Virus record (IMG/VR): IMGVR_UViG_3300046820_001896
Strand: one strand, 5' to 3'
From: a virus
Lineage: Duplodnaviria; Heunggongvirae; Uroviricota; Caudoviricetes
Length of the DNA: 64,000 nt
Part shown: positions 1-64,000 of the stretch, piece by piece
How the letters are laid out: every line of letters starts with the position of its first letter
How positions within the stretch are numbered: the stretch's first letter is position 1
Position numbers and translations under genes: made by a program
The notes under the pieces: model-generated
What the model saw: the letters and a program-made list of their open reading frames with translations, nothing else
What the model was told of the DNA's origin: nothing
Databases searched by the model: none

Positions 1-149
1 GCGAAAAGCAAGTGTGCCAGCACCAGCGAATGTATCGAGTATGATTCTAAATGGTAACGTAGCAAAGAGGCCTTGCACTTTCTTCATACGGAAGCTAACA
101 TTGGTTCGAATCCAATCGTTACCACCAGTTGTTGATATATAATTAGTAC

Positions 150-224
150 GCCGGTTTAGCTCAGTGGTAGAGCAACCGCCTTGTAAGCGGTAGGTCGTCA
201 GTTCAATCCCGACAACCGGCACCA
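150..224 (+). tRNA. tRNA-Thr (anticodon TGT)
   Basis: Cloverleaf built by hand. Acceptor gccggtt/aaccggc, anticodon stem accgc/gcggt with loop cttgtaa, T-loop ttcaatc, 3' CCA encoded. Confidence 0.85.
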
Positions 225-232
225 AAGTTTTT

Positions 233-306
233 GCTCTATTCGTATATTGGTATTATATCGGTTTTGTAGTCCGACGAAGGTGGTTCGATTCCATCATGGA
301 GCACCA
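233..306 (+). tRNA. tRNA-like gene, paralogous scaffold to tRNA-Arg at 1124, probable anticodon TGT (loop tttgtag), degenerate
   Basis: Acceptor gctctat/atggagc pairs with two G-U. T-arm ggtgg-ttcgatt-ccatc is identical to the Arg gene. D-stem has only 3 bp, anticodon stem 4 bp plus one mismatch, variable loop 4 nt. Confidence 0.45.
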
Positions 307-316
307 ATAAATTTAT

Positions 317-393
317 CGGAGTGTAGCGCAGTCTGGTAGCGCACCTGGTTTGGGACCAGGGGGTCCAAGGTTCGAATCCTTGTACTCCGACCA
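317..393 (+). tRNA. tRNA-Pro (anticodon TGG)
   Basis: Acceptor cggagtg/tactccg, anticodon stem cctgg/ccagg with loop tttggga, T-arm caagg-ttcgaat-ccttg, CCA encoded. Confidence 0.85.
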
Positions 394-406
394 TTTAGGA
401 GTTAGT

Positions 407-598
407 ATGAGTGATGGTGGAAAAGGATGTAAACCAAGACCGTTTAGTGTATCACAAGATGAATATGATAAACGATGGGATACAATTTTTCAACGTGATC
501 TTCCAAAAGAAGAAAACGTTGAAGAAGTAAAAGATGAAAAAGAAGTAAAAATTAAAGCAACTATCCCAGATTTAAAAATCAAAGGTAGTGTAGATTAA
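407..598 (+). CDS. hypothetical small acidic protein (64 aa)
   Basis: The listed ORF 350-598 starts inside tRNA-Pro. ATG at 407 follows an RBS taggag. The sequence is Lys/Glu-rich. Confidence 0.45.
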   Translation: MSDGGKGCKPRPFSVSQDEYDKRWDTIFQRDLPKEENVEEVKDEKEVKIKATIPDLKIKGSVD

Positions 599-603
599 TA
601 TAT

Positions 604-679
604 GCGGGATTAGCTCAGTTGGTAGAGCGATACCTTGCCAAGGTATAGGTCGAGAGTTCGAGCCTCTTATCCCGCTCCA
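604..679 (+). tRNA. tRNA-Gly (anticodon GCC)
   Basis: Acceptor gcgggat/atcccgc, anticodon stem atacc/ggtat with loop ttgccaa, T-loop ttcgagc, CCA encoded. Confidence 0.85.
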
Positions 680-685
680 AATAAT

Positions 686-768
686 GCCCCGATGGTGGAA
701 TGGTAGACACGCTGGTCTTAGAAGCCAGTGCCTAGTGCGTGAGAGTTCGAGTCTCTCTTGGGGCACCA
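686..768 (+). tRNA. tRNA-Leu (anticodon TAG), type II with long variable arm
   Basis: Acceptor gccccga/ttggggc, anticodon loop cttagaa, long variable arm tgcctagtgcgtgag, T-arm gagag-ttcgagt-ctctc, CCA encoded. Confidence 0.85.
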
Positions 769-784
769 CATAATATAGGATGAT

Positions 785-1042
785 ATGATAAAGCCATTAC
801 GTAAGAACGTTATAATCGAAGAGATCGCTACTGAAAATGTATCGAGTTCAGGAATTATTCTACAAGGTAAACGCACTGATGTTAAACATTCAAAAGTGTT
901 AGCTATTGGAGATAACGTTACAGAAGTAAAAGTTGATGATGTAGTAGTAGTTGATTGGCAGTATGCATCAAAATCATCATATAAAGATAAAACGTTTTTT
1001 GTAATCGCAGAGGAAAATGTGATTGCAGTTGTAGAAGAATAA
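785..1042 (+). CDS. GroES-like co-chaperonin (functional analogue of T4 gp31)
   Basis: The 85-aa protein follows the GroES pattern (IKPL..V.I.....S.GIIL......H.KV.AIG.....VKV.D.VV). RBS aggatga precedes the start. Confidence 0.7.
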   Translation: MIKPLRKNVIIEEIATENVSSSGIILQGKRTDVKHSKVLAIGDNVTEVKVDDVVVVDWQYASKSSYKDKTFFVIAEENVIAVVEE

Positions 1043-1043
1043 T

Positions 1044-1119
1044 CCCAATTAAGCTAATCTAGTGAAAGCGCTGGTCTGAAAAGCCAGATAGTCTGGAGCG
1101 TAACCAGAAGTTGGGACCA
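1044..1119 (+). tRNA. tRNA-like element (76 nt, anticodon loop ctgaaaa = GAA) with non-canonical T-loop AGCGTAA
   Basis: 7-bp acceptor cccaatt/agttggg plus CCA. Anticodon stem ctggt/gccag. T-stem tctgg/ccaga is perfect but the loop agcgtaa lacks TTC, and the D-arm is atypical. Confidence 0.4.
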
Positions 1120-1123
1120 ATGC

Positions 1124-1198
1124 GCGCGATTAGTATAATGGACAATATTCGAGGCTACGAACTTCGAGATGGTGGTTCGATTCCATCATTGCGCACCA
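1124..1198 (+). tRNA. tRNA-Arg (anticodon ACG)
   Basis: Acceptor gcgcgat/attgcgc, D-stem gtat/atat, anticodon stem cgagg/cttcg with loop ctacgaa, T-arm ggtgg-ttcgatt-ccatc, CCA encoded. Confidence 0.8.
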
Positions 1199-1206
1199 GA
1201 GACAGT

Positions 1207-1301
1207 GCTCCTGTAGTTTAACGGTAAAACTCCAAGCTTATACCTTGGCGATGTCTCTAGATGAGGGAATGATATCGGTTCGAATCCGGTCGGGAGTACC
1301 A
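1207..1301 (+). tRNA. type-II-like tRNA (95 nt) with anticodon TAT and a 25-nt variable region; identity uncertain (Ile-UAU-like or a mutated Leu scaffold)
   Basis: Acceptor gctcctg/cgggagt with two G-U pairs. D-arm gttt-aacggta-aaac. Perfect anticodon stem ccaag/cttgg with loop cttatac. T-arm atcgg-ttcgaat-ccggt. Discriminator is A and CCA is encoded. Confidence 0.55.
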
Positions 1302-1309
1302 AAGTACTA

Positions 1310-1340
1310 CATGTACAAATTGTGTTGAATGTGATATAAT
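1310..1340 (+). promoter_or_regulatory. sigma70-like early promoter, member of reiterated family (cATGTACA -35-like, 17-nt spacer, TGtGaTATAAT extended -10)
   Basis: catgtaca at 1310-1317 and tataat at 1335-1340. The same architecture recurs about 10 times in the window, each time 20-45 nt upstream of a plus-strand ATG. Confidence 0.6.
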
Positions 1341-1365
1341 AGATTATACATTGTAAAGGAATAAT

Positions 1366-1941
1366 ATGCAAATCAATCTTCGTAAAGCAAACGCTATTCA
1401 GTCTGAAATCCGCAAGGCAATCAGCAGCGTAAAGGTAGAAAATAACATCACAGTAAGTGAATTCACTAGTGATGTAGATGCAGCTTTGAGTAAAGGTGCA
1501 TTAGAGTTCAACCAAGCGGTTGAACGTAAAGAAGCGCTTAACGATGCGCTATTCCAAATTCGTGCTGCAGTTGGTCGTGCAAACGCATCTGCAGGTATTA
1601 GCGATCTTTTGGCTGAAGTTGAAAACTTCGATGCGAAGATCAACCTAAAAACAGTTGTTGCAACAAGCACACCACGTAAAGAGATCACAGAGATCAATGC
1701 ACGTATCGTGAAAGCTAAGTCTGCTACTGGCGATAGAATGTCACTGTATGGTGATCGTCTAAGCAACGTAGAAACTGGTGTTGCAACAGAAGAAGCTATT
1801 CGCGTAGCTAAAGAGGAAGTAAAACGCCTTAAGCGCGAAAAGCAAGCATTAAGCGATAAGCTTTTGCAGTTGAATGTCAATACTCTAATTGAGTTGACAG
1901 ATAAAACAAAGGTAACTTTGACTGCAGAAGGCATTATCTAA
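1366..1941 (+). CDS. hypothetical protein (191 aa, predicted alpha-helical)
   Basis: RBS aaagga 8 nt upstream, and the promoter at 1310-1340 precedes it. The overlapping minus ORF 1398-1934 is rejected. Confidence 0.6.
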   Translation: MQINLRKANAIQSEIRKAISSVKVENNITVSEFTSDVDAALSKGALEFNQAVERKEALNDALFQIRAAVGRANASAGISDLLAEVENFDAKINLKTVVATSTPRKEITEINARIVKAKSATGDRMSLYGDRLSNVETGVATEEAIRVAKEEVKRLKREKQALSDKLLQLNVNTLIELTDKTKVTLTAEGII

Positions 1942-1944
1942 AGT

Positions 1945-2205
1945 TTTGAAGATAGTGATGATAGGAGAGCCTTGCATTTTGACAAGCGCACAAAACTATC
2001 CATTACTGGATAGGTTTAAGCCCTGAAAGCTTAATCCGAACAATCGACCAACTTATACATAATTGCTCTCGAATAACATGACTCGAAAAGTCGCTGCTTA
2101 TTGCTCTCGAGAACCAATTGTTTGTGGTCTGCTTATTGCAAATTGCTTAATGCAGATTGCTGAGCGACTTGTCGCAGGTTTGAATTGATTCATTATCTTC
2201 ATCTT
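1945..2205. repeat. non-coding region with short direct repeats (ttgctctcgaRaac x2, cttattgc x3) and hairpin gcgac-ttg-tcgc
   Basis: No ORF with a start and RBS in 260 bp. Repeats seen by eye. It sits between a CDS and tRNA-Trp. Confidence 0.4.
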
Positions 2206-2210
2206 AATAT

Positions 2211-2284
2211 GTCTCGGTGGTGTAATGGCAGCACTGCGGTCTCCAAAACCGTTAGTGGGGGTTCGAGTCCCTCCCGGGATGCCA
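2211..2284 (+). tRNA. tRNA-Trp (anticodon CCA)
   Basis: Acceptor gtctcgg/ccgggat, anticodon stem gcggt/accgt with loop ctccaaa, T-arm ggggg-ttcgagt-ccctc, CCA encoded. Confidence 0.8.
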
Positions 2285-2341
2285 AACAATGGCGTGGGTA
2301 GCAAGGAAAGATAGATTAGATTCTACACCTGCGTCGCCAAT

Positions 2342-2415
2342 GCGGGATTAGTTTAGTGGTAAAACGACATCCTTCCAAGTTGTAGTTGCGAGTTCGATTC
2401 TCGCATCCCGCTCCA
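2342..2415 (+). tRNA. tRNA-Gly (anticodon TCC)
   Basis: Perfect acceptor gcgggat/atcccgc. Anticodon stem acatc/gttgt has one internal mismatch, loop cttccaa. T-arm gcgag-ttcgatt-ctcgc, CCA encoded. Confidence 0.7.
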
Positions 2416-2443
2416 ATAAAGAATTGCTGCTAATTTTTAAAGA

Positions 2444-2677
2444 ATGTTTTATATAATAACTAAAGATGGTTTCACATTGAATGCTAGTCCAACGTTGGAT
2501 GATGCAATGATTTTTGCTAAACATTATGGACGGTTTGTAACCATCAAAGGGAAAGATTTTGAAGCATGTGGTGTATTTGGCGTAGATTCTATTAAAGACG
2601 GAATATGTCCAGATGGCATTGCATATGATTGGAATAAAAAATCACGCATTGGTCGTGTAAAGAAAGAACGTAAATGA
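2444..2677 (+). CDS. hypothetical protein (77 aa)
   Basis: ORF lying between tRNA genes, with a basic C-terminus. Confidence 0.45.
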   Translation: MFYIITKDGFTLNASPTLDDAMIFAKHYGRFVTIKGKDFEACGVFGVDSIKDGICPDGIAYDWNKKSRIGRVKKERK

Positions 2678-2705
2678 AACGAAAACATAAACCTCGAAAA
2701 CCTAT

Positions 2706-2780
2706 GGGGGTATAACTTAACGGCTAAAGTACCTGGCTTTTAACCAGATAATCAGAGTTCGATTCTCTGTGCCCCTACCA
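2706..2780 (+). tRNA. tRNA-Lys (anticodon TTT)
   Basis: Acceptor gggggta/tgcccct, D-stem actt/aagt, anticodon loop cttttaa, T-arm cagag-ttcgatt-ctctg, CCA encoded. Confidence 0.8.
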
Positions 2781-2818
2781 TAAATCAAAGTATATTCACT
2801 GAGTGTATTTCGATCTAT

Positions 2819-2892
2819 GGTGTTAGTAGTGTAGTGGCTGCACGATTGTCTGTGAAACAATAAGAGAGGGTTCGATTCCCCCTTTCACCCCA
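2819..2892 (+). tRNA. tRNA-His (anticodon GTG), with extra 5' G pairing to C73
   Basis: Perfect anticodon stem attgt/acaat with loop ctgtgaa. T-arm gaggg-ttcgatt-ccccc. Acceptor has two internal T-T mismatches and the CCA is only partly encoded. Confidence 0.55.
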
Positions 2893-2900
2893 AAATTTAT

Positions 2901-2974
2901 GCCTCGGTAGTTTAAAAGTAGAACACCCTCCTTACAAGTGGAAGACGGCGGAGCGTTACCGCAACGAGGTACCA
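2901..2974 (+). tRNA. tRNA-like element or pseudo-tRNA with non-canonical T-loop AGCGTTA (same oddity as 1044-1119)
   Basis: Acceptor gcctcgg/acgaggt gives 6 of 7 bp, followed by A-CCA. T-stem ggcgg/ccgca. No good anticodon stem could be formed (candidate loop cttacaa). Confidence 0.3.
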
Positions 2975-3010
2975 AGATAAATAGTTAGAAGAGAAACAAA
3001 TGAGGTAGTT

Positions 3011-3568
3011 ATGAATGTGCTGGCATTAGACGTAGGTGGAATTCCACGTCAATGGTTAAACTTAGAACAAGCTATATTGTATCAAGCTAAAGGCCAAGTT
3101 GCTTGGTCTCTTGGTGATACAATCGCGAAGTTTCGTGGAGGTGTACAGAATGATGGAACAGAATCAATTCTTGAAACACCTTCTATCATCGCCATTAAAG
3201 GTGGTGAAGGTTTTAATCCAGCGAAGTTTGGTACAGTGGTTCTTAGCAATAAGACATTATTTGGTAGAGATCGTCATGTCTGCGCCTACTGCGGTAATCA
3301 TTTTACTTCTAATCATCTTTCCCGTGATCATATCGTTCCTATGTCACGTGGTGGTGAGAATAAGTGGATGAACGTAGTAACATCTTGCAAGAAATGTAAC
3401 TCACAAAAGAGTGACAAATCTTTGAAAGAAGCAGGTTTAGAGTTACTGTACATGCCTTACGAACCAAATCACTACGAACATATTATCCTTCAGAACCGCA
3501 ATATTCTTGCAGATCAAATGGATTATCTTCGGACAGGTGTACCAAAACATTCACGTGTTTTGTCTTAA
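3011..3568 (+). CDS. HNH homing endonuclease
   Basis: HNH motif CAYCG...SRDHIVPMSRGGENKWMNVVTSCKKCNSQK. RBS gaggtag precedes the start. Located in a tRNA cluster, as T4 segB is. Confidence 0.8.
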   Translation: MNVLALDVGGIPRQWLNLEQAILYQAKGQVAWSLGDTIAKFRGGVQNDGTESILETPSIIAIKGGEGFNPAKFGTVVLSNKTLFGRDRHVCAYCGNHFTSNHLSRDHIVPMSRGGENKWMNVVTSCKKCNSQKSDKSLKEAGLELLYMPYEPNHYEHIILQNRNILADQMDYLRTGVPKHSRVLS

Positions 3569-3577
3569 ATCAACGAA

Positions 3578-3602
3578 TGGAGGCTTATGCCTCCATTTTT
3601 TT
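3578..3602 (+). terminator. rho-independent terminator
   Basis: Hairpin tggaggc-ttat-gcctcca followed by TTTTTTT. Confidence 0.75.
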
Positions 3603-3616
3603 GGATATATAATATT

Positions 3617-4162
3617 ATGAAAAGCTATATTTCTGTATTTGATAATGTTCTTGAAGAAGACTTTTGTAAAAATCTTCGAGAGAAATTTGAACGAAGTAAA
3701 GATGTTTGGGTTAGACGTGACGATAAGTTTAAAACATTTAATGAGATCAACTTCGGTCAATATCCAATTTTTGCTGAAGAGCAAAATACTATTCTTTCTA
3801 AAGTTCAGCCATACGTACAAAAGTACTGTGAGCAATGGGATATTAAATTTTTCCCAGAACAAATTGGCTTCGAACAAGTGCGTATGAAAAAATACGAAGT
3901 CGGTGGAAAAGAAGAGTTTCGCCATCACGTTGACGTAGGCGATTATGCATCTGCTCGACGTTTTCTTGTCATGTTTTTTTATCTCAATAATGTTGCTGAA
4001 GGCGGTGAAACTGCTTTCATTGGTATTAATGACGATCAACGGGTTTCACCCAAAACAGGTCGCTTGCTAATGTTTCCACCAATGTGGACACATCCTCATG
4101 CAGGTTTGCCACCTATCACCAATCCAAAATATATCGTAGGTACATACCTGCATTATACCTAA
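3617..4162 (+). CDS. 2OG-Fe(II) oxygenase superfamily protein (prolyl-4-hydroxylase-like)
   Basis: HHVD ... GGETAF ... RLLMFP..H spacing matches the HxD...H iron-binding triad. The listed ORF start 3587 lies inside the terminator, so ATG 3617 is used. Confidence 0.6.
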   Translation: MKSYISVFDNVLEEDFCKNLREKFERSKDVWVRRDDKFKTFNEINFGQYPIFAEEQNTILSKVQPYVQKYCEQWDIKFFPEQIGFEQVRMKKYEVGGKEEFRHHVDVGDYASARRFLVMFFYLNNVAEGGETAFIGINDDQRVSPKTGRLLMFPPMWTHPHAGLPPITNPKYIVGTYLHYT

Positions 4163-4172
4163 AGTACTACAT

Positions 4173-4200
4173 GTACAGCAGGATATTTTTGTGGTATAAT
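4173..4200 (+). promoter_or_regulatory. sigma70-like early promoter of the catgtaca...tgtggtataat family
   Basis: tgtaca at 4173-4178, 16-nt spacer, tgtggtataat with tataat at 4195-4200. The flanking aaagtactacatgtaca is identical to that at 1301-1317. Confidence 0.6.
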
Positions 4201-4224
4201 ATAACCTATACTTAAGGAATAATA

Positions 4225-5157
4225 ATGCGTATTGCAGTAGCCAGTGATGTGCACCTAGAATTTGGTCCACTACTATTAAAAAATGAACAGAATGCAGATG
4301 TGCTTATCTTGAGTGGTGACATCTGCACAGCTAAAGGTCTTGACTATGCTGCAGGAAGCGGCATGTATGGTGATACGTATTCTACTTCTAAAAATCAACG
4401 ATTCATCGACTTCTTCAAAGCAATAACATTTCAATTTCCTCATGTGATCTATGTGTTAGGAAATCACGAGAGCTACAACTTTGATATCAAGTACACAGCT
4501 AAACACATCAAAGAACAGTTGCAACAATTCACAAACTTGTATGTTCTTGATGATGAATGTAAAAAAATTGATGATGTAACTTTCATCGGTGGTACCATGT
4601 GGACTGATATGAATAAAGAAGATCCACTAACATTATTTCATATCAAGAGCAGAATGAATGACTTCCGCGTTATCAAAAATGGTAATCGTGAAGTATTTCG
4701 CACTGTACCAATCTATGAATACAATGAAGATGGTAGCTTAAAGAAAGATGAGAATGGCTACAATATCCCAATTGGTCATAAGAAAAAGGCTGAAGTAGCA
4801 TCATTTAGCCCAGAAGATTCTGTTGAAATGCATAAAAGATTTAAACAGTATGTCGAAGTAGTTACAGATTTTTTAGGTGAGAATCCTAACAAATATGTTG
4901 TATGTACACATCATAGTCCTAGTTTTCAAAGTATGGCTCCATGGTATGCGAACGATCAACTAATGAATGGTGCATATCATAGTAATTTAGAAGAATTGAT
5001 GGAACGTCGTCCATGTATCAAATTGTGGACACATGGACATACACATGAACCATTCGACTATATGGTACACAACACAAGAGTTGTTTGTAATCCACGTGGT
5101 TATATTGGTCATGAACAACGCGCAAGAGATTTTGAATTAAAATACGTGGACGTTTAA
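4225..5157 (+). CDS. calcineurin-like metallophosphoesterase
   Basis: Motifs DVHLE, GDI, GNHE, HH, GHTH. Confidence 0.8.
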   Translation: MRIAVASDVHLEFGPLLLKNEQNADVLILSGDICTAKGLDYAAGSGMYGDTYSTSKNQRFIDFFKAITFQFPHVIYVLGNHESYNFDIKYTAKHIKEQLQQFTNLYVLDDECKKIDDVTFIGGTMWTDMNKEDPLTLFHIKSRMNDFRVIKNGNREVFRTVPIYEYNEDGSLKKDENGYNIPIGHKKKAEVASFSPEDSVEMHKRFKQYVEVVTDFLGENPNKYVVCTHHSPSFQSMAPWYANDQLMNGAYHSNLEELMERRPCIKLWTHGHTHEPFDYMVHNTRVVCNPRGYIGHEQRARDFELKYVDV

Positions 5158-5604
5158 ATGGTAAACAAATCTTGGGTATTAGATGTGCATGAAGGTGAAG
5201 ACGGTGATAAATACATAGTCTTCACCGAAGAAATGCTTGAGGCCTCTGGATTTAAATTAGGTGATGAACTTGATTGGATTAATAATCATGATGGGAGTTG
5301 GACTTTGACTAAGAAACAAGATAAAGTATGGGTAATGGTTGAGTGTGTATCTACATTTCGTATGCGATACATGGTTGAAGCACCAGCAGATCATCCAGAA
5401 TATGCGCTAGATGATGTAACTATGGAAACTGCAAAAGAGTTTTCACAAGAGTTTATCGGTGAACAAATTATGTCTCATCGAGTAGTTACCGAAAAGCAAG
5501 CTTTAGAAATCTGCGATATAGATAACAACTATTGTCAAGATTGGACTAAAGCTCAAAAAATCAAAGCATTCTTTACTAAAGAAGGCGAAAAGAAGGATTA
5601 TTAA
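5158..5604 (+). CDS. hypothetical protein
   Basis: ORF directly adjacent to the stop of the upstream gene. Confidence 0.5.
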   Translation: MVNKSWVLDVHEGEDGDKYIVFTEEMLEASGFKLGDELDWINNHDGSWTLTKKQDKVWVMVECVSTFRMRYMVEAPADHPEYALDDVTMETAKEFSQEFIGEQIMSHRVVTEKQALEICDIDNNYCQDWTKAQKIKAFFTKEGEKKDY

Positions 5605-5825
5605 TGGGTGATATTCTACACGGTGCAATGGGTAACGAAAATGAACGTCGTTATAAACAAGCAGTCGAAAGATTGAGCACAAAAGGATATGAAGAAATTT
5701 ATTTGTTATTAAAAGATATTCAAATGGATGTACAAACTTTGTATTATGATGAACGCCTTTCACTCACAAGAAATCAATGGGCTGCAATTTCTCGAATTCA
5801 TAATATAATGAAAGATTTGACATGA
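5604..5825 (+). CDS. hypothetical protein (73 aa)
   Basis: ORF with a start/stop overlap of the neighbouring gene. Confidence 0.45.
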   Translation: MGDILHGAMGNENERRYKQAVERLSTKGYEEIYLLLKDIQMDVQTLYYDERLSLTRNQWAAISRIHNIMKDLT

Positions 5826-6520
5826 AAGTAAATATTGGTCCATATGTAAATTGGGTTGGACCGTATCAAATCGCTGATAAAATTTTTTTCTGGGTTGAAA
5901 AATATCCAGAGGAAGAACTTGAAAATCGTTGGGATTATAAACTTCATGATAAGTTTGGCACATGGTTAGCTTCTACTTGGGTTGCAGATTTTTGCCAGTG
6001 GGTTCATAATTTCCAAAAACGAAAAGTAAAAGTAAAGATTGATTATTACGATCATTGGTCGTGTGATGCAACACTAGCACCAATCGTTTTACCATTACTT
6101 AAAAGCCTTAAAGAACACAAACATGGATCAGGTTATATTGAATTAGAAGATGTACCTGAAGCTATGCGTTTAACTAGCACAGAAGATTATGATGCTCAAT
6201 CAACATTTGAGTTTTATAATGATCCTGATTTAACGCGTCAAAATATTCAGTGTGATATTCATACTCGTTATGAATGGGTATTAGATGAAATGATTTGGGC
6301 ATTTGAACAGCTCAATGATGATAATTGGGAAGAACAATATTGGATCACACATCCAGAGATTGACTTTACTGAGTATCCAGAAGACGAAGGTAAAACTTCA
6401 AAACCGCTTCGTTGGAAAGTTAAAGGTGAATGTGATTGGGTAGGACGTCAGAAACATCAAGATCGTATCAATAATGGACTGCGTTTATTTGGTAAGTATT
6501 TTCAAACTTTATGGGATTAA
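5822..6520 (+). CDS. hypothetical protein (232 aa, Trp-rich)
   Basis: ORF with ATGA overlap of the upstream gene. Confidence 0.55.
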   Translation: MKVNIGPYVNWVGPYQIADKIFFWVEKYPEEELENRWDYKLHDKFGTWLASTWVADFCQWVHNFQKRKVKVKIDYYDHWSCDATLAPIVLPLLKSLKEHKHGSGYIELEDVPEAMRLTSTEDYDAQSTFEFYNDPDLTRQNIQCDIHTRYEWVLDEMIWAFEQLNDDNWEEQYWITHPEIDFTEYPEDEGKTSKPLRWKVKGECDWVGRQKHQDRINNGLRLFGKYFQTLWD

Positions 6521-6708
6521 TTATGTTAAAACTTTTATTCGTTGTTGCAATTGTTGTTATCATTATTGCATGTGGTCCAATCGCAACTATTCTATCGCTA
6601 AACACACTGTTTAATCTTGCAATTCCTATTACATTTGATACATGGATCTCTGCATTTTGGTTAGCAGCAGTGGTTGGTGGAACAATCAGTTATTCAAAGA
6701 GCAAATAA
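6511..6708 (+). CDS. small membrane protein with 2-3 predicted TM helices, holin candidate
   Basis: 65 aa and hydrophobic. It begins a run of small membrane ORFs upstream of the PAAR and endolysin genes. Confidence 0.35.
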   Translation: MGLIMLKLLFVVAIVVIIIACGPIATILSLNTLFNLAIPITFDTWISAFWLAAVVGGTISYSKSK

Positions 6709-7043
6709 TGGATCTACTAATTGGTATAGTAACAGGAGTTATATTAACTCTTATTGTGTTAAATATTCTTGCTAAAGCTGTTGATGAAATTAGAAATAAA
6801 CAACTCGACAAGAAACTAGAAGAAGGGTTACAAAAGCTTAGAGAAGTTGTAATTCCTAGTCGCATCGAAGTAGTCAATGGCATGTTGTTTTTGTACAACA
6901 AAGAAAATGGCGAATTCATAGCACAAGGTAAAAACTTCATTGAGTTAAACGATAATGCAAAAGCTCGTTATCCTGAGAAACTATTTAATGTACCTCAAAA
7001 CGAGATTGATGCAGTAACTAAAGGAATATCAATAAAGGTATGA
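6708..7043 (+). CDS. N-terminal TM plus coiled-coil protein (i-spanin-like)
   Basis: Internal start MDLLIGIVTG at 6708 overlaps the preceding stop (taATGg). One TM helix followed by a helical periplasmic region. Confidence 0.4.
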   Translation: MDLLIGIVTGVILTLIVLNILAKAVDEIRNKQLDKKLEEGLQKLREVVIPSRIEVVNGMLFLYNKENGEFIAQGKNFIELNDNAKARYPEKLFNVPQNEIDAVTKGISIKV

Positions 7044-7315
7044 TTAACGATAATAAATTTTATACGATAGTTGTAGCTATTACTATTTTACTTGGTGGAT
7101 GCATTGCATGGGGAATTATTTCAAGTAATAATCGTGCAGAAGCTGTTAAGTTGGCTTTAGAAAAAGGTCAAAATCCATTATATGTTAAGTGTTCAATGAA
7201 TACTACAACAACAGAAGAGTGCCAATCTATGATTATGGCTATGTCACTCTCAGGTCAATTTAAGGACGCCTCAGCTCCTATTTCAGTCTCACCAGCAAGT
7301 TACCCTAAAAAGTAA
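7040..7315 (+). CDS. putative lipoprotein (o-spanin candidate)
   Basis: Signal peptide with LLGGC lipobox. Start overlaps the upstream gene (ATGA). Confidence 0.35.
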   Translation: MINDNKFYTIVVAITILLGGCIAWGIISSNNRAEAVKLALEKGQNPLYVKCSMNTTTTEECQSMIMAMSLSGQFKDASAPISVSPASYPKK

Positions 7316-7346
7316 TATAAATACAGATATCTAAAAGGATATCTGT
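7316..7346 (+). promoter_or_regulatory. T4-type late promoter motif TATAAATA (7316-7323) followed by perfect 9-bp inverted repeat acagatatc/gatatctgt that covers the RBS
   Basis: TATAAATA, then hairpin 7323-7346 with a 6-nt loop containing aaagg, then ATG at 7347. Confidence 0.5.
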
Positions 7347-7673
7347 ATGCCAGGAATTGCTAGAGTTGGTGTTGACAAAGCCGGTGGAGTAGTCACCGGT
7401 AATTTAGCTCCCACAGTTTTCGTAAATGGTTCACCTATCGTAGTGATAGGTGCAACTATTGCAGGTCACGGACTTGCTCCTCACGCTTCTCCAACTATGG
7501 TTGAAGGAGCTGTTGACGTGTTTGCGAATGGTATAGGTATATGTAGAACTGGCGATTTGGCATCGTGCGGTCATGCTATTTCAGGTTCAGATAATGTATT
7601 AACAGGATTTTACCCAAATCCGGGACCTACACGATTTGGTATTTCGAAATTTGGTGTGGAGAAACAAGGATAA
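7347..7673 (+). CDS. PAAR-repeat spike-tip protein (gp5.4-like)
   Basis: Repeated ...GSP.V.I.G...A..GD.....C..GH...GS..V. motifs typical of PAAR domains. Confidence 0.75.
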   Translation: MPGIARVGVDKAGGVVTGNLAPTVFVNGSPIVVIGATIAGHGLAPHASPTMVEGAVDVFANGIGICRTGDLASCGHAISGSDNVLTGFYPNPGPTRFGISKFGVEKQG

Positions 7674-7674
7674 T

Positions 7675-8094
7675 ATGGCATTAAAATATGCAGATAACGT
7701 TGGATCACAATTATTTGATCCTATTGGAGAAACAGATACTTTTGTAGTAGTAGAATCTGTTACATCATTTCCAGCAAATATATCACCAACTGATTTTGCT
7801 GTAGCAACTATTGCTAACGATGATAATAGTTTAACAGAATCGATTAAAATTACTTTTATTGATCGTCCTACTAGAACATTGACAATAGAACGAGGATACG
7901 ATGATTCGACACCGCGCAATTGGCCAAAAGGATCTAAATTAGAAATTCGTATTTCATCTGGTTTTTTCAGAGCATTTGAAGAACAGGTAAATACATATAC
8001 CGACGATGCAATTTCTGCATTAGAAACTTCATCGAATACAACAACAGAAGCTAAATCTAAAGCAGCATTTGCAGTTGCTTTTGTATTAAGCTAA
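7675..8094 (+). CDS. hypothetical protein
   Basis: ATG 7675 has RBS aaggataat. The listed ORF start 7636 is an upstream extension. Confidence 0.5.
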   Translation: MALKYADNVGSQLFDPIGETDTFVVVESVTSFPANISPTDFAVATIANDDNSLTESIKITFIDRPTRTLTIERGYDDSTPRNWPKGSKLEIRISSGFFRAFEEQVNTYTDDAISALETSSNTTTEAKSKAAFAVAFVLS

Positions 8095-8103
8095 GGAGAT
8101 TAA

Positions 8104-8733
8104 ATGTCTTTTGATTTTGAATTTACGCAAGAAAAACTTGCACACGTTATTCCTAACGCAAAGTATGGAGTAGAAACATGGCACAAAGAATTGGTAGAAC
8201 TTTTACCAGTTTTTGAAATTACTACAGTTGGTCGTGTTGCTGCATTTGTTGCGCAAACTGCTCATGAATCTGGTGGTTATACAGCACTAAAAGAAAACTT
8301 AAACTATAGTGCTGAAGGTTTGCATAAACTATGGCCAAATCGTTTCCCAACGGTTGAGTCAGCTATGCCTTATAATCGTAATCCGCAAGCTATCGCTAAT
8401 AAAGTTTACTCATCACGTATGGGTAACGGAGATGAACATAGCGGTGAAGGTTGGTTGTATTGCGGTCGTGGTCTACTACAATTGACTGGTAAAGCAAACT
8501 ATTCTGCATTCGCACAATACGCAGGTATGTCAGTAGAAGATGCACCTGAATATATCGAATCTCCACGCGGTGCTGTACACTCAGCATGTTGGTTCTGGTA
8601 TTCAAATGACTTGAATACATACGCAGATGCTGGTGATTTCACTGGTATGACTAAGCGTATCAATGGTGGTACAATCGGTTTAGACGATCGTATCAAACAT
8701 TATAATCACGCTGTAGAGATTTTCTCAGCGTAA
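8104..8733 (+). CDS. glycoside hydrolase family 19 endolysin (resembles Acinetobacter-phage endolysins such as LysAB2)
   Basis: AAFVAQTAHESGG ... NLNYSA ... GRGLLQLTGKANY ... ACWFW ... RINGG motif series, as in GH19 phage lysins. Confidence 0.75.
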   Translation: MSFDFEFTQEKLAHVIPNAKYGVETWHKELVELLPVFEITTVGRVAAFVAQTAHESGGYTALKENLNYSAEGLHKLWPNRFPTVESAMPYNRNPQAIANKVYSSRMGNGDEHSGEGWLYCGRGLLQLTGKANYSAFAQYAGMSVEDAPEYIESPRGAVHSACWFWYSNDLNTYADAGDFTGMTKRINGGTIGLDDRIKHYNHAVEIFSA

Positions 8734-8768
8734 CATAATATACACACTTTAACATAAGGAATGTTACA

Positions 8769-9002
8769 ATGAAAAAATTAATGTTAGCATTAGCGATTAC
8801 GTTTGGTATGACTAGTGTTTATGCTGCTGATCCAAAACCAGCACCGAAATTAGATTGCACAAAACCAGCAAATAAGAGTAAAGGTCCATGTCTTAAAGCA
8901 CCTGAGTCAAAAACAAAGGTAGAGATTAAGAAACCTGAGAAAAAGAAAGCTGCACCTGCTGCAACACAAAAGAAAGCTGCAGAAAATAACGCTAAACAAT
9001 AA
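8769..9002 (+). CDS. small secreted Lys-rich protein (signal peptide, cleavage near VYA-AD)
   Basis: N-terminal signal peptide, followed by a terminator. Confidence 0.5.
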   Translation: MKKLMLALAITFGMTSVYAADPKPAPKLDCTKPANKSKGPCLKAPESKTKVEIKKPEKKKAAPAATQKKAAENNAKQ

Positions 9003-9058
9003 GCGTTGCAGAGAACAAGCTTTTTATAGATATCTCTATAAGGGCCGGGGGAAATAAT

Positions 9059-9085
9059 AAAGGGGACGAAAGTCCCCTTTTTTTA
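9059..9085. terminator. bidirectional rho-independent terminator
   Basis: aggggac-gaaa-gtcccct followed by TTTTTT on the plus strand. It separates convergent plus and minus gene blocks. Confidence 0.75.
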
Positions 9086-9098
9086 TGCTTACTACTAT

Positions 9099-9653
9099 TT
9101 AAATAGTAATCGGTACAACTAACCATATACCTTGTGTTAGTAATAGAAGACCTATTACACCAACACCGAGGCTTGCATAATACATTCGCATATTGACAGC
9201 GATGATAGATGCGGATAATAAAACAATGGCGAGTTGGAATAACATTCCAGAGAATGTCAACCATGGACCATGTTTACGTGCTTCTTCACGTTCAGCTTCG
9301 TATGCTCTTGCTTTAGCTAAAAGTTCTTTCTTACCTTCACCAGATACTGGATCAGATTCGTATCTTTCGATCTTTGCTTTTAGTTTATCGGCTCTCGCAT
9401 GATCGCCTCTGTCTTTAGCTGTTTCGTATTCTGCTTCAGCTAATGATTGTTTCAATGATTTAGCTTGAAAGAATCCATACGTATTAGACGCTTTTAACAA
9501 ATTAGTCATCGCTGATCCGCTAAAGCTATTAGCAAAATATGTGTTTAATGCTAAGAACAATGCCATAATGACAATCACTAAACCAGCTTTGTCTTTAATT
9601 TGTGCTTCACGTTCGCTACGTGTCAATGGTTTCTTTTCTACAACTTCAGTCAT
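9099..9653 (-). CDS. membrane protein, DUF4337-like (N-terminal cytoplasmic, TM, coiled coil, C-terminal TMs)
   Basis: Hydrophobic segments and an architecture recalled for the DUF4337 family. Confidence 0.5.
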   Translation of the reverse strand: MTEVVEKKPLTRSEREAQIKDKAGLVIVIMALFLALNTYFANSFSGSAMTNLLKASNTYGFFQAKSLKQSLAEAEYETAKDRGDHARADKLKAKIERYESDPVSGEGKKELLAKARAYEAEREEARKHGPWLTFSGMLFQLAIVLLSASIIAVNMRMYYASLGVGVIGLLLLTQGIWLVVPITI

Positions 9654-9663
9654 ATAATTTCCT

Positions 9664-10158
9664 TTATTTTCCTGCTAATGGGTTATCCAAAGCTTTCTGA
9701 ATCTTATTATCTATCTCTTTACGTACGTTACGGATTTCACGATCTACTTCTTTTTGAGCTTCTGTTGCTTCACGTGCAGATTGTTTAGCTGAACGTTCTA
9801 CTTGTTCAACAACTCCTTCTAAACGACGGATATCATTCTTAAGATCATTCTTGATATCACGTGTGTAGTCATTTGTCTTTGAGCTGTTTTCTTCGATGAC
9901 AGCTAACTTTTTATGCACTTCAGTCAAATCTGGTGTAACATACTCAGCAATCTTTTTCTTCATGCTTTGATAGTCTTTATATACTTCGAATACGCCGTAT
10001 AAACCACCAAGTGTTGATGATACGATTGTTGCTGCAATCATCAATTTAGCTGGAGTAAATTCATAACCACCAATACTAATTACAGTATTAGCACTCATGT
10101 ATTTTTCTTTAGCATCTGCTAAATCGTCTATCTTTTTGTTTAAGTTTTTATCTGACAT
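9664..10158 (-). CDS. membrane-anchored coiled-coil protein
   Basis: One TM helix (TIVSSTLGGLYGVF) and a charged heptad-rich C-terminus. Confidence 0.55.
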   Translation of the reverse strand: MSDKNLNKKIDDLADAKEKYMSANTVISIGGYEFTPAKLMIAATIVSSTLGGLYGVFEVYKDYQSMKKKIAEYVTPDLTEVHKKLAVIEENSSKTNDYTRDIKNDLKNDIRRLEGVVEQVERSAKQSAREATEAQKEVDREIRNVRKEIDNKIQKALDNPLAGK

Positions 10159-10167
10159 TTTCTTCCC

Positions 10168-10347
10168 TTATTTCCACACTATATGTGTGCTTTTCTTTGT
10201 TGAACTAGATTTAGCAACTGGTTTTACAGGTGCTTTTCGTTTTTGTGGTGATTGAGCCTTAGTACAATTCAATTCGTAAAGCGTATAAAGGGATAGTGCT
10301 AAGGATATCACTGAAATTACATAAGCTACAAATGGCATATAATCCAT
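10168..10347 (-). CDS. small membrane protein (about 60 aa)
   Basis: Internal start MDYMPFVAYVISVISLAL directly follows the stop of the 647-aa gene. Confidence 0.35.
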   Translation of the reverse strand: MDYMPFVAYVISVISLALSLYTLYELNCTKAQSPQKRKAPVKPVAKSSSTKKSTHIVWK

Positions 10348-10348
10348 G

Positions 10349-12292
10349 TCAATCCTTTCTGTTATATTGTGAATCAACCATATCATAGTGCACTTTATCT
10401 GAAGGACCAAATAGTCCCATACTTGCACGACGATTATCAATAGTCTTTTGATTGTTGTATACTGTAAATGGTTTGTAACCTGCCACATCTGGCATTTTTA
10501 CTTGATAAGCATCAAATCCTGGAGTAAAACCCATTGCTTGGATAACTACGTTTTGAATTTGCTTTTGCTGTTCCATATCAGCAGCTTTACCCATGTTTCC
10601 AGCTAAATTTTTACCATCCTCAACTGCTTTAGCTTTTGCTGCTGCTTCACGTCTTGCTTGAAGTTCTTGGCGTGCAGTTGGTTTTGGACTATCTGAAGTT
10701 TTACTATTATTTGTTGATGCAGTTGTTGTAGATCCACCAGAAGATGCTTGTGTATTTGATGGAGCATTTTCTTTAGGTTCTTCTTTTTTGGCTGGTGCAG
10801 GTGCTGTAGCGACTGACGTAACAGAAGTTGGTGAAGATGTGCTCGTAGAACTAACTGAAGGTGTTAAACTAACAGCAGTAGTCGCTGCTGCCGCAGGAGA
10901 CGCAGATGTAGATGTTGATGTAACAACGTTATTAACAACTGGATCTGATATCACCGCTACAGGAGTTGATGATGTATTTGTATTAGATGCTACAACTACA
11001 GTTTCGGCAACAGTAGTTGTTGTCGTAGTAGTAGGTGTGTTTTGTCTTTGTAATGCTTGTTGAGTAGCATACGCTTCACCATAATTTGGGCAACGAGTAG
11101 AATACAAACCGCTTATTGTACATTGTTGACTAAAATATGCTTCTTGATATCCTGGACAATCTGTAGCATATAACGCATTGATAGAACATTGCTGTGCTTT
11201 GTAAGCTTGTTGATAACCACTACACGTTGTAGAATATAATGGATTTAATGAACATTGTAATTCTAAATAAGCTGTCGCATAACCTGGACAGTTCACAGAA
11301 TATAGTGTATTCAATGAACATTGTTGCTCGAAGTATGCTTGTTGATAACCACTACATGTTGTAGAATATAATGGATTAATAGAGCATTGTTGTTGTAAAT
11401 AAGCAGCTTGATAACCTGGACATTGTTGACTATACAATGGATTTGTAGAGCATTGTTGTGTTAAGTGTGCAGCTGCATATCCTGGACAAGATGGATCAAA
11501 TAATGCACTTATTGTACATTGTTGAGCAGTGTAAGCAACTTGATATCCTGGACATGTTGGTGATGATAATGGATTGATGATACACATGTCAACTGGACCT
11601 GTACCATTAGGTGCTTGCCAACTAAAAATACTTGCACTTCCAGGCGTAATGTTTAAACCTCGGCCGTGATAGTATTGATAATACTCACCATTTGCCAAGT
11701 TACCAGACATACCTGAAGTAACTGCATTCCATTGTACCATGGCACCAGCAATTCGTGTATCAACTAAACCAGCAGAGTTGATTTTAATCTCAAAACTATT
11801 ACCGCCTTGTGATGAACAACATTGACTTAAATTATACCAACCATATGTCATACTATTACCTTCACGCAGGTAATATTGGTTTTGGCCATTCCAAGAATAT
11901 AAATCTGTGTGTATACCAAAAATAGAGTAATTGTAACGAGGATCTGTTGTTGTTCTTAAATCAACACCTGTACAACATAATCCATAAGCACCGCTTTGCA
12001 TTGGATCTTGGAACGTTACAACGCCATTAGTCATTGCCCATGAATTATTGAACACTCTACCAAAAAATGGAAAATCAAAACCTAATGGAACATTGCGCCA
12101 ATCGTCATCAGCTGCAGTAATATTAACTGCATTTGGATTTGTGCGAATATTTTGTAAAGGTAAAGCATTAGCGCCTGTTCCAACTGTTATCGACAATCCA
12201 GGAGGAGCACCAGGAATTTGGATCGTAACAAGTTCAGCACGTGCAACAACCGTGCTTACTAATAATAGTAAGGACACAAGTAAGCGCTTCAT
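10349..12292 (-). CDS. secreted modular protein: signal peptide, about 250-aa N-terminal domain, eight tandem repeats of roughly 19-20 aa (QQCSINPLYSxxCPGYQxAY), Thr/Ser-rich linker, C-terminal domain
   Basis: Signal peptide MKRLLVSLLLLVSTVVARA. Tandem two-Cys repeats are visible in both protein and DNA. Poly-Thr/Ser low-complexity region. Confidence 0.7.
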   Translation of the reverse strand: MKRLLVSLLLLVSTVVARAELVTIQIPGAPPGLSITVGTGANALPLQNIRTNPNAVNITAADDDWRNVPLGFDFPFFGRVFNNSWAMTNGVVTFQDPMQSGAYGLCCTGVDLRTTTDPRYNYSIFGIHTDLYSWNGQNQYYLREGNSMTYGWYNLSQCCSSQGGNSFEIKINSAGLVDTRIAGAMVQWNAVTSGMSGNLANGEYYQYYHGRGLNITPGSASIFSWQAPNGTGPVDMCIINPLSSPTCPGYQVAYTAQQCTISALFDPSCPGYAAAHLTQQCSTNPLYSQQCPGYQAAYLQQQCSINPLYSTTCSGYQQAYFEQQCSLNTLYSVNCPGYATAYLELQCSLNPLYSTTCSGYQQAYKAQQCSINALYATDCPGYQEAYFSQQCTISGLYSTRCPNYGEAYATQQALQRQNTPTTTTTTTVAETVVVASNTNTSSTPVAVISDPVVNNVVTSTSTSASPAAAATTAVSLTPSVSSTSTSSPTSVTSVATAPAPAKKEEPKENAPSNTQASSGGSTTTASTNNSKTSDSPKPTARQELQARREAAAKAKAVEDGKNLAGNMGKAADMEQQKQIQNVVIQAMGFTPGFDAYQVKMPDVAGYKPFTVYNNQKTIDNRRASMGLFGPSDKVHYDMVDSQYNRKD

Positions 12293-12294
12293 GC

Positions 12295-12768
12295 TTACTC
12301 TTTACTTTTTACTTTTTGTGGCTTGCGATCTGGATCTGCTTCCCAGATTTGTTTAGCCTGTTCACCGATTTTGCCATCTGCTGGACATGGTGTACCAGCA
12401 TTCATCATAGCTGTGAATACACGTTCATCTTGGCATAAAGTTGATACAGCTGCAACTTTCATACCCATATCGTATAATGAACGAGCTAATTTTAAGCGTT
12501 CGCAGTTCTTATCGGTAACACTACCGCCAAAAGAAATGCCCAACACTTGAGTTTGAGCAGCGCCTGAATATCCTACTGCACAGACGTCACTATTGATAAC
12601 TGTAATTGCTGGTGCAACTGCAGTTGGAGGAGGAGATTTTACTGTTGTTGTGCTATTTGAAGTAGAATCTGTTGTGGATCTACTTGTCGAGTCGGTAACA
12701 ATTGGTTGAGCAATTGTTAATGATGTAGTCATAACAAAAAGCACCGTTGCGGCGATCTTTTTGTACAT
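12295..12768 (-). CDS. secreted Ser/Thr-rich protein with C-terminal Cys-containing domain
   Basis: Start MYKKIAATVLFVMTTSLTIAQP is a signal peptide, with RBS aggaaa 5 nt upstream on the minus strand. Confidence 0.55.
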   Translation of the reverse strand: MYKKIAATVLFVMTTSLTIAQPIVTDSTSRSTTDSTSNSTTTVKSPPPTAVAPAITVINSDVCAVGYSGAAQTQVLGISFGGSVTDKNCERLKLARSLYDMGMKVAAVSTLCQDERVFTAMMNAGTPCPADGKIGEQAKQIWEADPDRKPQKVKSKE

Positions 12769-12853
12769 GGTTTTTCCTGTTTTAGTTATTATAATGAAAC
12801 CAGTGGCATTTTTTGCCACCATGACACTTATTGTTATTTATAAATAAAAGCAT

Positions 12854-13363
12854 ATGAAAACGCACATTTTAGGCAATGGTCCTTCCAATATATTATATGA
12901 ACCAAGCGATGGATACGTAATCGGTTGTAATGTACAAACCCATCCAGTTGATATATCAATTGCTGTTGATATAAAACCATTCCATTTGTACATGGCAAAT
13001 AGGATGATTTTTCAAGGTAAACCTATCATCACTTCTCAATATGCTATGGATGGAATTAAACATAAAGACATTGAGAAAGAACTAGACATCATTTATAAGT
13101 TACCTTTTTTAGAAAAATATATGAGTGCAGGTCATATCGCTGCAAAATGGGCAATTGATAATGGATACACAGAAATTCATCTATGGGGATTTGACTCAAT
13201 TTGGTCAGATAGCCAAGAAACAAAAACTGACATACTAATTCCTAGAGATAGACGGCAACACGACTTACCTATCCATTGGAGAGAAAAATGGCAACAATTT
13301 AAAACATACAACATAATCGTGCATAACACAATAGAAGGCACACAACTGAAAGACTTAATATGA
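12854..13363 (+). CDS. hypothetical protein (169 aa)
   Basis: ORF preceded by the palindromic tatttataaata motif. Confidence 0.5.
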   Translation: MKTHILGNGPSNILYEPSDGYVIGCNVQTHPVDISIAVDIKPFHLYMANRMIFQGKPIITSQYAMDGIKHKDIEKELDIIYKLPFLEKYMSAGHIAAKWAIDNGYTEIHLWGFDSIWSDSQETKTDILIPRDRRQHDLPIHWREKWQQFKTYNIIVHNTIEGTQLKDLI

Positions 13364-13638
13364 ACAAGAACCAAATACAAGAGATTGATTTCGATTTCGG
13401 GTTTACTGCTGTCGATGAGGAAGAACTTGAAGCGGTACAAACAGTCACTGCACAAGTAGAAGCAACAAGCGGGGAAGTAGAGACACTTAAAGAAAAGTTG
13501 AAGACGCTACGTGCATGTATCGAACCACTACTAAAGAATCTGGAAGCAAATCCTGAGAAAGCATACATCCACTGGCCAGATCGTACAAGCAAGGTTAAGG
13601 CATTTAGGAGTAAATTAGACTCGATACAAAAGTTCTAA
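13360..13638 (+). CDS. hypothetical acidic protein
   Basis: ORF with ATGA overlap of the upstream gene. Confidence 0.5.
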   Translation: MNKNQIQEIDFDFGFTAVDEEELEAVQTVTAQVEATSGEVETLKEKLKTLRACIEPLLKNLEANPEKAYIHWPDRTSKVKAFRSKLDSIQKF

Positions 13639-13680
13639 TTTCACCTGGTGAAATGCACCACATCCAAGTCCCTCCGTGCA

Positions 13681-13707
13681 AGCCAATGATTTCATTGGCT
13701 TTTTCTT
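13681..13707 (+). terminator. rho-independent terminator
   Basis: agccaatga-tttc-attggct followed by TTTTCTT. Confidence 0.6.
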
Positions 13708-13742
13708 GCTGAAAAAAAAGTGAAAATATTTCGCCCAGGCTA

Positions 13743-13771
13743 TGTACAAACTGCAGGAAACGCTGTATAAT
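13743..13771 (+). promoter_or_regulatory. sigma70-like promoter of the catgtaca...tgtataat family
   Basis: tgtaca at 13743-13748, 17-nt spacer, tgtataat ending 13771. Confidence 0.55.
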
Positions 13772-13802
13772 GGTTACATAAATTGAAAAAGCGAGGTAAA
13801 TT

Positions 13803-14150
13803 ATGAAATACACATTAGACGAAGGCATCTCAAAAGCTGTACAACTTATGCAAGATAGTTACATTAATTTGTACAAAGCTCGCGCTGATGACAATGCTGC
13901 ACGCAAAGTTTTTGCTGCAGAACAAGTAGAAAAGTTTATCAAAACTACACGTATTGAAAAAGGTCGTAACTATGTAAAAATTGCCGCTGATGGTAGCGTT
14001 AAATTTTTTGTCGTAGCAAAAGCAACAAAAGGTTTTAATGTCGGTGATATTTTGAAAGCTGCATCGTGGCGTGCACCAGCAACAAACTTTGCACGCGGTA
14101 ACGTTATCGATGGAGATTTTAGTCAAATTACATGGACAGGAGCATACTAA
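13803..14150 (+). CDS. hypothetical protein (115 aa)
   Basis: RBS gaggtaaatt precedes the ATG. Confidence 0.55.
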   Translation: MKYTLDEGISKAVQLMQDSYINLYKARADDNAARKVFAAEQVEKFIKTTRIEKGRNYVKIAADGSVKFFVVAKATKGFNVGDILKAASWRAPATNFARGNVIDGDFSQITWTGAY

Positions 14151-14302
14151 TGATTCGAGTAGTAATTGGTTTTCTGATAGTTTTTGGTGCAGTTGGTGGC
14201 ATGGACAGTGGTACTGATGCGCAATTACCTGCACAGATCGCTCTGGCGGTTACAGGATTGGCATTGATGTACTTTGGTACTAAAAAAATAAATGCGAATT
14301 AA
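14150..14302 (+). CDS. small membrane protein (about 50 aa, below the ORF-track cutoff)
   Basis: ATG overlaps the upstream stop (taATGa). Translated by hand as MIRVVIGFLIVFGAVGGMDSG... Confidence 0.35.
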   Translation: MIRVVIGFLIVFGAVGGMDSGTDAQLPAQIALAVTGLALMYFGTKKINAN

Positions 14303-14312
14303 TTCGCAAAAA
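14290..14312. terminator. perfect palindrome tgcgaattaattcgca flanked by A/T runs (bidirectional hairpin)
   Basis: 16-bp palindrome with aaaaa downstream and ttttt on the opposite strand. Confidence 0.4.
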
Positions 14313-14316
14313 GCAT

Positions 14317-14344
14317 GTACAAACAAGAAAAAGTGTGGTATAAT
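14317..14344 (+). promoter_or_regulatory. sigma70-like promoter of the catgtaca...gtgtggtataat family
   Basis: tgtaca at 14317-14322, 16-nt spacer, tataat at 14339-14344, ending 5 nt before ATG 14350. Confidence 0.55.
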
Positions 14345-14349
14345 TAATC

Positions 14350-14508
14350 ATGACAAAACGAAAGGTAACTCGCAAAGCAAATCCGATAGCGAAAGATTTG
14401 CGTACACCGAAGTACCGCATGCGTGTTGTCAAAAGCAAGAAAGCTTACACACGTAAGCAACGTAGTGAAATCATTAACATTGAAATGGAGTTAAATCATG
14501 GGTCGTAA
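14350..14508 (+). CDS. ArfA-like alternative ribosome-rescue factor homolog (52 aa, very basic), possibly translated from a leaderless mRNA
   Basis: Hand-translated MTKRKVTRKANPIAKDLRTPKYRMRVVKSKKAYTRKQRSEIINIEMELNHGS. The core resembles the E. coli ArfA segment [28 protein letters not shown], recalled from memory. The ORF is below the track cutoff. Confidence 0.4.
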   Translation: MTKRKVTRKANPIAKDLRTPKYRMRVVKSKKAYTRKQRSEIINIEMELNHGS

Positions 14509-14983
14509 AGCACGTGTTTATCAAGCAGAATTTGTTCAAAAGTTCGAAGACAAGTTCTATTCAGAATTCCCTCAAGTAAAGAGTGGTGGTACATTCCTTT
14601 GGAAAGATGCAGTTAAAGTCATGCGTCAACTTGGTTTGAATCCACGTAACGGTAACGAATATCCGTTTTACTTCTTTACTAACAAAGTTTCGAAAGGCGT
14701 TTACAAAATGCCAACGAAACCAGCATTGATCGCTGGTACACCTGCAGCAACTGCAGCAAGCATCGTTAAATCGAAGCAACCAAAGGTAGCGAAGACGCCT
14801 AAAGCGACAGTAGCTCGCGTGTCCGCACCGAAAGTCACCACAGCTGTGACACGTATTAAGAAGTCAGATAAGTCCGATTCAGATATCGGCACTGGTGGAT
14901 TCGACAACGATGTATCATTCGATGACGTAGCATCTCTGCGCGGCGAATTTGGTCTCGGCGAATTCCGTAACACACTAGACTAA
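14498..14983 (+). CDS. hypothetical protein (161 aa), Ala/Lys-rich centre
   Basis: RBS ggag precedes the ATG. Confidence 0.55.
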   Translation: MGRKARVYQAEFVQKFEDKFYSEFPQVKSGGTFLWKDAVKVMRQLGLNPRNGNEYPFYFFTNKVSKGVYKMPTKPALIAGTPAATAASIVKSKQPKVAKTPKATVARVSAPKVTTAVTRIKKSDKSDSDIGTGGFDNDVSFDDVASLRGEFGLGEFRNTLD

Positions 14984-15070
14984 GCTCCTTTCCTTTCGCT
15001 TAGACTGACCACCACATTCGGGAGAATCTGGCTATATAGGTCGCCGCATTAGAGTAAGCGGCTCCATTTA

Positions 15071-15259
15071 TTGAAAGGCTATATGATTAGACTTTGGTTG
15101 GCATTTTTCGTAATATTTTTTCTGTTTTATGTTGGTATTCCTACATTCCATAAACTCACTGGTCGTGAGAAGTGGGCTGTAACGAAGATCGCATTGTACA
15201 GTTTTGTGTGCTCTTTGCTTGCAATCGGCGCAATGATTTTGATCGTGATTTTATTTTAA
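15071..15259 (+). CDS. small membrane protein (62 aa)
   Basis: Two hydrophobic helices. Confidence 0.4.
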   Translation: MKGYMIRLWLAFFVIFFLFYVGIPTFHKLTGREKWAVTKIALYSFVCSLLAIGAMILIVILF

Positions 15260-15277
15260 GGATTTATATGAAGACAT

Positions 15278-16065
15278 CTATGAAACTCTTGGCTATCGCA
15301 ATGGCCGTCGCTGCACTCCCAGCATGTACACGTATTGAGACTGGCGAAGTCGGTGTACGAGTTGGTTTCGATAAACAAGTTCAACAAGGCGAACTCTTGC
15401 CTGGTTCGTTCAATCAAGTGTTGATTGGTGATGTGCTTACATTCCCAATCAAAGATGTGAACGTTAAGCTCGAAGATATGACACCTGTTGCAAAAGACAA
15501 TAGCACAATGAAAGACTTCGATGCTGTTGTAATCTATAACATCAATCAAGCACAAGTCGCTGAGCTCTATAGCCAAAAGAGTCAAGCATTCCACGCTCGT
15601 CATAACGGCGACATCTATCTGATGTACAACTATATCGTTCAAACTACTCGTAATGCTATTTACAAAGAAGCACGTAAATACGAAGCATTAGACATGGCTG
15701 ACAATCGTCAAGCAATGGAACAAGCAATCAAAGAACAGATCCAGAAATCACTCGCTGAAGAAAAGCTTGATGGTAGTTTGATGATCGGTCAAGTGTTGAT
15801 TCGTAACATCGTTCCTGCTGATTCAGTCGTTGAGAGTGCAAACGCATTGGTTCGTGCAAAGAACGAACTAAAGCAAAAAGAAGTTGAAGTGCGTACAGCT
15901 AAAATGGAAGCTGAACGTATGCAAGCATTGTCCAATCAAGGTGCAAGTTCTATCGCATACATGAATGCTCAAGCTGCATTGAACATCTCTGAAGGTATTA
16001 AGAACGGTAAAGTGCAAACCATCGTTGTACCTAGCAACATGACTGGCTTGATGATTGGAAAATGA
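15278..16065 (+). CDS. SPFH/band-7 domain lipoprotein
   Basis: Lipobox LPAC after a signal peptide, and an SPFH-like N-terminus ETGEVGVRVGF. The listed ORF start 15172 is an upstream extension. RBS aaggattt. Confidence 0.6.
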
Positions 16066-16310
16066 TGATTATTAATAAAGATACACTCCGCAAAGAACTT
16101 AAAGAAGGTGTGAAAACGATCACCTTCACTAAGACTGATGGCACTCAACGTGTATTGAAGTGCACTCTACAAGAATTTGTGTTGCCACAAGTAGATGCTA
16201 CTAAATTAGTAACTGCCAAAAAGCAGAACGATGAAGCACTTGCAGTGTGGGACATTGAGAACGCAGGGTGGAGATCATTTAGGTATGATTCAATCATCAG
16301 CGTCGTATAA
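16062..16310 (+). CDS. hypothetical protein (82 aa)
   Basis: ORF with ATGA overlap of the upstream gene. Confidence 0.4.
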   Translation: MMIINKDTLRKELKEGVKTITFTKTDGTQRVLKCTLQEFVLPQVDATKLVTAKKQNDEALAVWDIENAGWRSFRYDSIISVV

Positions 16311-17046
16311 AGCTTTTGTCATTCATAAAGAAGATCAAGAGATAAGCAGTAAACTTGCTCAGGCTTGTGTAAACACGGGTAAAAAATTTGGTATACATGT
16401 TGAGAAGGTCAATGGACTATATCAACAAACTGCACAAGAATTTTTAGCTCATCACAACCTAAGACCTTATTTAGAGAATGGCAAAGAGACTCTACTAACA
16501 AAACAATTCCCACGAAAGGGTGTTTTGGCGAGTCATTATATGATGTGGTTGAAGTGTGCAGAGTTGGACGAACCAATCATCATCTTAGAACATGATGCTT
16601 TCTTTGTTCGACCTCTGCCAGAGGTTCATGGAAAGTTTACAGACTTTCTATCGCTTGATCCTCACACGAATGATCCTACTCAAGACACAGCTGAGTCACG
16701 TGCCACTTTCATAATGAATCCTAAATTATATGGAGAAAAAGTTATGAAAGATGGACCACAGACGATCGAACGTTTCTATGGTTATGGTAATTATACAGAT
16801 GAAATTAACTTCGAGCAGTTGAGGAATAGGTTCATTCGTGGTTCTCATGGATATATCATTACACCTGATGCATGTAAAAAACTTTTTAAAGTGATTGAAG
16901 AAATTGGTTATGTTACTAGTGATGTACAACTCAATTCATTATTCATAGAGATGTACATACTACAACCAAACGTAGTGCGAGTTAATGATTTTTTCTGCAA
17001 TACTTTTAATCATCAACGATATTCACATTGTAGTACCACAGTATAA
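16288..17046 (+). CDS. glycosyltransferase family 25-like protein
   Basis: Motif SHYMMWLKCAELDEPIIILEHDAFF resembles the GT25 signature (..SH..W......ILEDD). The start was chosen at the internal ATG carrying RBS ggag. Confidence 0.4.
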   Translation: MQSSASYKAFVIHKEDQEISSKLAQACVNTGKKFGIHVEKVNGLYQQTAQEFLAHHNLRPYLENGKETLLTKQFPRKGVLASHYMMWLKCAELDEPIIILEHDAFFVRPLPEVHGKFTDFLSLDPHTNDPTQDTAESRATFIMNPKLYGEKVMKDGPQTIERFYGYGNYTDEINFEQLRNRFIRGSHGYIITPDACKKLFKVIEEIGYVTSDVQLNSLFIEMYILQPNVVRVNDFFCNTFNHQRYSHCSTTV

Positions 17047-17049
17047 GCA

Positions 17050-17078
17050 TGTACTGCAGGAAATTAATGTGGTATAAT
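17050..17078 (+). promoter_or_regulatory. sigma70-like promoter (catgtact...aatgtggtataat)
   Basis: tgtact at 17050-17055, 17-nt spacer, tataat at 17073-17078. CDS begins at 17098 with RBS gaggag. Confidence 0.55.
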
Positions 17079-17097
17079 AATACAATGAGGAGAAAAT

Positions 17098-18294
17098 ATG
17101 GCAACAGTAAAGATTAATGGTAAGGCTTTCAAGCCACCAAAAAAGCGTATCACAAACCCATTGATGGTTGATGAGAAGTACACTGGAGAGGAACCGATCT
17201 TTGCTGGTGTCGAATTCAAAGACGAGACTCATCGCAAAGTCTCGTTAATGAGAGCTTTTAATTATTACAACTACTTCAATAGCGGTAAACACTTTAAGAA
17301 AGACTTGATTAAATATGCTAAAGACGAACTTAAATTCAGTAAAGACAAGCTTGAATTGTTGGATAGCTCGCCTGATTGGACTGCTGAACTACAATCTGGA
17401 GCTCTTTTGCGTATGCGTAGTCGCGGTCTTGTTCTTCGCGATGCAGAGTTTAAATACATAAACAACGTTCTCGAAAAAATGATGCTTGCGACTACACGCA
17501 AGATCAAAGAAGATGCTGTTGAAGATGCAAAAGATGCAGCAAACGGTCATGTTAAACGTGAAGTCATATCAGTACAAGAACGTCTTCGAATGAAAGTGGA
17601 TGCAACTGTATTAGGCGATCTCGAAGACATGCTCGATCAATGGATTATGGGAGAATCACCATTCATTGATGTATACGAAGCAATGAAAGCAGCCATTTTA
17701 CCTGCAATGGCATCTAAACATATCATTGATTGGTCTCAAAGGCATCTTGTGGAGATTCAAGGTGCTATAAATAAGACAGATCCTCAGTTAGTTGAGGGTT
17801 ATTCTCATCTTACATTAAAACGTAAGAAAGAATTTGCATCATGGTTCGAGGGTATTATTGCAGATGCTCAGCGTTTTGGTACTAACACTAAGACTGTCCG
17901 CAAAGCCCGTACGAAAAAACCTGTATCTCTCGAGAAACAAGTCTCGAAGCTCAAATACTTGAAGGAGTCGCCCGAGCATAAATTAGTTTCGATCAATCCG
18001 TCTCTGATAATCGGTGCCACAGAGTTGTGGACTTACAATGTTAAGTACAAATCTCTAACGCGCTATATCGCTGAGTCAGGTCTTGGGTTTGAAATCAAGG
18101 GCACTTCCCTTATCAAGTTTAATACTTCCGAATCCCAAACACGTACACTACGTAAGCCTGAAGAAACGTTATCAGAGGTGCTGTCGTCTTCAAAAACGAA
18201 AGCAGCCAAACTTTTTGCTTCACTTACTACGAAGCCTAAAGAACCAAATGGACGGATCAACGAAGATACGATCATTTTAAAGGTAACTAAATGA
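17098..18294 (+). CDS. hypothetical protein (398 aa)
   Basis: Strong RBS gaggagaaaat. Confidence 0.6.
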   Translation: MATVKINGKAFKPPKKRITNPLMVDEKYTGEEPIFAGVEFKDETHRKVSLMRAFNYYNYFNSGKHFKKDLIKYAKDELKFSKDKLELLDSSPDWTAELQSGALLRMRSRGLVLRDAEFKYINNVLEKMMLATTRKIKEDAVEDAKDAANGHVKREVISVQERLRMKVDATVLGDLEDMLDQWIMGESPFIDVYEAMKAAILPAMASKHIIDWSQRHLVEIQGAINKTDPQLVEGYSHLTLKRKKEFASWFEGIIADAQRFGTNTKTVRKARTKKPVSLEKQVSKLKYLKESPEHKLVSINPSLIIGATELWTYNVKYKSLTRYIAESGLGFEIKGTSLIKFNTSESQTRTLRKPEETLSEVLSSSKTKAAKLFASLTTKPKEPNGRINEDTIILKVTK

Positions 18295-18821
18295 CAGAAA
18301 TATTAATCGCGATCACTACATGGATATCGGCGTTGGTAAACCCGATTCCATTAAATGAGCAAGATGTATATTGTCTAACACGTAACGCATACTACGAAGC
18401 GAAAGGGGATTCGCAGATGTCACAGATCGCTGTGACACACGTAGTTTTAAATCGCATGAAAGATCCAGGTTTTCCTAAGAGTGCCTGCGATGTAGTCTAT
18501 CAAAAGACTAAACACGAAGCAAAGACTACATGTCAGTTTTCGTGGACATGCGATCGCCGATTAATGGGTCAACTTGCACCGCAAGAATCCGATATTTGGC
18601 AAGATTCTTTAGAATCAGTTCGTCAAGCACTAAAGATGTATTATCATCGCAATGTTGACGTAACACAAGGATCTACATTTTATCATGCGCACTATGTCAA
18701 TCCACAATGGAGAGGCGTAGAACGAGTAACAACAATTGGTAGCCACATATATTATAAGGTAAATGAAAAATGTCAGAACAACCAGAAGGCATGTTCACAA
18801 AAAAGTCGTTCAGCGATTTAG
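18291..18821 (+). CDS. SleB-like cell-wall hydrolase family protein
   Basis: CLTRNAYYEAKGDSQMSQIAVTHVVLNRM ... SACDVVYQ ... QFSW matches the Hydrolase_2 (SleB) pattern. Confidence 0.6.
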   Translation: MTEILIAITTWISALVNPIPLNEQDVYCLTRNAYYEAKGDSQMSQIAVTHVVLNRMKDPGFPKSACDVVYQKTKHEAKTTCQFSWTCDRRLMGQLAPQESDIWQDSLESVRQALKMYYHRNVDVTQGSTFYHAHYVNPQWRGVERVTTIGSHIYYKVNEKCQNNQKACSQKSRSAI

Positions 18822-19006
18822 TTCAAGAACGAGTTAAGAAGGATCGATCAACATACCTCGATGCAATCATGGATATTTGCAAAGAGCGTATGTTAGATCC
18901 AGAAGACGTGGCAAAAATGTTGAGTAATCCTATTAAAGCCAAACTCGAGGCTGAAGGGATGAATCTTGGTTATTTAAAGAAAAAGAATGAGTTACAGTTC
19001 GATTGA
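18770..19006 (+). CDS. hypothetical small protein
   Basis: ORF overlapping the 3' end of the upstream gene. The true start is uncertain. Confidence 0.3.
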   Translation: MSEQPEGMFTKKSFSDLVQERVKKDRSTYLDAIMDICKERMLDPEDVAKMLSNPIKAKLEAEGMNLGYLKKKNELQFD

Positions 19007-19607
19007 TGGCTTCACAGCATACCAAAAGTATATTGCAATTAAGTTGCACTTTGAATCAAAGACGTATGACTATTTCAAATACAATGGTAAATCGAGCGTA
19101 ACTCCTAAATCATTCTTTGCTCGTAGAGATAAGTACTTCTTTGCGAAACTAGTGAGGACGTATGGCATCGACGAGTTACCATACTTTTTTGCTTGTAACT
19201 TTGCACATCATGGTACGAAGTGGGTTGGTGGATTAACTGACGATCAAGCTGATGAGACGTATAAGTCTTATAAAAGTTTGTTAGAAAGTTTCACATATCG
19301 CTTCAAAAATGATATAGATAAAATTATATCGGTGAACGACTTCAAAAGTTTGTTTGTGGTAGAGGATGGACAACATCCTAAACTCGTTAAGATGTTAATT
19401 CAAAACGAGATACCACTCGAGACCTTTGTTGTCCTTAATCGATACATAGACTTCATGCCGAAGTTCGACAAAGAGATAACAGATCCCATCATGTGGCCTG
19501 ATATCTCGCTGAAGATCAGAAAGTATGATAAGTTTATTTCGGTGAATAACAAAAAAGTCGCAGAGGCGTTAAAAGATTGTTTACAATCGAATGCCGTTGT
19601 GGTATAA
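18987..19607 (+). CDS. gp59-like helicase loader
   Basis: RRDKYFFAKL and ETFVVLNRYIDFM correspond to T4 gp59 RRDKYFFQKL and ETFILLDSFLNII. It sits immediately upstream of the gp32-like gene, as in T4. Confidence 0.7.
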   Translation: MSYSSIDGFTAYQKYIAIKLHFESKTYDYFKYNGKSSVTPKSFFARRDKYFFAKLVRTYGIDELPYFFACNFAHHGTKWVGGLTDDQADETYKSYKSLLESFTYRFKNDIDKIISVNDFKSLFVVEDGQHPKLVKMLIQNEIPLETFVVLNRYIDFMPKFDKEITDPIMWPDISLKIRKYDKFISVNNKKVAEALKDCLQSNAVVV

Positions 19608-19608
19608 T
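19581..19608 (+). promoter_or_regulatory. sigma70-like promoter (ttacaa ... ttgtggtataat)
   Basis: ttacaa at 19581-19586, 16-nt spacer, tgtggtataat with tataat at 19603-19608. Confidence 0.5.
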
Positions 19609-19653
19609 AGTTATTCCATACAATGTTAAACACTGCTATATAAGGAACATAAT

Positions 19654-20550
19654 ATGTCATTAGCAAATCTCAAAGCAAATCGCGTTTCAGCGATCAACAA
19701 ACTAGTTGCAGCAGCCGAAAAAGTCGGCGGTGGTCAGCAACAATCTTTCGAAGACAATCGCATGTGGAAACCTGAGGTCGACAAAGCTGGTAACGGTTTT
19801 GCGGTCATTCGTTTCTTGCCAGCACCCGAAGGTGATGATTATCCATGGACTCGTTATTGGGACCACGGTTTTCAAGGTCCTGGTGGTTGGTACATCGAAA
19901 AGTCTTTGACTTCCATCGGTGGTCAAGATCCAGTTTCTGAAATCAACTCTAAACTATGGAATAGTGGTTTAGAATCTGATAAGGATATCGCACGTAAACA
20001 GAAGCGTCGTCTTCACTACGTATCGAACATCCTCGTTGTTTCAGATCCAGCTCATCCCGAAAATGAAGGTAAAGTATTCCTCTTCCAATATGGTAAGAAG
20101 ATCTATGACAAGATGATGGATGTTATGCAACCACAATTCCAAGACGAAACACCGGTTAATCCTTTCGATCTATGGGAAGGTGCAAACTTTAAGTTGAAGA
20201 TTCGCAACGTTGAAGGTTATCGTAACTATGACAAATCAGAGTTCGATAAGCAAAGCGCTGTTGCAAATGGCGATGAAGAAGAACTTGAAGCAATCTATTC
20301 TAAGTGCTACTCACTCAAAGAGTTCACTGATCCTAAGACTTACAAAACTTATGATGAATTGAAAGCAAAGCTCGAGCGTGTATTGGGTGGTTCCGCACCA
20401 CGTACTACTGCTGAGTCCATCACTCTTGATGAATCAGCTACTGCACCATCAGTTGGTAAGACTAAGTTCGCACCAGTTGAAGCATCAGATGACGAAGCAG
20501 GTGACGACGAAACTTTGTCATACTTCTCACGTCTAGCTAAAGAAGCTTAA
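19654..20550 (+). CDS. gp32-like single-stranded DNA-binding protein
   Basis: GNGFAVIRFLP, HGF, WYIE, NILVV.DPA.PENEGKVF....GKKI.DK and PWEGANF all align with T4 gp32 motifs. Acidic C-terminal tail. Confidence 0.85.
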   Translation: MSLANLKANRVSAINKLVAAAEKVGGGQQQSFEDNRMWKPEVDKAGNGFAVIRFLPAPEGDDYPWTRYWDHGFQGPGGWYIEKSLTSIGGQDPVSEINSKLWNSGLESDKDIARKQKRRLHYVSNILVVSDPAHPENEGKVFLFQYGKKIYDKMMDVMQPQFQDETPVNPFDLWEGANFKLKIRNVEGYRNYDKSEFDKQSAVANGDEEELEAIYSKCYSLKEFTDPKTYKTYDELKAKLERVLGGSAPRTTAESITLDESATAPSVGKTKFAPVEASDDEAGDDETLSYFSRLAKEA

Positions 20551-20555
20551 TTGAG

Positions 20556-20586
20556 TTATGGGTGGGGGAAACTCCACCCATTTTAT
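20556..20586 (+). terminator. rho-independent terminator after the gp32-like gene
   Basis: gggtggg-ggaaact-ccaccc followed by attttat. Confidence 0.5.
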
Positions 20587-20589
20587 ACT

Positions 20590-21003
20590 ATGAATGAACA
20601 CGACGAATTTTTCCCCTTCGAAATCAACCACGATATGATTATGCGCGCCGATATGATGACGTGCACACATGACTGTGTCCGTATGATTCAGAAGAACGAA
20701 TACCTAACTGTAGGTGAATACTTACAGAGCATTACAACAAGTCAACTCGACGAGATGCTAGATGTTGCAGAGAATGAAGACAATCCAAAGATGGAGGAAT
20801 TCCTTCTTATTGCAGAGATGCTAGCACGAGCAGAAGGTTTAGAAGGATCAGAGGATTTTGATGTACTTCATAAACGACTAAATATTTTCCTTGCATTGAT
20901 TGCAATTGAGAGTCTCTATCGTAGAGGTATGATTAGAATCTATCGCGAGAATATGTCATTCGGCGATGATATGAATACGAAGAAAATAGCAGAGAAGTTG
21001 TAA
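20590..21003 (+). CDS. hypothetical protein
   Basis: The listed start 20551 lies inside the terminator hairpin. The next in-frame ATG at 20590 is used. Confidence 0.45.
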   Translation: MNEHDEFFPFEINHDMIMRADMMTCTHDCVRMIQKNEYLTVGEYLQSITTSQLDEMLDVAENEDNPKMEEFLLIAEMLARAEGLEGSEDFDVLHKRLNIFLALIAIESLYRRGMIRIYRENMSFGDDMNTKKIAEKL

Positions 21004-21318
21004 ATGGCTGGTGTTTACAAGCAAAAAGAATGTAAGCAGTGCGGAGAGGTTCACAGAAAACGTGGACCTTTTTGCTCTCAAGCTTGTTCTAATTCTTTTC
21101 GTGAAGTAGGCATAAAGACAAAGCTATTGCATTCTCATAATGCTAAAGAATGGAAGAAAACACCCGAAGGTGTAGCGAGTACAAAGAAGTTTGCGCGTGA
21201 TATTGAGACTCATAAGAAGAATGAGGAACGTAGAGCAAACGGTGAATATGTATTACAAGAAGATGATTGGTATGTGCTACCACCATCTGATTATGATGAC
21301 GATGGTATTGAACTATGA
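21004..21318 (+). CDS. zinc-ribbon protein
   Basis: CKQCGEVH...CSQAC provides four Cys. Confidence 0.5.
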   Translation: MAGVYKQKECKQCGEVHRKRGPFCSQACSNSFREVGIKTKLLHSHNAKEWKKTPEGVASTKKFARDIETHKKNEERRANGEYVLQEDDWYVLPPSDYDDDGIEL

Positions 21319-21509
21319 CAAACAGAGATAAACAAAAAGCAAGATGTGAGTTGATGGTTGAAGCATTAGTTGGTAAAGAAATGGCACCAAAATGGTGGGC
21401 ATCTCCAAATAAAGCATTTAAAGATCAAACACCATTCGTTGCTTTTGAATTAAATTCAGATGAAGTGCATGATTATTTGGCATGGCATTGTTACGGAGGA
21501 TTCGCATAA
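21315..21509 (+). CDS. hypothetical small protein
   Basis: ORF with ATGA overlap of the upstream gene. Confidence 0.4.
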   Translation: MTNRDKQKARCELMVEALVGKEMAPKWWASPNKAFKDQTPFVAFELNSDEVHDYLAWHCYGGFA

Positions 21510-21669
21510 TGGTACCATGGATTGATGTGATTAATTTTTTAGGATTTAACATCTCATACGTAAAAAGTGATCGTATGTGGAATTGGGGTTTCCACATAGG
21601 ATGGGCATATAAACGATTTAATATTTCGTTAAATATAAATCCCACAATTAAAGATGATTATGGGTTGTC

Positions 21670-21921
21670 ATGATGTATGTAATAGCAGGAACTTATGAAG
21701 AATATAATAATTTCATAAAAGGTAGAAATTACAACACTAGTGAATATAAGTATGTTACCAACGCAAATAGTTTGCGAGGTGTGACAGATCCCCATGGTTT
21801 TTTTGTGGGAACTTGGGAGAAAAGACTCGATCGTGATGATATTCTCTCTCAATTGTGGATGTGTACACGTACACGAAATCCTTTACTCGACGATATCATC
21901 GAAGAAGTCGATAAAGGTTAA
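21670..21921 (+). CDS. hypothetical small protein
   Basis: ORF only. Confidence 0.35.
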   Translation: MMYVIAGTYEEYNNFIKGRNYNTSEYKYVTNANSLRGVTDPHGFFVGTWEKRLDRDDILSQLWMCTRTRNPLLDDIIEEVDKG

Positions 21922-21936
21922 TTAAAGGAAATAAAA

Positions 21937-22518
21937 ATGAATGTATATATTTTGTTAGATCGTAGTGGCTCAATGCAAACCATGTGGGGAGAAGCATTAG
22001 GTTCAATCAATGGTTATGTTAAGAAGTTAAACAAAAAAGATAAAGTGCACTTAGCCGTATTTGATAGCGTATCGCATGATGTAGTACGTGATTGCACAGT
22101 TGAGAAGTGGAAAGATATCAACACTGAAGAAGTATCTCCAAGAGGTGGTACACCATTATATGACTCATGCGGCAAAGTCATGTCATTGGCTGAAGAAGCA
22201 GACGCACGTAAAACATTAATGGTTGTAATGACTGATGGATTTGAGAACGCATCACATGAGTATACACAAGCAGCGATCAAAGCTAAAGTAGAATCATGGA
22301 CTGATAAGAAATGGGAAGTAGTATTCCTTGGTGCAAACTTTGATGCAGTTGAATCCGTATCGAACTCTATCGGTGTAGTTGGTTCTAAGACATTGAACTA
22401 TGGTGTCGGTAATTTTGCTCGCGGTATGGATACATTGATGGCATCTACTATGGCATACGCTAGTGGTGCATCAATCAACTTTAGCGACGCAGATAAGCAA
22501 GCAGCAGCAGGAAAATAA
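21937..22518 (+). CDS. von Willebrand factor A (vWA) domain protein
   Basis: MIDAS motif LLDRSGSM ... GGTPL ... MTDG. RBS aaaggaaat. Confidence 0.7.
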   Translation: MNVYILLDRSGSMQTMWGEALGSINGYVKKLNKKDKVHLAVFDSVSHDVVRDCTVEKWKDINTEEVSPRGGTPLYDSCGKVMSLAEEADARKTLMVVMTDGFENASHEYTQAAIKAKVESWTDKKWEVVFLGANFDAVESVSNSIGVVGSKTLNYGVGNFARGMDTLMASTMAYASGASINFSDADKQAAAGK

Positions 22519-22538
22519 CTCGCAACGCAATTACATGC

Positions 22539-22563
22539 AGCCACCTTCGGGTGGCTTTTTTAT
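22539..22563 (+). terminator. rho-independent terminator
   Basis: agccacc-ttcg-ggtggct followed by TTTTTTT. Confidence 0.8.
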
Positions 22564-22566
22564 TGG

Positions 22567-22595
22567 TGTACAGCAGAGAATAAATGTGGTATAAT
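22567..22595 (+). promoter_or_regulatory. sigma70-like promoter (tgtaca ... aatgtggtataat)
   Basis: tgtaca at 22567-22572, 17-nt spacer, tataat at 22590-22595. Confidence 0.55.
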
Positions 22596-22626
22596 ATACC
22601 CATAACTGCAATTTTTAAGGATTACA

Positions 22627-22938
22627 ATGAGTGAATATACACCCGATCGATGGGTTTTGGTTGAATTGACTGTCACAGAGACAGGTGAGACACACACGAA
22701 AGTGTTTGCTGGTTGGTACGGCGGATACGGTGGTGCAGACTCATGGAAATTATCTTCGGGTGTTGTGAACACTGAAGATCGTGATGACTATTATGAATTC
22801 ACCAATCATAGTGGATCTGTCTATCGATGCTATAAGAATGCACAAGGAATGGGTGCATATATGAGTAGCGTTTACAGCGGTTTCCAACGTGATGCTGAGA
22901 AGACCGGTAAGTTTACCATGAATGTATTGAACATGTAA
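22627..22938 (+). CDS. hypothetical protein
   Basis: RBS taagga precedes the ATG. Confidence 0.5.
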   Translation: MSEYTPDRWVLVELTVTETGETHTKVFAGWYGGYGGADSWKLSSGVVNTEDRDDYYEFTNHSGSVYRCYKNAQGMGAYMSSVYSGFQRDAEKTGKFTMNVLNM

Positions 22939-22939
22939 T

Positions 22940-23221
22940 ATGTTGACACTATTTAAAACTGTTACAGAAGATGAAGCACGACCAGTGCCTCAAGAATCTC
23001 TTGATGAGATACTCATAGAACTATTAAATTATGGACAACCACGAATTGGTGTCTATGGTAGTGATATGAAATGGCATTGTAACGTTGAAATGAATACTAA
23101 CACAATCGGATCAGATTTTAAAGTACGTTCAGAATGGAATCATGCAACTCCGATTGAAGCAGCAAAAATATGCAGAGATCGTGTAGTGAAAGCAGTAGCA
23201 ATCTATAAGGAAATCAAATGA
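22940..23221 (+). CDS. hypothetical protein
   Basis: Tightly packed ORF. Confidence 0.45.
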   Translation: MLTLFKTVTEDEARPVPQESLDEILIELLNYGQPRIGVYGSDMKWHCNVEMNTNTIGSDFKVRSEWNHATPIEAAKICRDRVVKAVAIYKEIK

Positions 23222-23469
23222 TTTTAGATTATGAGAATCGTATCTATCTGAGCAAGCGCAACTTGCTGACCCTTCTATCCAAACTCGAGCGATTCGAGAA
23301 AGGTGAGGAGACTAAGTGTACGATCATTAAGAATGCCAATCCATTAGATCCATATTGTCAAACCATTGACGAGATCGCAGTCATTGCCATTCCCGATGAA
23401 CACTACTATACAAAGAGAAGTGCTGGACCTATGCACCCATCAGATGAAGCAAACATTAAAGGTAAGTGA
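23218..23469 (+). CDS. hypothetical protein
   Basis: ATGA overlap. Confidence 0.45.
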   Translation: MILDYENRIYLSKRNLLTLLSKLERFEKGEETKCTIIKNANPLDPYCQTIDEIAVIAIPDEHYYTKRSAGPMHPSDEANIKGK

Positions 23470-23813
23470 TGTTACAATACTCTGAAGAATACGATGCGTA
23501 TTATGACGACCAAACCAATGAATGGGTTGATAGTCGGTGTTGTGATCCCGCATGTGAATATTGTAGCAATAGACCAAAGAAACCTATGCATGAGACAAAC
23601 ACTGACAATCCTATTGATTTCCCACCTGTAAAGAATGATCTCGTATATCGGCTAAACAAACGAGCTGAGATTCGCCGTCAAATCACCACACGAAAATCAG
23701 TACAGGAAGGTGCACCTGATAGGATTGCAGACCTATTAGAGGAAGCAGCACAGAGGATCGCCATCCTCGAGAAGAACATTGCTATGATGAAGGAAGAAAA
23801 CAATGGAAAATGA
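23466..23813 (+). CDS. hypothetical protein with CDPACEYC motif
   Basis: ATGA overlap. Confidence 0.45.
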   Translation: MMLQYSEEYDAYYDDQTNEWVDSRCCDPACEYCSNRPKKPMHETNTDNPIDFPPVKNDLVYRLNKRAEIRRQITTRKSVQEGAPDRIADLLEEAAQRIAILEKNIAMMKEENNGK

Positions 23814-24138
23814 ATGTAAGCGCGAATTGAATTGGTGGGAACACTACCCACTACATCAACTATGGTGCAATGATCTGTGCCCACTAGTCCCACGATTCTC
23901 ATATCGACCTAAGGATGAATGGAATGCCGCAGATGTGAGTGTGCATTGGCTTATTTTCCACGTATGGACACTCAGTCATGTAAGCATTCAATTTGACCTT
24001 GAAATCTCCCCATCCTGTATCGGGTTCGGTGCCATCCTTCCGTATCTTCGTGTGTTTGTTGGTCCTCGTCATATGCATGGACCAATCGGCCAGTTTTTCT
24101 ATAAGTACCTCACACGTAAAGGAACCTCAAGATGGTAA
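23803..24138 (+). CDS. hypothetical protein (Trp/His-rich)
   Basis: ORF only. Confidence 0.4.
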   Translation: MENECKRELNWWEHYPLHQLWCNDLCPLVPRFSYRPKDEWNAADVSVHWLIFHVWTLSHVSIQFDLEISPSCIGFGAILPYLRVFVGPRHMHGPIGQFFYKYLTRKGTSRW

Positions 24139-24332
24139 AATCATTCCTTCATACAGAAGACATAGATCGCATCAAGGCACTGATGGAAGCCATTGATTAT
24201 GATGGTAACTTTGAGATCGAGATCGATGAATCCTCAGGCATAGGAAGGACAGTCATTGTACATGTACCATATTCAGTCAATTCATTGCGTGGTACATTTT
24301 CTTATATTATTTCAAATGTGGAGAACTGGTAA
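24132..24332 (+). CDS. hypothetical small protein
   Basis: ORF only. Confidence 0.4.
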   Translation: MVKSFLHTEDIDRIKALMEAIDYDGNFEIEIDESSGIGRTVIVHVPYSVNSLRGTFSYIISNVENW

Positions 24333-24841
24333 TGAGTAACTATGAAAAACATGCATTGATGGAATTCCGTGCTGCAGGATGGATAGATGAGAATGGTAAT
24401 TATATCGATGAGATGCAAGAGATGATTTGTCGTCATGTACTTGCATTACTTGATGTATTCGATGGTGAGGGACATAGTGGATCCTCTGCACCGTATGCTA
24501 TCAATTTATTCTCCAAACTTGCTAAGTTTGATCCTGTTGTGCCATTGACTGGTGAAGATTGGGAATGGACTGAGGTAAGCGAACGAATGGGTAGCAAGTG
24601 TTGGCAAAACAAACGATGCGGTAAGGTGTTCAAGGATGAGGATGGACGAGCATACGATATCGATGGGAAAGTTTTTTGGGAATGGAGTGGTACGAAGGAA
24701 GATCCATATAAGTCGCACTACACATGCCGAGAATCTCGTGTGTATGTCACCTTCCCATATACTCCATCGACTGAGTATGTGTATCGATACTCTGATGCCA
24801 CTCCACCTGCCCCACCACAAACAGAGCAAGGGTTACTATGA
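24332..24841 (+). CDS. hypothetical protein
   Basis: ORF; GC content visibly higher than the window average. Confidence 0.45.
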   Translation: MSNYEKHALMEFRAAGWIDENGNYIDEMQEMICRHVLALLDVFDGEGHSGSSAPYAINLFSKLAKFDPVVPLTGEDWEWTEVSERMGSKCWQNKRCGKVFKDEDGRAYDIDGKVFWEWSGTKEDPYKSHYTCRESRVYVTFPYTPSTEYVYRYSDATPPAPPQTEQGLL

Positions 24842-25294
24842 GCATAAGTTATGTAACCATTATGGTTGTAATATGGATGAACTCCGCGGGCCCTCAGATC
24901 ACAGTCACAGAGGTCAGTTCAGCATCTAATTGTTATGAGGCAAAAATGCAGATCGAGGCCTATGGCAAAAAGTTTAGGAAAGACTGGGATGTCAACGTAT
25001 TATGCATCAAGAAGTAAAGAAGTGGTGTAATCGGTGTCAGAGGTACCACGATGCCAAACCGGTCGATCCACAAAAAATCATAGAACAACATGCCATGGAT
25101 CTTGCCAAACACATAGATCGTATGGTCATAGAGGAACTAAAGAATGAAAAATGACGCAATATTCTATGGATCAATTGTAGCTATGTTTGCATTCATGACA
25201 GGTAGTCCATTCATTGCACTAACGATCTTCCTCCTCTCCCTCTTGGCATCATAATAATAGTCTATCGTTTTGCATGTAATACTATCTTCCTACA

Positions 25295-25322
25295 TGTACA
25301 AACTCACCCATTGTGATAGAAT
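25295..25322 (+). promoter_or_regulatory. sigma70-like promoter (catgtaca ... ttgtgatagaat)
   Basis: tgtaca at 25295-25300, 16-nt spacer, tagaat at 25317-25322. CDS begins at 25356. Confidence 0.45.
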
Positions 25323-25355
25323 AGGTTCTAACAGATTAAGAAAAGGACTAAGAAA

Positions 25356-25541
25356 ATGTACGGATACCTGCAAAGCTCATATGAACAAGACTTGGAAGTA
25401 GTCAAAGCCAAACTCGCCGAGGAAGGCATTCTCCACTACACAACATATAAGGCTAATCACTGTGTTGGTGTAAATTATGGTCGAGTCAGTGCATATTATA
25501 TTGTTCGTAATGGTAAGGTTGTAGATGTCCAAATCGATTGA
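25356..25541 (+). CDS. hypothetical small protein
   Basis: RBS aaaagga. Confidence 0.4.
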   Translation: MYGYLQSSYEQDLEVVKAKLAEEGILHYTTYKANHCVGVNYGRVSAYYIVRNGKVVDVQID

Positions 25542-25607
25542 AAATTTCCTCGCTAAACTCGCCTCTGATAAAGAGATCATGAACGTATTGAAAAGAATGG
25601 CTAATAA

Positions 25608-25850
25608 ATGAATACTAAGACTCGCACCCTCTACTCCCTCGAACTCGACATTTGCTCAGAATACCCAACCTCTGAACTCGATCAGGACATGTCAAACTAT
25701 GGATTAGTAGCTGAACTCATCGATCCAAATGGACCAGGAGGAGGCAATCCAGTCTACAAATTCTCATCATATAATAAGGACGACCTTCTCGCCTTCGCCG
25801 AGGTATGTGGATATGATGATGCAGAGGAATACCTCGAGGAAACAGTATGA
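25608..25850 (+). CDS. hypothetical acidic protein
   Basis: ORF only. Confidence 0.4.
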   Translation: MNTKTRTLYSLELDICSEYPTSELDQDMSNYGLVAELIDPNGPGGGNPVYKFSSYNKDDLLAFAEVCGYDDAEEYLEETV

Positions 25851-26010
25851 ACAAAATAGAATACGATAACACCACCTCTCTTACCCATTTCATGGACCTA
25901 TTCACTATCAATAGATTAGAGAGAACGATCTACTTTGAGGAGAACTGCACTCCCCAAAACACCGAACTCATTAATTCATGTAAAGTAGTAGTAGAACATC
26001 TAAAAGCTGT

Positions 26011-26238
26011 ATGGGGGATCAAGTAATGGATGCAGCACTAAAAGTAGTCTTCGCAGCATTGATCATCACGTTCATTGGCTTCTTCGTGTATGTCATCCCA
26101 TTAGACATGGATAGGACAAAAAGAGCAGAACAATTAGCCACAGAGATGGGATGTACGTATATCGGTAATGCAAGGGATTTAAACTCGGTCAAGTTCTTCC
26201 AGTGCGGTGAGAATATAGTACTAAGGAGAGTGAAATGA
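26011..26238 (+). CDS. small membrane protein
   Basis: One TM helix. Confidence 0.35.
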   Translation: MGDQVMDAALKVVFAALIITFIGFFVYVIPLDMDRTKRAEQLATEMGCTYIGNARDLNSVKFFQCGENIVLRRVK

Positions 26239-26352
26239 CAGACTTCGAACAAGATTGCCTCCATCATTATGGGAAGATCCTCATAGGCAAGTACAAACAT
26301 TATTGCTGTGAATGGGATTTCTTACCCATAGACGAAACATGTCAAGAATTCT

Positions 26353-26556
26353 TTGCATGCACATGCTTTGATGATAAGGAATCTAATGTCAGATAGAAAG
26401 AACAGAGACATAGGCAACAAAAGAGAACATCAAAAGAATAAGCCACAATGTGATTGTTGGTTATGTCGAGAAGGTAAGACAAAAAAGCGTGTCATAAGGG
26501 ATAAGGACATAAGAAAGGAACTCGGTTATGCAAGAATCGGACTCAATAACATATAA
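26353..26556 (+). CDS. small basic protein with CDCWLC motif
   Basis: ORF only. Confidence 0.3.
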   Translation: MHAHALMIRNLMSDRKNRDIGNKREHQKNKPQCDCWLCREGKTKKRVIRDKDIRKELGYARIGLNNI

Positions 26557-26719
26557 GTGTATAGAATGTGGTAATGATGCCACATGGATTAGATCAACAC
26601 AATTTGCAGGGGATCATCCATTTTGTGAGGAACATGCAAAGCAAGAGGAAGGATTTGGTATAAACGACTCATATGAGTATTGGTACCAGATAGAAACAAA
26701 GGTTCTAGGTAGCAACTGA
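26528..26719 (+). CDS. small zinc-ribbon protein (CIECG ... CEEH)
   Basis: ORF with Cys pairs. Confidence 0.35.
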   Translation: MQESDSITYKCIECGNDATWIRSTQFAGDHPFCEEHAKQEEGFGINDSYEYWYQIETKVLGSN

Positions 26720-26854
26720 AGCTCGCTCCCATGCCATCCTGTGAAATAAAGGGATTAAATGAGTAGTCCCCAGAGCCAAGAAGACCCGTGTAAGCCAATG
26801 ATCTGTATAGACAAATAATACTGTACTGAAACGGTAGACTACTCAAATAAACAT

Positions 26855-26882
26855 GTACAAGGGGCTGTGGGTGTGGTATTAT
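26855..26882 (+). promoter_or_regulatory. sigma70-like promoter (catgtaca ... gtgtggtattat)
   Basis: tgtaca at 26855-26860, 16-nt spacer, tattat at 26877-26882. CDS begins at 26916. Confidence 0.5.
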
Positions 26883-26915
26883 CTATCCATAGATTGAATA
26901 ACATAAGGATAGTAA

Positions 26916-27839
26916 ATGACTCAAGTTTCTGTAATGATCGCCTTTGACAAGGCTGCTGGCAAGTTCAAGTGTTCTATTAATGGTCAGAAGTTTACCACGA
27001 CCAAACAGTCTTACATCGAATACATGTTCAAGCAAATCACTGGTCAAAAGCGTACATTCAAAGACATCGAGGCAATGCAAAAAGCCACTGTTGAGAAGTT
27101 TGGCATCAACGAACGATTTGGTTTCGTGGAGAAGATCGTAGGCATGGTCGCCACTGGCATCCAGCCATCTACAGTGATCACCGGTCAAGGTGGTTTGGGC
27201 AAGACATACACTGTCATGAAGACTCTCAAGGCTTCTGGTCTCCAAGACTACAATGAATTAATCCAACGTTTGCCTTCTGGCTCTACGATCCAAATGTCTA
27301 AGGTGTATGTCACTGTCAAAGGTTACTCTACTCCTAAGGGTTTGTACCGTACTCTGTTCGAGAATCAGAATGCAACCATTGTGTTCGATGACTGTGATTC
27401 TATCCTCAAAGACCCTGTTGCCCTTAACTTGCTCAAAGGTGCTTTGGACTCCTATGGCAAGCGCATCATCTCTTGGAATGCAGAGTCCTTTGGCAAGGAC
27501 GACGAGTTGCCACGTAGCTTCGAGTTCAAAGGTCGTGTAGTGTTCATCTCTAACATGGACCAAGACAAGATTGACCAGGCAATCCGTAGTCGTTCTATGA
27601 TGATTGACTTGTCCATGACAGACGATCAGAAAATCGACCGTATGGCTCACATTGCAGACAGCGAAGAATTCATGCCAGAATACGACGCTAAAGTCAAGTC
27701 CGATTCACTTGCTCTGATCCGCGAAGTTAAAGACGATGCTAAAGAAATCAGTCTCCGTACTTTGATCAGTGTTTGTAAGATCCGCGCAGCTAACCCTGTG
27801 GACTACAAAGACCTCGCAACTTACATCTTGACTAACTAA
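26916..27839 (+). CDS. AAA+ / P-loop ATPase (RFC clamp-loader-like core with about 90-aa N-terminal extension)
   Basis: Walker A GQGGLGKT, Walker B IVFDDCD, sensor-1 VVFISN, and SRS at the RFC-box SRC position. Confidence 0.65.
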   Translation: MTQVSVMIAFDKAAGKFKCSINGQKFTTTKQSYIEYMFKQITGQKRTFKDIEAMQKATVEKFGINERFGFVEKIVGMVATGIQPSTVITGQGGLGKTYTVMKTLKASGLQDYNELIQRLPSGSTIQMSKVYVTVKGYSTPKGLYRTLFENQNATIVFDDCDSILKDPVALNLLKGALDSYGKRIISWNAESFGKDDELPRSFEFKGRVVFISNMDQDKIDQAIRSRSMMIDLSMTDDQKIDRMAHIADSEEFMPEYDAKVKSDSLALIREVKDDAKEISLRTLISVCKIRAANPVDYKDLATYILTN

Positions 27840-28000
27840 TTGGGAGTTTTTATGTTGACAGACAAAGAGATATGCGACCTCAGGGATGAGATCCAGATCA
27901 TGATTATTCAGAAGGTCCAGGAGAGACTCGATCCGAACTTGTCTATTGATGAATGTGTCGAGCAGACAGACGAGATCATGGACTTTATTAAGGAGATGAT

Positions 28001-28195
28001 GTGAAGCTGTTCAGGGAGACGACTAAGGATTGGCAGCAGCCTACCCCCAATCATGCCTATGTACTGTCAGATGACAAACAGTGGATGTATGGGTATGTCA
28101 AGGCTGGTACACGGGACCTGATCACCCTCTCCAAGAGGATTAGGTTTGATGCCAGGTACAGGACATTTGTAGCATTAAAGAAAGGACAAATATGA
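28001..28195 (+). CDS. hypothetical small protein
   Basis: ORF that belongs to a chain of 45-65-aa ORFs (27852-28520) coupled through ATGA overlaps. Confidence 0.35.
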   Translation: MKLFRETTKDWQQPTPNHAYVLSDDKQWMYGYVKAGTRDLITLSKRIRFDARYRTFVALKKGQI

Positions 28196-28325
28196 AACTA
28201 TTCAATGCAGTGACAGACATGATCCAGGCACGGATGTACATGTGTCTATTAGGAGTAATCATTGTTGTGGTAGGGATGCTCTCCCCACAATTAGCGCTTA
28301 AGTGTGTACAGACAGGAGTCAACAG

Positions 28326-28520
28326 ATGAAGAAATACACAGCATCCACCAGATGGACACAACCGTATCATTACATCACCGGATGGAGAAAACGTCAGACC
28401 ATCAATAGAGTATTAGATGATCTACATACACAGCAACTAGACTTCATTGATGCAGCAGTAGATCAGTCAGATTTGTCAGATGCAAAGACAATCATTGCTC
28501 ATATCATGCAGAAACAATAG
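28326..28520 (+). CDS. hypothetical small protein
   Basis: Internal ATG 28326 overlaps the preceding stop. Last gene before the terminator. Confidence 0.35.
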   Translation: MKKYTASTRWTQPYHYITGWRKRQTINRVLDDLHTQQLDFIDAAVDQSDLSDAKTIIAHIMQKQ

Positions 28521-28531
28521 TATACAGGCAG

Positions 28532-28565
28532 GGGTACCTATAGGAAACTAAGGTACCCTTTTATT
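28532..28565 (+). terminator. rho-independent terminator
   Basis: gggtacc-(13 nt)-ggtaccc followed by TTTTATT. Confidence 0.55.
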
Positions 28566-28569
28566 AAGG

Positions 28570-28980
28570 TTCCATATTAATAGGAGACCATCTATAAGTT
28601 ACATACTCGGTTAAACCGTTGTCGTCCGTCACAAAGACAAAAAATAAAAAATTCCCCCCATGGGCAGAATATCCCCAGGATGTCAGTCCCTTCCAAGGAT
28701 GAACAGTAACCAATTATCTTTTTCCAGATAATTACAGATAATTCGCCATAGAAAAATTCCCCCCAGGGTTTATCCCTTCTCCTGGGGGTAATACTGTATC
28801 CAAGAGATTAATACTATACAACCTTCACATTGTTCCCCCCTTAGGTTGTTTGTTTCTCATGATACAGAATGTATCCCATTGTATACAGAATACTGCAGTT
28901 TGTATACTATAAGAAACAATATTGTATCATTAATGAGTCCCTAAGCTACTTAATGACTACTATATGATCCATTACAATAC
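28570..28980. repeat. long non-coding region with three ttcccccc motifs, duplicated agataatt and atacagaat units
   Basis: No credible ORF. Repeats seen by eye at 28652, 28757 and 28833. Confidence 0.5.
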
Positions 28981-28982
28981 CA

Positions 28983-29011
28983 TGTACAACAATATATTTC
29001 TATGGTATAAT
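28983..29011 (+). promoter_or_regulatory. sigma70-like promoter (catgtaca ... tatggtataat)
   Basis: tgtaca at 28983-28988, 17-nt spacer, tataat at 29006-29011. Confidence 0.5.
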
Positions 29012-29055
29012 ATAACCATCAGTAAAAAACCGGCGGGAACCCCTTAGCAGGATAT

Positions 29056-29103
29056 ATGTCTGATTTATTAGAGCGTCGTGGGGGTCCTCTGCCTAATTAT
29101 TAA
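29056..29103 (+). CDS. possible 15-codon upstream ORF (MSDLLERRGGPLPNY) duplicating a segment of the downstream gene
   Basis: Hand translation. About 35 nt are near-identical to 29188-29225 inside the next CDS. Confidence 0.25.
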   Translation: MSDLLERRGGPLPNY

Positions 29104-29112
29104 GGAGTGCGC

Positions 29113-29343
29113 GTGGGATATATTACAGTAAACGTAGATGTGGATGTAGATCTATATGACATCGATACAGAAGACTTAAGGGAAGAGTTAGAGCGTCGTG
29201 GGGGCTCTCTGTCTGATAATGATTGGGAGGACGGCGATAATAAGAACTTGCTCAATATCATCTATGAATCTCGAAGATTAGGGAAAGACTATCAAAAAGA
29301 ACTAGATACCTTAATCTTTAGGGTATTAGGGAGAATCATATAA
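29113..29343 (+). CDS. hypothetical acidic protein
   Basis: GTG 29113 lies 6 nt after RBS aaggag. The listed GTG 29107 abuts the RBS. Confidence 0.45.
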   Translation: MGYITVNVDVDVDLYDIDTEDLREELERRGGSLSDNDWEDGDNKNLLNIIYESRRLGKDYQKELDTLIFRVLGRII

Positions 29344-29372
29344 TAAAAAAGGGACCTTTCGGTCCCTTTCTA
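29344..29372. terminator. bidirectional terminator, strong for the minus-strand block (T7 run on minus)
   Basis: gggacc-tttc-ggtccc. On the minus strand it is followed by TTTTTTT. Confidence 0.75.
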
Positions 29373-29433
29373 ATATCCAGGAATATTTTTCCCGTCTGTC
29401 TTTGGTAAGTTATCTAAAAACTTCCTAATCTTC

Positions 29434-31176
29434 TTAACGTGCGCCACGAGCCATTGCATCTTCTGGATCCCATTTAGTTGTACGTGCTGTGAGTGGAACA
29501 ATCTGAGGTTGGCTATACTTACCTCCCTCTGGACGTGCTCTATCAAAGCTTGGGCGGCGACCTTCTGCCATGGCTTGAACGTTTGCCTCAGCTCTTGATA
29601 CCTCAGCAACAGTAGTACCTTGAACGTTCTTACTTTGAACATTACTTAGTTCGGCGGCCGCAGGTGGTTGAGGAGCAGCTATCGGTGCTTTACCTACTGT
29701 AGCACCATTCACCGTCATTTGTCCACCCGCTTGTGCAAAGGCAGTCATTCTAACCCATGGGAATTCATTGATTGCCTTCATACTATCAGGACTAATCGCA
29801 GCAAACTTAGCCATCGCATCAGCAATTCTACTTAGACCTTCAGCAGTTTTTAATAAACCATCACCAGCTCTTGATAACTTTAAAATCTGATCAACAGGAG
29901 AATCTTGACCAATAGTTAATAGGTTAGAGATTAATGTGCCTAAACCTGCTGCTGCTTGACCTACGGCGAATGCAGCCATAGCAGCACCTAATGCACCAAG
30001 TGCACCAGCTGTAGTTAATAATCCTGTTCCATCTACCTTAGCAAGTCTTTCTAGACCAGCTGTAAATGTGTCCATTGTTCCTGCGACTACTTCAAATGCC
30101 TTCGCAGCAATATACAATGCACCAGCAACAGCGATCATGGCCGCAGCACCAAGTAATGCAACAGGTGCAGTTGCGCCTAATAATAACACTGCTGCTACTA
30201 ATCCGCCTAATACTACAACACCTTTAGCTATACCTTCCCAATCAAGAGCAGCAAACTTACCCATTGATTCGCTTAAGATAAACATCGCACCTGCAACAGC
30301 TAAGATTGTTAATGCGCCTGTGGCTCCGTTCATTAGTTTAGTAGCGATAGCCAATGCACCTAATACTACAATACCTTTAGCTACTTCTGACCAATCTAAT
30401 TTACTAAACTGTCTAAATGATTCTGCTAAGATAAGCATAGCACCACCGATTGCTAAGAGTGGTTTCCAACTATCTTTACCGTTTCCTTTACCAATTACAG
30501 CACCAGCAACAGTTAATGCACCAAGGGTTAATAATCCCTTAGACATATCTGACCATGAAAGTTTACTAAAATCACCAAATGCTTTTGCTAAGACCCAAAT
30601 TGCAGCAGCCATAGCAAGTAAACCTTTACCTGCATTGAACATGCCTTCGCCAAGATCTTTCATCATGGAGCCGAAGTTACCCTTCTTAGCATCCTTCTCT
30701 TTATCACCCTTCATAGCTTTTGCTTGAGGAGATTCTTTAGGATTTTGAAGCGCAGCAAGGATAGCTTCGTTATGCTTTGTCTGTTCAGCAGTTAATTCTT
30801 TTTGTTTTAGTCTATCTGCTTCAGCCGCTTCATGCATGGCTTTCATACTTTCTGCAGAGTCAACCATTTCATTGTTGATTTTCTGCAAAGCATAGTTAGA
30901 ACTAGTCGCTAAGTCTAATATTGCGTCTTGATGTTCGCGAATAAATCCAGCTAAAACAACAAGATTATCGTTAAAAGCTTTAGTATTATAAGCAGTAGCC
31001 CAAGTTTCAGATGCTATGGAAGCTATATTTGTTTTTATATCTTCAGCAATACTTTTTAAAGAAGCATTACGCTCATCATCTTTTGGCTGTGCCTCGATCA
31101 TGAGCGCATTGGTTTTTTGCACCTCTTGAATAAGAGCTGCAATATTTTCTTTAGACGTTACGTACTTGGTTGCCAT
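29434..31176 (-). CDS. tail tape-measure / tail-length determinator (T4 gp29-like) with four internal hydrophobic repeats
   Basis: 580 aa, with a helical Ala/Gln-rich N-terminus. Four repeats of roughly 40 aa follow the pattern F..L.W....KG...LGAL..A. Its position next to tube-initiator-like genes resembles the T4 gene 29 context. Confidence 0.55.
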   Translation of the reverse strand: MATKYVTSKENIAALIQEVQKTNALMIEAQPKDDERNASLKSIAEDIKTNIASIASETWATAYNTKAFNDNLVVLAGFIREHQDAILDLATSSNYALQKINNEMVDSAESMKAMHEAAEADRLKQKELTAEQTKHNEAILAALQNPKESPQAKAMKGDKEKDAKKGNFGSMMKDLGEGMFNAGKGLLAMAAAIWVLAKAFGDFSKLSWSDMSKGLLTLGALTVAGAVIGKGNGKDSWKPLLAIGGAMLILAESFRQFSKLDWSEVAKGIVVLGALAIATKLMNGATGALTILAVAGAMFILSESMGKFAALDWEGIAKGVVVLGGLVAAVLLLGATAPVALLGAAAMIAVAGALYIAAKAFEVVAGTMDTFTAGLERLAKVDGTGLLTTAGALGALGAAMAAFAVGQAAAGLGTLISNLLTIGQDSPVDQILKLSRAGDGLLKTAEGLSRIADAMAKFAAISPDSMKAINEFPWVRMTAFAQAGGQMTVNGATVGKAPIAAPQPPAAAELSNVQSKNVQGTTVAEVSRAEANVQAMAEGRRPSFDRARPEGGKYSQPQIVPLTARTTKWDPEDAMARGAR

Positions 31177-31177
31177 A

Positions 31178-31627
31178 TTAACTTACCTTTGGTGGTACTG
31201 CAATAACTGGTGGTGGTTTTGCCACCGCTGGTGCAGCCACTGATGGTACAGCTACAGATGGTACAGACACTGATGGTGCTGGAACTGCAGGTGTTACTGA
31301 TGGAGTTACTGGAGTTGGAACTGCTGCACCACCATTATTAGCACCACCTAATTTTTCTTGTGTACGACCATAAGCTGCGATACCAAGGATTGCACCCATA
31401 GCCATATGGAAAAGTCCTGCGCCTTGTAAAGTAATAGGCGACCATTGTGTTTCAACTTTTCCACCACCAATAACTTGAACTAAAGACCAAAGAATAGGGA
31501 ATAAAACAAAGTCGGCTGTACAAACAACCATGTACATCCATCCCATCATTGGACGCCATTTGCTGTTCATCCAATCTTCTTTTTTCTTTTCGCTTTCGCT
31601 CATTTGTGGTTTGACTTCTTCTGTCAT
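31178..31627 (-). CDS. membrane protein with Pro/Val/Ala-rich C-terminal tail
   Basis: Three hydrophobic helices followed by a PSVSVPSVAVPSVAAPAV low-complexity tail. Confidence 0.5.
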   Translation of the reverse strand: MTEEVKPQMSESEKKKEDWMNSKWRPMMGWMYMVVCTADFVLFPILWSLVQVIGGGKVETQWSPITLQGAGLFHMAMGAILGIAAYGRTQEKLGGANNGGAAVPTPVTPSVTPAVPAPSVSVPSVAVPSVAAPAVAKPPPVIAVPPKVS

Positions 31628-31830
31628 ATTAGTTTCCTACATCTTTCCGTATTTGGAATTTACTTGTTTTATTCTATCATTTTCTTCTTTAACATATTCA
31701 ACTAACATAGCAACGTAAACTTCTCTCTCCCATGGCAACATCTCGTTCAATTCAGTCAAACTATACTTGTGATGTTGCATCATAATGAAATTACCTCGAT
31801 AATGGTTAGCGAGGTCGTCATGTGAGAGAG

Positions 31831-32541
31831 CTATGCGAAAAAATGCTGCAAACCTTCGACAGTGATGTCGTTGTCTGAGCCACATTTCTCACATTTAAAA
31901 CTAACCTGATGGGATAGTTTTGGAATCGATACGAAGAATTCTTGGATCTTAGCAAACTGCTGAGAGTTTAATGAATCAATAAATTCTTCAATATCTTTTT
32001 TCTGCATATCTTTTGCTTGATAAACGTTCTCTGTATCAAAGATTGATTCTACACAAGCAGTAATAATATTAAATGTTGTCTTAATATCACTTGAATCAGA
32101 GGACATAGTCTTAGACACATCTTCTGAGTTTGGATATTTAAGTGTAATACCAACTGTATCTGTCAACATAATCTTTGGATCAACTTTCTCACCAAATTTA
32201 ATCTCAACATCATTCAAGTTGATAGTAACATTATTAGTAGTTTTACATTCTCCGCACTCATAACCAACCGTAGATGTTTCACCTACAGATTTAGCACGAA
32301 GCTTTAAGAATAATAATTCTAATTCAGATGTTGGTAATGCTTTGATGTTTAGTTCACCAAATGTACATGTACCAATAACTTCTTGAATTGTCTTAAGGAT
32401 ATGTTTTTGATCCTTAGACTCTAACGCCATCATTAATAGTTTTTCTTCCTTAACTAAGTAAGGACGATATGAAACCGTTTTCTTTGAAATCGGCAATTCA
32501 ACTTCATATTTCGGTGTGTTTAAAATAATAGGTAAAGACAT
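31831..32541 (-). CDS. putative baseplate hub component with two CxxC pairs (CGECK ... CEKCG)
   Basis: Start MSLPIIL carries RBS ggag on the minus strand. Assignment rests on position within the hub block. Confidence 0.45.
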   Translation of the reverse strand: MSLPIILNTPKYEVELPISKKTVSYRPYLVKEEKLLMMALESKDQKHILKTIQEVIGTCTFGELNIKALPTSELELLFLKLRAKSVGETSTVGYECGECKTTNNVTINLNDVEIKFGEKVDPKIMLTDTVGITLKYPNSEDVSKTMSSDSSDIKTTFNIITACVESIFDTENVYQAKDMQKKDIEEFIDSLNSQQFAKIQEFFVSIPKLSHQVSFKCEKCGSDNDITVEGLQHFFA

Positions 32542-32559
32542 AATATACTCCAATAAAAA

Positions 32560-33210
32560 TTAAAAACCAAATGTTTTTCCAACTGATCCAAGAAGCACTT
32601 TGCCTTTGGATAGAATAGATTCTACAAAACCCTCTTCATACCAATCATCGTACGCTAGGGTAATTTGCATACGTTGTGTTTGATTCTCACCGCTATTAGT
32701 TACTTCATAACCTGCAATAGTAGTAGGAAATGCATTGCGTAATGTACATGTGTAAACAGGAACATCGCGTTGATCCAATTGCTGGATAATAACATCCGTA
32801 GCATATTGAGACTTATATTTAATTGTCATCGAACGACGGTCAACGATCTGATTAAACCACTTTTCGAAATACTTTTTCATAAAGTGGTCATTTGTAATAT
32901 GGAATGAGAATGTAACATCATCATTCATATATGTGTATGGCATCTTTACAGCCAATAAGTTATTCTGTAAATCATTAGTTGCAATTTGGCGACCTGGCAT
33001 TGTCACTGAATCACACAAAATTGATACATCTCGTGGATCATTGATACCCAATAAACCACCACCAGTGTTTGCGCCTTGGTCAAATACTTTTGCAATTAGA
33101 TCTTGTGGATCAAAACTAATTAATGGCAATGCCATGTAGACTGCAAAACGGTTTTGCGGAGCTAGTCCACCGCGTTTGCTAATTACTGATTTAAACTTGT
33201 CGATTTGCAT
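32560..33210 (-). CDS. tail-tube-fold protein (baseplate tube initiator/cap, gp48/gp54-like)
   Basis: C-terminus QITLAYDDWYEE resembles the tube-protein ending TLALDYWE of T4 gp19. Confidence 0.5.
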   Translation of the reverse strand: MQIDKFKSVISKRGGLAPQNRFAVYMALPLISFDPQDLIAKVFDQGANTGGGLLGINDPRDVSILCDSVTMPGRQIATNDLQNNLLAVKMPYTYMNDDVTFSFHITNDHFMKKYFEKWFNQIVDRRSMTIKYKSQYATDVIIQQLDQRDVPVYTCTLRNAFPTTIAGYEVTNSGENQTQRMQITLAYDDWYEEGFVESILSKGKVLLGSVGKTFGF

Positions 33211-33812
33211 TATGCTCTGTATCCTGTAACCATTTGTTTAGATTCTCTCCAAACTTTGGTCTTATTTGCACCAACGAACTTTTCAGTTGGTAAAAAGATG
33301 GCAATTTCCCATTCAGATGAAGGAATTAACATAATCCTAGAATCGACTTGGGAGAACAAGTATTTTTTAAAGCACGGTCTAAACCATCTAAACTTTGCTG
33401 CAGAATTTAAGATATTATAATTAATTTTAAACTTTGTAGTCTCGTCATAATTGTCATTATTATTGGTTAACATTAAATTATCCAATAAACGAGCTCGTGG
33501 TGCTGGAGCAATATAATGTAAATTCATGCCATAGAATCCGCCTTCTGCAGGCGCTACGGCAACGATCAAAGGAAAACGGTCAAAATATGGTAATGTATCT
33601 TTATTCAATGCATCATAAATGAAATGATACATGAAACCTGGTCTGAATTTTGTTTTTCTGATGAAGTGTGGATCTTTTAGGAATTGCAACGAATTGATGT
33701 TGCCCTTAAGACTTTTTACCTTCTCGCCAAACCATTTTTTAGATGCATTAGAACGTTCAGGCACTGTCATGCCTTTGCGCATCTTGTCGAATAAACTTGT
33801 TGTTGTAGCCAT
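33210..33812 (-). CDS. putative baseplate/tube-associated protein
   Basis: ORF positioned inside the hub block. Confidence 0.4.
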   Translation of the reverse strand: MATTTSLFDKMRKGMTVPERSNASKKWFGEKVKSLKGNINSLQFLKDPHFIRKTKFRPGFMYHFIYDALNKDTLPYFDRFPLIVAVAPAEGGFYGMNLHYIAPAPRARLLDNLMLTNNNDNYDETTKFKINYNILNSAAKFRWFRPCFKKYLFSQVDSRIMLIPSSEWEIAIFLPTEKFVGANKTKVWRESKQMVTGYRA

Positions 33813-33820
33813 ACTTCTAT

Positions 33821-34264
33821 TTATGTAAGTAATCTGATGCCCATGGATTTAATTGTGTCTTCAGTCCAAATAACAAATTGCCAATTACGGTCATTTGCGT
33901 AGTCTGTAGCAGCTTTCCATTTGCATTGATTTTTAACGAATGTTCTAGCTTCCTCTAAATACTTTTTGGTTTGTCTAGAAGGTTTCTTTGGAGGTAGTGT
34001 TTGAGACTTTGGTTTAATCTCTACTAGGAATGTGCCTTGGGCAGTAGTGTACTTGACATCAACAAAGTATCGATGCCATTTTTTATCTAGTGGGAGATAA
34101 TAAGGCACAACTATCTCCTCAGAACTCCATTTAAGGACCTGATCATTTGAGTCGCACCATCGAAATACTTGCATCTCCCAATGGGATCTGTAGACGACAT
34201 TCTTAAAATCGCCATCATATTTCGCAGGGTTCTTCACCCTATAAAAACCTTTGTAAGTTGCCAT
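33821..34264 (-). CDS. gp4-like head completion protein with PD-(D/E)xK-like motif
   Basis: FVDV ... EIKPK motif. It is divergent from the baseplate wedge operon, as T4 gene 4 is from gene 53. Confidence 0.45.
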   Translation of the reverse strand: MATYKGFYRVKNPAKYDGDFKNVVYRSHWEMQVFRWCDSNDQVLKWSSEEIVVPYYLPLDKKWHRYFVDVKYTTAQGTFLVEIKPKSQTLPPKKPSRQTKKYLEEARTFVKNQCKWKAATDYANDRNWQFVIWTEDTIKSMGIRLLT

Positions 34265-34271
34265 ATAAATA
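34264..34271 (+). promoter_or_regulatory. T4-type late promoter motif TATAAATA
   Basis: Exact TATAAATA lying 34 nt upstream of ATG 34305 in a divergent intergenic region. Confidence 0.5.
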
Positions 34272-34304
34272 CTAGAAAGAGAAATTTCACCTTATAGGGT
34301 ATCT

Positions 34305-35204
34305 ATGGCAATTCTTACAGATCTAGTTGGCAGTGTAAAGTCAACAATTACTAAAATTTTAGGTGTCGACCTATTCACAAATCCATTTGGAGCTCAGGTA
34401 AGTTACCGATATCCTCTTGGAGACGTGGCAAAATATGAGAACGTTATTAAGTTTTCAGCTTTAGCTCGTGTGAAGAAAAGCAGTGTAGTAGATGTGCGAG
34501 TTCCTAAGCTAGCTGAAAAGCCATTAGGAAGTGTTACACTATACATGCCAGCTGGTGTTTCAGTTAATGATAACTTATCATACGATAATGCTGATACAGG
34601 TCTTGGCGGTATGGCACTTAATGCAGCAGGTTCATCAGCAAACCCTGGTGAATTTATTGATAAAGTAAAAGAAAACGCTAAACCACTTGCTCAAACAGCA
34701 GTTATTGCTGGTCTAAGCAGATTATCCCAAGAAAAAGGTTTAGGCGGTGCAGCTCAACAAGCACAAATTAATGCTGGTGTTGTTGCTAACCCTCACACTC
34801 AAATGTTGTTTAAGACTCCTGCGCTTAGACAGTTTACATATAGTTTTAAGATGATCCCTCGTTCACAAGCAGAAGCTCGTGAAATTATTAAGATTGTACA
34901 ATTTTTCCGTATTGCTGCATATCCAGAACTTGGTGGCGGTGGTGGTGATACTAGTGGAGAAGGTACTCTTGAAATGGCAACGTTCAAGTTCCCAGATATT
35001 TTCGAAATCACTTATTTAAATAGAGGTGTTGAAAACGAAAATATGATTGCTGTTATGAATTCATATCTTACTTCTGTTACTGTAACATATAACACAAATA
35101 GTCCAACATTCCATAAAGATGGTATGCCAGCTGAAGTTGATTTACAGCTTACATTCCAAGAATCTAAAGCACTCAACAGAGCGCTTATCAAAAAAGGTTA
35201 CTAA
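34305..35204 (+). CDS. baseplate structural protein (first gene of late baseplate operon)
   Basis: RBS tagggtatct precedes the ATG. Assignment rests on position at the head of the baseplate operon. Confidence 0.5.
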   Translation: MAILTDLVGSVKSTITKILGVDLFTNPFGAQVSYRYPLGDVAKYENVIKFSALARVKKSSVVDVRVPKLAEKPLGSVTLYMPAGVSVNDNLSYDNADTGLGGMALNAAGSSANPGEFIDKVKENAKPLAQTAVIAGLSRLSQEKGLGGAAQQAQINAGVVANPHTQMLFKTPALRQFTYSFKMIPRSQAEAREIIKIVQFFRIAAYPELGGGGGDTSGEGTLEMATFKFPDIFEITYLNRGVENENMIAVMNSYLTSVTVTYNTNSPTFHKDGMPAEVDLQLTFQESKALNRALIKKGY

Positions 35205-35205
35205 A

Positions 35206-35922
35206 ATGTCAGTGTATTTCCAAGGTTTTCCTACAATTCAATATGACGTCGATGATGATAGACACTTCATCGAAGTCACTGATATTTTTAGAACTGTTAG
35301 ACCAAAGCAATCATTAAAAGATGATCTGTTATTGTATAGCAAATATACAATTAAAGACGGAGAACGTCCAGATCATGTTTCGCAAAAGCTTTATGGTTCT
35401 ATTGATTATTATTGGACATTCTTTATGGTTAACGAGAAGTTAGTTAACTACCACACAGATTGGCCATTATCACGTCAAGAATTAGAAGATCATATTGCAT
35501 TGAAATATGATGGATATGCACTAACAGTTGATAGCGACATATCTACTTTATTCACTAAAAATGAAACAATCCAAGGTTTAGTATCTGGTGCAACTGCAAC
35601 AATAACTCAAAAAGATTGCAATACAGATACTATTCGAATACTTAATGTAGTTGGTCAATTTAGAGCTAATGAATTAATTAGAGGATTGACAAGCAACGAT
35701 ACAGTTCAAATTACGGGTCAAATTCCATTCTATGATGCAACTCATCATTATGAAGGACCGAATTCTACAATTACAGATAAAGCTCATGGAATTCCAATAA
35801 CAAATTCAGAATACGAATTCAACTTGAATGAAGAAAAAACTGAAATTAAAGTTATTCGACCACAATACATAATGCGTGTATCTGAGCAATTCTTCCAACA
35901 AATTAATCCGACAGCAGAATAA
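35206..35922 (+). CDS. hypothetical structural protein
   Basis: ATG follows 1 nt after the upstream stop. The listed ORF 35119 is an upstream extension. Confidence 0.45.
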   Translation: MSVYFQGFPTIQYDVDDDRHFIEVTDIFRTVRPKQSLKDDLLLYSKYTIKDGERPDHVSQKLYGSIDYYWTFFMVNEKLVNYHTDWPLSRQELEDHIALKYDGYALTVDSDISTLFTKNETIQGLVSGATATITQKDCNTDTIRILNVVGQFRANELIRGLTSNDTVQITGQIPFYDATHHYEGPNSTITDKAHGIPITNSEYEFNLNEEKTEIKVIRPQYIMRVSEQFFQQINPTAE

Positions 35923-37181
35923 TGGCAGCATTAGGTAAATTAGACTATTCGATAGATGAAGCAACACTGACTTCGTCTACTGGTGAAGTATTCAAATTTA
36001 AAGATTTGATTAGTGGTATAGACATATATGAATCATTATTATCTCCATATATTAAAGTGGATTTAACAATTGGTGATGCCGCAAACTTATTTGAAACTGC
36101 TCCAATTATTGGACAAGAAAAAGTTGAATTGACTATCACTGAAGGTCCACATAAAATTACTAGAACATTTTATGTTGCTGGTATGTCAAACTTTATCAAA
36201 GGCAATAATCAAGCCACAATGTATGTGTTGAAATTGATTACGCCTGAACAAATGATGAATAGTTTGTTATTGGTTTCGCAATCATTTAGCGGTACTATCG
36301 ATCAATCTATCGAACAAATTGTAAAAGATTATTTAAAAAGTAAAATTGCCAATAAAGAACAATCTGCTGGTAATTACAGCGTTGTCATTCCAAATTGGAA
36401 TCCATTTCAAGCTATCGATTGGTTAGCTCGTAGAGCAATGACTGCAAAGAAAATGCCATTTGCTTTTTATGAAACATGGAAAGATGGTTTTCAGTTTGAA
36501 TCATATGAATCTATGTTCAAAAAGAAAGTGTACAATAAATTTGTTCATAAAGGTGGTACAACTGCAGAGAGTGATGCTGAAAACCAAGCTGCATCATATA
36601 ACGTTGCATTTGAATATGATTTAGCAGACTATGCTAATACGCATAAAAATACATTACGTGGAACGTTTGGTTCTGGTATGTGGGTAATTGATATTGCAAC
36701 TAAGACATATAAGTTTGTTCAATATAATTATGAAAAAGATTTTGATAAAAAAGATCATTTAGATAAAAAAGCTTTCGTTAACCCAGATTTTAAAGTAAAT
36801 GGTAAAAAAATATCTGAATACGATTCTATTCATCATGTAGTTAATAAAAATACAAAAGCATTTGGTGAAAAAGCTACTAATAATTATAACAATGAAGCAG
36901 AATACACAAAACTTGAAGGCGATCCATTCATTTATCAACTAACATTAAACAAAATGAACTTAGCTGTTCGTGGAAGATGTGATTTAAGCCCAGGTAAGAT
37001 TATTGATTTTGCTGTAGATAGAGCTAAACCTTCTGTATATGGTAATACTAAAGATGAGAACGAATATATTTCTGGCAAGTATCTTGTATTAAATACTCAC
37101 CACAAATTAGCATCTGGTAAATTTGTAACTATTTTTGATGCTGTTCGTGATTCTCTTGGTAAGAAAGTGAAAAAAGCATAA
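35922..37181 (+). CDS. baseplate hub protein (gp27-like)
   Basis: Immediately upstream of, and translationally coupled to, the gp5-like spike gene. Confidence 0.45.
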   Translation: MAALGKLDYSIDEATLTSSTGEVFKFKDLISGIDIYESLLSPYIKVDLTIGDAANLFETAPIIGQEKVELTITEGPHKITRTFYVAGMSNFIKGNNQATMYVLKLITPEQMMNSLLLVSQSFSGTIDQSIEQIVKDYLKSKIANKEQSAGNYSVVIPNWNPFQAIDWLARRAMTAKKMPFAFYETWKDGFQFESYESMFKKKVYNKFVHKGGTTAESDAENQAASYNVAFEYDLADYANTHKNTLRGTFGSGMWVIDIATKTYKFVQYNYEKDFDKKDHLDKKAFVNPDFKVNGKKISEYDSIHHVVNKNTKAFGEKATNNYNNEAEYTKLEGDPFIYQLTLNKMNLAVRGRCDLSPGKIIDFAVDRAKPSVYGNTKDENEYISGKYLVLNTHHKLASGKFVTIFDAVRDSLGKKVKKA

Positions 37182-38422
37182 TGAAAAACTATATGAATTG
37201 GTGGACTGGTGTTGTAGAAGATCGCGCAGATCCACAAGAATTGGGTCGTGTGCGTGTTCGTATTTTTGGACATCATACCGATGATATTGATAAAATTAAA
37301 TTAGGTGATTTGCCATGGGCTCATGTGATGATGCCTACTACATCTGCATCTATTTCAGGTTTAGGTTGGTCACCGACAGGTTTAGTTGAAGGTTCATGGG
37401 TTGTTGGTTTCTTCGCTGACGGAGAAAATTGCCAAGATCCTATTGTGTTAGGTTCTATTCATGGATATCCAACTCAACCAGGTGAAGAGAAAAAAGCTTT
37501 TAAGGATTACACAGGTGCATATCCTCGTTGGTTAAATGACACCGATGTATCATATACTGCGCGTGGAAAATGGAAAGAACACCAATCGTATTTTGCAAGA
37601 TATGGTGAAATGGTTAAAGGCATTGAGCAATCAACAAAGCCCACATTAAAAACTGTTGATGCTGATGCAACTGATGAAGCACGTCAAACTTGGGATGAAC
37701 CAGAACCAAGACGTGGAGTTCCAGGAGCATATCCGTTTATTCATACTTACGAATCTGAATCTGGAATTGTCAGAGAAATAGATGATACTAATGCTGCTTC
37801 GCGTATTACTGAATATCATCCAGCTGGCACATTTTATGAAATTTTACCAGATGGCGATAAAGTAACTAAAGTTTCAGGTGATAATTATGAAATTATTATT
37901 GCATCTGATAATATTTTAGTTCGTGGCACTAGAACAACTACTATTGAAGGTGATTGTCGTCATCTTGTAAAAGGTGATTACATCGTCGAAGTAATGGGCG
38001 ATTATAATTTAAAAGTGCATGGTAATAGAAATACTAAAGTTACTTTAAATGATAATATGGAAGTAGTAGGTAATTATAACTTAAACGTTGCTGAAGATTT
38101 TTTAACACGTGTTGGTAAAAACCAAACATTATTAATTGACGTTGATAAAACTGAAAGTATTGGTGGAAAATCTACATTAACTGTAACTGGTACAGTTGAT
38201 TTGGTGCTTTTAGATACGTATAGTATGTTCTCTAATGGAGCACAACAAATATCAACAAATTCTACACAACAATTTTTATCAAAAGATGGATTAAATATTG
38301 GATCTGAAGCTGCAACAGTTGTTAAGTGTAATTCAAATATGACTTATGAAGTTTCTGGAACATTCAATATTAATGCTGGTCCAACATTCCAAGTTTTAGC
38401 AGATAAGATAGAGTTGAACTAA
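37181..38422 (+). CDS. baseplate central spike (T4 gp5-like OB-fold N-terminus plus beta-helix, no lysozyme domain)
   Basis: WWTGVVEDRADPQELGRVRVRIFG ... DLPWAHVMMPTTSASISGLG ... GLVEGSWVVGFF matches T4 gp5 NWFVGVVED...GRVRVRVHG...DLPWMSV..P.TSAAMSGIG. The C-terminus carries VxGxxxxxV repeats. Confidence 0.85.
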   Translation: MKNYMNWWTGVVEDRADPQELGRVRVRIFGHHTDDIDKIKLGDLPWAHVMMPTTSASISGLGWSPTGLVEGSWVVGFFADGENCQDPIVLGSIHGYPTQPGEEKKAFKDYTGAYPRWLNDTDVSYTARGKWKEHQSYFARYGEMVKGIEQSTKPTLKTVDADATDEARQTWDEPEPRRGVPGAYPFIHTYESESGIVREIDDTNAASRITEYHPAGTFYEILPDGDKVTKVSGDNYEIIIASDNILVRGTRTTTIEGDCRHLVKGDYIVEVMGDYNLKVHGNRNTKVTLNDNMEVVGNYNLNVAEDFLTRVGKNQTLLIDVDKTESIGGKSTLTVTGTVDLVLLDTYSMFSNGAQQISTNSTQQFLSKDGLNIGSEAATVVKCNSNMTYEVSGTFNINAGPTFQVLADKIELN

Positions 38423-38423
38423 T

Positions 38424-39713
38424 ATGACAAATAAAGTTTGTGGTGTAAATGCCGCTTTAGATGAAGCAAAAGCAGGAATTAATTCTTTAAAAGATAAAAT
38501 TTCTGGTGGATTAGACTCGATTGGAGATTTAGGTGGTTTAGCAACTACTATTAAAAATAAACTTGCTGAGGTAAATGTACCTCAACTTCCAACAATAAAT
38601 CTTCAAGCAGAATTAGCTAATTTACCTAAATTAACTCCTGAAGAATATGCAGCCAAAGTAGCTGAATTAAAAAAAGCTTTTGGAGATGCAGTTCCAAATT
38701 TAGATAATATTATTTCTAAAATTCCTAAACCAGCAGGCGTGGATGGAGTTGGCCAAAAAGATATTTTTGCAGATTTAAAAGCTTTAGCTGGTGATGTTGG
38801 TGCTGCTGTTAGAAAGGCACAAGAAGAACTCGCAAACTTAAGCATTGATTCTGTTGTTGCTGATGTATGTAAAGAAGTACCAAACGTAGAAGTAGTTACT
38901 ACTACTGAAACTGTTAAAATTGCTGATCCAAAAACTGGTAAAGAAACTAAAGTTGAAGTTCCTGTAACATCTCCACCAGTTGAAAAAGCAAAACCACCTA
39001 CAACACCAAAAGAAAATCCTAAAAAAGAAATACCACCTTCAGAACCTCCTGCAAAAGGTTTTACTTTTAATTTTACAAGAGAAAAATTAATTGCTGCAGG
39101 TGGAAAAGAAGCAGGACCATGGTATGATGCTATGGTAGAAATGTTGCCAAAATATAACATCACAACTCCTGAAAGAGTTGCCGCATTTATTGGTAACGTA
39201 AGAGCTGAATCTACATGGACTAAGTTGTCTGAAAATTTAAATTATGGAGCTAAGTACTTATTTGAAAGATTAAATCCTGGACGTATTCGTTTTCCAACTT
39301 ATGAGGATGCTGTTAAAGTAGAAAGAAAACCAGAACCTATTGCTAACATAATTTATATGGTTGGTCGTAAATTGCTAGATCCACAACCAGGTGATGGTTG
39401 GAAATTTAGAGGGCGTGGATTGATTGGTTTAACCTTTAAAGATGAATATTTAAGAGCTTCTAAAGCAATCTATAATGATGATAGATTGGTACAAAATCCA
39501 GATTTAGTTGCAACTGATAGAACTACAGCAATCTTAACTGCATGTTATTTCTTTAAACGCAATAATATGAATCCATGGGCAGATAAACAAGATTGGGGAA
39601 ATTGTAGAAGTATCGTTAATGCTGGTTCTCCTGGTAAAGATCCTAAAATTATTCACGGATATGAGTCTGGAGTAAAATTTCAACAAGATGCATATAACGT
39701 TCTGAAAGGTTAA
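38424..39713 (+). CDS. baseplate-associated peptidoglycan hydrolase: helical N-terminus, Pro/Lys linker, C-terminal GH19-like lysozyme domain
   Basis: AAFIGNVRAESTW ... NLNYGA ... GRGLIGLT ... ACYFF pattern parallels the endolysin at 8104. Confidence 0.65.
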   Translation: MTNKVCGVNAALDEAKAGINSLKDKISGGLDSIGDLGGLATTIKNKLAEVNVPQLPTINLQAELANLPKLTPEEYAAKVAELKKAFGDAVPNLDNIISKIPKPAGVDGVGQKDIFADLKALAGDVGAAVRKAQEELANLSIDSVVADVCKEVPNVEVVTTTETVKIADPKTGKETKVEVPVTSPPVEKAKPPTTPKENPKKEIPPSEPPAKGFTFNFTREKLIAAGGKEAGPWYDAMVEMLPKYNITTPERVAAFIGNVRAESTWTKLSENLNYGAKYLFERLNPGRIRFPTYEDAVKVERKPEPIANIIYMVGRKLLDPQPGDGWKFRGRGLIGLTFKDEYLRASKAIYNDDRLVQNPDLVATDRTTAILTACYFFKRNNMNPWADKQDWGNCRSIVNAGSPGKDPKIIHGYESGVKFQQDAYNVLKG

Positions 39714-39724
39714 TAAATAGGATC

Positions 39725-40162
39725 ATGCGTACACAACATCCATCAGATTTATTAACACCAAAAGCTTCTATCGTAGCAAAAAGTTATGTTCACACTGATT
39801 TAGATTTGACTTTTACACCAAATCCAGTCACTGGCGATATTAATGCTATTAAAGATATTGAAGCTATTAAGCGTTCTGTTAAAAACTTAATCTTAACTAA
39901 CTTCCAAGAGCGTCCATTTCAACCTGAAATAGGTTCTGGAGTGCGTGGATTGCTATTTGAATTAGCAGATCCAATTACGATGCATGATATTAAGCAAGCA
40001 ATTGCTCGTACTATTAAAAACTTTGAACCAAGAGTTAACTTGATTGATGTATCGGTAAACGATGATTTTGATAATAATTCATATAATGTCGACATAACAT
40101 TTCAAATTATTGCTAATGAATTAATTGGCAATGCAACAATCATACTAGAGAGATTACGATAA
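39725..40162 (+). CDS. gp25-like baseplate wedge protein (GPW/gp25 family)
   Basis: ERPFQPEIGSGVRGLLFE motif. Confidence 0.75.
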   Translation: MRTQHPSDLLTPKASIVAKSYVHTDLDLTFTPNPVTGDINAIKDIEAIKRSVKNLILTNFQERPFQPEIGSGVRGLLFELADPITMHDIKQAIARTIKNFEPRVNLIDVSVNDDFDNNSYNVDITFQIIANELIGNATIILERLR

Positions 40163-42090
40163 TGGCATCTAACCTAAGAGTTACTGAGTTAGATTTTTTC
40201 CAAATTAGAGAAAACTTCAAAACTTATCTAAAAGCTCAACAAGATAAAGGTAAATTCACCGACTATGACTTCGACGGGTCAGGTATGTCTGTGCTTTTAG
40301 ATATTTTAGCATATAATACTCACTACAATGCGGTGAATGCTAATATGGCACTTAATGAAGTGTTCTTAGATACTGCAGAACGTCGCAATAACGTTGTTTC
40401 TCTAGCTAAAATGATTAGTTATGTACCTCGTTCTGTTACAGCACCATTTTCATCAGTTGATATTGTAGTAAATTCTCCAACTGGTGCACCGGTATCATTA
40501 ACGTTAGATCGTGGTACAGTTTTTAATACTACTATTGATGATCAACAATATACGTTTGTTAATTTAGAAGGCATCACAATTACACCACAAGACGAAGTTA
40601 TTACCACAATTAGTGGTCAACAAACTTTGACTACTACGAACTATAACGTTTATCGTTTCCCAGAAGTAAAATTATACGAAGGCACTTTAACTAATATTGA
40701 ATATACTGTTGATTCATTTGATGAAGGATTCTATTTCCAAATTCCAGATGAAAAAGCTGATATCACAACTTTAGTAGTTAAAGTAAAAGCAAATTCTGCT
40801 TCAACAAGACAAGAAGTGTTTACACTGGCAACAGATTTTACTACTATTCGTGAAGACACAGCAGCATATTTCTTACAAGAAGGTCTTGATGGAAAATTTG
40901 AAGTATATTTTGGCGATGGTGTTACTGGTAAAGCATTAGAAGGCGGTAACGTAGTAACTTTAGAATGGTTAAGCACTAATGGTATTGCTGCAAATGGTGC
41001 TTCGGTATTCGTTTTAGCTGATACGATTTCAGGCAATTCAGATGTTGATGTTGCAACAATTAATAAAGCAACTGGCGGTGCTGAAAGAGAAGATCTAGCA
41101 TCTATCAAATTTAATGCTCCTTTATCATATTTGGCACAAAATAGAGTTGTTACAGCTGAAGACTATAAGTCAATGGTTGCTAATAACTATGGTGATGTTG
41201 AAACAGTAACTGTTTGGGGTGGTGAAGAGAATGATCCACCACAATATGGTAAAGCATATATCTGTATCAAACCTAAAACAGCGGCTGCGTTAAATGATGT
41301 TGAGAAAAAATTCATTATTGATAATATTTTAAGAACAAAAAATGTGGTTTCTATCACTCCAGTATTAGTAGATCCGCAATATACGTATTTGTTTTTCAAT
41401 GTTAATTTTAAATATAATCCAAACTTAACAGATTCGACTTCTGGACAATTAAAAACGATCGTAAATGACGTAATTGTCAATTATAATAACACAGATTTGA
41501 AAAAATTCGATGGAGTTTTCCGTCATTCTAAGATGACTCGTTTAATTGACTCGTCCGACGCTGGTATTTTAAGTTCTTCTGTGCGAGTATTCATGCAAAA
41601 GCGCTTACAACCTACTTTGGACGTGAAAAAACGCTATGAAATGCAATTTTCAGCTCCAATTGTGGGCGCAAGAAGCAATCCAAATGAACCTATCTTAAAA
41701 TCTAGCGGTTTTACACACAATGGAGTAACACAATACATCGAAGATCGTGTTTTATTAGCGGGAGAAGTAAATTCTCATGCTGATGAGAATGCAACGCATG
41801 TTTTACAAATGTATCGTATAGTAAACAACCAAAAAGTCATTTCAAACTCAGATGTTGGTTATATTAACGCTGATACAGGTTTAGTTGTATTAACTGGATT
41901 ACAGATTTCAGCTGTGCCAAACACATTTGTTAATTTTACAGCTATCCCAGCTTCTGATGATATTGCTCCTAAGCGTGAACAATTATTAGAAATTGATATT
42001 GCTCTTTGTACTGTAACTCCTACAATTGATACTATCGCAGTTGGTAGTTCAAATGCTGGTATCGGTTATACAACTACTAAGCGTAACTAA
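40162..42090 (+). CDS. gp6-like baseplate wedge protein (Baseplate_J family)
   Basis: 642 aa. N-terminal LRVTELDFFQIRENFKTYL ... SVLLDILAYNTHY resembles the J-like fold. Confidence 0.7.
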   Translation: MASNLRVTELDFFQIRENFKTYLKAQQDKGKFTDYDFDGSGMSVLLDILAYNTHYNAVNANMALNEVFLDTAERRNNVVSLAKMISYVPRSVTAPFSSVDIVVNSPTGAPVSLTLDRGTVFNTTIDDQQYTFVNLEGITITPQDEVITTISGQQTLTTTNYNVYRFPEVKLYEGTLTNIEYTVDSFDEGFYFQIPDEKADITTLVVKVKANSASTRQEVFTLATDFTTIREDTAAYFLQEGLDGKFEVYFGDGVTGKALEGGNVVTLEWLSTNGIAANGASVFVLADTISGNSDVDVATINKATGGAEREDLASIKFNAPLSYLAQNRVVTAEDYKSMVANNYGDVETVTVWGGEENDPPQYGKAYICIKPKTAAALNDVEKKFIIDNILRTKNVVSITPVLVDPQYTYLFFNVNFKYNPNLTDSTSGQLKTIVNDVIVNYNNTDLKKFDGVFRHSKMTRLIDSSDAGILSSSVRVFMQKRLQPTLDVKKRYEMQFSAPIVGARSNPNEPILKSSGFTHNGVTQYIEDRVLLAGEVNSHADENATHVLQMYRIVNNQKVISNSDVGYINADTGLVVLTGLQISAVPNTFVNFTAIPASDDIAPKREQLLEIDIALCTVTPTIDTIAVGSSNAGIGYTTTKRN

Positions 42091-42104
42091 TAAAGGTAAG
42101 AAGT

Positions 42105-43028
42105 ATGGCTGACGTCACTAAAAGAATAAGTCCATCGAATCCAAAGTTTTATTCTTTGGATTCAATTTTACCTGAGCACTTAAAAGAAAATACAAAATTT
42201 ACACAATTTTTACAAGAGTATTTTAATTGGATGCAACTTGATGAGACTTCACCGGTCTCAGTCATCAATACACTTGATAAATTTCGTGATGCAGATTTAA
42301 TTAATGAAAATTTTCTAAAGTATTTAGAGCGTGAACTTGCAATTTCTATTCCTGGTAATTTACCAAATACTGACAAGCGAAAACTTTATAAACAAGTAAA
42401 CGACATCTATCGAGCTAAAGGTTCAATTCCTTCGTTCGAAGCATTGTTCAATTTGTTATACGGCGATGATATTGAACTATATTATCCTCGTATTGACCTG
42501 ATGAAGTTATCTGATGGTAATTGGAGCGAAGATGAAAATCGTTATTTGAATAAAGGTAGCTTTTTATCTGATTATAACTACATTCAAGACAGTTATTACT
42601 ATCAAGATTATTCATATGTTATTAAAACAAGAAAACCATATGAACAATGGCAAGCTGCAGTTAGAAAAATGCTACATCCTTCTGGATTTGCATTATTTGG
42701 TAGAGTAACTATTGTAAGTCAAGCCACTGTTAAAAGATTGAAGTCACCAAAACTTCAACCTGGAAGTAGATTTACAAGTTATGACAGAGTAATTCCAATC
42801 AGATTAGCTGTTGTAAAAGCAACTACTACTGTTGTTGAGATAGATTCATTCTTAGAAACGACATACTTTTCAGTTGGTGCAAAATTTGGGCCATCTTTCA
42901 GTTTATTAGACAAAATTAAGTTTATCATCGATCAACCAATCAATGCTTATATGCAATTTACATTGAAGGATGCTAGAGATGGTAATGGATTCAACGTATT
43001 ACCAGGTTCTGTAATAACGGTATCCTGA
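42105..43028 (+). CDS. baseplate wedge protein (P2 gpI-like)
   Basis: It follows the J-like gene, and KGSIPSFEALFNLLYG resembles the tail protein I motif. Confidence 0.4.
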   Translation: MADVTKRISPSNPKFYSLDSILPEHLKENTKFTQFLQEYFNWMQLDETSPVSVINTLDKFRDADLINENFLKYLERELAISIPGNLPNTDKRKLYKQVNDIYRAKGSIPSFEALFNLLYGDDIELYYPRIDLMKLSDGNWSEDENRYLNKGSFLSDYNYIQDSYYYQDYSYVIKTRKPYEQWQAAVRKMLHPSGFALFGRVTIVSQATVKRLKSPKLQPGSRFTSYDRVIPIRLAVVKATTTVVEIDSFLETTYFSVGAKFGPSFSLLDKIKFIIDQPINAYMQFTLKDARDGNGFNVLPGSVITVS

Positions 43029-43031
43029 GCA

Positions 43032-43039
43032 TATAAATA
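43032..43039 (+). promoter_or_regulatory. T4-type late promoter motif TATAAATA
   Basis: Exact motif lying 27 nt upstream of ATG 43066. Confidence 0.45.
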
Positions 43040-43065
43040 GTTAAAGTACATAATAAGGACATAAA

Positions 43066-44394
43066 ATGTCAGCAATCATCACTACAAAATTTCGTTATCA
43101 AACTGCCGTAAATCTCATCAACGCGATGGGTGGCAATGGTTCTCAAGCCGACGACAAATATTACTTATTCATTGGTCGCACAGAAGAATGGCAAGATGAC
43201 GATAATCCTCCATTACCTGAAGACAGCGTAAGTCAAGAAAATGACGCACGCTTTAATATGCTTTCGCTAAAGCTTATTACTGCACCTAAGATTAGTCACG
43301 TTATTCCACGTTACAACTGGACTTCTGGTCAAACATACACAGAATTTGATGATCAAGATGAAGCTTTAACTACTAAACGTTTCTATGTTTACACTGAAGA
43401 TGATTTAAGCGTTTATAAGTGTATTAAAGCTGGTGCTGGTGCATCAGTTGTCAAACCTAGTGGAACAGATTTAACTATTGGTAATGTATTGTCTGATGGA
43501 TATCAATGGAAATATATGTTCACGTTGACTGGTTCAGCGATTGGAACATTTACTACTTCTCAGTTTATCCCTGTTAAAACTCTTGCTACAGACGATCTAA
43601 CTTATCAATGGGATGTACAACAAGCAGCTATTCCTGGTGCTATTTGGAGAATCAAAGTTACTAATGGCGGTACAGGTTATCAATCAAAGCCAACTGTAAC
43701 AATTGAAGGTAACGGTACAGGTTGTGTTGTACAAGCTGATGACATCACGCTAACTGGTGGTGTTATTACACAAATTTTAGTAAAAGCTGCGAATGTTGGT
43801 CAAGATTATTCACAAGCAAAAGTTGTATTCACAGGCGGTGGTCCAACTTCAACAGCTTCAGCACGTGCAATCATTACACCTAATGGTGGTCATGGTTCAG
43901 ATCCTATCCAAGAACTTGGCGGATATTATGCTATGATTACATCTACTTTAGCTGGTGATGAAGGTACAGGAGACTTTATTATTGATAATGGTTTCCGTCA
44001 AATTGGCATCTTGCGCAATCCTATAGATACTGCTACAGATGAAATTGGCGAAGCTACTACTTACTTAGCATGTACAAAGTTAGAATACTCTAATTTAGTT
44101 GGTGGTACATTTGCAGTAGGTGATACTGTGATTGGTGCAACATCTGGAGCAGAAGCAATTATTGATTCAGTTGGTACTGGATTTATTTTAGTACACCAGA
44201 ATATTGGTACAGGATTTACTGCATTTACTGCAACAGAATCTATTGAAGTTGGTTCAGTAAGCGCAACGTTAGACACAATTACAGAACCAGAAATCGATTT
44301 AAATAGCGGTGAAGTATTGTATATTGAAAACATTTCTCCTGTTACTCGTAACGAAAACCAAACAGAAGATATTAAATTAGTTTTAGAGCTATAA
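43066..44394 (+). CDS. tail/baseplate structural protein
   Basis: RBS taaggacataaa. The central portion is beta-rich and Gly/Thr-rich. Confidence 0.5.
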   Translation: MSAIITTKFRYQTAVNLINAMGGNGSQADDKYYLFIGRTEEWQDDDNPPLPEDSVSQENDARFNMLSLKLITAPKISHVIPRYNWTSGQTYTEFDDQDEALTTKRFYVYTEDDLSVYKCIKAGAGASVVKPSGTDLTIGNVLSDGYQWKYMFTLTGSAIGTFTTSQFIPVKTLATDDLTYQWDVQQAAIPGAIWRIKVTNGGTGYQSKPTVTIEGNGTGCVVQADDITLTGGVITQILVKAANVGQDYSQAKVVFTGGGPTSTASARAIITPNGGHGSDPIQELGGYYAMITSTLAGDEGTGDFIIDNGFRQIGILRNPIDTATDEIGEATTYLACTKLEYSNLVGGTFAVGDTVIGATSGAEAIIDSVGTGFILVHQNIGTGFTAFTATESIEVGSVSATLDTITEPEIDLNSGEVLYIENISPVTRNENQTEDIKLVLEL

Positions 44395-44409
44395 CACAAA
44401 GGCAAAAAC

Positions 44410-47400
44410 ATGTCACTGAAGATTTTTTCACAAGCTCCTTACAACGATGACTACGATGAAACGAAGAAATATCTTCGTATGTTGTTTCGTCCAGGAGTTT
44501 CATTACAGGTACGAGAGTTAAATCAGCTACAAACTTATCTGCAAACTCAAATTCAGCGTTTAGGTTTACATTTATTTAAAGAAGGCTCAATGGTCATTCC
44601 AGGTCAAACTGCGATTGACACAAAAATTGTATATTTAAAAATTCAACCTGAAACAAACGGCGTTGAAATTAGTACTATTCTTGCAGATTTGGTTGGTAAG
44701 ACTATTACCGGTGCTAGCGGTGTACAAGCTCAGGTTCTTACATACGCTGCAGAAGAAGATACAGATCCTATTACATTATTCGTGCGTTATGTTGCATCTT
44801 CTGATGATGAAGAAACAAAAACATTTTCTGCCGAAGAATTATTAACTACTACTATCGATAGTGAAGAATACACATTACAAATTCTTCCATCGACTGATAC
44901 TCCAGTTGGTTTTGGTTCTATTGCATCTATCGAAGCTGGTGTTTATTTTATTAAGAGTCAATTTGTACAAGTTGATTCTGCTACAATCATTCTTTCTAAA
45001 TATAGCAATACACCGACATATCGAGTTGGTTTATTGGCAACAGAAAACATTGTAACATCTAATTCTGATGCTTCACTAAATGACAACGCCAATGGTTCTC
45101 CAAATGAGAATGCTCCTGGTGCTCATCGTTACCAATTATTATTAACATTTGCAAAATTAGCAGTTGATTCAGAATTAGACGAAAACTTTATTGAATTACT
45201 TCGTATTGAAAATGGTGAACTAAAGAGTAAAGTAGAAACATCTACATATTCTGAACTTGCTAAAACATTAGCACGTCGTACATTTGACGAATCTGGTAAC
45301 TATACAGTTCGTCCATTCAAATTAGCAATTCGCGAACATCGTAATAACGATCGCGGGCAATGGCAAGCATTTACTGAATATCGTTTAGGTGACATTGTAA
45401 AGAGCGGTGATAATTATTTCACAGCTATGGAAACTGCTACGTCTGGTAGTATCGAACCAGCTACTACTTTCTCTGAAACAAATCCATATCAAATCTATTC
45501 AGATAATAACATGGATTGGAACTATACTCCACGACCATCGTTTAATCGTGGTTACAAAACACCAGAAAACGGTGGTTCAGAATCTTCATTTGCAGTTGCT
45601 ATTGAACCTGGTAAAGGTTATGTACAAGGTTATGAAATCGAGAAGATTGCTACTGAATTCTTAGAAGTTCCTAAGTCAAGAGAATTTGCACGCATTGATA
45701 GTGATTCAATCGATATCAAGTACGGAAACTATGTTTATGTTTCTAACGTACGTGGTGTACCTGATTGCACAACATATCCAACAATCACTTTATACGATCA
45801 ATTAACTCCATCAACAAATTCTCAAGCTTCTGGTGCAGGTAATGCGATTGGTACCGCTCGTCTTCGTGCATTCGAATATGATTCAGGTACTCCTGGTGCA
45901 TCTGCAGTTTATAAAGCATATTTGTTCGACCTTCAAATGGAAGCTGGTTATACATTTGAACGTGATGTTAAACAATTCTTTTATGATTCAGGAACAACAT
46001 TAAGCAACTTCGTTGCAGATGTTTCACAAATTTATACTACATTAAGCGGTACAGTTAGCGGATCATCTACAACTGTTACAGGCGTTGGTACAAAGTTTAC
46101 AACTGAATTAAAAGTTGGAGATTATATTCGTGTTGAAGATTCTGCTGGAGCATTAGAAGTTCGCAGAGTTACTTCAATCACAAATAACACAACACTTGCT
46201 ATTGCTTCTGCTTTTAGCGGTACAGTTACTGGTAAAACATTTCAACGTGTGATGACACAAGTGCAAGATCCAAGTTTCACTGGATTGATTTTCCCTCTTG
46301 CACAATCATTTATTCGCAAAGTTCGTGGTGGTGAAAATGATGCTACATTTGCAACATCATACACAACTACACAAAAATTCACAGGTTCTACTTCATCAGG
46401 TCAATCAACACTGACAATTTCAGTTGGTGCTGCATCTGGTGCAACAACTCTTGGTACAGAATTTAATCCTTCAGCAAATAAAAATGAATTCGTTGTAATT
46501 AATAGATCAACTGGACGTCCAGTTAATCCAACTGCAATTAATTTATTAAATAATGGCGCGGATGCACAAATTACTGGTTTAAGTCAATCTTCTTCATATA
46601 CTGTATTTGCTCCAGTTCGTAAAGCTGGCACAATTGCACAAGAAAAGAAGAAAACACTTGTAAGCAATGCAGTAAAAGACTTCACTTCTATTGGTGCAGT
46701 TCAACCATTAACATTGTCTCTTGGTAAAGCTGACGGCTATCGCATTGTTGCTATTCGCATGAAGAATAGCGGATTCACTGCATCATCTAATCCAACTGAA
46801 ACTACTGATATTACTGATTGGTACACATTTGATAATGGTCAACGTGAAACACACTATGATGTAGCTACAATCACACGTAAACCTGGATATCCAGTTCCAA
46901 AGGGTGCTGTTCGTGTAATTTTTGATTATTTCGATCACACAGCTGGTACTGCCGGTGACTACTTTACAGTAGACTCATATTCAGATATTCCATTTGAAAA
47001 TATTCCATACTTCACGCCTGCTGGTGGCATGATTGCTCTTGCTGATGTTATGGATTTCCGTCCACGTATTAATGATGTTGGTACAGGTTATAGTAGCACA
47101 GGTGCTTCTCCATCAGAGTTGCCAAAACTTGGATTTGAAACAATTGCAAGTTACTCACACTATCTTGCACGTCGCGATAAATTAGCATTAGATATCGAAG
47201 GCAGATTCTTTACAATTTCTGGTGTAGCAAGTACTGCTCCGCAAGAACCAAAAGATCCAGCTCTTGGAATGATGTTAGCTAAGTTAAATGTTTCTCCATA
47301 CACAGCTTTCCCAAGCGATGGTTCTGTTACAATTGAAACTATCGATACTAAACGTTACACAATGCGTGATATCGGTAAGTTAGATAAGCGTATCGAAAAC

Positions 47401-50400
47401 TTAGAATACTACACAGCGCTTTCATTGTTAGAAAACGAAACAAAATCTCTTGCAATTAAAGACGATGTTGGCTTAGAACGTTTCAAAAATGGTTTCATTG
47501 TCGATAATTTCAAAGGTCAAGACTTAGGTGACGTAGCTTCTATTGACTATCGTTGCTCTATCGATATGACTGCACAAGAATTACGTCCATTTTACACAAT
47601 GGATAACGTAAACCTTGTTGAAGAAAACCAGATTAATGCTGATAGAACTTCTGACGGTTACCAATTGACAGGCGATATCATCACATTGCCATATACACAC
47701 TTTAAGTTTATCACTCAACCATTTGCGTCACGCACTGAGAACGTTAACCCATTTGCGGTGTTTACATTCTTAGGTCAAATGTCATTGAATCCACCATCTG
47801 ATGATTGGTTTGAAACAGATCGTCGTCCAGATATTATTACAAACGTAGAAGGTAACTTCTCTGCTGTACAAACACAACTTGAAAAACAAGGTGTTCTTGG
47901 CACAGTGTGGAATGCATGGCAAACAACATGGACAGGTCAAACACGTAATATTGATCGCTTAGTTGTTTCACGTGGCTTCGATAGTACAAACTATGGTCTT
48001 GGCGCTGGTCGTTGGATGGATCGTCGTACATTTACTGCTGCTGAACTTCGTGCTATTGGTGGTGATGCTCCATCATTTGGTAATGGTGCTGCTGGTGCTC
48101 GTGTATTGACATTCCAAACACAAGCTACAACAATTGGACAATCACGTTCAGGTATCACAACATCTGTTGTTCCTAAGGTAGACTATGAAGTTGTTGGAGA
48201 TAAAGTTCTTCAAACTTCTGTTATTCCTTACATTCGTGCACGTGAATTATTATTTGTTTGCCGTGGTTTAAAACCTAACACTAAATTAAATCCATTCTTT
48301 GATGATGCATCTATTCAAGCATATGTAACTCCTGCTACTCGTCTTCCAATTACTCAAAATGGTTCATTAGAATTCGATACAGAAACTAATGCTGGTGCGG
48401 CAGCAAATGACATTGGTCGTCAAGTTGGTGGTAAACCAGAAGTATCATTCAACAAGGGTGATGTTGTGTATGTTAAAACGCGTGGTGGTACAACATACAA
48501 CTCACAAGTAACATCGCCAGCTCGTGGTGTTGCAGTGTTGAAAGAAAAAACTACTGACACTGGTGCAGAAGCTGTTTATGTTCTAAACGTAACTGGTACT
48601 TTCCAAGGTGGAGACGTTATCAAAGGTTCTCTATCAGGTGCTGAATATATTATTCAAGGATCTGGTTCAATTGCTACTGCAACTCAAGGTTCAAACTTAG
48701 TAACTAACTTTAACGGTAACTTAGCTGGTGTATTCTCAATTCCAAATACAGATAGCATGCGCTTCCGTACAGGTGTTCGTGAATTTAAGTTAAGCGATAG
48801 CGTAACTGGTGGTAACGATTTTACAACACAAGGTCGTGGCACATATCGTGCTCAAGGTACATTAGAAACTAAACAGCGTTCTGTTAATGCTGTGCGTAAC
48901 TCTGAAATTGTTACACGTCCTGCATCAGAAACACGTACACAAGAGATCTTCTCTCCTGAACGTATCGTACGTGATACTGGTTGGTATGACCCTCTTGCCC
49001 AAACTATTATGATTGGTTCTAAGGGCGGTGCATTCTTAACTAAAGTTGATATCTTCTTCTCTACTAAAGATGCAAACATTCCAGTTAACTTACAAATTCG
49101 TGAATCTGTAAACGGTTACCCAGGTCCAGGTATTCTACCTTTCTCTAAGGTTACATTAAACCCAGATCAAATCATAACATCTAATGATGCATCTTTAGCA
49201 ACTACATTTACATTTGAATCTCCAGTTTATGTTCAAGACGAGACTGAATACTGTATCGTTCTTCTATCTGATTCAAACAACTATCGTGTTTGGATTTCAC
49301 AACTTGGTGAAAAAAATATTGGTACAGATCGTTTCATCTCTGAACAACCATACGCAGGTGTATTGTTTAAATCACAAAACGCTTCTACATGGACTGCTAA
49401 CCAAGAACAAGATTTGAAGTTCACAGTATATCGTGCTGAGTTTAATACAAACACAGAAGGCGTGGCTACATTCACTAATGATATCCTTCCTCCTGCTGTA
49501 TTAGATGGAAATCCATTTAAGACAACACTAGATTCGTCTAAGGTTCGTGTATCACATCGTAATCACGGCATGCCAGCAGGTTCAACAGTAATCATTTCTA
49601 ACGTTGCAGATGGAGACTATAACGGTATCGTTACAACATCTACTTCTGGTCTAAACGGTGAATTCATTATTAGCAACCCAGAACCAGATTCATATGTTAT
49701 CGATACTGGTACTGATGCTGATGCAACTGGTTTTGTTGGTGGTACAGATGTGGTTGTTTCTGAGAACGTTCCAATGGATGCTGCTCAGTTAATTACTCAA
49801 TCACAAACATTCTCTGACACAACATTATCATATGAAATGTTGACAACAGATTTATCATATAATCTTGCGACTGAAGCAACTAGCGTAATTCCAAATGAAA
49901 CAGTATACTTTGGCACATCTCAACAAGTTGCTTCTGCTATTAACGAAGAAACTGCTACTCCATTAAATGGTTCAAAGTCATTGAAAGTTATTGCAAGATT
50001 GAATACAGATAATTCTGCATTATCTCCAATCATTGATACTTCACGCTTATCAGTTGCAACAATCAAAAACCGTGTTGATAATTTCACATACGCTACTAAG
50101 AACGTTGCAGGTTTAGATGATATCATCGTAGCAGATGCAATTTCTGGTTTCACTTTCGATTCTGGAAGCCCTGGTACAATCTTTGTTCCAAGTACAGCAA
50201 GATCTGCGGTGCGTTCTATCACAGTTGGAAAATATGTTTCTGTAAGTGGTACAACAAGCAATAACACAACAATTCCTGTGTTAGTCACAGCAGTTGCAGC
50301 AAATGGTTCATCAATCACGACTAATTATGCTGGATTTACAACAGAATCTCCAGCAAATACTACTATCACATTGAAAGATAATTTCATCGATGAAAGTGTA

Positions 50401-50766
50401 CCAATTGGTGGTTCTGCGACATCTAAGTACTTAACTCGTTTAATTAACTTAGAACAACCTTCAACGTTCTTGAAAGTTATGTTCGCAGCAAACATTCCTG
50501 CGGTCACTGATTCAGACATTGAAGTTTGGTACAAGTTAATCCCAACTGGTACAAACGGTGATATCTCTCAACATTCATTTGTGCGTGCTACAACTCCTCT
50601 TAAGAACGTTAAGAGAACATCTAACCCAGACGAGTTCGTAGATGTACAATACGATTTGACAGATCTTCCAGCATTTGATGGTGTTGTTGTTAAGTTAGTA
50701 TTTAAGTCTGGCAATAGTGCTCAACCTCCACGCGTTAAAGAGTTGAGAGTAATTGCTTGTGCATAA
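44410..50766 (+). CDS. giant structural protein (2118 aa), probable baseplate/tail-fibre component
   Basis: Uninterrupted 6.36-kb ORF. Its N-terminus YLRMLFRPGVSLQVRELNQLQ resembles a conserved domain of phage structural proteins (recalled from memory). Ser/Thr/Gly-rich beta composition. Confidence 0.7.
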   Translation: MSLKIFSQAPYNDDYDETKKYLRMLFRPGVSLQVRELNQLQTYLQTQIQRLGLHLFKEGSMVIPGQTAIDTKIVYLKIQPETNGVEISTILADLVGKTITGASGVQAQVLTYAAEEDTDPITLFVRYVASSDDEETKTFSAEELLTTTIDSEEYTLQILPSTDTPVGFGSIASIEAGVYFIKSQFVQVDSATIILSKYSNTPTYRVGLLATENIVTSNSDASLNDNANGSPNENAPGAHRYQLLLTFAKLAVDSELDENFIELLRIENGELKSKVETSTYSELAKTLARRTFDESGNYTVRPFKLAIREHRNNDRGQWQAFTEYRLGDIVKSGDNYFTAMETATSGSIEPATTFSETNPYQIYSDNNMDWNYTPRPSFNRGYKTPENGGSESSFAVAIEPGKGYVQGYEIEKIATEFLEVPKSREFARIDSDSIDIKYGNYVYVSNVRGVPDCTTYPTITLYDQLTPSTNSQASGAGNAIGTARLRAFEYDSGTPGASAVYKAYLFDLQMEAGYTFERDVKQFFYDSGTTLSNFVADVSQIYTTLSGTVSGSSTTVTGVGTKFTTELKVGDYIRVEDSAGALEVRRVTSITNNTTLAIASAFSGTVTGKTFQRVMTQVQDPSFTGLIFPLAQSFIRKVRGGENDATFATSYTTTQKFTGSTSSGQSTLTISVGAASGATTLGTEFNPSANKNEFVVINRSTGRPVNPTAINLLNNGADAQITGLSQSSSYTVFAPVRKAGTIAQEKKKTLVSNAVKDFTSIGAVQPLTLSLGKADGYRIVAIRMKNSGFTASSNPTETTDITDWYTFDNGQRETHYDVATITRKPGYPVPKGAVRVIFDYFDHTAGTAGDYFTVDSYSDIPFENIPYFTPAGGMIALADVMDFRPRINDVGTGYSSTGASPSELPKLGFETIASYSHYLARRDKLALDIEGRFFTISGVASTAPQEPKDPALGMMLAKLNVSPYTAFPSDGSVTIETIDTKRYTMRDIGKLDKRIENLEYYTALSLLENETKSLAIKDDVGLERFKNGFIVDNFKGQDLGDVASIDYRCSIDMTAQELRPFYTMDNVNLVEENQINADRTSDGYQLTGDIITLPYTHFKFITQPFASRTENVNPFAVFTFLGQMSLNPPSDDWFETDRRPDIITNVEGNFSAVQTQLEKQGVLGTVWNAWQTTWTGQTRNIDRLVVSRGFDSTNYGLGAGRWMDRRTFTAAELRAIGGDAPSFGNGAAGARVLTFQTQATTIGQSRSGITTSVVPKVDYEVVGDKVLQTSVIPYIRARELLFVCRGLKPNTKLNPFFDDASIQAYVTPATRLPITQNGSLEFDTETNAGAAANDIGRQVGGKPEVSFNKGDVVYVKTRGGTTYNSQVTSPARGVAVLKEKTTDTGAEAVYVLNVTGTFQGGDVIKGSLSGAEYIIQGSGSIATATQGSNLVTNFNGNLAGVFSIPNTDSMRFRTGVREFKLSDSVTGGNDFTTQGRGTYRAQGTLETKQRSVNAVRNSEIVTRPASETRTQEIFSPERIVRDTGWYDPLAQTIMIGSKGGAFLTKVDIFFSTKDANIPVNLQIRESVNGYPGPGILPFSKVTLNPDQIITSNDASLATTFTFESPVYVQDETEYCIVLLSDSNNYRVWISQLGEKNIGTDRFISEQPYAGVLFKSQNASTWTANQEQDLKFTVYRAEFNTNTEGVATFTNDILPPAVLDGNPFKTTLDSSKVRVSHRNHGMPAGSTVIISNVADGDYNGIVTTSTSGLNGEFIISNPEPDSYVIDTGTDADATGFVGGTDVVVSENVPMDAAQLITQSQTFSDTTLSYEMLTTDLSYNLATEATSVIPNETVYFGTSQQVASAINEETATPLNGSKSLKVIARLNTDNSALSPIIDTSRLSVATIKNRVDNFTYATKNVAGLDDIIVADAISGFTFDSGSPGTIFVPSTARSAVRSITVGKYVSVSGTTSNNTTIPVLVTAVAANGSSITTNYAGFTTESPANTTITLKDNFIDESVPIGGSATSKYLTRLINLEQPSTFLKVMFAANIPAVTDSDIEVWYKLIPTGTNGDISQHSFVRATTPLKNVKRTSNPDEFVDVQYDLTDLPAFDGVVVKLVFKSGNSAQPPRVKELRVIACA

Positions 50767-50992
50767 AGCTGTTAAAGTTGAAAATGAAGTAGGTCTCTAC
50801 CGAGACCTATCTTCTGGTGCTATTGTAAATACAGACGATAGCGGTAGAAATGCATATTTAAAACAGCGCAAAGCATTGCTTAAAGCTAGAGAAGAAACTG
50901 AACAAAACACTAGGGACATTCAAGAGCTTAAAGGGGAAGTTCAAGACATTAAGCAGATGCTAAGTCAGATTTTAGCACATGTCCAAAAATAA
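50753..50992 (+). CDS. small coiled-coil protein
   Basis: Overlaps the end of the giant gene by 14 nt. Confidence 0.35.
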   Translation: MLVHKAVKVENEVGLYRDLSSGAIVNTDDSGRNAYLKQRKALLKAREETEQNTRDIQELKGEVQDIKQMLSQILAHVQK

Positions 50993-51003
50993 GAGAGAAG
51001 TAA

Positions 51004-52095
51004 ATGTCTGTCATAAACGTAAGTTTAGAAGATACATTCGAACAATGGAGAATTAAGACTAATCAGCTTGGTTCTACCATTGGTGATGCAGCTTCTCTTC
51101 AAACAACTTCAACAAATTTAGTTGCAGCAATCAATGAAGTTCGCAGTAATGCGGTCGTTGATGGTATCGTCACGACTTATGGCAATATATTTCAAATTAA
51201 TATTGATGAAGGCGATTCAGCTGAATTAATATTAGATTTGGACGGTAACTTAACATTAGCTGGTGATTTAATTGCTGACGTTACAGGTAACCTAAATGGT
51301 AATGCTAATACAGCAACGAAACTTCGTAATGGTCGTATTATCTCTATTACTGGTGATGCGACATGGGATGTAGTATTTGATGGATCTGCTAATGCAACCG
51401 GTCAATTGCAAATCAATCCAACAGGTGTTGTACCAGGAACATTTACTAAAGTTACTGTTGATGGAGATGGTAGAATATATGAAGGTTTTGATTTAGAAGA
51501 TACTGATGTTATTGCTGCTCTTGGATATACACCAGTAAGTGAAGATGCAGGTTATGATAATCCAAGTTGGCTGACTTCTATTAATGGTAATAAAATTAAT
51601 AGTGCAAGCAATATTACAATTGCTAACTTAACTGTTGGAAGTAGAGTATATCTTGGAAACGGTTCTGCAACTGCTCCAAGTATCGGGTTTTCTTCTGATG
51701 CTGCTCAAGATACTGGAATTTATTGGGGTGGAGATGGTTACACTTTCTTCACCAACAATGGTGTAAAAAGCGGTGAGATTCAACCTGGCGGAAACTTAGT
51801 GATGGTTGGTAACGTTGGTGGTTATTCAGATATTCGTCTTAAAAGGGATATTGAAACTATCAAAGGCGCTCTTGATATTGTTAATCAGTTAAGAGGCATC
51901 TATTATACGTCTATAGATACTAATGAACGTAGCGTTGGTGTTGTAGCTCAAGAAGTACAAAACAAAATTCCAGAATTAATTAGAGTTGGTGAAAATGGAA
52001 TGCTTTCAGTTTCATATGGAAACATGGGAGGTCTTCTTTTACAAGCTATCAATGAATTGACAGAGAGAGTAAAAGCTATCGAAGCTAAATTATGA
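51004..52095 (+). CDS. tail fibre protein with C-terminal intramolecular chaperone (peptidase S74-like) domain
   Basis: C-terminus YSDIRLKRDIETIKGALDIVNQLRGIYY ... GVVAQEV ... LLLQAINELTERVKAIEAKL matches the auto-cleaving chaperone domain of tail fibres. Confidence 0.7.
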   Translation: MSVINVSLEDTFEQWRIKTNQLGSTIGDAASLQTTSTNLVAAINEVRSNAVVDGIVTTYGNIFQINIDEGDSAELILDLDGNLTLAGDLIADVTGNLNGNANTATKLRNGRIISITGDATWDVVFDGSANATGQLQINPTGVVPGTFTKVTVDGDGRIYEGFDLEDTDVIAALGYTPVSEDAGYDNPSWLTSINGNKINSASNITIANLTVGSRVYLGNGSATAPSIGFSSDAAQDTGIYWGGDGYTFFTNNGVKSGEIQPGGNLVMVGNVGGYSDIRLKRDIETIKGALDIVNQLRGIYYTSIDTNERSVGVVAQEVQNKIPELIRVGENGMLSVSYGNMGGLLLQAINELTERVKAIEAKL

Positions 52096-52502
52096 CTTTA
52101 CAAACAACAGGATTAATCACTCTTAGAGATATAGCAAATGAGGCTGGGCAACCAACCTCATTTTCGCCTTCCCTATCGTGGGTTAAATCAATCGTAAAAC
52201 CCGCAAATAGACTTCCAACTAATGAGATTGACGATGTCTATGGATTTGCATATTTCCAAAAAAATTCTGAAGGCAACTGTGCTAACGGAAATTGTACAGC
52301 AAATTGTAATTGTGGAAATATTCAATGTACTAACTGCGCTATTACTGGAACAGTAAATTGTACAAACTGCGATACACAAGCTTGGTTACAACCAAATTGT
52401 AATTGTGCTTGCACATATAATTGTAACCAAACACAAATTAGCTATAACTGTGCGTGTGCTTGTGCATGCGCTTGTGCTTGTGCTGATGGTGGCGGTGGAT
52501 AA
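52092..52502 (+). CDS. Cys/Asn-rich precursor-like protein (about 75-aa leader plus about 60-aa core with 22 Cys, ending CACACACACACADGGGG)
   Basis: ATGA overlap with the tail-fibre stop. The core is built from NC.NC / C.NC repeats. It lies directly upstream of the radical-SAM/SPASM gene. Confidence 0.6.
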   Translation: MTLQTTGLITLRDIANEAGQPTSFSPSLSWVKSIVKPANRLPTNEIDDVYGFAYFQKNSEGNCANGNCTANCNCGNIQCTNCAITGTVNCTNCDTQAWLQPNCNCACTYNCNQTQISYNCACACACACACADGGGG

Positions 52503-52523
52503 ATAGTTATTTGAGGCGATATT

Positions 52524-53957
52524 ATGATATTTGAAATTTTAGCAGAACGCAGTGAAAAAGATAGAAAAACATTTTTTTACGATAATATAAAAAATGTCTT
52601 ATCTTCAGAGGATGGTTTCATATTTAGTGTGGAAAATAAAAAAACACACAATCATATTGCTATACCATTTTCTAAAAAATCCCCATTGAAAAAATCAAAG
52701 AATATTACAAAACTAAAGATCCAAATGGGTCTTTCGTGTAACTATTCTTGCGACTATTGTTCTCAAAAGTTTGTTGGTCGTCCACCAGAAACCAATAAAA
52801 AAGACATTGATGACTTTATGAAAAAGTTAGAGGTGTTAGAATTCACAGAAGAACAAGGTTTATCAGTAGAATTTTGGGGAGGAGAGCCATTCGTTTATTG
52901 GAAAACTATGAAGCCTCTCGCAGAAGCTATTATGGAAAAGTTTTCTCATTGGAAAAATAGACCTAAGTTTTCAGTGATCACAAACGGTTCTATCTTAACA
53001 AGAGACATTTGTGCTTGGTTATATTACATGGGGTTTTATGTTTCAATTAGTCATGACGGTCCAGGGCAAAGTGTCAGAGGTCCTGATCCATTCGAAGACG
53101 AAGAAGCAAAAAAGATCGTATTAGAATTTTACAAAATAATGAAGCCACAAGGTAGAATTAGTTTTAATTCTATGCTTAATTCTAAAAATAAAAATCGGAA
53201 AGCAATTCACGAATGGTTTATCAATTTTACTGGAGATCCCGAAGTTCCTTTAGGAGAAGGTGCTTTAGTTGATGCATATGATTTAGATGGTATGAATAAT
53301 TCACTATCTACTAAAGAAGAACATTTTGAATTTAGAAGAAATTCTTTTAATGATATTAGATCGAATAATGGTTATATTGGATTTGGAACTATATTACAAA
53401 AAATAGATGGTTTTACTAATTCAGTGATGAATCAACTACCAGCTTCTGGATTAGGACAAAAGTGTGGAATGGATGATCAACATGTTTTAGCGATTGATAT
53501 GAAAGGCAATGTATTAACTTGTCAAAATGTATCTGCTGTTGAAACTGCAATGAATGGTGAATCTCATTTAGGCGGAAACTTAGATGACTACGATAATGTA
53601 GAGTTAAAATCTTCTACTCATTGGGCAAATAGAGAAGAGTGTTCAAAGTGCCCAGTTTTGCATCTATGCAAAGGTTCTTGTATGTTTTTAGATGGTCAGT
53701 TTTGGAAAACAACATGCGATAATGCTTATTCTGATAACATTTCACTTTTTGCTTTAGCATTCGAAAAGATGACATCAGGGTATATTCCATTGTACATAAA
53801 TAGTAATGAATTATCCCCAGAAAGAAAAGATATTTGGGGAACAATATTAAGCCATAAAGAAGAACCTACTAAAAAAATTATTCCTATTATTGCTGTAAGC
53901 GAAAAAACAGTATTAAATGATGTAGAAGTCTATACACAAGCAAAGGTAACACAATGA
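52524..53957 (+). CDS. radical SAM enzyme with C-terminal SPASM domain
   Basis: CNYSCDYC (Cx3Cx2C), GGEP and ITNGS motifs. SPASM Cys series CGMDD ... LTC ... CSKCPVLHLCKGSC ... C. Confidence 0.85.
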   Translation: MIFEILAERSEKDRKTFFYDNIKNVLSSEDGFIFSVENKKTHNHIAIPFSKKSPLKKSKNITKLKIQMGLSCNYSCDYCSQKFVGRPPETNKKDIDDFMKKLEVLEFTEEQGLSVEFWGGEPFVYWKTMKPLAEAIMEKFSHWKNRPKFSVITNGSILTRDICAWLYYMGFYVSISHDGPGQSVRGPDPFEDEEAKKIVLEFYKIMKPQGRISFNSMLNSKNKNRKAIHEWFINFTGDPEVPLGEGALVDAYDLDGMNNSLSTKEEHFEFRRNSFNDIRSNNGYIGFGTILQKIDGFTNSVMNQLPASGLGQKCGMDDQHVLAIDMKGNVLTCQNVSAVETAMNGESHLGGNLDDYDNVELKSSTHWANREECSKCPVLHLCKGSCMFLDGQFWKTTCDNAYSDNISLFALAFEKMTSGYIPLYINSNELSPERKDIWGTILSHKEEPTKKIIPIIAVSEKTVLNDVEVYTQAKVTQ

Positions 53958-54274
53958 TATTAATTGATGTAGAAAGTCAAAATTTGCCTGAATTAATTCG
54001 TTTATATAAGACTATTCCTTATGTTGTCCAAATAAGATGCAATAAAATATTAAGACAGCATTATAAAGATTTTGTAGGAGAAGATGGTTTGTATGTTGCA
54101 TGTTTAGTGCAGGTGAAGTCAGGCGAAGACAAATATTTAAAGTTTGAAGATATCTTATCTAAAGAGGTGTGGGATGATCCCATGCAATATCAATATTGTC
54201 TGCAGAATATGAAATTAAAAATAGATGATTACATAGAAAATGATGTTCTTCCAAAAACACCATATAGCGAGTAA
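53954..54274 (+). CDS. small protein, paralog A of tandem pair
   Basis: About 30% identity to the next ORF, including a shared C-terminal IDDYI.ND motif. ATGA overlap. Confidence 0.5.
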   Translation: MILIDVESQNLPELIRLYKTIPYVVQIRCNKILRQHYKDFVGEDGLYVACLVQVKSGEDKYLKFEDILSKEVWDDPMQYQYCLQNMKLKIDDYIENDVLPKTPYSE

Positions 54275-54276
54275 TT

Positions 54277-54573
54277 ATGGAAACACCTAATTTATTAACT
54301 TTAGTAAATCGTCTTAGACAAACTGAACATGTTACGCAAGTTAGATATCACCAAGTTTTAAAACAACGTTTTAGAGATTTAGTTGGAGTAGATGGTATTT
54401 CAATTGTATGTTTACTTACTAATAAAGCTAATCCTGAAAATTTTGTGAAAATTGTAACTATTTTAGAAGCTTCAGTAATTGAGAATTTAGAACGACATGA
54501 TGCTATCATAGAAGATATTAAAACAAGAATCGATGATTATATCATCAGAGATATAAGGCCACCAAAATTCTAA
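54277..54573 (+). CDS. small protein, paralog B of tandem pair
   Basis: Paralogous to the ORF at 53954-54274. Confidence 0.5.
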   Translation: METPNLLTLVNRLRQTEHVTQVRYHQVLKQRFRDLVGVDGISIVCLLTNKANPENFVKIVTILEASVIENLERHDAIIEDIKTRIDDYIIRDIRPPKF

Positions 54574-55307
54574 TGTTAACAGATCAAGAAATTAATGACT
54601 ATTACGATAGTCTTGTGCCAGTTATGCCAAGACCAGAAGATCGTGTCGTAGATATGTCATTTAAAAATACTAATACCAACATTCTAATATCTGCCGGTAG
54701 ATTATTAGCTGTTGCCAATTATTCTGCAAGCGTAAAAGCATTAGCAGAATTTAATAAATCTAATATTTTTACATTTCAATTAGTAGGAATGGAAGAACGT
54801 CCAAATTTATATTTTCAAAAAAATAAATGTTGGAGAATTCGTGTTACTGAAGATGGTAAAGCTTGGCAAGATTCGCCTAATATTGAATCAATCGAACAAT
54901 TATATGATTTTATTTTAATCTCTCAAAAAGCTGCAGTCTTAGATGTTATTCATCGTCGTTTAGATATGAATAGACGTAGAGAAATTAAAGCTGCACAAGG
55001 TCAAAATCACATCTATTTTGCAAAATATTTAGAAGCAAAAGAAATCCTTGAAAAAGGAATTACTGAAGATCCTATTTGTAAATATCCATTTGTTACTGGA
55101 TATGCTGATTTAGTCGGAATGGATATTGTAGAAGCATCTAAGCGCATTAAATTTAAGTATGAAACTCGTGCATCATTTTTAGCAGAAAATGAAACGCTTA
55201 GATTAAAATATACTGCATTCGTTAAACAGCAAACTACTCTGGAAGATTTAGGTGCTGTGTTAGAACAATTTAAAGCTGAAAGCACAAAGTACGGCGATTC
55301 ACTATGA
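54573..55307 (+). CDS. hypothetical protein (244 aa)
   Basis: taATG overlap. Confidence 0.5.
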   Translation: MLTDQEINDYYDSLVPVMPRPEDRVVDMSFKNTNTNILISAGRLLAVANYSASVKALAEFNKSNIFTFQLVGMEERPNLYFQKNKCWRIRVTEDGKAWQDSPNIESIEQLYDFILISQKAAVLDVIHRRLDMNRRREIKAAQGQNHIYFAKYLEAKEILEKGITEDPICKYPFVTGYADLVGMDIVEASKRIKFKYETRASFLAENETLRLKYTAFVKQQTTLEDLGAVLEQFKAESTKYGDSL

Positions 55308-56425
55308 GCACTATATTTTATAATAGTTATGATATCTTCGTAAATGAAGCATATCATGAAAAACGCAATCAAATTCCAGGTGGTCATGCATTTGGTGGTT
55401 ATTTTCAATTATTTTCTAGCAATATTACATCTATTGACAGAACGAATACATTTAGTATACCACTAAAGACTACTGTATTACCTCATCTTCAAATGCCAAA
55501 AATGAGAACATTCACTAAATCATTTAGTGATATTTGTGATGATAGAGCCATTGAATTGATGAATAAAGCTAAGACAGATAATCGTAAGATTGCGGTTATG
55601 TACAGCGGAGGAATTGATTCTACTGTTATTCTGTGTGCTTTATTAAAGAACTGCACAGAACAAGATTTAAAAAACCATGTAATTGTGCTTTTGACAGATC
55701 ATAGTATTTTAGAAAATCCTAATTTTTATAATGACTATATTATCAAAAAGTTTGAATGTGTTTCAAGTTATAGATTTCCATATTTCCTAGGGAATGATGA
55801 TTACATCGTAATTTCTGGTGAAAATGCAGATCAATTGTTTGGTTCACAAGTAGTTGCTAAATTTATTGCATATCGTTCGTTTGATTATTTGTTTACTCCA
55901 TTAGATCAAGCTGCTGGGGATATCATTGATTGGATGACTATGAAATTGCAAGATGAATATAAAAAATATGCGCCTTATTATTGGCAAATGTTTAGACATC
56001 TTTGCAATGCTGCTCCGATTCCTATTGATAACGTATATAAATTTTTCTGGTGGATTAACTTTACAAACAAATGGCAATCAGTATATGTTCGTATTTTACC
56101 ATACGCTAAAAATAGAAGTAATATTAAATTAGAAGATAATTACACTACGTTTTTCTGCCCGCAAGATTTCCAATTGTGGTCATTAAATAATCCAGATAAT
56201 CTAGTAAAAGAATCTTTAGATAATGTAAAATATATCGCAAAAGATTATATTTTAGATTTTAATGGAGATCAATCTTACTATAAAAAACCTAAGATTGGTA
56301 GCTTAACTAATATTGTGAAGCAAAAAGAAATTGTTATGTTATTAAATGATGATATGACATTTACAAATGACTACCCAGATAGTCAACACTGGAATGAAAC
56401 AAACACTTTTTCGGAGATGATGTAA
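55304..56425 (+). CDS. PP-loop ATP pyrophosphatase superfamily protein (QueC / Asn-synthetase-like adenylating enzyme)
   Basis: SGGIDS PP-loop inside IAVMYSGGIDSTVILCALL, near residue 100. Confidence 0.6.
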   Translation: MSTIFYNSYDIFVNEAYHEKRNQIPGGHAFGGYFQLFSSNITSIDRTNTFSIPLKTTVLPHLQMPKMRTFTKSFSDICDDRAIELMNKAKTDNRKIAVMYSGGIDSTVILCALLKNCTEQDLKNHVIVLLTDHSILENPNFYNDYIIKKFECVSSYRFPYFLGNDDYIVISGENADQLFGSQVVAKFIAYRSFDYLFTPLDQAAGDIIDWMTMKLQDEYKKYAPYYWQMFRHLCNAAPIPIDNVYKFFWWINFTNKWQSVYVRILPYAKNRSNIKLEDNYTTFFCPQDFQLWSLNNPDNLVKESLDNVKYIAKDYILDFNGDQSYYKKPKIGSLTNIVKQKEIVMLLNDDMTFTNDYPDSQHWNETNTFSEMM

Positions 56426-57069
56426 TGATTATTGAAAACAAGATTGATGTGCTAGATACGATGTATCCTTGTTATGCTGAAAAAGTAGTAAATGCATTAT
56501 ATCACTCTAAAGCATATTGTACATTATATGGATATATTATGTCAGGAGAAGTTACATTTCCTAATGGAAGTGTAGCTGTAGAAGGGCAATATTTTTGTTA
56601 TTGGACTGGTGAAGGTGATTCTATTAGAACTACTGGTGAAGTTTACATATTCACACGCTTTGGATTCAAAGGACAAAACACCATTGGTGGTCCAATTGAA
56701 GAAAGCGGTCGTTTAGTTTATATAGATTCTTGTTCTGATAGTTTATTGGTGTATCCTCCTAGAATGGGAGATCCATCTTTAAACTTATTACAATTTCCTT
56801 CTGCTGTCAAACAATCGTATCATATCCATCCGAGCATTAGACTTGGAGTAGTTGTAAAAGGTAAAGGATATGCTTGTATCAAAAAAGCATATGAAGAAGA
56901 ACAAATTGAATTAAAGCCAGGTGTTATGTTCTGTATAGAAGAAAGAGAACAACATCGTTTTATGACAACATACGATGAAATGACAGTTATAGCATTCCAT
57001 CCAGACGGTGATTGGGGTCCAACTGATCATAATCACACAATGTTAAACAGAACATATATTACGAAATAA
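56425..57069 (+). CDS. cupin-like protein
   Basis: Loose HIHPS ... G ... EEREQHRF pattern. Weak evidence. Confidence 0.35.
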   Translation: MIIENKIDVLDTMYPCYAEKVVNALYHSKAYCTLYGYIMSGEVTFPNGSVAVEGQYFCYWTGEGDSIRTTGEVYIFTRFGFKGQNTIGGPIEESGRLVYIDSCSDSLLVYPPRMGDPSLNLLQFPSAVKQSYHIHPSIRLGVVVKGKGYACIKKAYEEEQIELKPGVMFCIEEREQHRFMTTYDEMTVIAFHPDGDWGPTDHNHTMLNRTYITK

Positions 57070-57081
57070 TCGGAGAAAAAT

Positions 57082-57441
57082 ATGGCAGCGCCAAATATCG
57101 TTAACGTTTCAAACATTACTGGAAAAACAGCTGTAATGTTTGTTACTACATCTGCGCAAGATCTTATCACAAATCCTGCATCTAGCAATAAAGTTTTAAA
57201 ACTAAATAGTTTGACTATTGCTAACGTTAACGGAACTGCAGCTGCATCTGTGACTGTTAGTATTTTTAGAAGTTCATCAGAGTATAAACTTGCACATACT
57301 GTTTTCGTTCCAGCAAATGCTACTTTAGTTGTAGTATCAAAGGATAGTGGAATTTATTTAGAAGAAGGCGATAGTTTACGCATTGTCGGATCAGCAAATA
57401 ATTATTTGCATGCAGTATGTGGATATGAGAGCATTAGTTAA
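57082..57441 (+). CDS. beta-rich structural protein
   Basis: Strong RBS cggagaaaaat. Confidence 0.45.
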   Translation: MAAPNIVNVSNITGKTAVMFVTTSAQDLITNPASSNKVLKLNSLTIANVNGTAAASVTVSIFRSSSEYKLAHTVFVPANATLVVVSKDSGIYLEEGDSLRIVGSANNYLHAVCGYESIS

Positions 57442-58073
57442 TGTCTTTACGCAACAAAGGTAAAGCTGGTTATATTGGATACGACCGTGTTAGTAGTCCT
57501 GATGTTGGAAGCGGTATATGGAACTTAAACCAACATCACACAGCTGTATCTGATTATAGTTGGGCTGGTCAGTCTGTATACACAAACTATGATGGAAATT
57601 TAAATGGTTTTACTGTTAGCGGAGCTACTACTAGCAGTAATGCCATATATGTTCCAGGAAATAGTTATGCATATAGAGATATGATATCTCCGTTCACTAG
57701 TTTATTATTTAAAACAATGACTTTTGAAGTTTATATTAGCGGCGGAGTATGTGGTGTATTAATTGGAAGTTCTACTGCCGGTAGAGGACCTTTATTAAAA
57801 CTAGATGCACGTGGCGGCAGTAATTATAGCGGTATGATGTTCCAAACTTCTTGGACTGTTAGAGGTGATCCTCCAGTTACCGGTGTGCAATTACCAGCGA
57901 ATTCATGGGTACCTGTGCGACTAGAAGTTAATAATGCGATGCGTATTGACTGGTCTGCAAATAATAGGTATGATCGTCAACCTATTCTTTTATCTGGTCC
58001 ATTTATTACATTCCTTGGATTAGGCGGCGGCGGTTATTTTAGAAATATTAGAGTTTATAATGGTGTATCATAA
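57441..58073 (+). CDS. tail fibre-like protein with N-terminal GIWNLNQ motif
   Basis: It shares the GIW(N/H)L(N/K)Q N-terminal motif with the next gene. Confidence 0.45.
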   Translation: MSLRNKGKAGYIGYDRVSSPDVGSGIWNLNQHHTAVSDYSWAGQSVYTNYDGNLNGFTVSGATTSSNAIYVPGNSYAYRDMISPFTSLLFKTMTFEVYISGGVCGVLIGSSTAGRGPLLKLDARGGSNYSGMMFQTSWTVRGDPPVTGVQLPANSWVPVRLEVNNAMRIDWSANNRYDRQPILLSGPFITFLGLGGGGYFRNIRVYNGVS

Positions 58074-59266
58074 TGTATAACGGCGGAATATTTGGTAAAA
58101 AAAATTATCCAAACGTTTTTAATGCTAATGGTATATGGCATTTAAAACAAGTTGGGGATTTTATACATCGTGGTGAATGGTATTTTGCAAGAAGCGCAAC
58201 TGTTAATGCTACTTCATTTTTAGAAGGTGATACTATCACTGTTACAATTAATGCTCCAAGCTTACCAGACGGTACAAAACTATATTGGACTATTAATACT
58301 GTTTCAGGAACTATTCGTACAGATGATTTCGATAATCGTATTTTGAATGGTCCGCTTTCTATTATTAATGGAAAAGATACGACTAGTAGAAAATTAGAAA
58401 CAAGTAAACAAGGAGATGGTAATAGATCATTTACTATTGCTATTAGAACTGAATCTGTAGAAGGTCCAATTATTGCAACTACTCCTGTTTTAACACTAGA
58501 CGACGTAGCTCGTGGCGGTAATGCCATTTTTGATAGAGGTGGATATCGATATCATAAATTTACTTCTTCTGGTAATTTCCTTTGTAATCGTTCTCTCGGT
58601 TTAACTGTATTTGCAGTTGGCGGAGGCGGTGGCGGTGGCGGTAATGGTGGAGGTGGCGGCGGTGGCGGAGGTATCGTATATACAAATATCTCTGTTGGAG
58701 CTGGAACTTATTTTATTGGAATAGGTGGAGGAGGAAGCGCAGCTCCTAATGGTAGTGTACACGGAGGAAACGGTGGAGCTACCACATTTCAAGGATTTAT
58801 AACTGCTAATGGCGGTGGCGGTGGTGGCTCTCGAGACACAGATCGTAACGGTTATTATGGTGGTTCAGGTGGTGGTGGATCTAGTAATGGTGGAGGAGGT
58901 GGCGGTACTCCTGGCCAAGGTAATAATGGTGGTAATGGTATTATTGCTGGTTCTGGTGAAGTCCAATCTACTGGCGGTGGTGGCGGTGGATATGGCGGTG
59001 GTGGACAAAACGGTGCTGCTAAAGATGCTGGTAATGGTGGACCAGGAGGTGCATTTGATCCAACTGCCGACGGTACTGCAGAATATTATTCTGGCGGCGG
59101 AGGTGGAGGTAGAACTGTTTTCGGTACTACTGGTTCAAATGGTCAAGGGCAAGGTGTCAATAGAGGTGGAGGAGGTAAAGGCGGTTCTGGAGGATCGACT
59201 TCATTTGCTGCTCAAGCTGGAGACACAGGCTATTGTGTAATTCGTTATTTGATTCCGAGTAATTAA
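58073..59266 (+). CDS. glycine-rich tail fibre-like protein (long GGxGG tracts), N-terminal GIWHLKQ motif
   Basis: 397 aa. More than 40% Gly in the C-terminal half, encoded by ggtggcggtgg repeats. Confidence 0.55.
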   Translation: MYNGGIFGKKNYPNVFNANGIWHLKQVGDFIHRGEWYFARSATVNATSFLEGDTITVTINAPSLPDGTKLYWTINTVSGTIRTDDFDNRILNGPLSIINGKDTTSRKLETSKQGDGNRSFTIAIRTESVEGPIIATTPVLTLDDVARGGNAIFDRGGYRYHKFTSSGNFLCNRSLGLTVFAVGGGGGGGGNGGGGGGGGGIVYTNISVGAGTYFIGIGGGGSAAPNGSVHGGNGGATTFQGFITANGGGGGGSRDTDRNGYYGGSGGGGSSNGGGGGGTPGQGNNGGNGIIAGSGEVQSTGGGGGGYGGGGQNGAAKDAGNGGPGGAFDPTADGTAEYYSGGGGGGRTVFGTTGSNGQGQGVNRGGGGKGGSGGSTSFAAQAGDTGYCVIRYLIPSN

Positions 59267-59267
59267 T

Positions 59268-59636
59268 ATGGCAACATACGCTCAAATAGATGAAAATGAT
59301 TTTGTAGTAAATGTTATAGTTGCTGAAGAAGAATTTATTGCTTCTTTACCTAATACTGCTGAATTTATACAAACATCCAGAAATACGTATGGAGGAGTAC
59401 ATGTATTAGGCAAAACTCCGCTTAGAAAAAATTATGCAGCTATTGGTTATTTTTACGATAGAAATAGAGATGCATTTATTCCGCCAAAGCTTTTTGATTC
59501 ATTCGTATTTAATGAAGATACATGTCAATGGGATCCTCCTATTCCATGTCCAAATAAAGATGGATACATGTATAAATGGAATGAAAATACAATCTCATGG
59601 ATAGAGCAATTAATTCCTCCAGATGATTCGGCGTAA
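59268..59636 (+). CDS. hypothetical protein (possible fibre assembly factor)
   Basis: ORF 1 nt after the upstream stop. Confidence 0.4.
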   Translation: MATYAQIDENDFVVNVIVAEEEFIASLPNTAEFIQTSRNTYGGVHVLGKTPLRKNYAAIGYFYDRNRDAFIPPKLFDSFVFNEDTCQWDPPIPCPNKDGYMYKWNENTISWIEQLIPPDDSA

Positions 59637-59647
59637 GCAGTAAATCA

Positions 59648-59655
59648 TATAAATA
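59648..59655 (+). promoter_or_regulatory. T4-type late promoter motif TATAAATA
   Basis: Exact motif lying 34 nt upstream of ATG 59689. Confidence 0.45.
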
Positions 59656-59688
59656 AAGCCAGAATAACAATATTTTGGATTTGCATTA

Positions 59689-60027
59689 ATGTCTCAGTTA
59701 GTTAACCTAGTTATCGACCAAGGATCAGACTTCGTAGCCACGTTGGATATCGAAGATTCCATTGGTACTGCATTGGATTTAGCTCCATACACAGTGCGTG
59801 GTCAAATTAGAAAGACATACACTTCGCTTACAGCAACAGTAATTGGTTGCACAAAAACAGATAACAGAGGCGAAGTAAAATTAACGCTGACAAATGAACA
59901 AACGTCAGCTATGCGTGACGGTCGTTATGTGTATGATATTGAGATTGTCCATTCAATTTTAGGCACAGTAATTCGTGTTGTTGAAGGACAAGTAACAGTA
60001 ACTCCTAGAGCAACTCGACCAGCGTAA
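59689..60027 (+). CDS. hypothetical protein
   Basis: ORF only. Confidence 0.45.
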   Translation: MSQLVNLVIDQGSDFVATLDIEDSIGTALDLAPYTVRGQIRKTYTSLTATVIGCTKTDNRGEVKLTLTNEQTSAMRDGRYVYDIEIVHSILGTVIRVVEGQVTVTPRATRPA

Positions 60028-60036
60028 GAGGCATAA

Positions 60037-60261
60037 ATGACAACATTAAGATCAAGAATTAAACTTGACACACCAGTCACAGTACGTACTTTTGCTCTTG
60101 GTATCACATCGTTAAATTTACTAGATTTAAATGACGTAGATTCCACTGAATTAGAAGATGGTGCGATGATGATATATGATGCTGATACTGCAAAATTCAA
60201 ACTAACAGCTACGATCGATCATCCTCGATCAAAAGTAAAAATCATCGGAGGAAAGTACTAA
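60037..60261 (+). CDS. hypothetical small protein
   Basis: RBS agaggcataa. Confidence 0.4.
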   Translation: MTTLRSRIKLDTPVTVRTFALGITSLNLLDLNDVDSTELEDGAMMIYDADTAKFKLTATIDHPRSKVKIIGGKY

Positions 60262-60264
60262 ACC

Positions 60265-61656
60265 ATGGCAACGATTATTAAAATCAAAAACTCGGGCACA
60301 AGCGGCTCACCAAGTACGCTTGCAACAGGAGAGTTAGCCTATTCATATCTATCACAAGATTCTATTGAAGGTCTTGTTGTTGCCAATGGCGGTGATCGCT
60401 TATATATTGGTACTGGTGACGAAGTTGCTGGTGAAGCAACAAACATCGTACATATTGGCGGTAAGTATTATATGGATATGTTGGATCACCAAAACGGTGT
60501 TCTAACAGTTAATTCTGCAGTAATTACAGATTCTAACAATAAAGTAAATCAATTTAACGTTGATAACTTACGTTTAGATGCTAATACACTTTCTATCACA
60601 GAAACAAACGGTGATTTACGTTTAGCAGCTAATGGTACTGGTAAAATCCGTTTTGACTCTGACTTAGTATTAGACACATCTGCTGTTGATACTATCAGTT
60701 CTTCACGTGAAGATGGTAATATTTTTATTGCCCCAGGTTCTACTGGTTATGTTCAGTTCTCTTCACAAAACGCTATTCGTTTACCAGTAGGTAATACATC
60801 AACACGCGACTCATCACCTTTACAAGGTATGGTACGTTATAACACTACGGATGGTTGGTTTGAAGGTTATGACGGTACAGACTGGATTTCGTTAAATCGT
60901 TTAATTGATTCAGCATCTTCTGGTAATGATACAAAGATTACTGTTGAAAATGCAACAGGTGTAAACAATGATCAAATCCGTATGTGGACTGACGGTGTTG
61001 AACGTCAACGTGTTGAAGCAACTGGTGAAACAAAGTTCTCTGATGATTTAACAGCAGTATCTCCAGTTGGTACACAAATCAAGAACAATAGAATTTCTAC
61101 ATTCGGTTCTGACATTCTTTACCTTGATCCATCAACAGGTGTATCAAATACTGGTTCTGTTGTTATTGAAGGTAACTTAACTATCAAGGGTGTTACAACA
61201 ACAGTTTCAGCTGCATCAGCACAGTCAAATAATCCTACAATGATTTTAGGTTATCAATCTGATGCTGAAGGTGCAGAAACTGCAATGACTGCGCCTGATG
61301 GTCTTGATAAAGGTATTGAATTTAGATGGCACAATGGTACTGCAGCTAAATCAGGTTTCTTTGGTTATGATTCATCTGCAAAGCGCTTCACATTCATTGA
61401 AGATGCTACTAACTCAGACGATGCATTCTCTGGTACACCATCAGATGTACGTTTCGGTAATGCATTACTAACAGAACTATCATTCTCTGTATTCACAGCT
61501 AACTCAGTACCTTGGGTTGATGTGAACGGTGACACATCATTTATTACTGGCGATGATGCTAGCGTATATAATGGTGGTGACACAACTGGTCAAGTTTTAC
61601 AAATGAATTCATCTGGTCTTCCAGTATTCAGCCATATTGATTGTGGCACATATTAA
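60265..61656 (+). CDS. tail fibre protein
   Basis: 463 aa. Beta-rich and Thr/Ser/Gly/Asn-rich, with an N-terminal IKNSGTSG...GELAY. Confidence 0.5.
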   Translation: MATIIKIKNSGTSGSPSTLATGELAYSYLSQDSIEGLVVANGGDRLYIGTGDEVAGEATNIVHIGGKYYMDMLDHQNGVLTVNSAVITDSNNKVNQFNVDNLRLDANTLSITETNGDLRLAANGTGKIRFDSDLVLDTSAVDTISSSREDGNIFIAPGSTGYVQFSSQNAIRLPVGNTSTRDSSPLQGMVRYNTTDGWFEGYDGTDWISLNRLIDSASSGNDTKITVENATGVNNDQIRMWTDGVERQRVEATGETKFSDDLTAVSPVGTQIKNNRISTFGSDILYLDPSTGVSNTGSVVIEGNLTIKGVTTTVSAASAQSNNPTMILGYQSDAEGAETAMTAPDGLDKGIEFRWHNGTAAKSGFFGYDSSAKRFTFIEDATNSDDAFSGTPSDVRFGNALLTELSFSVFTANSVPWVDVNGDTSFITGDDASVYNGGDTTGQVLQMNSSGLPVFSHIDCGTY

Positions 61657-61675
61657 TTAATTATAAGGATATATT

Positions 61676-61879
61676 ATGTCAGCTATTGAAGCGAGTCAAG
61701 ATTTTGTTAATAAGTTTGTAGAGAGACAACAACGAGCTATTGCGGATCTAATGAATAAAGTAATTTTATTAGAAACGCAATTAGCAGTTGCACAAGATAG
61801 AGTTAAAGCTTTAGAAGCTGTAGCTCAAAAAGAAGATAAAAAAGAAGACTTTAAGTCGTCAGAAATTAAAGAAGACTAA
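61676..61879 (+). CDS. small coiled-coil protein
   Basis: RBS aaggatatatt. Confidence 0.4.
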   Translation: MSAIEASQDFVNKFVERQQRAIADLMNKVILLETQLAVAQDRVKALEAVAQKEDKKEDFKSSEIKED

Positions 61880-62349
61880 TGGCAACTAATGGTACAACAG
61901 TAACGCTAAAGAAGAATACTACACATGATGTAGAACCTACTTCTTTATATCAAGCTGAATTAGCAATTAATACAGCTGATGCAAAAATCTTCGCGCAACG
62001 TGATGATGGTGTTATTTTGTCCCAATCTATTGGTACAGTTCAAGCTAATTATTATGTAGCTAGTACTACTACATCAAATCAAGTTATTGATTCATTTGAT
62101 GCAACGATTTATCGTTCTGCAAAATATGTAGTACAGTGTACACATGCAACGCTAGGTTATCAAACAATTGAAATTTTAGTAATGCACGATGGTACAAATG
62201 TTTATATTACTCGTTATGGTTTAATGTTTACTGCTAATGAATTAGCAGAATTTAGTGTAGCTAAAGATGATGATCAAATACAACTCTTAGCAACACCAAC
62301 AAATACCAATACAACGTTTAAATTCACAAGAACCGTTGTTCAGGCATAA
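61879..62349 (+). CDS. hypothetical structural protein
   Basis: taATG overlap. Confidence 0.45.
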   Translation: MATNGTTVTLKKNTTHDVEPTSLYQAELAINTADAKIFAQRDDGVILSQSIGTVQANYYVASTTTSNQVIDSFDATIYRSAKYVVQCTHATLGYQTIEILVMHDGTNVYITRYGLMFTANELAEFSVAKDDDQIQLLATPTNTNTTFKFTRTVVQA

Positions 62350-62364
62350 GTATAAATACAAGAT

Positions 62365-62646
62365 ATGGCAACAATTAATAAAGCATTCATCGTAAAAGAT
62401 AACTTAGTTATTGATCAAGCACCTGGTCGACAATTTGTCATTCCAGTTGGGCTTGACGCCGATAGACCAGGTGTTAATGGTTTACCTGAACCAATTCCTG
62501 GAACTATTCGTCTTAATGAAAATAGAGGCGTTGTAGAAATTTTTAATAGTTCTGAAGAATGGCAATCTGTTGCTTCTGCTGGTGATGCTGTCAACGCTCA
62601 AGGTGCTGAAGAAATTGCTTTAGTACAATCAATTATTTTTGGATAA
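62365..62646 (+). CDS. hypothetical protein
   Basis: TATAAATA sits only 6 nt upstream, so that promoter assignment is doubtful. Confidence 0.4.
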   Translation: MATINKAFIVKDNLVIDQAPGRQFVIPVGLDADRPGVNGLPEPIPGTIRLNENRGVVEIFNSSEEWQSVASAGDAVNAQGAEEIALVQSIIFG

Positions 62647-62649
62647 GAT

Positions 62650-62991
62650 ATGGCATCAGTAAGTAATATCACAAATAAAGTACTTAAGAATTTAGGTAAA
62701 GATGAACAAACATTGATTTCAACATCATCTGTTCAAAAAGGCGCATGCGTTGGTTTAAGTCTTGCTAATTTAACACAACAAGTTGTTAAAGCATCGGTAT
62801 TTGTTACCGATGCGACTGATGTTAAAGGTTACTATATTAAAGATTTAGAGATTGCTCCTAATAGTAGTGCACGAATTATTAACGGTGGTGAAAAGTTATT
62901 GCTAGCACCATCTAATTCTGTAAGCGTTGTATGTGATACGTGGGATGCATTAGATGTTGTATTCTCTCTTGTTGTTATTACATACTCATAA
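62650..62991 (+). CDS. hypothetical protein
   Basis: ORF only. Confidence 0.4.
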   Translation: MASVSNITNKVLKNLGKDEQTLISTSSVQKGACVGLSLANLTQQVVKASVFVTDATDVKGYYIKDLEIAPNSSARIINGGEKLLLAPSNSVSVVCDTWDALDVVFSLVVITYS

Positions 62992-63000
62992 GGTTAATAT

Positions 63001-63798
63001 ATGACAACACCATACGTTTTAGGTCAATCAGTAGGAGATTTTGAAAATTCTCCTGGCGTATATCTTTTTGCTTTGCGCCGCACAGAAGAAGGTGATTTAT
63101 ATCTTCTTAAAGTAAATTTAAATGATCCAAATGATTCAGCACAATTATTTGGTGACGATATGCCTGCAGAATTTGCAGACTATACATTTCCTGGCGACGA
63201 CTATTTCGATGGTCGTGACGAAGCCAGATTATTAGAATATAGTACAGATGATGTAAAATATGAGCAATGGAAATGGGAAGATTCAATTAGATCTTACTAC
63301 ATTGACACGGAAGGTAATTTTGTATTAGTTACTGGTGAAAATATTGAATTGCCAGCAATCGAAGATATACAAATTCCAACTGGTCATGAACAAACGTTTG
63401 ATATTGTTGGAGAAAACTTCAATATTAATTTATACGATAAACTAATTTCAATGGGTTGGAATGGTTTATCTGAAGTAACTGTGAATATTACTGGTAATAT
63501 CGGTTCTACGAATCCAGTAAAACCTGCATTATTGATCACTAAACAATTTAAGAATGGTTTGACGATCATAAATACAGGTAATATCATAGGATGTAACGGC
63601 AATTTACAACACGATCCTGTAGATAATAGATATAATGGCGTTGCTATTGTAGTTGAAACTACAGTTGATTCATTTACAAACAGCGGACTTGTCAAGGCTG
63701 GCTCATTTAATAGAGCTTACGCTAATGTTTTCAGAGGATTTAATAATATTGATTCTTGGCAAAACAACGGTGGATCTTGGATAGGTTACGACGATTAA
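63001..63798 (+). CDS. hypothetical structural protein
   Basis: ORF only. Confidence 0.45.
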   Translation: MTTPYVLGQSVGDFENSPGVYLFALRRTEEGDLYLLKVNLNDPNDSAQLFGDDMPAEFADYTFPGDDYFDGRDEARLLEYSTDDVKYEQWKWEDSIRSYYIDTEGNFVLVTGENIELPAIEDIQIPTGHEQTFDIVGENFNINLYDKLISMGWNGLSEVTVNITGNIGSTNPVKPALLITKQFKNGLTIINTGNIIGCNGNLQHDPVDNRYNGVAIVVETTVDSFTNSGLVKAGSFNRAYANVFRGFNNIDSWQNNGGSWIGYDD

Positions 63799-63839
63799 TT
63801 TTAGAGCACTCAAACTGCAATATCAAAGGGAATAACAAA

Positions 63840-64000
63840 TGGCAGAGTTTAAACTAGGTAGACTTAAATTCGTATGGAAAGGTCAGTGGACTGCTTCTGC
63901 TACGTATGTAAAAGATGACATCGTTCGTCACGGTGGTAAATCTTATGTGTGCGTACAAGGACACGTTGCTGGTGGTACTCTATACTCAGATTCTGCCAAA
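63840..64000 (+). CDS. hypothetical protein, 5' part (runs off window)
   Basis: ATG has RBS agggaataacaa. The ORF is open to the window end. Confidence 0.4.

Follow-up and report, generated by a model that had tools for sequence, protein, structure and literature searches.

Gene content and predicted expression signals

The window (the whole 64,000-nt stretch of DNA that was analysed) comes from an uncultured T4-like myovirus. The families recognised in it are gp59, gp32, gp6, gp48, gp53, gp5, gp2, gp4 and baseplate families, and 12 tRNA genes are located at positions 53-2891. The segment at 23.2-28.5 kb is the core of a hyperplastic, variable early-gene region, whose full extent lies between the end of gp32 (20550) and the leftward-transcribed tail/baseplate module (~29.4 kb). 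Its features are listed in Table 1.

Table 1. Features of the region, with positions in the window and assignments predicted from sequence
Feature	Position	Strand	Remarks
Intrinsic-terminator-like stem-loop	22539..22556	+	AGCCACCTTCGGGTGGCT and T-run; closes upstream VWA cassette
Early-type sigma-70 promoter P1	22567..22595	+	TGTACA-N14-TGTGGTATAAT
Two ORFs, 103 and 93 aa	22627..23221	+	First genes of the P1 unit; conserved in some relatives
ORF, 83 aa	23218..23469	+	Neither family match nor homologue in fetched loci
ORF, 115 aa	23466..23813	+	CCxxxCxxC cluster, helical C-terminus; 81% identical in L001
ORF X, 111 aa	23803..24138	+	W/H/C-rich; orphan family preferentially linked to Tad3 genes
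ORF, 66 aa	24132..24332	+	Directly 5' of Tad3 with start/stop overlap; conserved in L007, L009, L019 and L001
Tad3-family protein, 169 aa	24332..24841	+	Predicted inhibitor of the type I Thoeris ThsB TIR protein
Three overlapping micro-ORFs, 59, 50 and 36 aa	24838..25254	+	50-aa: one CxxC; 36-aa: predicted single transmembrane helix
Weaker promoter of the P1 type	25295..25322	+	TGTACA-N16-TAGAAT, TG upstream
Seven small ORFs, in order 61, 80, 59, 75, 53, 56 and 63 aa	25356..26719	+	80 aa acidic; 75 aa transmembrane; 53 aa with 6 Cys; 56 aa very basic, CxCxxC; 63 aa CxxC...CxxH; patchily conserved in relatives, order shuffled
Early-type promoter P3, 5' of the ATPase	26854..26882	+	TGTACA-N14-TGTGGTATTAT
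AAA+ ATPase, 307 aa	26916..27839	+	T4 NrdC.10 family (phrog_1250); conserved anchor of the region
Four small ORFs 3' of the ATPase, in order 50-54 (acidic), 64 (basic), 45 (transmembrane) and 64 aa	27840..28520	+	
Terminator hairpin closing the ATPase unit	28530..28560	+	GGGGTACCT...AGGTACCCTT and T-run
Conserved non-coding block	28563..28603	.	Imperfect palindrome GGTTCCATATTAATAGGAGACC; near-invariant in L001, L003 and L019

In addition to the ATPase, the segment contains 20 small ORFs of 36-169 aa, all on the plus strand, and 95% of it is coding. Counted from 22627, 15 of the 21 gene junctions overlap (-1 to -29 nt), with overlaps of the ATGA type, and a Shine-Dalgarno-like motif precedes 18 of 22 starts. 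Relatives conserve 14 of the 20 small ORFs with 55-100% amino-acid identity, often at differing positions. These data bear out the initial annotation of a segment packed with micro-ORFs. The ORFs of 103 and 93 aa fall just to the left of the segment as delimited in that annotation.

Several ORFs had also been described as carrying CxxC pairs or zinc ribbons, which we could for the most part not confirm: only four segment ORFs contain a CxxC motif, one apiece, and true paired-CxxC zinc ribbons are absent from the segment ORFs. The closest to a zinc ribbon is ORF 26528-26719 with its CxxC...CxxH arrangement, and cysteines cluster in ORFs 23466-23813 and 26235-26396 (six in 53 residues in the latter).

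The promoter motif TGTACA-N13-14-TG(T/A)G(G/A)TATAAT occurs seven times in the window, compared with 0.06 occurrences expected. P1, which forms a terminator/promoter composite of the PeSL (promoter-early/stem-loop) kind with the preceding stem-loop, is likely the start of the predicted transcription unit containing Tad3. L001 and L003 also have a P3-type motif 5' of the ATPase gene, and a T-run follows the hairpin at 28530-28560, whose dG is -17.9 (z -2.6). The unit of promoter, ATPase, four small genes and terminator that had been proposed is thus upheld as a predicted unit by P3 and this hairpin. Of the eight copies of the late-promoter motif TATAAATA in the window, seven lie just 5' of genes and none falls within 21-32 kb; together with the predicted sigma-70-type promoters, its absence from the segment agrees with the earlier view of an early-expressed small-gene array. 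On the strength of these consensus motifs, we infer that promoter class and timing are early and sigma-70-type. Host RNA polymerase would transcribe the region early from strong, phage-wide promoters of this type with an extended -10 element (at 22567 and 26854, and more weakly at 25295), and transcription would be bounded by the hairpin terminators at 22539 and 28530.

Tad3-family protein and its neighbour X

ORF 24332-24841 matches the Pfam Tad3 model (PF25185) with 124 bits (cutoff 27) and the Tad3 sequence of PDB entry 9b7d over residues 7-160, with E values of 1.7e-9 (single sequence) and 5.9e-16 (profile). A Foldseek search with a model of the ORF of moderate confidence (pLDDT 71) did not find 9b7d. 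Compared with characterised Tad3 (PF25185; PDB 9b7d, ThsB-Tad3 complex; Yirmiya et al., Cell 2025), the homology is full-length and the size similar (169 versus 194 aa), and like known Tad3 proteins this one is phage-encoded, patchily distributed and situated amid small early genes. It differs in being only ~30% identical to the characterised protein. According to the passages on its mechanism in PMC13402655 and PMC13243611, both of which cite Yirmiya et al. 2025, Tad3 binds ThsB. In view of its homology to the Tad3 of the crystallised ThsB-Tad3 complex, the protein encoded here most likely acts by binding ThsB, the TIR protein of the host, and so halting production of the gcADPR alarm signal; the ThsA NADase would then never be triggered. 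The initial annotation attributed host-takeover or anti-defence functions to the array. This holds in so far as the array encodes at least one member of an anti-defence family, Tad3.

The family of X comprises 67 clusters, all from metagenomes, and X adjoins Tad3 in 46 of the 80 viral contigs that carry it. X is found in none of the 41 GenBank phage records with Tad3; the Tad3 gene here, and those in many relatives, differ from these in having the orphan alongside. The linkage of X to Tad3 is a new lead from this region.

NrdC.10-family AAA+ ATPase

The ATPase contains Walker A (GQGGLGKT), Walker B (VFDDCD), sensor-1 (N213), an SRS arginine motif and sensor-2 (LRTL), and these AAA+ motifs are invariant across the alignment. 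It matches phrog_1250 with an E value of 7.7e-63. Its family matches include 1304 GenBank phage records and 3966 representative clusters (50% identity), and its relatives are spread over T4-like and other large phages. With T4 NrdC.10 (NP_049708; PHROG 1250, T4-like AAA+ ATPase), hhalign gives 99.4% probability over 226 columns and BLASTP 28% identity over 255 aa. The two proteins share a homologous AAA+ core and lid and are similar in length (307 versus 325 aa), and each is encoded by a stand-alone gene amid uncharacterised early ORFs. They differ in genomic position, since the gene lies in the gp32-to-tail interval here, whereas T4 has it in the nrdC-mobD cluster, beside the nrdC.11 nucleotidyltransferase gene. 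The first ~60 residues fail to align with T4 NrdC.10, yet with some homologues from Acinetobacter and Aeromonas phages the alignment begins at residue ~11. This N-terminal domain, described initially as a novel 90-aa N-terminus, is common to the subfamily and to some T4-like NrdC.10 proteins.

An RFC/clamp-loader-like core had also been proposed. We rejected an RFC/gp44 clamp loader as a candidate, since hhalign gives only 1.5% probability against T4 gp44 and there is no gp62-like partner. What the ATPase shares with T4 gp44/gp62 is the generic AAA+ fold, Walker A/B and an S-R-x arginine motif; a sequence relationship is undetectable. As nothing in Pfam above threshold, NCBIfam, PADLOC or the PDB sequences indicates a function, its role is a guess: it may be an ATP-driven remodeller or switch that acts early in infection.

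Mosaicism, base composition and origin of the region

In five related loci (L001, L003, L005, L009/L010 and L019), as here, gp32 is followed by variable small genes, the ATPase, further small genes and leftward tail genes, in that order. The ATPase occupies the equivalent syntenic position in each of the five gp32-to-tail loci examined, with 80-99% identity (99% in L001), and is vertically conserved there. The comparison identifies it as the region's conserved anchor rather than acquired cargo. Positions 23808-26708, with Tad3 and ~10 other ORFs, correspond to ~360 bp in L001, one homology junction with L001 coincides exactly with the -35 element of P1, and gene order is shuffled in L009. The last three ORFs 3' of the ATPase have L001 homologues (73-91% identity); the 45-aa ORF and the last one are also present in L019, and the last one in L009. 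L003 and L005 have other genes at this place, and across the loci compared the four small genes are no conserved set of operon partners. In L015, a more distant relative, the ATPase adjoins neither gp32 nor tail genes and is embedded in a long micro-ORF array. The mosaic content, whose junctions coincide with gene boundaries and, in one case, with a promoter, resembles PeSL-mediated shuffling. The ~19 micro-genes other than Tad3 are tightly packed and apparently translationally coupled, and several are Cys-rich or predicted to span the membrane. The set varies between close relatives, genes being gained, lost and reordered like cassettes at the borders of genes and promoters.

The claim that the segment is more GC-rich than its surroundings stands, although the shift is modest. 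Positions 23200-28520 have a GC content of 0.420, the maximum among all sliding 5321-bp windows (sd 0.0255), against a mean of 0.373 for the whole window; the adjoining flanks are at 0.394 (left) and 0.383 (right). Since the entire 14.0-31.6 kb stretch is already at 0.406, the segment is the top of a wide plateau rather than a sharp island. The signal is clearer in GC3. Its median is 0.419 in the segment genes, whereas the genes at 13.3-23.2 kb have 0.359 (Mann-Whitney p 0.0014) and the late genes, located at 34-64 kb, 0.189 (p 2.5e-9). GC3 rises monotonically from about 0.19 in late genes through 0.26 (1-9 kb) and 0.35 (replication/early) to 0.44 in the accessory segment, a pattern also seen in L009 and L015. 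The ATPase is the most GC-rich gene, with the highest GC3 (0.536) of all long ORFs (mean 0.255, sd 0.086).

The composition was initially taken to suggest horizontal acquisition. A recently acquired, compositionally foreign island, centred on a clamp-loader-like ATPase operon with a novel N-terminus, would account for the GC maximum, the extreme GC3 of the ATPase and its weak PHROG clamp-loader match (E 0.0044). We regard this as very improbable and largely refuted by the hhalign results, the missing gp62-like partner, the shared N-terminus and a left flank only 2.6 GC points lower. Moreover, GC3 of the ATPase is equally high (0.47-0.63) in every relative examined; as the most stably inherited gene is the most GC-rich one and is GC3-rich in all relatives, the shift is lineage-wide and gives no evidence of recent acquisition. 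Raised GC, chiefly at third codon positions, would then be a trait common to the early and accessory genes of the lineage. Composition might instead track expression class rather than origin, with early genes host-like and GC3-richer in codon usage and late structural genes AT-ending. On this view the host tRNA pool would translate the early genes, and the phage tRNA array would serve the AT-ending late codons. The GC3 gradient here and in L009 and L015, the phage tRNA genes, and the location of sigma-70 promoters in the GC3-rich part and of late promoters before GC3-poor genes all fit this explanation, to which we give slightly less than an even chance: T4 nrdC.10, unlike the subfamily here, is not GC3-rich (0.28), and a gene pool shared among higher-GC phages would yield the identical pattern.

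The ATPase could also be a loader- or initiator-like accessory factor of replication or recombination instead of a host-takeover or anti-defence protein, its location among accessory genes being incidental. Its position 3' of gp59 and gp32 in the lineage, the resemblance of its DD Walker B and S-R-S arginine motif to initiator/clamp-loader clades (alignment A1) and the name 'Cdc6-like' given by JGI to some family members point this way; we consider it unlikely, since the T4 and Aeromonas phage genes lie amid nonessential early ORFs (nrdC.x cluster, near asiA), outside the replication module, and the L015 gene within its micro-ORF array. To the idea that many micro-ORFs are chance frames in non-coding or regulatory DNA we attach hardly any credence. 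Six ORFs (23218, 25144, 26011, 26386, 26528 and 27840) lack homologues in the fetched loci besides the near-identical fragments L007 and L008, and lack a convincing Pfam or PHROGs match, except that L015, a distant relative, encodes a homologue of ORF 26528 with 61% identity, the sole match of this ORF outside those fragments. Against chance frames stand this homologue, the single strand, the coding density, the overlaps, the Shine-Dalgarno-like motifs and the conservation, often after relocation, of the other 14. We favour, as the probable reading, a T4-like hyperplastic early region with Tad3 and micro-gene cargo, a vertically kept NrdC.10 ATPase and a lineage-wide GC3 trait.

Since it carries Tad3 and a widespread phage ATPase, the region is a fresh instance of an already known region type and no new system. 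An N4-like phage signalling-inhibitor hot spot contains Tad2, Tad3, Acb4 and Sequestin (bioRxiv 10.64898/2026.06.04.730250). Like it, the region is a syntenically fixed interval with conserved borders and diverse small genes including Tad3, but it belongs to another phage family, has other boundary genes and contains one recognisable known inhibitor. Hyperplastic regions and PeSL cassettes have been described in T4-type phages (Arbiol et al. 2010, PMC2839356; Comeau et al. 2014, PMC4122927). In contrast to these, the segment has just one clear stem-loop and promoter composite, its motif sequence (TGTACA at -35, TGTGGTATAAT at -10) is phage-specific, and no duplicate PeSLs flank the indels examined. 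It shares with them a variable ORFan block flanked by conserved core modules, strong sigma-70-like promoters in several copies, the fusion of a terminator stem-loop with a promoter (22539-22595) and indels among close relatives, one with its junction exactly at a promoter.

A T4-like phage with a variable, probably early region

The window has long, co-oriented gene arrays, and a set of 12 tRNA genes occupies the left end (53-2891). The single-strand DNA-binding protein gp32, gp59, the baseplate wedge protein gp6 and further tail and baseplate proteins were recognised by PHROG and Pfam matches, and gp2, gp4-like, gp19-like, gp48, gp53, gp5 and gp51/baseplate family genes were added from gene calls on close metagenomic relatives, one of which is carried by a 246-kb contig. 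Since T4 core genes are found in the window and its relatives, we assign the window to an uncultured T4-like myovirus. The segment 23200-28520 gave no nucleotide match by megablast against 50,697 GenBank phages. The region is a fresh instance of known things: it is a hyperplastic (variable accessory) early region of the T4 type and carries a member of the Tad3 family and an ATPase of the NrdC.10 family. The pairing of Tad3 with a second ORF, termed X, is the one modestly novel and testable lead that remains.

A 2118-aa ORF (44410-50766) lies inside the baseplate/tail module, with a radical-SAM-domain protein (phrog_1802) encoded downstream at 52524-53957. The call for the tRNA-Ile gene with anticodon TAT (1207-1301) spans 95 nt, some 20 nt more than the other tRNAs, indicating either a possible intron or an odd call.

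The segment had been described as filled with small ORFs, and we find 20 of them on the plus strand in addition to the ATPase, at a coding density of 95%. Genes overlap at 15 of 21 junctions in the array starting at 22627, mostly as ATGA, and Shine-Dalgarno-like motifs precede 18 of 22 starts. Fourteen small ORFs are conserved at the protein level in related contigs and are thus real genes. Pfam and PHROG searches with every small ORF returned Tad3 alone, the rest being sub-threshold noise (NepR, PRP38 and phrog_38473); NCBIfam and PADLOC gave no matches, and PDB sequence searches with the ORFs starting at 23803 and 23466 gave nothing meaningful, leaving no assignable function for small ORFs other than Tad3. 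The zinc ribbons and CxxC pairs of the initial annotation were overstated: four ORFs have a single CxxC each, none has a pair of CxxC knuckles, and Pfam gave no zinc-ribbon match. The ORF at 26528-26719 (CxxC...CxxH) is the sole candidate for a small zinc-binding module.

We compared the region with related metagenomic loci (L numbers). Homology with L001 falls into blocks at window positions 22567-22938, 23469-23808, 26708-27845 (93.7% nucleotide identity) and 28002-28477. L001 has about 360 bp in place of the 2.9 kb between 23808 and 26708, which hold Tad3 and about ten ORFs, and it is missing 21673-22567, comprising an 83-aa ORF, a VWA-domain gene and a terminator; the indel junction is exactly the -35 hexamer of the promoter at 22567. 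L009 has the same genes as the window in a changed order. The cassette of 83-aa ORF, VWA protein and terminator (21672-22556) is also present in L019.

This mosaic pattern matches the hyperplastic regions and promoter-early/stem-loop (PeSL) cassettes of T4-type phages as described (PMC2839356, PMC4122927). A sigma-70-like early promoter motif is repeated before ORFans in the variable region. A stem-loop with promoter is clear at 22539-22595, whereas for the promoters at 25295 and 26854 we see no convincing stem-loop nearby; the L001 junction at the 22567 promoter has no duplicated flanking cassette, and every other junction coincides with a gene boundary. From this single junction we infer possible recombination at the 22539-22595 composite, the sole clear one in the segment.

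Features of the window and copies of ORF X in other metagenomic loci
Feature	Coordinates	Strand	Basis or remark
gp59	18987-19607		PHROG and Pfam matches
gp32, single-strand DNA-binding protein	19654-20550		PHROG and Pfam matches
Baseplate wedge gp6	40162-42090		PHROG and Pfam matches
VWA-domain protein	21937-22518		phrog_7371, Pfam VWA
ORF X	23803-24138		111 aa
Tad3-family ORF	24332-24841		169 aa
ATPase	26916-27839		307 aa, NrdC.10 family
Predicted single-pass membrane peptide	25144-25254	+	
Predicted single-pass membrane peptide	26011-26238	+	
Predicted single-pass membrane peptide	28192-28329	+	
Very basic ORF	26386-26556	+	
Very acidic ORF	25608-25850	+	
Very acidic ORF	27852-28004	+	
Promoter motif copies	1312, 4172, 14316, 22567, 26854, 28983	+	motif search of window
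Promoter motif copy	56496	-	motif search of window
Promoter of the initial annotation	26854-26882	+	one copy of the window-wide motif
Weaker variant of promoter motif	25295	+	
Strong terminator	22539-22556	+	directly abuts 22567 promoter
Hairpin ending the ATPase unit	28530-28560	+	dG -17.9 kcal/mol, z -2.6, then T-rich sequence
TATAAATA sites directly before gene starts	7316, 12835/12839, 34264, 43032, 59648, 62351		
ORF X copy, L009	10671-11009		
ORF X copy, L019	8688-9068		
ORF X copy, L020	245-607		
ORF X copy, L021	6001-6348		
ORF X copy, L022	5001-5357		
ORF X copy, L025	5001-5357		

Tad3 and its neighbour ORF X

The Tad3-family ORF matches PF25185 ('Type I Thoeris inhibitor Tad3') with 124.4 bits (cutoff 27; E 2.7e-36), residues 2-122 aligning with model positions 1-114 of 119, and the same Pfam family is found in all of its top metagenomic homologues. 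By phmmer it matches the Tad3 chain of the ThsB-Tad3 complex (9b7d_B; E 1.7e-9), and a profile of 21 homologues aligns with 9b7d over essentially the full length (E 5.9e-16, residues 7-160 on 6-159). The protein is predicted to share the three-dimensional fold of the 9b7d Tad3 chain; Foldseek with a moderate-confidence model of the ORF (pLDDT 71) did not find that structure. Tad3-Tad6 are described as binding ThsB directly, with a loop entering the TIR active site and, for Tad3, a second ThsB surface covered as well (PMC13402655); Tad3-Tad8 are described as binding TIR domains or Thoeris effectors (PMC13243611). With the mechanism taken from this literature on Tad3, the ORF is a predicted ThsB-binding Thoeris inhibitor.

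Tad3 homologues amount to 3625 matches in metagenomes, and in GenBank they occur in 41 phage records that differ widely in type. Among the relatives the gene is patchy, being present in L009/10/11 (92%) and L019 (71%) and not found in the sequence examined from L001, L003 and L005, and in another T4-like lineage it lies between gp47 and gp46. Such patchiness and varied location are the behaviour expected of anti-defence cargo. The region had been guessed to encode host-takeover or anti-defence functions, and the anti-defence part of this guess is now backed by one clear gene. A predicted Thoeris inhibitor of the Tad3 type occupies a fixed, promoter-delimited accessory slot, from gp32 to the NrdC.10 ATPase, in T4-like phages that form a widespread environmental group, and the ORFans beside it are therefore reasonable candidates for more immune antagonists.

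The protein encoded by ORF X is enriched in Trp, His and Cys and carries an invariant motif, WWEHYPLHxxWCND...PR...R. We found no relatives in Pfam, PHROG, NCBIfam, PADLOC or the PDB (the latter also searched with an X profile) and no match in GenBank phages; the family consists of 67 clusters, all metagenomic. X adjoins Tad3 in the window, in L009 and L019 and in four further homologue contexts, which were picked on sequence length alone and show unrelated flanking genes and both X/Tad3 orders. Linkage in 7 of 7 lineages, as in this first small sample, proved overstated: in a larger IMG/VR sample Tad3 lies within 4 kb in 46 of 80 X loci, which are not phylogenetically independent. The pairs are always on the same strand, in either order and with unrelated flanks, at a median gap of 132 nt (600 nt or less in 36 of 45 measured). 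Counted over the 80 X loci with kinship ignored, Tad3 is by far the commonest neighbour family, the runner-up occurring in 29 loci. X is found in 17 of 80 Tad3 loci, likewise not phylogenetically independent and usually directly adjacent, and is narrowly the commonest neighbour family there (15 loci versus 13 for several others).

X might work with Tad3 as its functional partner or might be an additional immune antagonist that travels with it, a tentative reading that we consider rather unlikely to hold; conceivable roles include binding of the Thoeris signal or of ThsA, and modulation of Tad3. The recurrent pairing provides one concrete candidate that is cheap to test. We rank below this partnership, as less likely, the idea that the NrdC.10-type ATPase, with its persistently high GC3, is a host-takeover or anti-defence motor. 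The ATPase is the conserved anchor of the region and not cargo. In L001, L003, L005, L009/L010 and L019 alike, gp32 is followed by a variable set of small genes, the ATPase, a handful of further small genes and then leftward tail genes, and the ATPase is 99% (L001), 86% (L003), 80% (L005), 89% (L009/L010) and 86% (L019) identical to that of the window.

The NrdC.10-family ATPase and base composition

The ATPase matches phrog_1250, of unknown function, with E 7.7e-63 over residues 9-305, whereas the clamp-loader PHROG reaches E 0.0044 only. Pfam gave a sub-threshold AAA_22 match alone, and NCBIfam, PADLOC and PDB sequences, the last also searched with an ATPase profile, gave nothing meaningful. 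By hhalign the protein matches T4 NrdC.10 with a probability of 99.4% (E 3e-21) and T4 gp44 with 1.5%, which rejects gp44 orthology and argues against the RFC/clamp-loader-like core of the initial annotation. In a separate alignment, T4 NrdC.10 is 28% identical over 255 residues. No gp62-like partner lies beside it: the downstream ORFs are 45-64 aa long and have no Pfam or PHROG clamp-loader match, while a real gp62 (Phage_clamp_A) is detectable in L021, another T4-like contig. A gp44 ortholog with gp62 alongside, put forward earlier as the counter-case, was thus looked for and not found, and in both respects the window differs from the T4 gp44/gp62 clamp loader.

By tblastn, homologues occur in 1304 GenBank phage records, mostly T4-likes, where they are annotated nrdC.10. 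The family comprises more than 6800 matches in 90% clusters and 3966 representatives at 50% identity, and almost every member is a stand-alone protein of 280-340 aa. A few reach 813-972 aa and appear to consist of tandem P-loop repeats without an informative extra domain, so that domain fusions were rejected as a clue. Profile positions 55-308 make up the conserved core. About 55 residues at the N-terminus vary among subfamilies, and the proposed novelty of a 90-aa N-terminus does not hold, since this part is conserved inside the subfamily and aligns with NrdC.10 of Acinetobacter and Aeromonas phages.

In a 19-sequence alignment, Walker A (G90-G92-G93-L94-G95-K96-T97), Walker B (DD; F157-D158-D159-C160-D161), sensor-1 N213, the S-R-S arginine motif R224/R226 and sensor-2 R281 are invariant. 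By sequence, the protein belongs to the NrdC.10/PHROG 1250 family, and its AAA+ catalytic motifs are intact. An AF2 model (pLDDT 80.6) has a canonical AAA+ domain and lid and a small beta-beta-beta-alpha N-domain; two short strands (184-186 and 201-203), which follow helix alpha3 and precede the sensor-1 strand in a low-confidence stretch of the model, resemble a pre-sensor-1 hairpin. A MoxR-VWA-type pairing with the VWA protein was rejected as unsupported, since L001 and L009 keep the ATPase without VWA. The NrdC.10 family, with about 4000 diverged clusters and present in T4, is without assigned function, and it could be studied in the lineage described here, where its context is conserved and a predicted early promoter is clear.

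The segment had been called visibly GC-rich, and horizontal acquisition had been suggested on that ground. Its GC content of 0.420 is indeed the maximum among 5.3-kb sliding windows (mean of the window 0.373, sd 0.0255), but the flanking 5.3-kb stretches have 0.394 and 0.383 and 14.0-31.6 kb taken whole has 0.406; the supposed shift is the highest part of a wide plateau with no sharp boundary. Third codon positions show a stronger contrast, with a median GC3 of 0.419 in segment genes versus 0.359 at 13.3-23.2 kb (p 0.0014) and 0.189 in late genes at 34-64 kb (p 2.5e-9). The gradient along the window is strong, GC3 being about 0.19 in late structural genes (34000-64000) and 0.35-0.64 in early/accessory genes (13000-29000), and together with the 12 phage tRNA genes it suggests expression-class-specific codon usage.

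We considered two non-exclusive causes of the GC3 elevation, codon usage by expression class tied to the phage tRNA set and a shared accessory gene pool of higher GC. ATPase GC3 is high in every relative (0.47-0.63, versus a locus GC of 0.36-0.41) and is 0.534 in the more distant L015; T4 nrdC.10, at 0.28, is not GC3-rich. Small genes near the ATPase in L009 and L015 are GC3-elevated too, making this a class property. The ATPase, the segment's richest-GC gene, keeps its place in the five loci compared and its high GC3 in every relative and is therefore the least likely recent acquisition, which speaks against horizontal acquisition. A phage-internal GC shift can thus reflect the class of genes involved, and recent transfer is not required.

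Two antisense ORFs inside the ATPase gene (26883-27245 and 27258-27650, minus strand; 120 and 130 aa) are probably a by-product of high GC3. At 1-6843 (minus strand) of L015, a 161-kb contig, the ATPase-bearing small-gene array abuts host-like genes (CHASE2/guanylate cyclase, CsgG, CsgF, FecR, glycosyltransferase), which may be auxiliary genes that a large phage carries or else the result of an assembly chimera.

Promoters, terminators and non-coding elements

The motif TGTACA-N13/14-TG(T/A)G(G/A)TATAAT (N14 form, TGTACA-N14-TGTGGTATAAT) occurs seven times in the window versus 0.06 expected; six copies are on the plus strand, and three of these bound or lie inside the variable region. In L001 and L003, too, the motif precedes the ATPase, and this promoter family probably marks early transcription units genome-wide. 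Since sigma-70-like promoters act early in T4-type phages (PMC2839356), the segment is, by its motifs, most likely early-transcribed.

The proposed succession of promoter, ATPase, four genes and terminator stands as a predicted unit, with the motif promoter at one end and the T-rich-flanked hairpin at the other. L001 and L019 carry partial counterparts of the four ORFs 3' of the ATPase, and L003 and L005 have other small genes in their place, so that the unit is a predicted transcription unit here and not a conserved operon. Rfam searches over 21-30 kb returned only a sub-threshold isrD match, on the 22539 terminator.

The T4 late-promoter sequence TATAAATA occurs eight times in the window, seven of the copies being intergenic and directly upstream of genes, and a window-wide scan placed none within 21-32 kb. 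The total is not above chance; the placement is striking, with a divergent pair at 12835/12839 and one site (34264) before the gp48 start at 34305.

Just 3' of the ATPase-unit terminator, a non-coding block of about 40 nt (28563-28603) with the imperfect palindrome GGTTCCATATTAATAGGAGACC is almost invariant in L001, L003 and L019, while its flanks diverge. A minus-strand micro-gene was rejected, as the ORF is not conserved, and so was a structured RNA, as covariation is absent; the block may be a protein-binding or recombination site. Further on, a 540-nt gene-poor stretch holds three copies of TTCCCCCC(A/T) at 28640-28850, spaced 105 and 76 nt. AAAAA precedes two of the three, and some form hairpins that would be terminator-like if read on the minus strand.

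What the first reader, a model, noticed from the sequence alone, without database searches (positions are those of the whole stretch)
37181..39713. Spike without lysozyme domain plus separately encoded baseplate GH19 lysin; second GH19 enzyme as endolysin
The gp5-like spike has only an OB-fold and a beta-helix. The next gene fuses a helical N-terminus and a Pro/Lys-rich linker to a GH19-type lysozyme domain. That domain shares the motif series of the stand-alone 209-aa GH19 endolysin at 8104-8733. The phage therefore carries two diverged copies of one catalytic fold, one virion-associated for entry and one for lysis. In T4 the virion lysozyme is part of gp5 itself.
Basis: partly seen in the sequence, partly recalled or inferred. 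Interest (0 to 1): 0.55.

Follow-up and report, generated by a model that had tools for sequence, protein, structure and literature searches.

The report
Separate tail lysin beside lysozyme-less spike
An uncultured T4-like phage has a tail spike with no built-in lysozyme and instead encodes, in the next gene, a helical "carrier" tethered to a GH19 cell-wall hydrolase, plus a second stand-alone GH19 that is probably the lysis enzyme. This is a new modular version of a known strategy, not a new principle.

Summary

- **Spike:** 37181-38422 encodes a gp5 spike with an OB domain and a beta-helix. The ~225-residue lysozyme insert of T4-type gp5 is missing.
- **Tail lysin:** 38424-39713 encodes a 429-aa protein with three parts: a helical N-domain (1-155), a Pro/Lys/Thr-rich linker (156-212) and a GH19 muramidase-type domain (213-429).
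- **Second GH19:** 8104-8733 encodes a 209-aa globular GH19 that is 39% identical to that domain. Both keep the two catalytic Glu.

New here:
- The N-domain defines a widespread metagenomic family. Its hallmark is CysGly near residue 5, NLQxE, and Cys-x3-PNxE.
- The family sits in one slot, between a lysozyme-less gp5 and gp25.
- Its C-terminal cargo is interchangeable: GH19, lytic transglycosylase, GH24, VanY/M15, the lysin domain found inside phiM9-type gp5, or none.

The best explanation is therefore a hub- or spike-associated entry lysin plus a separate endolysin. This mirrors the T4 gp5/e pair, but uses GH19 and a detachable carrier.

Virion association and enzyme activity are inferred, not shown. 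Two caveats apply. The window's copy has Gly where 57 of 59 relatives have an active-site Gln. The "endolysin" shares a late-promoter unit with the PAAR gene.

Verdict: a new variant of a known kind, of moderate interest.

The parts
34264..34271 (+). T4-type late-promoter motif TATAAATA in the short gap before gp48. It is the likely start of the baseplate transcription unit that contains the spike and tail-lysin genes.
   Evidence: The total count of 8 equals chance, but at least six of the eight sites lie in short gaps directly upstream of genes. Function is inferred.
35922..37181 (+). Hub protein candidate (gp27 position), 419 aa.
   Evidence: phrog_350 'tail protein', E 2.8e-79. No Pfam or PDB sequence match. 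Conserved in this position in all relatives. The gp27 identity is inferred from position only.
37181..37615 (+). gp5 spike, N-terminal OB domain (aa 1-145).
   Evidence: PF06714 at 91.5 bits. Aligns to residues 6-167 of RB49-type gp5 and to T4 gp5 structures.
37703..38422 (+). gp5 spike, triple-beta-helix region (aa 175 to the end). It follows the OB domain and a short linker directly, with no lysozyme insert.
   Evidence: PF22178 and PF06715. phrog_27932 positions 524-738. Aligns to residues 393-571 of RB49-type gp5.
38424..38888 (+). Tail lysin, helical N-terminal 'carrier' domain (aa 1-155), with invariant C6-G7 and C149-x3-P153-N154.
   Evidence: Helices over residues 8-149. Invariant residues. 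A profile search found 97 cluster representatives. No fold analogue.
38889..39059 (+). Tail lysin, Pro/Lys/Thr/Glu-rich flexible linker (aa 156-212).
   Evidence: pLDDT is about 50. Composition is given. The C149-to-F215 distance ranges from 48 to 183 residues across 59 relatives.
39060..39713 (+). Tail lysin, GH19 muramidase-type domain (aa 213-429 plus stop codon). E262, E270, Y311, T337 and N399 are kept. A261 and G335 replace the His and Gln of canonical endolysins.
39725..40162 (+). gp25 baseplate wedge protein, which closes the conserved slot.
   Evidence: PF04965 at 53.3 bits.
8104..8733 (+). Stand-alone globular GH19 (209 aa), the probable endolysin. The canonical active site is intact: H54, E55, E64, Q126 and T128.
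   Evidence: It is 86% identical in a relative whose tail lysin is only 49% identical.
7347..7673 (+). PAAR spike-tip protein. It is encoded away from the baseplate module, in the same unit as the stand-alone GH19.
   Evidence: PF05488 at 28.9 bits. The order PAAR, ~140-aa protein, GH19, 77-aa protein is conserved in L012 and L013.
7316..7323 (+). TATAAATA late-promoter motif directly before the PAAR gene.
   Evidence: Function is inferred.
9059..9080 (.). Bidirectional terminator-like hairpin that ends the unit holding PAAR, the 140-aa protein, the GH19 and the 77-aa protein.
   Evidence: 9-bp stem with 5 GC pairs and T runs on both strands.

Best explanation
The phage belongs to an uncultured lineage of T4-like myoviruses. 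Its closest isolates are Methylophilales phage Melnitz and Pelagibacter phages HTVC008M and Mosig, at about 40% identity in gp6.

Its central spike, gp5, is reduced to an OB domain and a beta-helix. The cell-wall hydrolase that T4 carries inside gp5 is supplied instead by the next gene.

Proposed mechanism:
- The conserved helical N-domain of the 429-aa protein docks it to the gp27/gp5 hub during baseplate assembly.
- The 57-residue flexible Pro/Lys/Thr-rich linker tethers a GH19 muramidase domain.
- After sheath contraction drives the spike through the outer membrane, the tethered enzyme cuts peptidoglycan locally so that the tail tube can pass.
- The 209-aa globular GH19 at 8104-8733 is the cytoplasmic endolysin, released at the end of infection.

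Shown by computation: domain architecture, GH19 fold, retained catalytic Glu, gene order, conservation of the slot, and exchange of the catalytic module.

Inferred: presence in the virion, docking to the hub, enzymatic activity, and the division of labour between the two GH19 enzymes.
For: **Architecture and fold.**

**Operon context.** The gene lies in a baseplate operon ordered gp48, gp53, hub protein, gp5, lysin, gp25, gp6, gp7-like, gp8. It starts 1 nt after the gp5 stop codon.

**Not the tape measure.** The tape-measure protein is a different gene, 29434-31176.

**Family size and conservation.**
- About 85 clusters at 90% identity have the full-length architecture.
- E262, E270, Y274, G330-R331-G332 and T337 are invariant in 59 sequences.

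**Conserved slot.** Gene order is identical in relatives at 41-62% identity.

**Module swaps.**
- P0090, P0091 and P0092 keep the N-domain, and P0091 is confirmed in the same slot. Their C-terminal domain is a lytic transglycosylase (PDB 9udh, E 1.3e-36).
- The N-domain profile finds 97 representatives. Their cargo includes Phage_lysozyme, VanY, phrog_894 and a tape-measure-type lysin.
- P0247's cargo matches the central domain of phiM9-type gp5 (E 4e-33), and its gene lies between gp5 and PAAR/gp25.
- P0237 has no recognisable lysin but sits beside a separate M15 peptidase gene in the same slot.

**Related isolates place a lysin elsewhere in the spike apparatus.**
- Milchi has a PAAR-M15 fusion.
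- Melnitz has a gp5 OB domain joined to a VanY-like domain.

**Different evolutionary rates.** In one relative the tail lysin is 49% identical, while gp27, gp25, PAAR and the endolysin are 81-86% identical. That fits an enzyme exposed to the host envelope versus a conserved endolysin.

**The 209-aa protein looks like a canonical endolysin.** It is a single domain with a canonical active site and is closest to characterised endolysins.
Against: - No proteomic or structural evidence places the 429-aa protein in a virion, and no cultured phage carries it. Four tblastn searches of 50,697 phage records (the full 429-aa protein, its N-domain alone, and distant members P0237 and P0242) found no match to the N-domain.
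- The N-domain model has low confidence (pLDDT 50-79 outside residues 60-105) and no structural analogue. The docking mode is therefore unknown.
- The window's copy has G335 where 57 of 59 relatives and canonical endolysins have Gln (Q127 of PaGH19Lys). The His before the first Glu is lost across the whole family. Activity may be reduced.
- The stand-alone GH19 lies in a late unit with PAAR and a tail-fibre-like protein, not beside a recognisable holin.
- Only 64 kb of a genome of at least 119 kb was seen.
Confidence: 0.65

Rival explanations
1. The 429-aa protein is in the virion but is not bound to the spike. It lies in the tail-tube lumen or hub cavity with the tape-measure protein and is ejected ahead of the DNA. 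This resembles lysin-bearing tape-measure proteins or podovirus internal proteins.
For: The N-domain is elongated and helical with weak tape-measure and minor-tail-like hits (PhageMin_Tail at E 0.0098 in P0090). One family member's cargo matches a lysin segment of a tape-measure protein (phrog_16823). The lytic transglycosylase cargo also matches a cyanophage internal protein, 9k2v_E.
Against: A separate 580-aa tape-measure homologue exists. The gene is linked to gp5, not to the tape-measure or gp26 cluster on the other strand. P0247's cargo matches a domain that sits inside gp5 in phiM9-type phages.
Confidence: 0.15
2. The 429-aa protein is a modular endolysin, or a second lysis enzyme, that is not incorporated into virions. 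Its position in the baseplate operon only provides late expression.
For: PHROGs files it under phrog_181 'endolysin'. GH19 domains are typical endolysin domains.
Against: Many N-domain family members have no lysin at all (P0237, P0242), so the N-domain's role is not lysis. The slot between gp5 and gp25 is conserved across deep divergence. A canonical globular endolysin is present as well. The protein evolves faster than all its neighbours.
Confidence: 0.1
3. Both GH19 proteins are virion cargo. The 209-aa enzyme travels with the PAAR tip, and the true endolysin lies in the unsequenced part of the genome.
For: PAAR, a tail-fibre-like 140-aa protein and the GH19 form one late unit, which is conserved in relatives. 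Pseudomonas phage Milchi fuses PAAR to an M15 peptidase. No recognisable holin lies next to the gene.
Against: The 209-aa protein has no anchoring domain and an intact canonical active site. It is closest to biochemically characterised endolysins. It is highly conserved (86%), unlike the tail lysin. Two small single-pass membrane proteins lie just upstream. No other lysin of six tested types occurs in the window.
Confidence: 0.08
4. In this particular phage the tail GH19 is catalytically impaired by the Q335G change. It acts mainly as a peptidoglycan-binding or structural module.
For: G335 occurs in only 2 of 59 family members, at the position of active-site Q127 of PaGH19Lys.
Against: Both catalytic Glu, Y311, T337 and N399 are kept. 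The identical sequence was recovered in two other sequencing runs. The rest of the domain shows no decay.
Confidence: 0.1

Closest known systems
Phage T4 gp5 tail lysozyme plus T4 lysozyme (gene e)
   Same: One phage carries two diverged copies of one muralytic fold. One copy is on the cell-puncturing spike for entry and the other is a soluble endolysin. The OB and beta-helix parts of gp5 are homologous. That T4 gp5 and e are paralogs is established knowledge, recalled rather than tested here.
   Different: The fold here is GH19, not GH24. The entry enzyme is a separate polypeptide with its own helical N-domain and a long flexible linker, not an insert in gp5 released by proteolytic maturation.
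Split or rearranged gp5 of Sinorhizobium phage phiM9 and Rhizobium phage P10VF
   Same: These are T4-superfamily phages in which the gp5 modules are distributed differently (PMC4621102). The phiM9 beta-helix protein contains a central lysin-type domain homologous to the cargo of carrier-family member P0247 (E 4e-33).
   Different: In phiM9 the lysin domain is covalently part of the beta-helix protein. The conserved CysGly...Cys-x3-PNxE carrier domain was not detected there with confidence.
Pseudomonas phage Milchi/Astolliot baseplate module
   Same: The gene order is the same: gp48, gp53, hub protein, lysozyme-less gp5, helical protein, lysin, gp25, gp6.
   Different: The lysin is an M15 peptidase fused to PAAR, not a GH19 fused to the helical protein. 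Similarity between the helical proteins is marginal.
Hub-borne hydrolases of other myophages, e.g. Anabaena phage A-1(L) gp15 and phiKZ gp181/gp144
   Same: Muralytic domains sit on baseplate hub or tail proteins other than a T4-type gp5 (A-1(L): PMC10966104). The phiKZ pair of a virion lysin and an endolysin with related domains is recalled from memory and was not checked here.
   Different: The carrier proteins and catalytic folds differ. No sequence relationship to the N-domain was found.
T6SS spike effectors (evolved VgrG/PAAR; TseP with a GH19-like lysozyme domain, PDB 8xcl)
   Same: Interchangeable cell-wall-degrading cargo is delivered on a gp5/VgrG-type spike. The GH19 fold matches TseP.
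   Different: This is a bacterial secretion system rather than a phage. Attachment there is through VgrG/PAAR fusions or adaptors, not this N-domain.

Membership tests
GH19, endolysin (muramidase) subfamily: tail protein aa 213-429 | Sequence match to PF00182 above the gathering score, and to solved GH19 endolysins | tested here: met
   29.7 bits against a 25.5 cut-off. 8p8e at E 2.8e-18, 4ok7 at 4.7e-17, 9eoi at 1.7e-15.
GH19, endolysin (muramidase) subfamily: tail protein aa 213-429 | Two-lobed alpha-helical GH19 fold | tested here: met
   AF2 pLDDT is about 90 over residues 213-429. Foldseek target TM-scores are 0.76-0.84 to 8p8e, 4ok7, 9eoi and 9ms6.
GH19, endolysin (muramidase) subfamily: tail protein aa 213-429 | Two catalytic glutamates (E51 and E60 of PaGH19Lys) | tested here: met
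   E262 and E270 align to them and are invariant in 59 relatives. The spacing is one residue shorter than in endolysins.
GH19, endolysin (muramidase) subfamily: tail protein aa 213-429 | Remaining active-site residues (H50, Y103, Q127, T129, N188 of PaGH19Lys) | tested here: inconclusive
   Y311, T337 and N399 are kept. His is replaced by A261 (Val/Thr/Ala family-wide). Gln is replaced by G335 in the window and one relative only; 57 of 59 have Gln.
GH19, endolysin (muramidase) subfamily: tail protein aa 213-429 | Hydrolysis of the MurNAc-GlcNAc bond of peptidoglycan | not testable with these tools
   Needs recombinant enzyme and a peptidoglycan digest.
GH19 endolysin: 209-aa protein at 8104-8733 | GH19 match, catalytic Glu pair and full active-site set | tested here: met
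   PF00182 at 29.0 bits. 9eoi at E 1.2e-47. H54, E55, E64, Q126 and T128 are present.
GH19 endolysin: 209-aa protein at 8104-8733 | Genetic linkage to a holin or spanins (lysis cassette) | tested here: inconclusive
   Two small single-pass membrane proteins (6642-7043 and 7040-7315) lie upstream but match no family. PAAR and a tail-fibre-like gene lie in between. The only holin-family hit, PF11351, is at 31178-31627.
T4 gp5-type central spike | N-terminal OB domain and C-terminal triple beta-helix | tested here: met
   PF06714 at 91.5 bits, PF22178 at 38.3 bits, PF06715 at 25.7 bits. T4 gp5 structures match at E about 2e-43.
T4 gp5-type central spike | Lysozyme (GH24) domain between the OB domain and the beta-helix | tested here: not met
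   No lysozyme family hit. Residues 168-392 of RB49-type gp5 have no counterpart. No GH24-like ORF occurs in the window.
Virion-associated lysin (VAL) | Peptidoglycan hydrolase domain in a protein encoded within the tail or baseplate gene module | tested here: met
   Gene order is conserved in relatives.
Virion-associated lysin (VAL) | Physical presence in the mature virion | not testable with these tools
   No cultured member: tblastn searches of 50,697 phage records found no match to the N-domain.
T4 gp5.1 (PF26906), the gene that follows gp5 in T4-type phages | Sequence or profile similarity to gp5.1 | tested here: not met
   BLASTP found nothing. hhalign of the N-domain profile against a gp5.1 alignment gave probability 0.3%.

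The most novel reading that the evidence does not exclude
The CysGly...NLQxE...Cys-x3-PNxE helical N-domain defines a previously undescribed and widespread accessory component of the hub or spike in aquatic T4-like phages. It would act as a cargo adaptor that loads interchangeable cell-wall hydrolases onto a lysozyme-less gp5 spike: GH19, lytic transglycosylase, GH24, M15/VanY, or none. This would be the phage counterpart of modular T6SS spike effectors. Linker length (48-183 residues) would be tuned to the host envelope.
Probability: 0.45. Interest if true: 0.6.

Novelty: new variant of a known kind. Interest (0 to 1): 0.4.

Why it matters
Annotation pipelines label the spike gene of many environmental T4-like phages "baseplate hub subunit and tail lysozyme" although it has no lysozyme. 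They label the neighbouring gene "chitinase" or "endolysin".

This analysis suggests where the entry enzyme of one abundant uncultured lineage really is. It also shows that the enzyme sits on a conserved carrier with exchangeable catalytic modules.

If confirmed, three things follow:
- A new structural component would be added to the T4-type baseplate.
- It would give a marker gene for entry-enzyme diversity, and possibly host envelope type, in metagenomes.
- It would supply natural pairs of fast-evolving (tail) and conserved (endolysin) GH19 muramidases for enzyme engineering.

The underlying principle is already established: virion-associated lysins are modular, and a phage may hold an entry copy and a lysis copy of one fold.

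Tried and rejected
- **Near-identical DNA in 50,697 phage records:** none.
- **tblastn of the full 429-aa protein, its N-domain, or distant members P0237 and P0242 against phage isolates:** no match to the N-domain. No virion proteomics can therefore be borrowed.
- **The 429-aa protein as the tape-measure protein:** rejected. A separate tape-measure homologue lies at 29434-31176.
- **Homology of the N-domain to T4-type gp5.1 or to the 166-aa post-gp5 protein of Vibrio phage D479:** rejected.
- **Homology to the Milchi 231-aa helical protein:** marginal only.
- **Recent duplication of GH19 within this genome:** not supported. The tail domain is about equally distant (36-40%) from the lineage's own endolysins and from unrelated GH19 endolysins. 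The endolysin is closer to those (41-49%) than to the tail copy.
- **A third lysin in the window:** none found among GH19, lytic transglycosylase, M15, VanY, GH24 and phiM9-type queries.
- **Lipoprotein reading of 7040-7315 (LGGC motif):** judged unlikely because the hydrophobic helix continues past the Cys (read by eye).
- **Late-promoter motif count:** not above chance for the window as a whole. Only the placement of the sites is suggestive.

Full report
**What is at the locus.** The + strand from 34305 to about 44400 carries a T4-type baseplate operon. Its genes, in order, are:
- gp48 tail-tube cap (34305-35204)
- gp53 (35206-35922)
- a 419-aa hub candidate, phrog_350 (35922-37181)
- gp5 (37181-38422)
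- a 429-aa protein (38424-39713)
- gp25 (39725-40162)
- gp6 (40162-42090)
- a gp7-like wedge protein (42105-43028)
- gp8 (43066-44394)

On the other strand, just upstream, lie head-completion protein, DNA end protector, tail tube, a gp26-like hub protein and a 580-aa tape-measure homologue at 29434-31176. The 429-aa protein is therefore not the tape measure.

No phage isolate shares DNA with this region. By gp6 the closest isolates are Methylophilales phage Melnitz (42%) and Pelagibacter phages HTVC008M and Mosig (about 40%), followed by cyanophages. The identical 429-aa protein occurs on other metagenomic contigs.

**The observation.**

*The spike.* It matches Gp5_OB at 91.5 bits and the gp5 beta-helix families, with no lysozyme family. 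It matches T4 gp5 structures at E about 2e-43 in two stretches. Against an RB49-type gp5, window residues 3-174 align to 6-167 and the very next residues, 175-353, align to 393-571. The ~225-residue lysozyme segment is simply absent.

*The next gene.* It starts one base after the gp5 stop codon. AlphaFold predicts helices over residues 8-149, a low-confidence region, and a confident domain over 213-429. Residues 156-212 hold 12 Pro, 10 Lys, 9 Thr and 8 Glu in 57 residues. The C-terminal domain superposes on solved GH19 phage endolysins with TM 0.76-0.84. It matches them by sequence at E 1e-15 to 1e-18 and passes the Pfam GH19 threshold.

*The second GH19.* The 209-aa protein at 8104-8733 is a canonical globular GH19 (9eoi at E 1.2e-47). 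It is 39% identical to the tail domain over 205 residues, E 1e-35.

**Catalytic residues.** PaGH19Lys (9EOI) is a proven muramidase. Its active site comprises H50, E51, E60, Y103, Q127, T129, I187, N188 and R197. The E60Q variant is nearly inactive and an E51V mutant fails to lyse (PMC12329726).
- The 209-aa protein keeps H54, E55, E64, Q126 and T128.
- The tail protein keeps E262, E270, Y311, T337 and N399.
- E262, E270, Y274, Y311, G330-R331-G332, T337 and N399 are invariant in 59 relatives.

Two departures stand out. The His before the first Glu is Val, Thr or Ala throughout the tail family. The window's copy, with one relative, has Gly335 where the other 57 sequences have the active-site Gln. 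An attenuated enzyme in this particular phage still cannot be excluded.

**Comparative evidence for a baseplate role.** A search of 5.8 billion proteins found about 85 clusters at 90% identity with the same full-length architecture. All are metagenomic.

Relatives at 41%, 49% and 62% identity have exactly the same gene order: gp53, hub protein, lysozyme-less gp5, this gene, gp25, gp6.

Three variants (P0090, P0091, P0092) keep the N-domain but replace the GH19. Their C-terminal domain matches a solved lytic transglycosylase (9udh, E 1.3e-36), the C-terminus of a "baseplate hub" PHROG, and an internal protein of a cyanopodovirus. P0091 lies in the same slot.

A profile of the N-domain, run against 1.84 billion representatives, found 97 proteins. 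In 78 of them, aligned together, a CysGly near residue 5 and a second Cys are at least 90% conserved. A curated N-domain alignment adds a nearly invariant LQ of the NLQxE motif and PN after the second Cys.

Their C-terminal parts vary:
- nothing recognisable (most of them)
- Phage_lysozyme (GH24)
- VanY
- GH19
- phrog_894 endolysin
- a tape-measure-type lysin segment
- in P0247 and P0299, the central segment of phrog_27932 "baseplate hub subunit and tail lysozyme"

P0247's cargo aligns to the phiM9 beta-helix-bearing gp5 protein at E 4e-33. Its gene lies between a lysozyme-less gp5 and PAAR/gp25. P0237 carries no lysin but has a separate M15 peptidase gene beside it in the same slot.

So the same muralytic domains occur either inside gp5 or on this carrier. 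The carrier's position next to gp5 survives deep divergence. This is the strongest available argument that the protein works with the spike.

**Related isolates show the same theme with other solutions.**
- Pseudomonas phage Milchi has a lysozyme-less gp5, then a 231-aa helical protein, then a PAAR-M15 peptidase fusion, then gp25.
- Melnitz joins a VanY-like domain to the gp5 OB domain and encodes the beta-helix separately.
- phiM9 splits gp5 (PMC4621102).
- HTVC008M, Mosig and ACP17 have short gp5 proteins with no adjacent lysin gene annotated.
- The pelagimyophage metagenome study noted divergent gp5 clusters but assumed that gp5 itself degrades the wall. Searches for "chitinase", "endolysin", "lysin" and "peptidoglycan" in that paper found no mention of a separate tail lysin (PMC7029224).

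**Evolutionary behaviour.** This comparison uses loci L012 and L014, which probably derive from one 169,842-bp contig. The link rests on matching contig lengths, so it is an inference.

| Protein | Identity to the window (%) |
|---|---|
| endolysin | 86 |
| gp25 | 83 |
| gp27-like | 82 |
| PAAR | 81 |
| gp6 | 70 |
| gp5 | 69 |
| tail lysin | 49 |

Within the tail-lysin family the linker is the least conserved part. The distance from Cys149 to the start of the GH19 domain ranges from 48 to 183 residues.

The tail GH19 is about equally distant (36-40%) from the lineage's endolysins and from unrelated GH19 endolysins. The endolysin is closer to the latter (41-49%) than to the tail copy. The two are diverged members of one subfamily, with no sign of a recent duplication in this genome.

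**The stand-alone GH19 and its neighbours.** A TATAAATA motif at 7316 precedes PAAR (7347-7673). Next come a 140-aa protein resembling tail-fibre N-termini (7672-8094), the GH19 (8104-8733) and a 77-aa secreted Pro/Lys-rich protein. A bidirectional terminator follows at 9059-9080. This order is conserved in relatives.

Two small single-pass membrane proteins lie just upstream and match no family. The only holin-family hit in the window is a 149-aa protein next to the tape-measure gene (PF11351 at 32 bits).

The endolysin assignment therefore rests on three things: the protein's canonical single-domain nature, its high conservation, and the absence of another lysin in the window. It does not rest on a clear lysis cassette. 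A minority reading, that this enzyme travels with PAAR, is kept as a rival.

**Mechanism proposed.**

*Inferred steps:*
1. The N-domain binds the gp27/gp5 hub during assembly.
2. The flexible linker lets the GH19 domain reach the peptidoglycan after the spike has crossed the outer membrane.
3. Local digestion lets the tube advance.
4. The 209-aa enzyme lyses the cell at the end of infection.

*Shown:* architecture, fold, catalytic residues, gene order, and module exchange.

*Unknown:* where the N-domain sits, and the role of the two invariant Cys. No structural analogue was found. The N-domain is not related to T4 gp5.1.

**Comparison with the known, and verdict.** The functional logic matches T4 (gp5 lysozyme plus gene e) and the general concept of virion-associated lysins (PMC6116005). 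Hub-borne hydrolases are also known in other myophages (PMC10966104).

Three things differ:
- the catalytic family is GH19
- the enzyme is a separate polypeptide
- a conserved carrier domain with exchangeable cargo occupies a fixed slot after gp5, in a lineage with no cultured member

I rate this a new variant of a known kind, with interest 0.4. My confidence in the entry-lysin plus endolysin reading is about 0.65.

Noticed in passing
window 31178-31627 (- strand): A 149-aa protein lies between the tape-measure gene and the gp26-like hub gene. It matches PF11351 'GTA_holin_3TM' (32 bits against a 24.8 cut-off) and a holin PHROG. It has two hydrophobic helices and a Pro/Val/Ala-rich tail. It could be the phage's holin, or a membrane-active tail protein mislabelled by family name.
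   Followed up: partly
window 7316, 12835/12839, 34264, 43032, 59648, 62351: The T4 late-promoter motif TATAAATA occurs only as often as chance predicts (8 hits against 7.8 expected). Yet at least six of the eight sites lie in short intergenic gaps directly before genes (PAAR, gp48, gp8 and others). This suggests T4-like late transcription units.
   Followed up: partly
window 7347-7673: The PAAR spike-tip gene is not in the baseplate module. It lies 30 kb away, co-oriented and tightly packed with a tail-fibre-like 140-aa gene and the stand-alone GH19. In a more distant relative (L015) PAAR directly follows the carrier-lysin gene.
   Followed up: partly
window 39426-39428 (codon 335 of the 429-aa protein): This codon gives Gly where 57 of 59 relatives have the active-site Gln. 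Only one relative, P0005 at 76% identity, shares the Gly. The change needs two nucleotide substitutions, so it is unlikely to be a sequencing error.
   Followed up: partly
window 38439-38444 and 38868-38885 (Cys6-Gly7; Cys149-x3-Pro-Asn): Two cysteines are invariant across the curated N-domain alignments and at least 90% conserved in the broader 78-member set. Possible roles are metal binding in a trimer, a disulfide, or a processing site. There is no signal peptide, so the first Cys is not a lipobox Cys.
   Followed up: no
window 6642-7043 and 7040-7315: Two overlapping genes encode small proteins with one N-terminal transmembrane helix each. They match no family but are conserved upstream of PAAR in relative L013. 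They are candidates for holin, antiholin or spanin-like roles.
   Followed up: partly
window 44410-50766: A 2118-aa protein (phrog_358; relatives carry DUF4815) follows gp8. It corresponds to the giant VrlC-like structural protein described for pelagimyophages.
   Followed up: no
window 52524-53957: A radical SAM protein (phrog_1802, E 1e-63) is encoded just after a tail-fibre-like gene (51004-52095).
   Followed up: no
L007 (Melnitz) 3962-5002: The Melnitz 'OB domain protein' combines a gp5 OB domain with a weak VanY-like peptidase match (22.4 bits, just below the cut-off). The beta-helix is a separate 667-aa gene followed by PAAR. This is another way of arranging the entry enzyme.
   Followed up: partly

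Follow-up and report, generated by a model that had tools for sequence, protein, structure and literature searches.

Gene content of the locus

The window, the whole 64,000-nucleotide stretch of DNA that was analysed, derives from a large phage and carries a cassette of seven genes inside a tail-fibre operon. All listed open reading frames are present on the + strand (Table 1), and the layout given gene by gene in the original prediction was borne out, although its count of six genes falls one short of its own list. The tail-fibre gene that it placed ahead of the cassette has a C-terminal S74 domain (Pfam Peptidase_S74, PF13884, 3e-11, residues 275–325), and its product matches PHROG tail-fibre families with E-values as low as 8e-31. 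The stop codon of this gene is overlapped (ATGA) by the start of the gene for an Asn- and Cys-rich protein, here termed the NC protein. A radical SAM (rSAM)/SPASM enzyme, two small paralogues, a 244-aa protein, a PP-loop protein and a cupin follow in that order. Junctions within the cassette are ATGA overlaps, 1-nt overlaps or gaps of 2–21 nt, in agreement with the tight packing described earlier, and no credible terminator was found in the cassette; the sole hit, at 52450, falls in TGYGCN repeats encoding CACACA.

Table 1. Positions of genes, domains and motifs at the locus, in window coordinates.
Feature	Position	Strand	Basis or remark
79-aa conserved small protein, cluster c27	50753..50992	+	precedes S74 fibre gene in related tail operons
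Tail-fibre protein with C-terminal S74 intramolecular chaperone domain	51004..52095	+	Pfam, PHROG
NC protein, 136 aa, presumed substrate	52092..52502	+	~56-aa N-terminal domain, Asn-Cys-repeat core (residues 59–131), DGGGG end
NC protein N-terminal domain, residues 1–56	52092..52259	+	AF2, HMM
NC-repeat core and tail, residues 59–136	52266..52499	+	conservation table, motif scan
Radical SAM/SPASM enzyme, 477 aa	52524..53957	+	Pfam, NCBIfam, PHROG
CxxxCxxC radical-SAM cluster motif (C72, C76, C79)	52737..52760	+	invariant in alignment A1
SPASM region, seven auxiliary-cluster Cys (C314, C333, C373, C376, C382, C386, C398)	53463..53717	+	invariant in A1
c39 domain protein a, 106 aa, third conserved component	53954..54274	+	paralogue of next gene
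c39 domain protein b, 98 aa	54277..54573	+	paralogue of preceding gene
c23 protein, 244 aa	54573..55307	+	obligate partner of PP-loop protein
PP-loop ATP-pyrophosphatase-like protein, 373 aa	55304..56425	+	invariant SGGxDST
Cupin-fold protein, 214 aa	56425..57069	+	Cupin_2, conserved His triad

The two small proteins encoded after the enzyme, c39 a and c39 b, are true paralogues, as had been proposed (31% identity, E 9e-21). c39 a is homologous to the C-terminal half of ~220-aa proteins encoded after the rSAM gene in the type B cassettes described below (hhalign, 94–97%), and its AF2 model has a pLDDT of 80. An RRE-like fold was sought in c39 and not found. The c23 protein has no match in Pfam, PHROG, NCBIfam or the PDB, and its gene always adjoins the PP-loop gene, with or without an rSAM gene. 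The PP-loop itself, recognized earlier as SGGIDS, is clear from residues S101, G102, G103, D105, S106 and T107, all invariant in alignment A2. Its HMM matches are weak and below cutoff (1.5e-3; ATP_bind_3, 18.7 bits against 27), as are those to LarE, TilS and AsnB (NCBIfam E ≥ 7e-4, far below cutoffs), and its PDB profile matches are restricted to the motif region. No named Pfam or NCBIfam PP-loop family scored above its own cutoff for this protein, whose own family of 1,318 representative clusters is much larger than the cassette. The last protein had been called cupin-like. Its His triad (H133, H135, H177) is invariant, but the Cupin_2 match (4e-6, 26.9 bits) lies 0.3 bit under the cutoff of 27.2, and the usual motif 1 Glu is not evident.

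The rSAM/SPASM enzyme and the NC protein

The assignment of a radical SAM enzyme with a full SPASM domain holds. Both Radical_SAM (PF04055; 6.4e-9, 36.6 bits against a cutoff of 29.5) and SPASM (TIGR04085; 35.3 bits against 27) score above cutoff, phrog_1802 matches at 1.2e-63, and the SPASM spacing is canonical (C-x13-G-x4-C ... C-x2-C-x5-C-x3-C ... C), with G328 also invariant. At least 3,018 proteins make up the large, unnamed family to which the enzyme belongs. Its best HMMs are thioether cross-linkers, namely PapB (1e-20), geopeptide (3e-19), QhpD (5e-19) and CcpM (3e-17), and its top structure matches are 8vpo, CteB and anSME. The PapB equivalog NF047865 is the best NCBIfam match, yet reaches 74.3 bits against a cutoff of 340 and indicates a distant relative only. 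QhpD (TIGR03906), the third-best match, covers residues 61–387 at 68.2 bits against 453, a functional analogy only. It had been considered that the closest homologues might be anaerobic sulfatase maturases or QueE-type enzymes; they are neither, and the nearest are the peptide and protein cross-linkers PapB, QhpD, CcpM and CteB. The sulfatase maturase model TIGR03942 scores 45.4 bits against a cutoff of 349, and the viperin HMM covers the rSAM core only. Likewise, in PADLOC the match to pVip is confined to the core (residues 70–183) and is not full length, while the other six cassette proteins match none of its defence models.

The NC protein contains 18 Cys and 18 Asn, and its 11 NC dipeptides compare with 3 in the runner-up among 366 six-frame ORFs of the window. 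Its core and tail (residues 59–136) hold all 18 Cys and include a (CA)6 run, alternating CxCxC runs, a GGGG end and six NxxC spacings (at 65, 71, 76, 102, 104 and 119), and the core has no Arg or Lys. Across 98 sequences, the Asn before each conserved Cys is 89–100% conserved, only Asp ever taking its place, and the ~75-aa core is strongly conserved, like a folded domain. Candidate Cys donors and Asp/Asn acceptors at a short fixed spacing, which characterize ranthipeptide/NxxC substrates, are thus present in this protein. The N-terminal domain is modeled by AF2 as small and helical (pLDDT 70–86), whereas the core, as a monomer, is not folded. An HMM of the N-terminal domain retrieved almost exclusively NC proteins (73 of 74 matches). 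Its fold matches to Gp38-domain proteins are weak and not significant (E 0.2–0.7).

Pairing of the two genes across phages and prophages

The rSAM/NC pairing is found in hundreds of phages and prophages. Of 87 viral loci, 79 have an NC-domain HMM match, invariably next to the rSAM gene and on the same strand, and the misses are mostly at contig edges; adjacency repeated this often places the arrangement far beyond chance. A distant prophage clade, mostly from freshwater Burkholderiales (rSAM identity 34–49%), has a tail-fibre ORF ending in a (xC)≥4/NC repeat just upstream of the rSAM gene in 61 of 78 loci, against a background of 2 in 4,080 for ORFs ending in (xC)≥4. These NC-tailed prophage ORFs are tail fibres (PHROG E-values down to 5e-89). 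In 67 of 69 cases an rSAM and its nearest neighbour agree in NC architecture, compared with a shuffled mean of 19. The two proteins thus co-diverge, which may reflect mere shared ancestry. The cultured phages of the collection lack this rSAM (RSP15, JWF and 2-1 excepted) and lack the NC protein.

In relatives, the NC core occurs in fusions with S74 chaperones, Hint domains, poly-Gly domains or entire tail fibres, and the repeat is often the very tip of the fibre. Where an S74 domain follows (2.2e-7), it begins directly past the NC core, as in locus L005, immediately after '...CDCFW'. In phage JWF, a Hint domain starts immediately past 'NCNCSC'. S74 and Hint are the only cleaving domains in relatives, and both lie C-terminal to the core. 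Whether through a stop codon, an S74 chaperone or a Hint domain, the NC segment always becomes the mature C-terminus, which argues for a structural module of fibre type, rather than a secreted peptide, as the substrate. The earlier description of a Cys/Asn-rich, precursor-like ORF therefore stands in part: the protein is a near-obligate partner of the rSAM enzyme, but it is not a classic leader-core peptide, since its N-terminal domain is folded, its ~75-aa core is strongly conserved, and fusions of this core to structural domains occur in relatives.

The genomic setting varies. The NC gene overlaps an S74 fibre gene in the window, in locus L003 and in a Paraburkholderia prophage (L088), and in different phages the pair of c27 and S74-fibre genes lies upstream of cassettes of types A, B and C, so that the slot after the fibre gene is taken by all three types alike. 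About half of the viral loci have the cassette outside tail operons, amid small early-type genes, and incorporation of the free-standing small NC form into virions is for this reason only putative. The window cassette, regarded in the original prediction as unusual, is no one-off: it represents type A within a widespread family that has at least three different accessory sets. These sets split cleanly by the C-terminal residue of the NC protein, GG with PP-loop/cupin and Trp with halogenase. In the rSAM set, the c23/PP-loop/cupin trio accompanies GG-ended NC proteins in 9 of 10 cases and never other NC types. Sister cassettes encode a Trp halogenase (8e-95), a B12-rSAM and an Asp/Asn hydroxylase, and in types B and C, 2OG oxygenases and Trp halogenases flank the rSAM/NC pair; both enzymes are missing from the window cassette.

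A candidate maturation system for tail fibres

The region 52092–54573 would encode the core of a system that matures protein for the tail-fibre apparatus, in which the rSAM enzyme laces the NC protein by thioethers. We hold this reading to be somewhat better than an even bet. The core would consist of the NC protein, the rSAM/SPASM enzyme and the two c39-domain proteins. In the cytoplasm, the enzyme would act on the Asn-Cys repeats that make up the C-terminal core of the NC protein, most probably forming many thioethers from Cys sulfur to a side-chain carbon of a nearby Asn (or Asp) at NxxC-type spacings. An otherwise unfoldable segment would become a compact, covalently laced, redox-independent knob, either a structural part of the fibre or attached to it and presumably present in the virion. 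The c39 proteins may be dedicated partners, perhaps in substrate handling. The trio, a separable module, probably tailors the Gly-Gly C-terminus in the window lineage via ATP-dependent carboxylate activation.

Comparison to known systems suggests where this chemistry may lie. PapB–PapA, NxxcB–NxxcA and CteB–SCIFF have in common with the cassette an rSAM core, a 7-Cys SPASM and an adjacent substrate gene, and ranthipeptide/NxxC substrates are C-terminally Cys-rich with Asn/Asp at NxxC-type spacing from Cys, as in the NC protein. However, the cassette enzyme scores far below these family cutoffs, and no RRE, leader protease or exporter was detected. The substrate here is a structural protein of 130–600 aa with up to ~18 Cys rather than a peptide of 20–50 aa, and, unlike in ranthipeptide systems, the carriers are phages and prophages in a tail-fibre context. 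QhpD, also an rSAM-SPASM enzyme, introduces several Cys-to-Asp/Glu thioethers into a small protein, QhpC, that is retained in a larger assembly and not secreted. The QhpD–QhpC pair differs from the cassette in its unrelated substrate family, its dehydrogenase context and its Asp/Glu acceptors, where Asn is presumed here. NxxcB forms Cys–Asn C-beta thioethers and tolerates Asp (PMC9389541). Resembling those of NxxC, PapB and QhpD, the reaction is most likely the formation of multiple Cys-to-Asn/Asp thioethers, with Asn and Asp as presumed acceptors. For cyanophage arrays of 2OG-Fe(II) dioxygenases and tryptophan halogenases, a peptide was predicted as the target of modification (Iyer et al. 2010, PMC2938197), but neither an rSAM nor an identified substrate was part of that description. 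These enzyme families recur in type B and C cassettes and not in the window cassette. The T4 gp37 HxH-iron needle, S74 fibres and gp38-type adhesins resemble the cassette in a repetitive alternating-residue motif at the distal fibre tip. S74 chaperones are freed by self-cleavage, as in the NC–S74 relatives, and gp38-type adhesins are small proteins encoded right after the fibre gene, as is the NC protein. Compared to the gp37 tip, the NC residues are Cys and Asn, not His. We know of no metal-laddered or chaperone-assisted fibre tip with an enzyme-made covalent cross-link.

The gene order of precursor, rSAM-SPASM enzyme and tailoring enzymes led to the original reading of RiPP biosynthesis. In a classic diffusible RiPP, the N-terminal ~56 residues would be a leader, and the NC core would be cross-linked, cleaved and freed at lysis or delivered by the virion as a bacteriocin-like or host-manipulating product. 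The natural-product-style tailoring enzymes of sister cassettes, an N-terminal domain almost confined to NC proteins and the many cassettes outside tail operons are consistent with this, yet we consider it improbable. A SPASM enzyme with a Cys/Asn-rich partner is what survives of the RiPP reading; the substrate is not of leader-core type, and its core is conserved as a folded domain would be. Peptidase and transporter families are absent from the seven window genes and from the type B and C accessory clusters, no cassette type has a protease, transporter or immunity gene, and no RRE (PqqD-like wHTH), fused or stand-alone, was found in the cassette proteins. NC ends on tail fibres, S74 trimerisation chaperones and Hint fusions would also make no sense for a secreted peptide. 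Alternatively, the repeat could be a metal, Fe-S or disulfide structural motif, like the gp37 iron ladder or Cys-laddered beta-helices, with the rSAM enzyme modifying it otherwise or aiding assembly; epimerisation, a C-C or C-O cross-link, methylation and Cys oxidation would then be options for its reaction. The CxCxC runs are extremely Cys-dense, AF2 fails on the monomeric core as it would for a metal- or oligomer-dependent fold, and S74 fusion implies trimers. All equivalog HMM scores are far below cutoff, so they do not pin down the reaction, which could differ. We rate this motif as unlikely but credible: Asn is kept as strictly as Cys with Asp the only substitute, a pattern of beta-thioether acceptors and not of metal ligands, the top-ranked rSAM relatives form thioethers, and the sulfatase-maturase motif C/S-x-P/A-x-R is absent from the NC protein, whose core has no Arg.

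A question separate from the chemistry is whether the cassette is two unrelated neighbouring modules, a fibre-related one of NC, rSAM and c39 genes and a trio serving, for example, nucleoside, tRNA or small-molecule modification. The trio occurs without rSAM or NC genes in loci L178/179 and L182-L188, where it neighbours genes for RNR, deaminase-like proteins and Fe-S assembly, and its role in NC-protein maturation is therefore putative. The size of the PP-loop family and the fact that known enzymes match by the PP-loop motif alone point the same way, and such independence is a serious possibility, if a little short of even. Against it stand the link of the trio to GG-ended NC proteins, the six genes kept together across different genomic contexts, their translational coupling and one PP-loop family member fused to a phage tail assembly chaperone domain. 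It is highly improbable that the enzyme is an auxiliary metabolic or host-takeover gene with a host target, sulfatase-maturase-like or viperin-like, and that its NC neighbour is incidental. The JWF homologue is annotated in GenBank as an anaerobic sulfatase-maturating enzyme and there are generic rSAM-core matches to pVip and anSME, but adjacency to NC genes persists in both the viral and the prophage loci at rSAM identities down to 34%, the two proteins co-diverge, the anSME score is far below its cutoff, and viperin matches the rSAM core alone.

Three roles had been suggested for the modified product. Comparative data favour the cross-linking of a fibre-associated tip, whereas the fibre, S74 and Hint fusions disfavour a secreted peptide. 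We found no prior description of the rSAM/NC system in the literature, and it looks like an undescribed means by which phages chemically cross-link their host-recognition apparatus.

The tail-operon cassette and its radical SAM enzyme

The window derives from a large myovirus, with T4-like baseplate hub and wedge genes at 35.9–44.4 kb and 12 tRNA genes at its start (53–2891; Met, Thr ×2, Pro, Gly ×2, Leu, Arg, Ile, Trp, Lys and His). Seven plus-strand genes follow the S74 fibre gene (Table), with the identities and junctions that the original prediction had assigned; it had listed all of them, although it spoke of six. Between 52092 and 57069 the genes are joined by ATGA overlaps, 1-nt overlaps or gaps of 2–21 nt. 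The claim that no terminator interrupts the run also held: a search across the cassette found no credible one, the sole candidate, at 52450, lying inside coding TGYGCN repeats for CACACA/(CA)n. An Rfam search found no RNA elements in the region, excluding an RNA-element reading, and a defence-system reading was rejected because PADLOC matches were limited to the generic rSAM core. The GC content of the enzyme genes (52524–57069) is 31.1%, compared with 37.6–38.6% in the flanking structural genes, which suggests that this low-GC island was acquired separately from the tail operon. The initial observation is confirmed. The giant DUF4815 protein of the window is homologous to ORF044 (1644 aa) of Ralstonia phage RSP15, where it lies just downstream of the rSAM gene, and it also precedes the S74 fibre in loci L003 and L060.

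Features of the window cassette and of related loci
Feature	Position or loci	Strand	Description
DUF4815 protein, 2118 aa	44410–50766		Directly upstream of the S74 fibre
Tail fibre, 363 aa	51004–52095	+	C-terminal Peptidase_S74 (Pfam 3e-11); PHROG tail-fibre families down to 8e-31
NC protein (Asn-Cys repeats), 136 aa	52092–52502	+	18 Cys, 18 Asn, 11 'NC' dipeptides
Radical SAM/SPASM enzyme (rSAM), 477 aa	52524–53957	+	Pfam Radical_SAM 6.4e-9; NCBIfam SPASM TIGR04085 above cutoff; phrog_1802 1.2e-63
Small paralogues (cluster c39)	53954–54274, 54277–54573	+	Mutual identity 31%, E 9e-21
244-aa protein (cluster c23)	54573–55307	+	No family match in any search
PP-loop protein, 373 aa	55304–56425	+	Invariant SGGxDST; HMM matches all sub-threshold
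Cupin, 214 aa	56425–57069	+	Cupin_2 26.9 bits against cutoff 27.2; three invariant His
Type A cassette	Window and 11 other loci		NC ~130 aa ending GG, rSAM, c39 ×1–2, c23 ×1–2, PP-loop, cupin
Type B cassette			NC ~130 aa ending ...CW, rSAM, ~220-aa protein, 2OG-FeII_Oxy_5 ×1–2, Trp halogenase (Pfam 8e-95)
Type C cassette			rSAM, NC ~300 aa, small EF-hand-like, 2OG oxygenase, c6, FA_desaturase-like, Asp/Asn beta-hydroxylase (3e-8)
Shared slot, type A	Window, L003		
Shared slot, type B	L010–L012		
Shared slot, type C	L060, L061, L065		
W-ended NC proteins	L010–L012, L016–L019, L024, L027, L030, L033, L040, L047, L049, L053, L055, L068, L070, L085, L086		
Stand-alone 244-aa/PP-loop(/cupin) genes	L178, L179, L182–L188 (e.g. 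L178 5154–7853)		

An alignment of eight rSAM homologues (42–76% identity) revealed an invariant C72-x3-C76-x2-C79 motif and an invariant SPASM signature (C314-x13-G328-x4-C333, C373-x2-C376-x5-C382-x3-C386 and C398). The predicted radical SAM enzyme with a full SPASM domain is therefore borne out by Pfam Radical_SAM, by TIGR04085 and by seven invariant SPASM cysteines. The highest-ranking curated models are without exception peptide or protein cross-linkers, led by the PapB ranthipeptide maturase (1e-20), a geopeptide maturase (3e-19), QhpD (5e-19) and CcpM (3e-17). At 45 bits (5.5e-12; cutoff 349), the anaerobic sulfatase maturase (anSME) model was a far weaker match; QueE-like ones were marginal. 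A profile search of the PDB returned 8vpo (3.5e-16) and CteB (1.9e-12) ahead of anSME (2e-7). Thus, the curated models and the PDB search favour cross-linkers rather than the anSME or QueE kinship that would have spoken against peptide maturation. Every equivalog cutoff was missed by a wide margin, and the enzyme therefore represents a separate family.

The NC protein as partner of the enzyme and as a probable fibre module

The NC protein stands apart within the window, its 11 NC dipeptides comparing with three in the runner-up among 366 six-frame ORFs. An HMM built from NC-rich ORFs was run on six-frame ORFs from the window, 80 IMG/VR loci and six others, 87 loci in all. It matched in 79, and every match lay on the same strand as, and directly beside, the rSAM gene; the eight misses comprise five loci cut by contig ends, two distant cultured phages and the single further locus L074. 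Loci nearly always agreed in NC architecture with their nearest rSAM neighbour (67 of 69; shuffled mean 19.4, maximum 36). The rSAM and the NC protein are very probably an enzyme–substrate pair.

The window cassette belongs, as one variant among others, to a large family. At least 3,018 rSAM relatives, all unnamed, were found at E ≤ 1e-20 in a metagenomic protein collection, and at least 527 loci in IMG/VR; the NC family has 165 detectable members, all annotated 'hypothetical'. Among cultured phages the rSAM occurs only in RSP15 and Achromobacter phages JWF and 2-1 (42–46% identity), and it adjoins tail-fibre genes in RSP15 and in JWF, where it is gp030, the two contexts examined among these three. 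A nucleotide search of the cassette region against cultured phages gave no match, nor did tblastn with the NC, PP-loop and cupin proteins, where the low-complexity filter may mask NC matches. An assembly of Paraburkholderia sp. BCC1886 carries, within a multi-fibre tail operon, an S74 fibre (Gp34_trimer and S74), an NC protein joined to it by an ATGA overlap, and the rSAM. Accessory enzymes are absent, so this locus represents a minimal form of the cassette. On a 359-kb contig and a relative (L005 1–2600; L006 1090–3783), the cassette instead lies away from tail genes, its neighbourhood including a DNA ligase, a TctC-family protein and a large protein with an Amidoligase_2 domain.

The N-terminal ~56 residues of the NC protein are modeled by AF2 at pLDDT 70–86, and of 74 matches to an HMM of this domain all but one are NC proteins. 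In fold comparison the domain matched 'Receptor-recognising protein Gp38 domain' proteins weakly (E 0.2–0.7, ~3 Å over ~54 residues), a lead rather than evidence. The core, ~75 residues long (59–131 in the window protein), has a domain-like conservation, unlike a hypervariable RiPP core, with the consensus GNCNNGNCT-NCNCGNIQC-NC-I-G-VNC-NCD-Q-WLQ-NCNCACTYNC...YNC-C-C-C. Its ending varies: at some loci a stop codon follows '...GG', '...CW' or '...NCNC'; at L005 Peptidase_S74 begins straight after '...CDCFW' (Pfam 2.2e-7, from residue 135); at others there is a ~170-aa domain of no known family with a hydrophobic end. NC proteins with this last domain, of type C ('CSKIICTKL...ADQxYGxWL...VYRGYxxWA', TM-like end; L020 2856–3758, L057 3608–4546, L062 8169–9065 and ~25 others), are accompanied by a membrane protein resembling fatty-acid desaturases and by an Asp/Asn beta-hydroxylase. 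At L014 and L176 the core lies behind a poly-Gly domain in proteins of 364–367 aa. There, the NC core shares one protein (L014 311–1405; the 367-aa ORF upstream of the rSAM in L176) with the N-terminal domain and a long poly-Gly domain, which connects the module with the Gly-rich proteins that are frequent in these tail operons (57441–59266 in the window, phrog_2295).

The same repeat also occurs within tail fibres. The JWF tail fibre gp028 carries 'QNCNCDCNCNCSC' followed at once by a Hint domain (Hom_end_hint 3e-12, from residue 308), and the RSP15 side tail fibre, ORF048, has 'NTNCQCGN' as its C-terminus. Fibres with an NC repeat directly followed by Hint (intein/hedgehog-type) were seen at L100 4208–5338, L114 4733–6262 (Burkholderia paludis MSh1) and L002 5799–7250 (JWF), a fibre architecture that is itself unusual. 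Scanning bacterial genomes yielded 174 loci, mostly from freshwater Burkholderiales (Limnohabitans, Polynucleobacter, Comamonadaceae and B. paludis MSh1) with rSAM identities of 34–49%. Among the 78 with a usable rSAM ORF, 61 have a plus-strand ORF 1.6–4.5 kb upstream that ends in an (xC)≥4 repeat, for example '...YNFNCNCNCACDCCC' or '...NCRTNCNCNCNCNCCGCC'; nearly all exceptions have too little upstream sequence, and the background is 2 of 4,080 minus-strand ORFs. Seven of ten such ORFs scanned matched PHROG tail-fibre families (E down to 5e-89) and, judged by sequence, these proteins are bona fide tail fibres. In alphaproteobacterial loci L158, L160 and L163 (e.g. L158 4208–5062), a 'YCSYCSYCSYCTYC' (Tyr/Ser-Cys) repeat replaces part of the NC repeat before 'NCNCDCGD'.

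S74 and Hint domains are known to self-cleave. In every architecture except type C, the NC repeat comes to lie at the mature C-terminus, either through a stop codon or through an S74 or Hint domain expected to self-cleave. Of the RiPP-like reading in the original prediction, the enzyme logic stands but the peptide substrate does not, the NC core being found as a fibre-type structural module. The NC product is probably part of the fibre apparatus.

Accessory genes and genomic position

Clustering of neighbour genes defined three viral cassette types (Table), type B often with a B12-type rSAM (3e-15). C-terminal residue and accessory set partition cleanly across the viral loci. GG-ended NC proteins accompany a PP-loop gene at 9 of 10 loci, the remaining one truncated. 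W-ended proteins ('...CACACW') accompany a Trp halogenase at 18 of 19, the exception again truncated, and 2OG-FeII_Oxy_5 genes at all 19; NC proteins with the long C-terminal domain accompany an Asp/Asn hydroxylase at 22 of 28. No cross-combination of the PP-loop and halogenase sets was found among the viral loci compared. The co-occurrence with halogenase and 2OG-FeII_Oxy_5 genes suggests that the C-terminal Trp of W-ended NC proteins is halogenated.

Other components recur between types. Homology (hhalign 94–97%) links the window c39 proteins to the C-terminal half of the type B ~220-aa post-rSAM proteins, whose families are mutually related (97–99%). This makes a c39-domain protein the third conserved component; its AF2 model (pLDDT 80) showed no RRE-like fold. 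In the prophage clade of the bacterial scan the genes run fibre-NC, d3, d2 ×1–3, (d13/d14), rSAM. Here d3 corresponds to cluster c38, while both d2 and d13 encode 2OG-Fe(II) oxygenases (hhalign 98% to c2; Pfam 2OG-FeII_Oxy_3 3.4e-6). DSBH-fold oxygenases thus accompany the rSAM/NC pair in both clades, and the window cupin may be their counterpart. PDB profile searches with the 244-aa and cupin proteins gave no significant match. By BLASTP neither resembles the rSAM-flanking genes of RSP15 and JWF, so these accessory genes are not universal.

The six accessory genes do not form one obligate unit, since the trio of 244-aa, PP-loop and cupin genes is separable. In 9 of 25 viral loci c23/PP-loop(/cupin) genes occur with no rSAM or NC protein within 6 kb, beside RNR, dCMP-deaminase-like and IscA/NifU-like Fe-S assembly genes; L186 carries two or three copies of the module. 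The PP-loop family comprises 1,318 representative clusters. One distant member, P0391 (534 aa), is fused to Phage_tail_APC, a tail assembly chaperone (Pfam 1.1e-12), and another, P0372, carries a GNAT acetyltransferase domain. That the trio acts on the NC protein has about an even chance of being right; because the trio also occurs apart from the pair, a role in NC maturation is plausible rather than established.

Types A, B and C share one slot in related tail operons, right after a 79-aa gene (cluster c27) and the S74 fibre gene, which speaks for a link to that fibre and for cassette exchange at a hot spot. Because the cassette sits among small non-structural genes in roughly half of the viral loci, a place in the virion for the free-standing small NC form is something we infer.

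Likely chemistry and significance

QhpD introduces several thioether bridges into a subunit that remains part of a protein complex. Each conserved core Cys of the NC protein is preceded by an Asn that is 89–100% conserved, with Asp as the sole substitute, and the window protein has six NxxC spacings (N65, N71, N76, N102, N104 and N119). No anSME motif was found in the protein, and its core lacks Arg and Lys. The rSAM enzyme NxxcB joins Cys to Asn C-beta in an NxxC motif by a thioether, tolerating Asp, Ala or Gln as acceptor, and PapB makes Cys–Asp beta-thioethers (PMC9389541). The thioether-forming SPASM kin, the co-conserved Asn/Asp–Cys pairs, a monomer core that AF2 does not fold and the lack of an anSME motif together argue for multiple Cys–Asn/Asp thioethers, a modification that we consider no more and no less likely than its alternatives. 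A metal- or disulfide-based ladder, with the rSAM catalyzing a different reaction, is possible; because AF2 with 98 sequences gave a core pLDDT of 26–50, geometry does not separate thioether from metal or disulfide models. As a plausible rationale, thioethers would give fibres, which fold in the reducing cytoplasm without disulfides, a covalent, redox-independent stabilization ahead of lysis.

With such cross-links the window system would work like a ranthipeptide/NxxC or QhpD–QhpC system. Unlike these, its score fails each named family, and no RRE, protease or exporter was found. Cyanophage arrays of 2OG dioxygenases and Trp halogenases, predicted to modify peptides, were described by Iyer et al. 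2010 without a substrate or rSAM (PMC2938197), in contrast to the rSAM/NC pair here. Our search of the freely searchable literature turned up neither NC-repeat proteins nor a phage fibre as the target of an rSAM, and nothing on phage tail fibres that enzymes cross-link covalently or that carry other radical modifications. The radical chemistry would be of a known kind; what is new is the class of substrate and the biological setting. Current thinking credits the stability of fibre tips to trimer interdigitation, metal ions and chaperones.

Tentatively, and with somewhat less than even likelihood, we propose a widespread, hitherto unrecognized class of fibre-tip or tip-associated proteins laced by a dedicated rSAM-SPASM enzyme through Cys–Asn/Asp thioether ladders and then diversified by exchangeable tailoring sets. 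These sets would include Trp halogenase, 2OG and Asn hydroxylases, B12-rSAM and PP-loop/cupin proteins. The analysis delimits a large family of substrates and enzymes, whose thousands of members are found in aquatic phages and in prophages of Burkholderiales. It provides the halogenases and 2OG oxygenases of phages with a concrete substrate to test, and may offer new rSAM chemistry on protein-sized substrates. Cultured carriers for experiments are phages JWF and RSP15, Paraburkholderia sp. BCC1886, B. paludis MSh1 and Limnohabitans strains. If the proposal is true, phages use RiPP-type radical chemistry to build host-recognition hardware whose receptor-binding surfaces are chemically modified, and there would be a substrate for the oxygenase/halogenase clusters that have long been a puzzle in aquatic phages. 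It would also imply a new principle, in which proteins that must survive outside the cell receive redox-independent cross-links while still in the cytoplasm.
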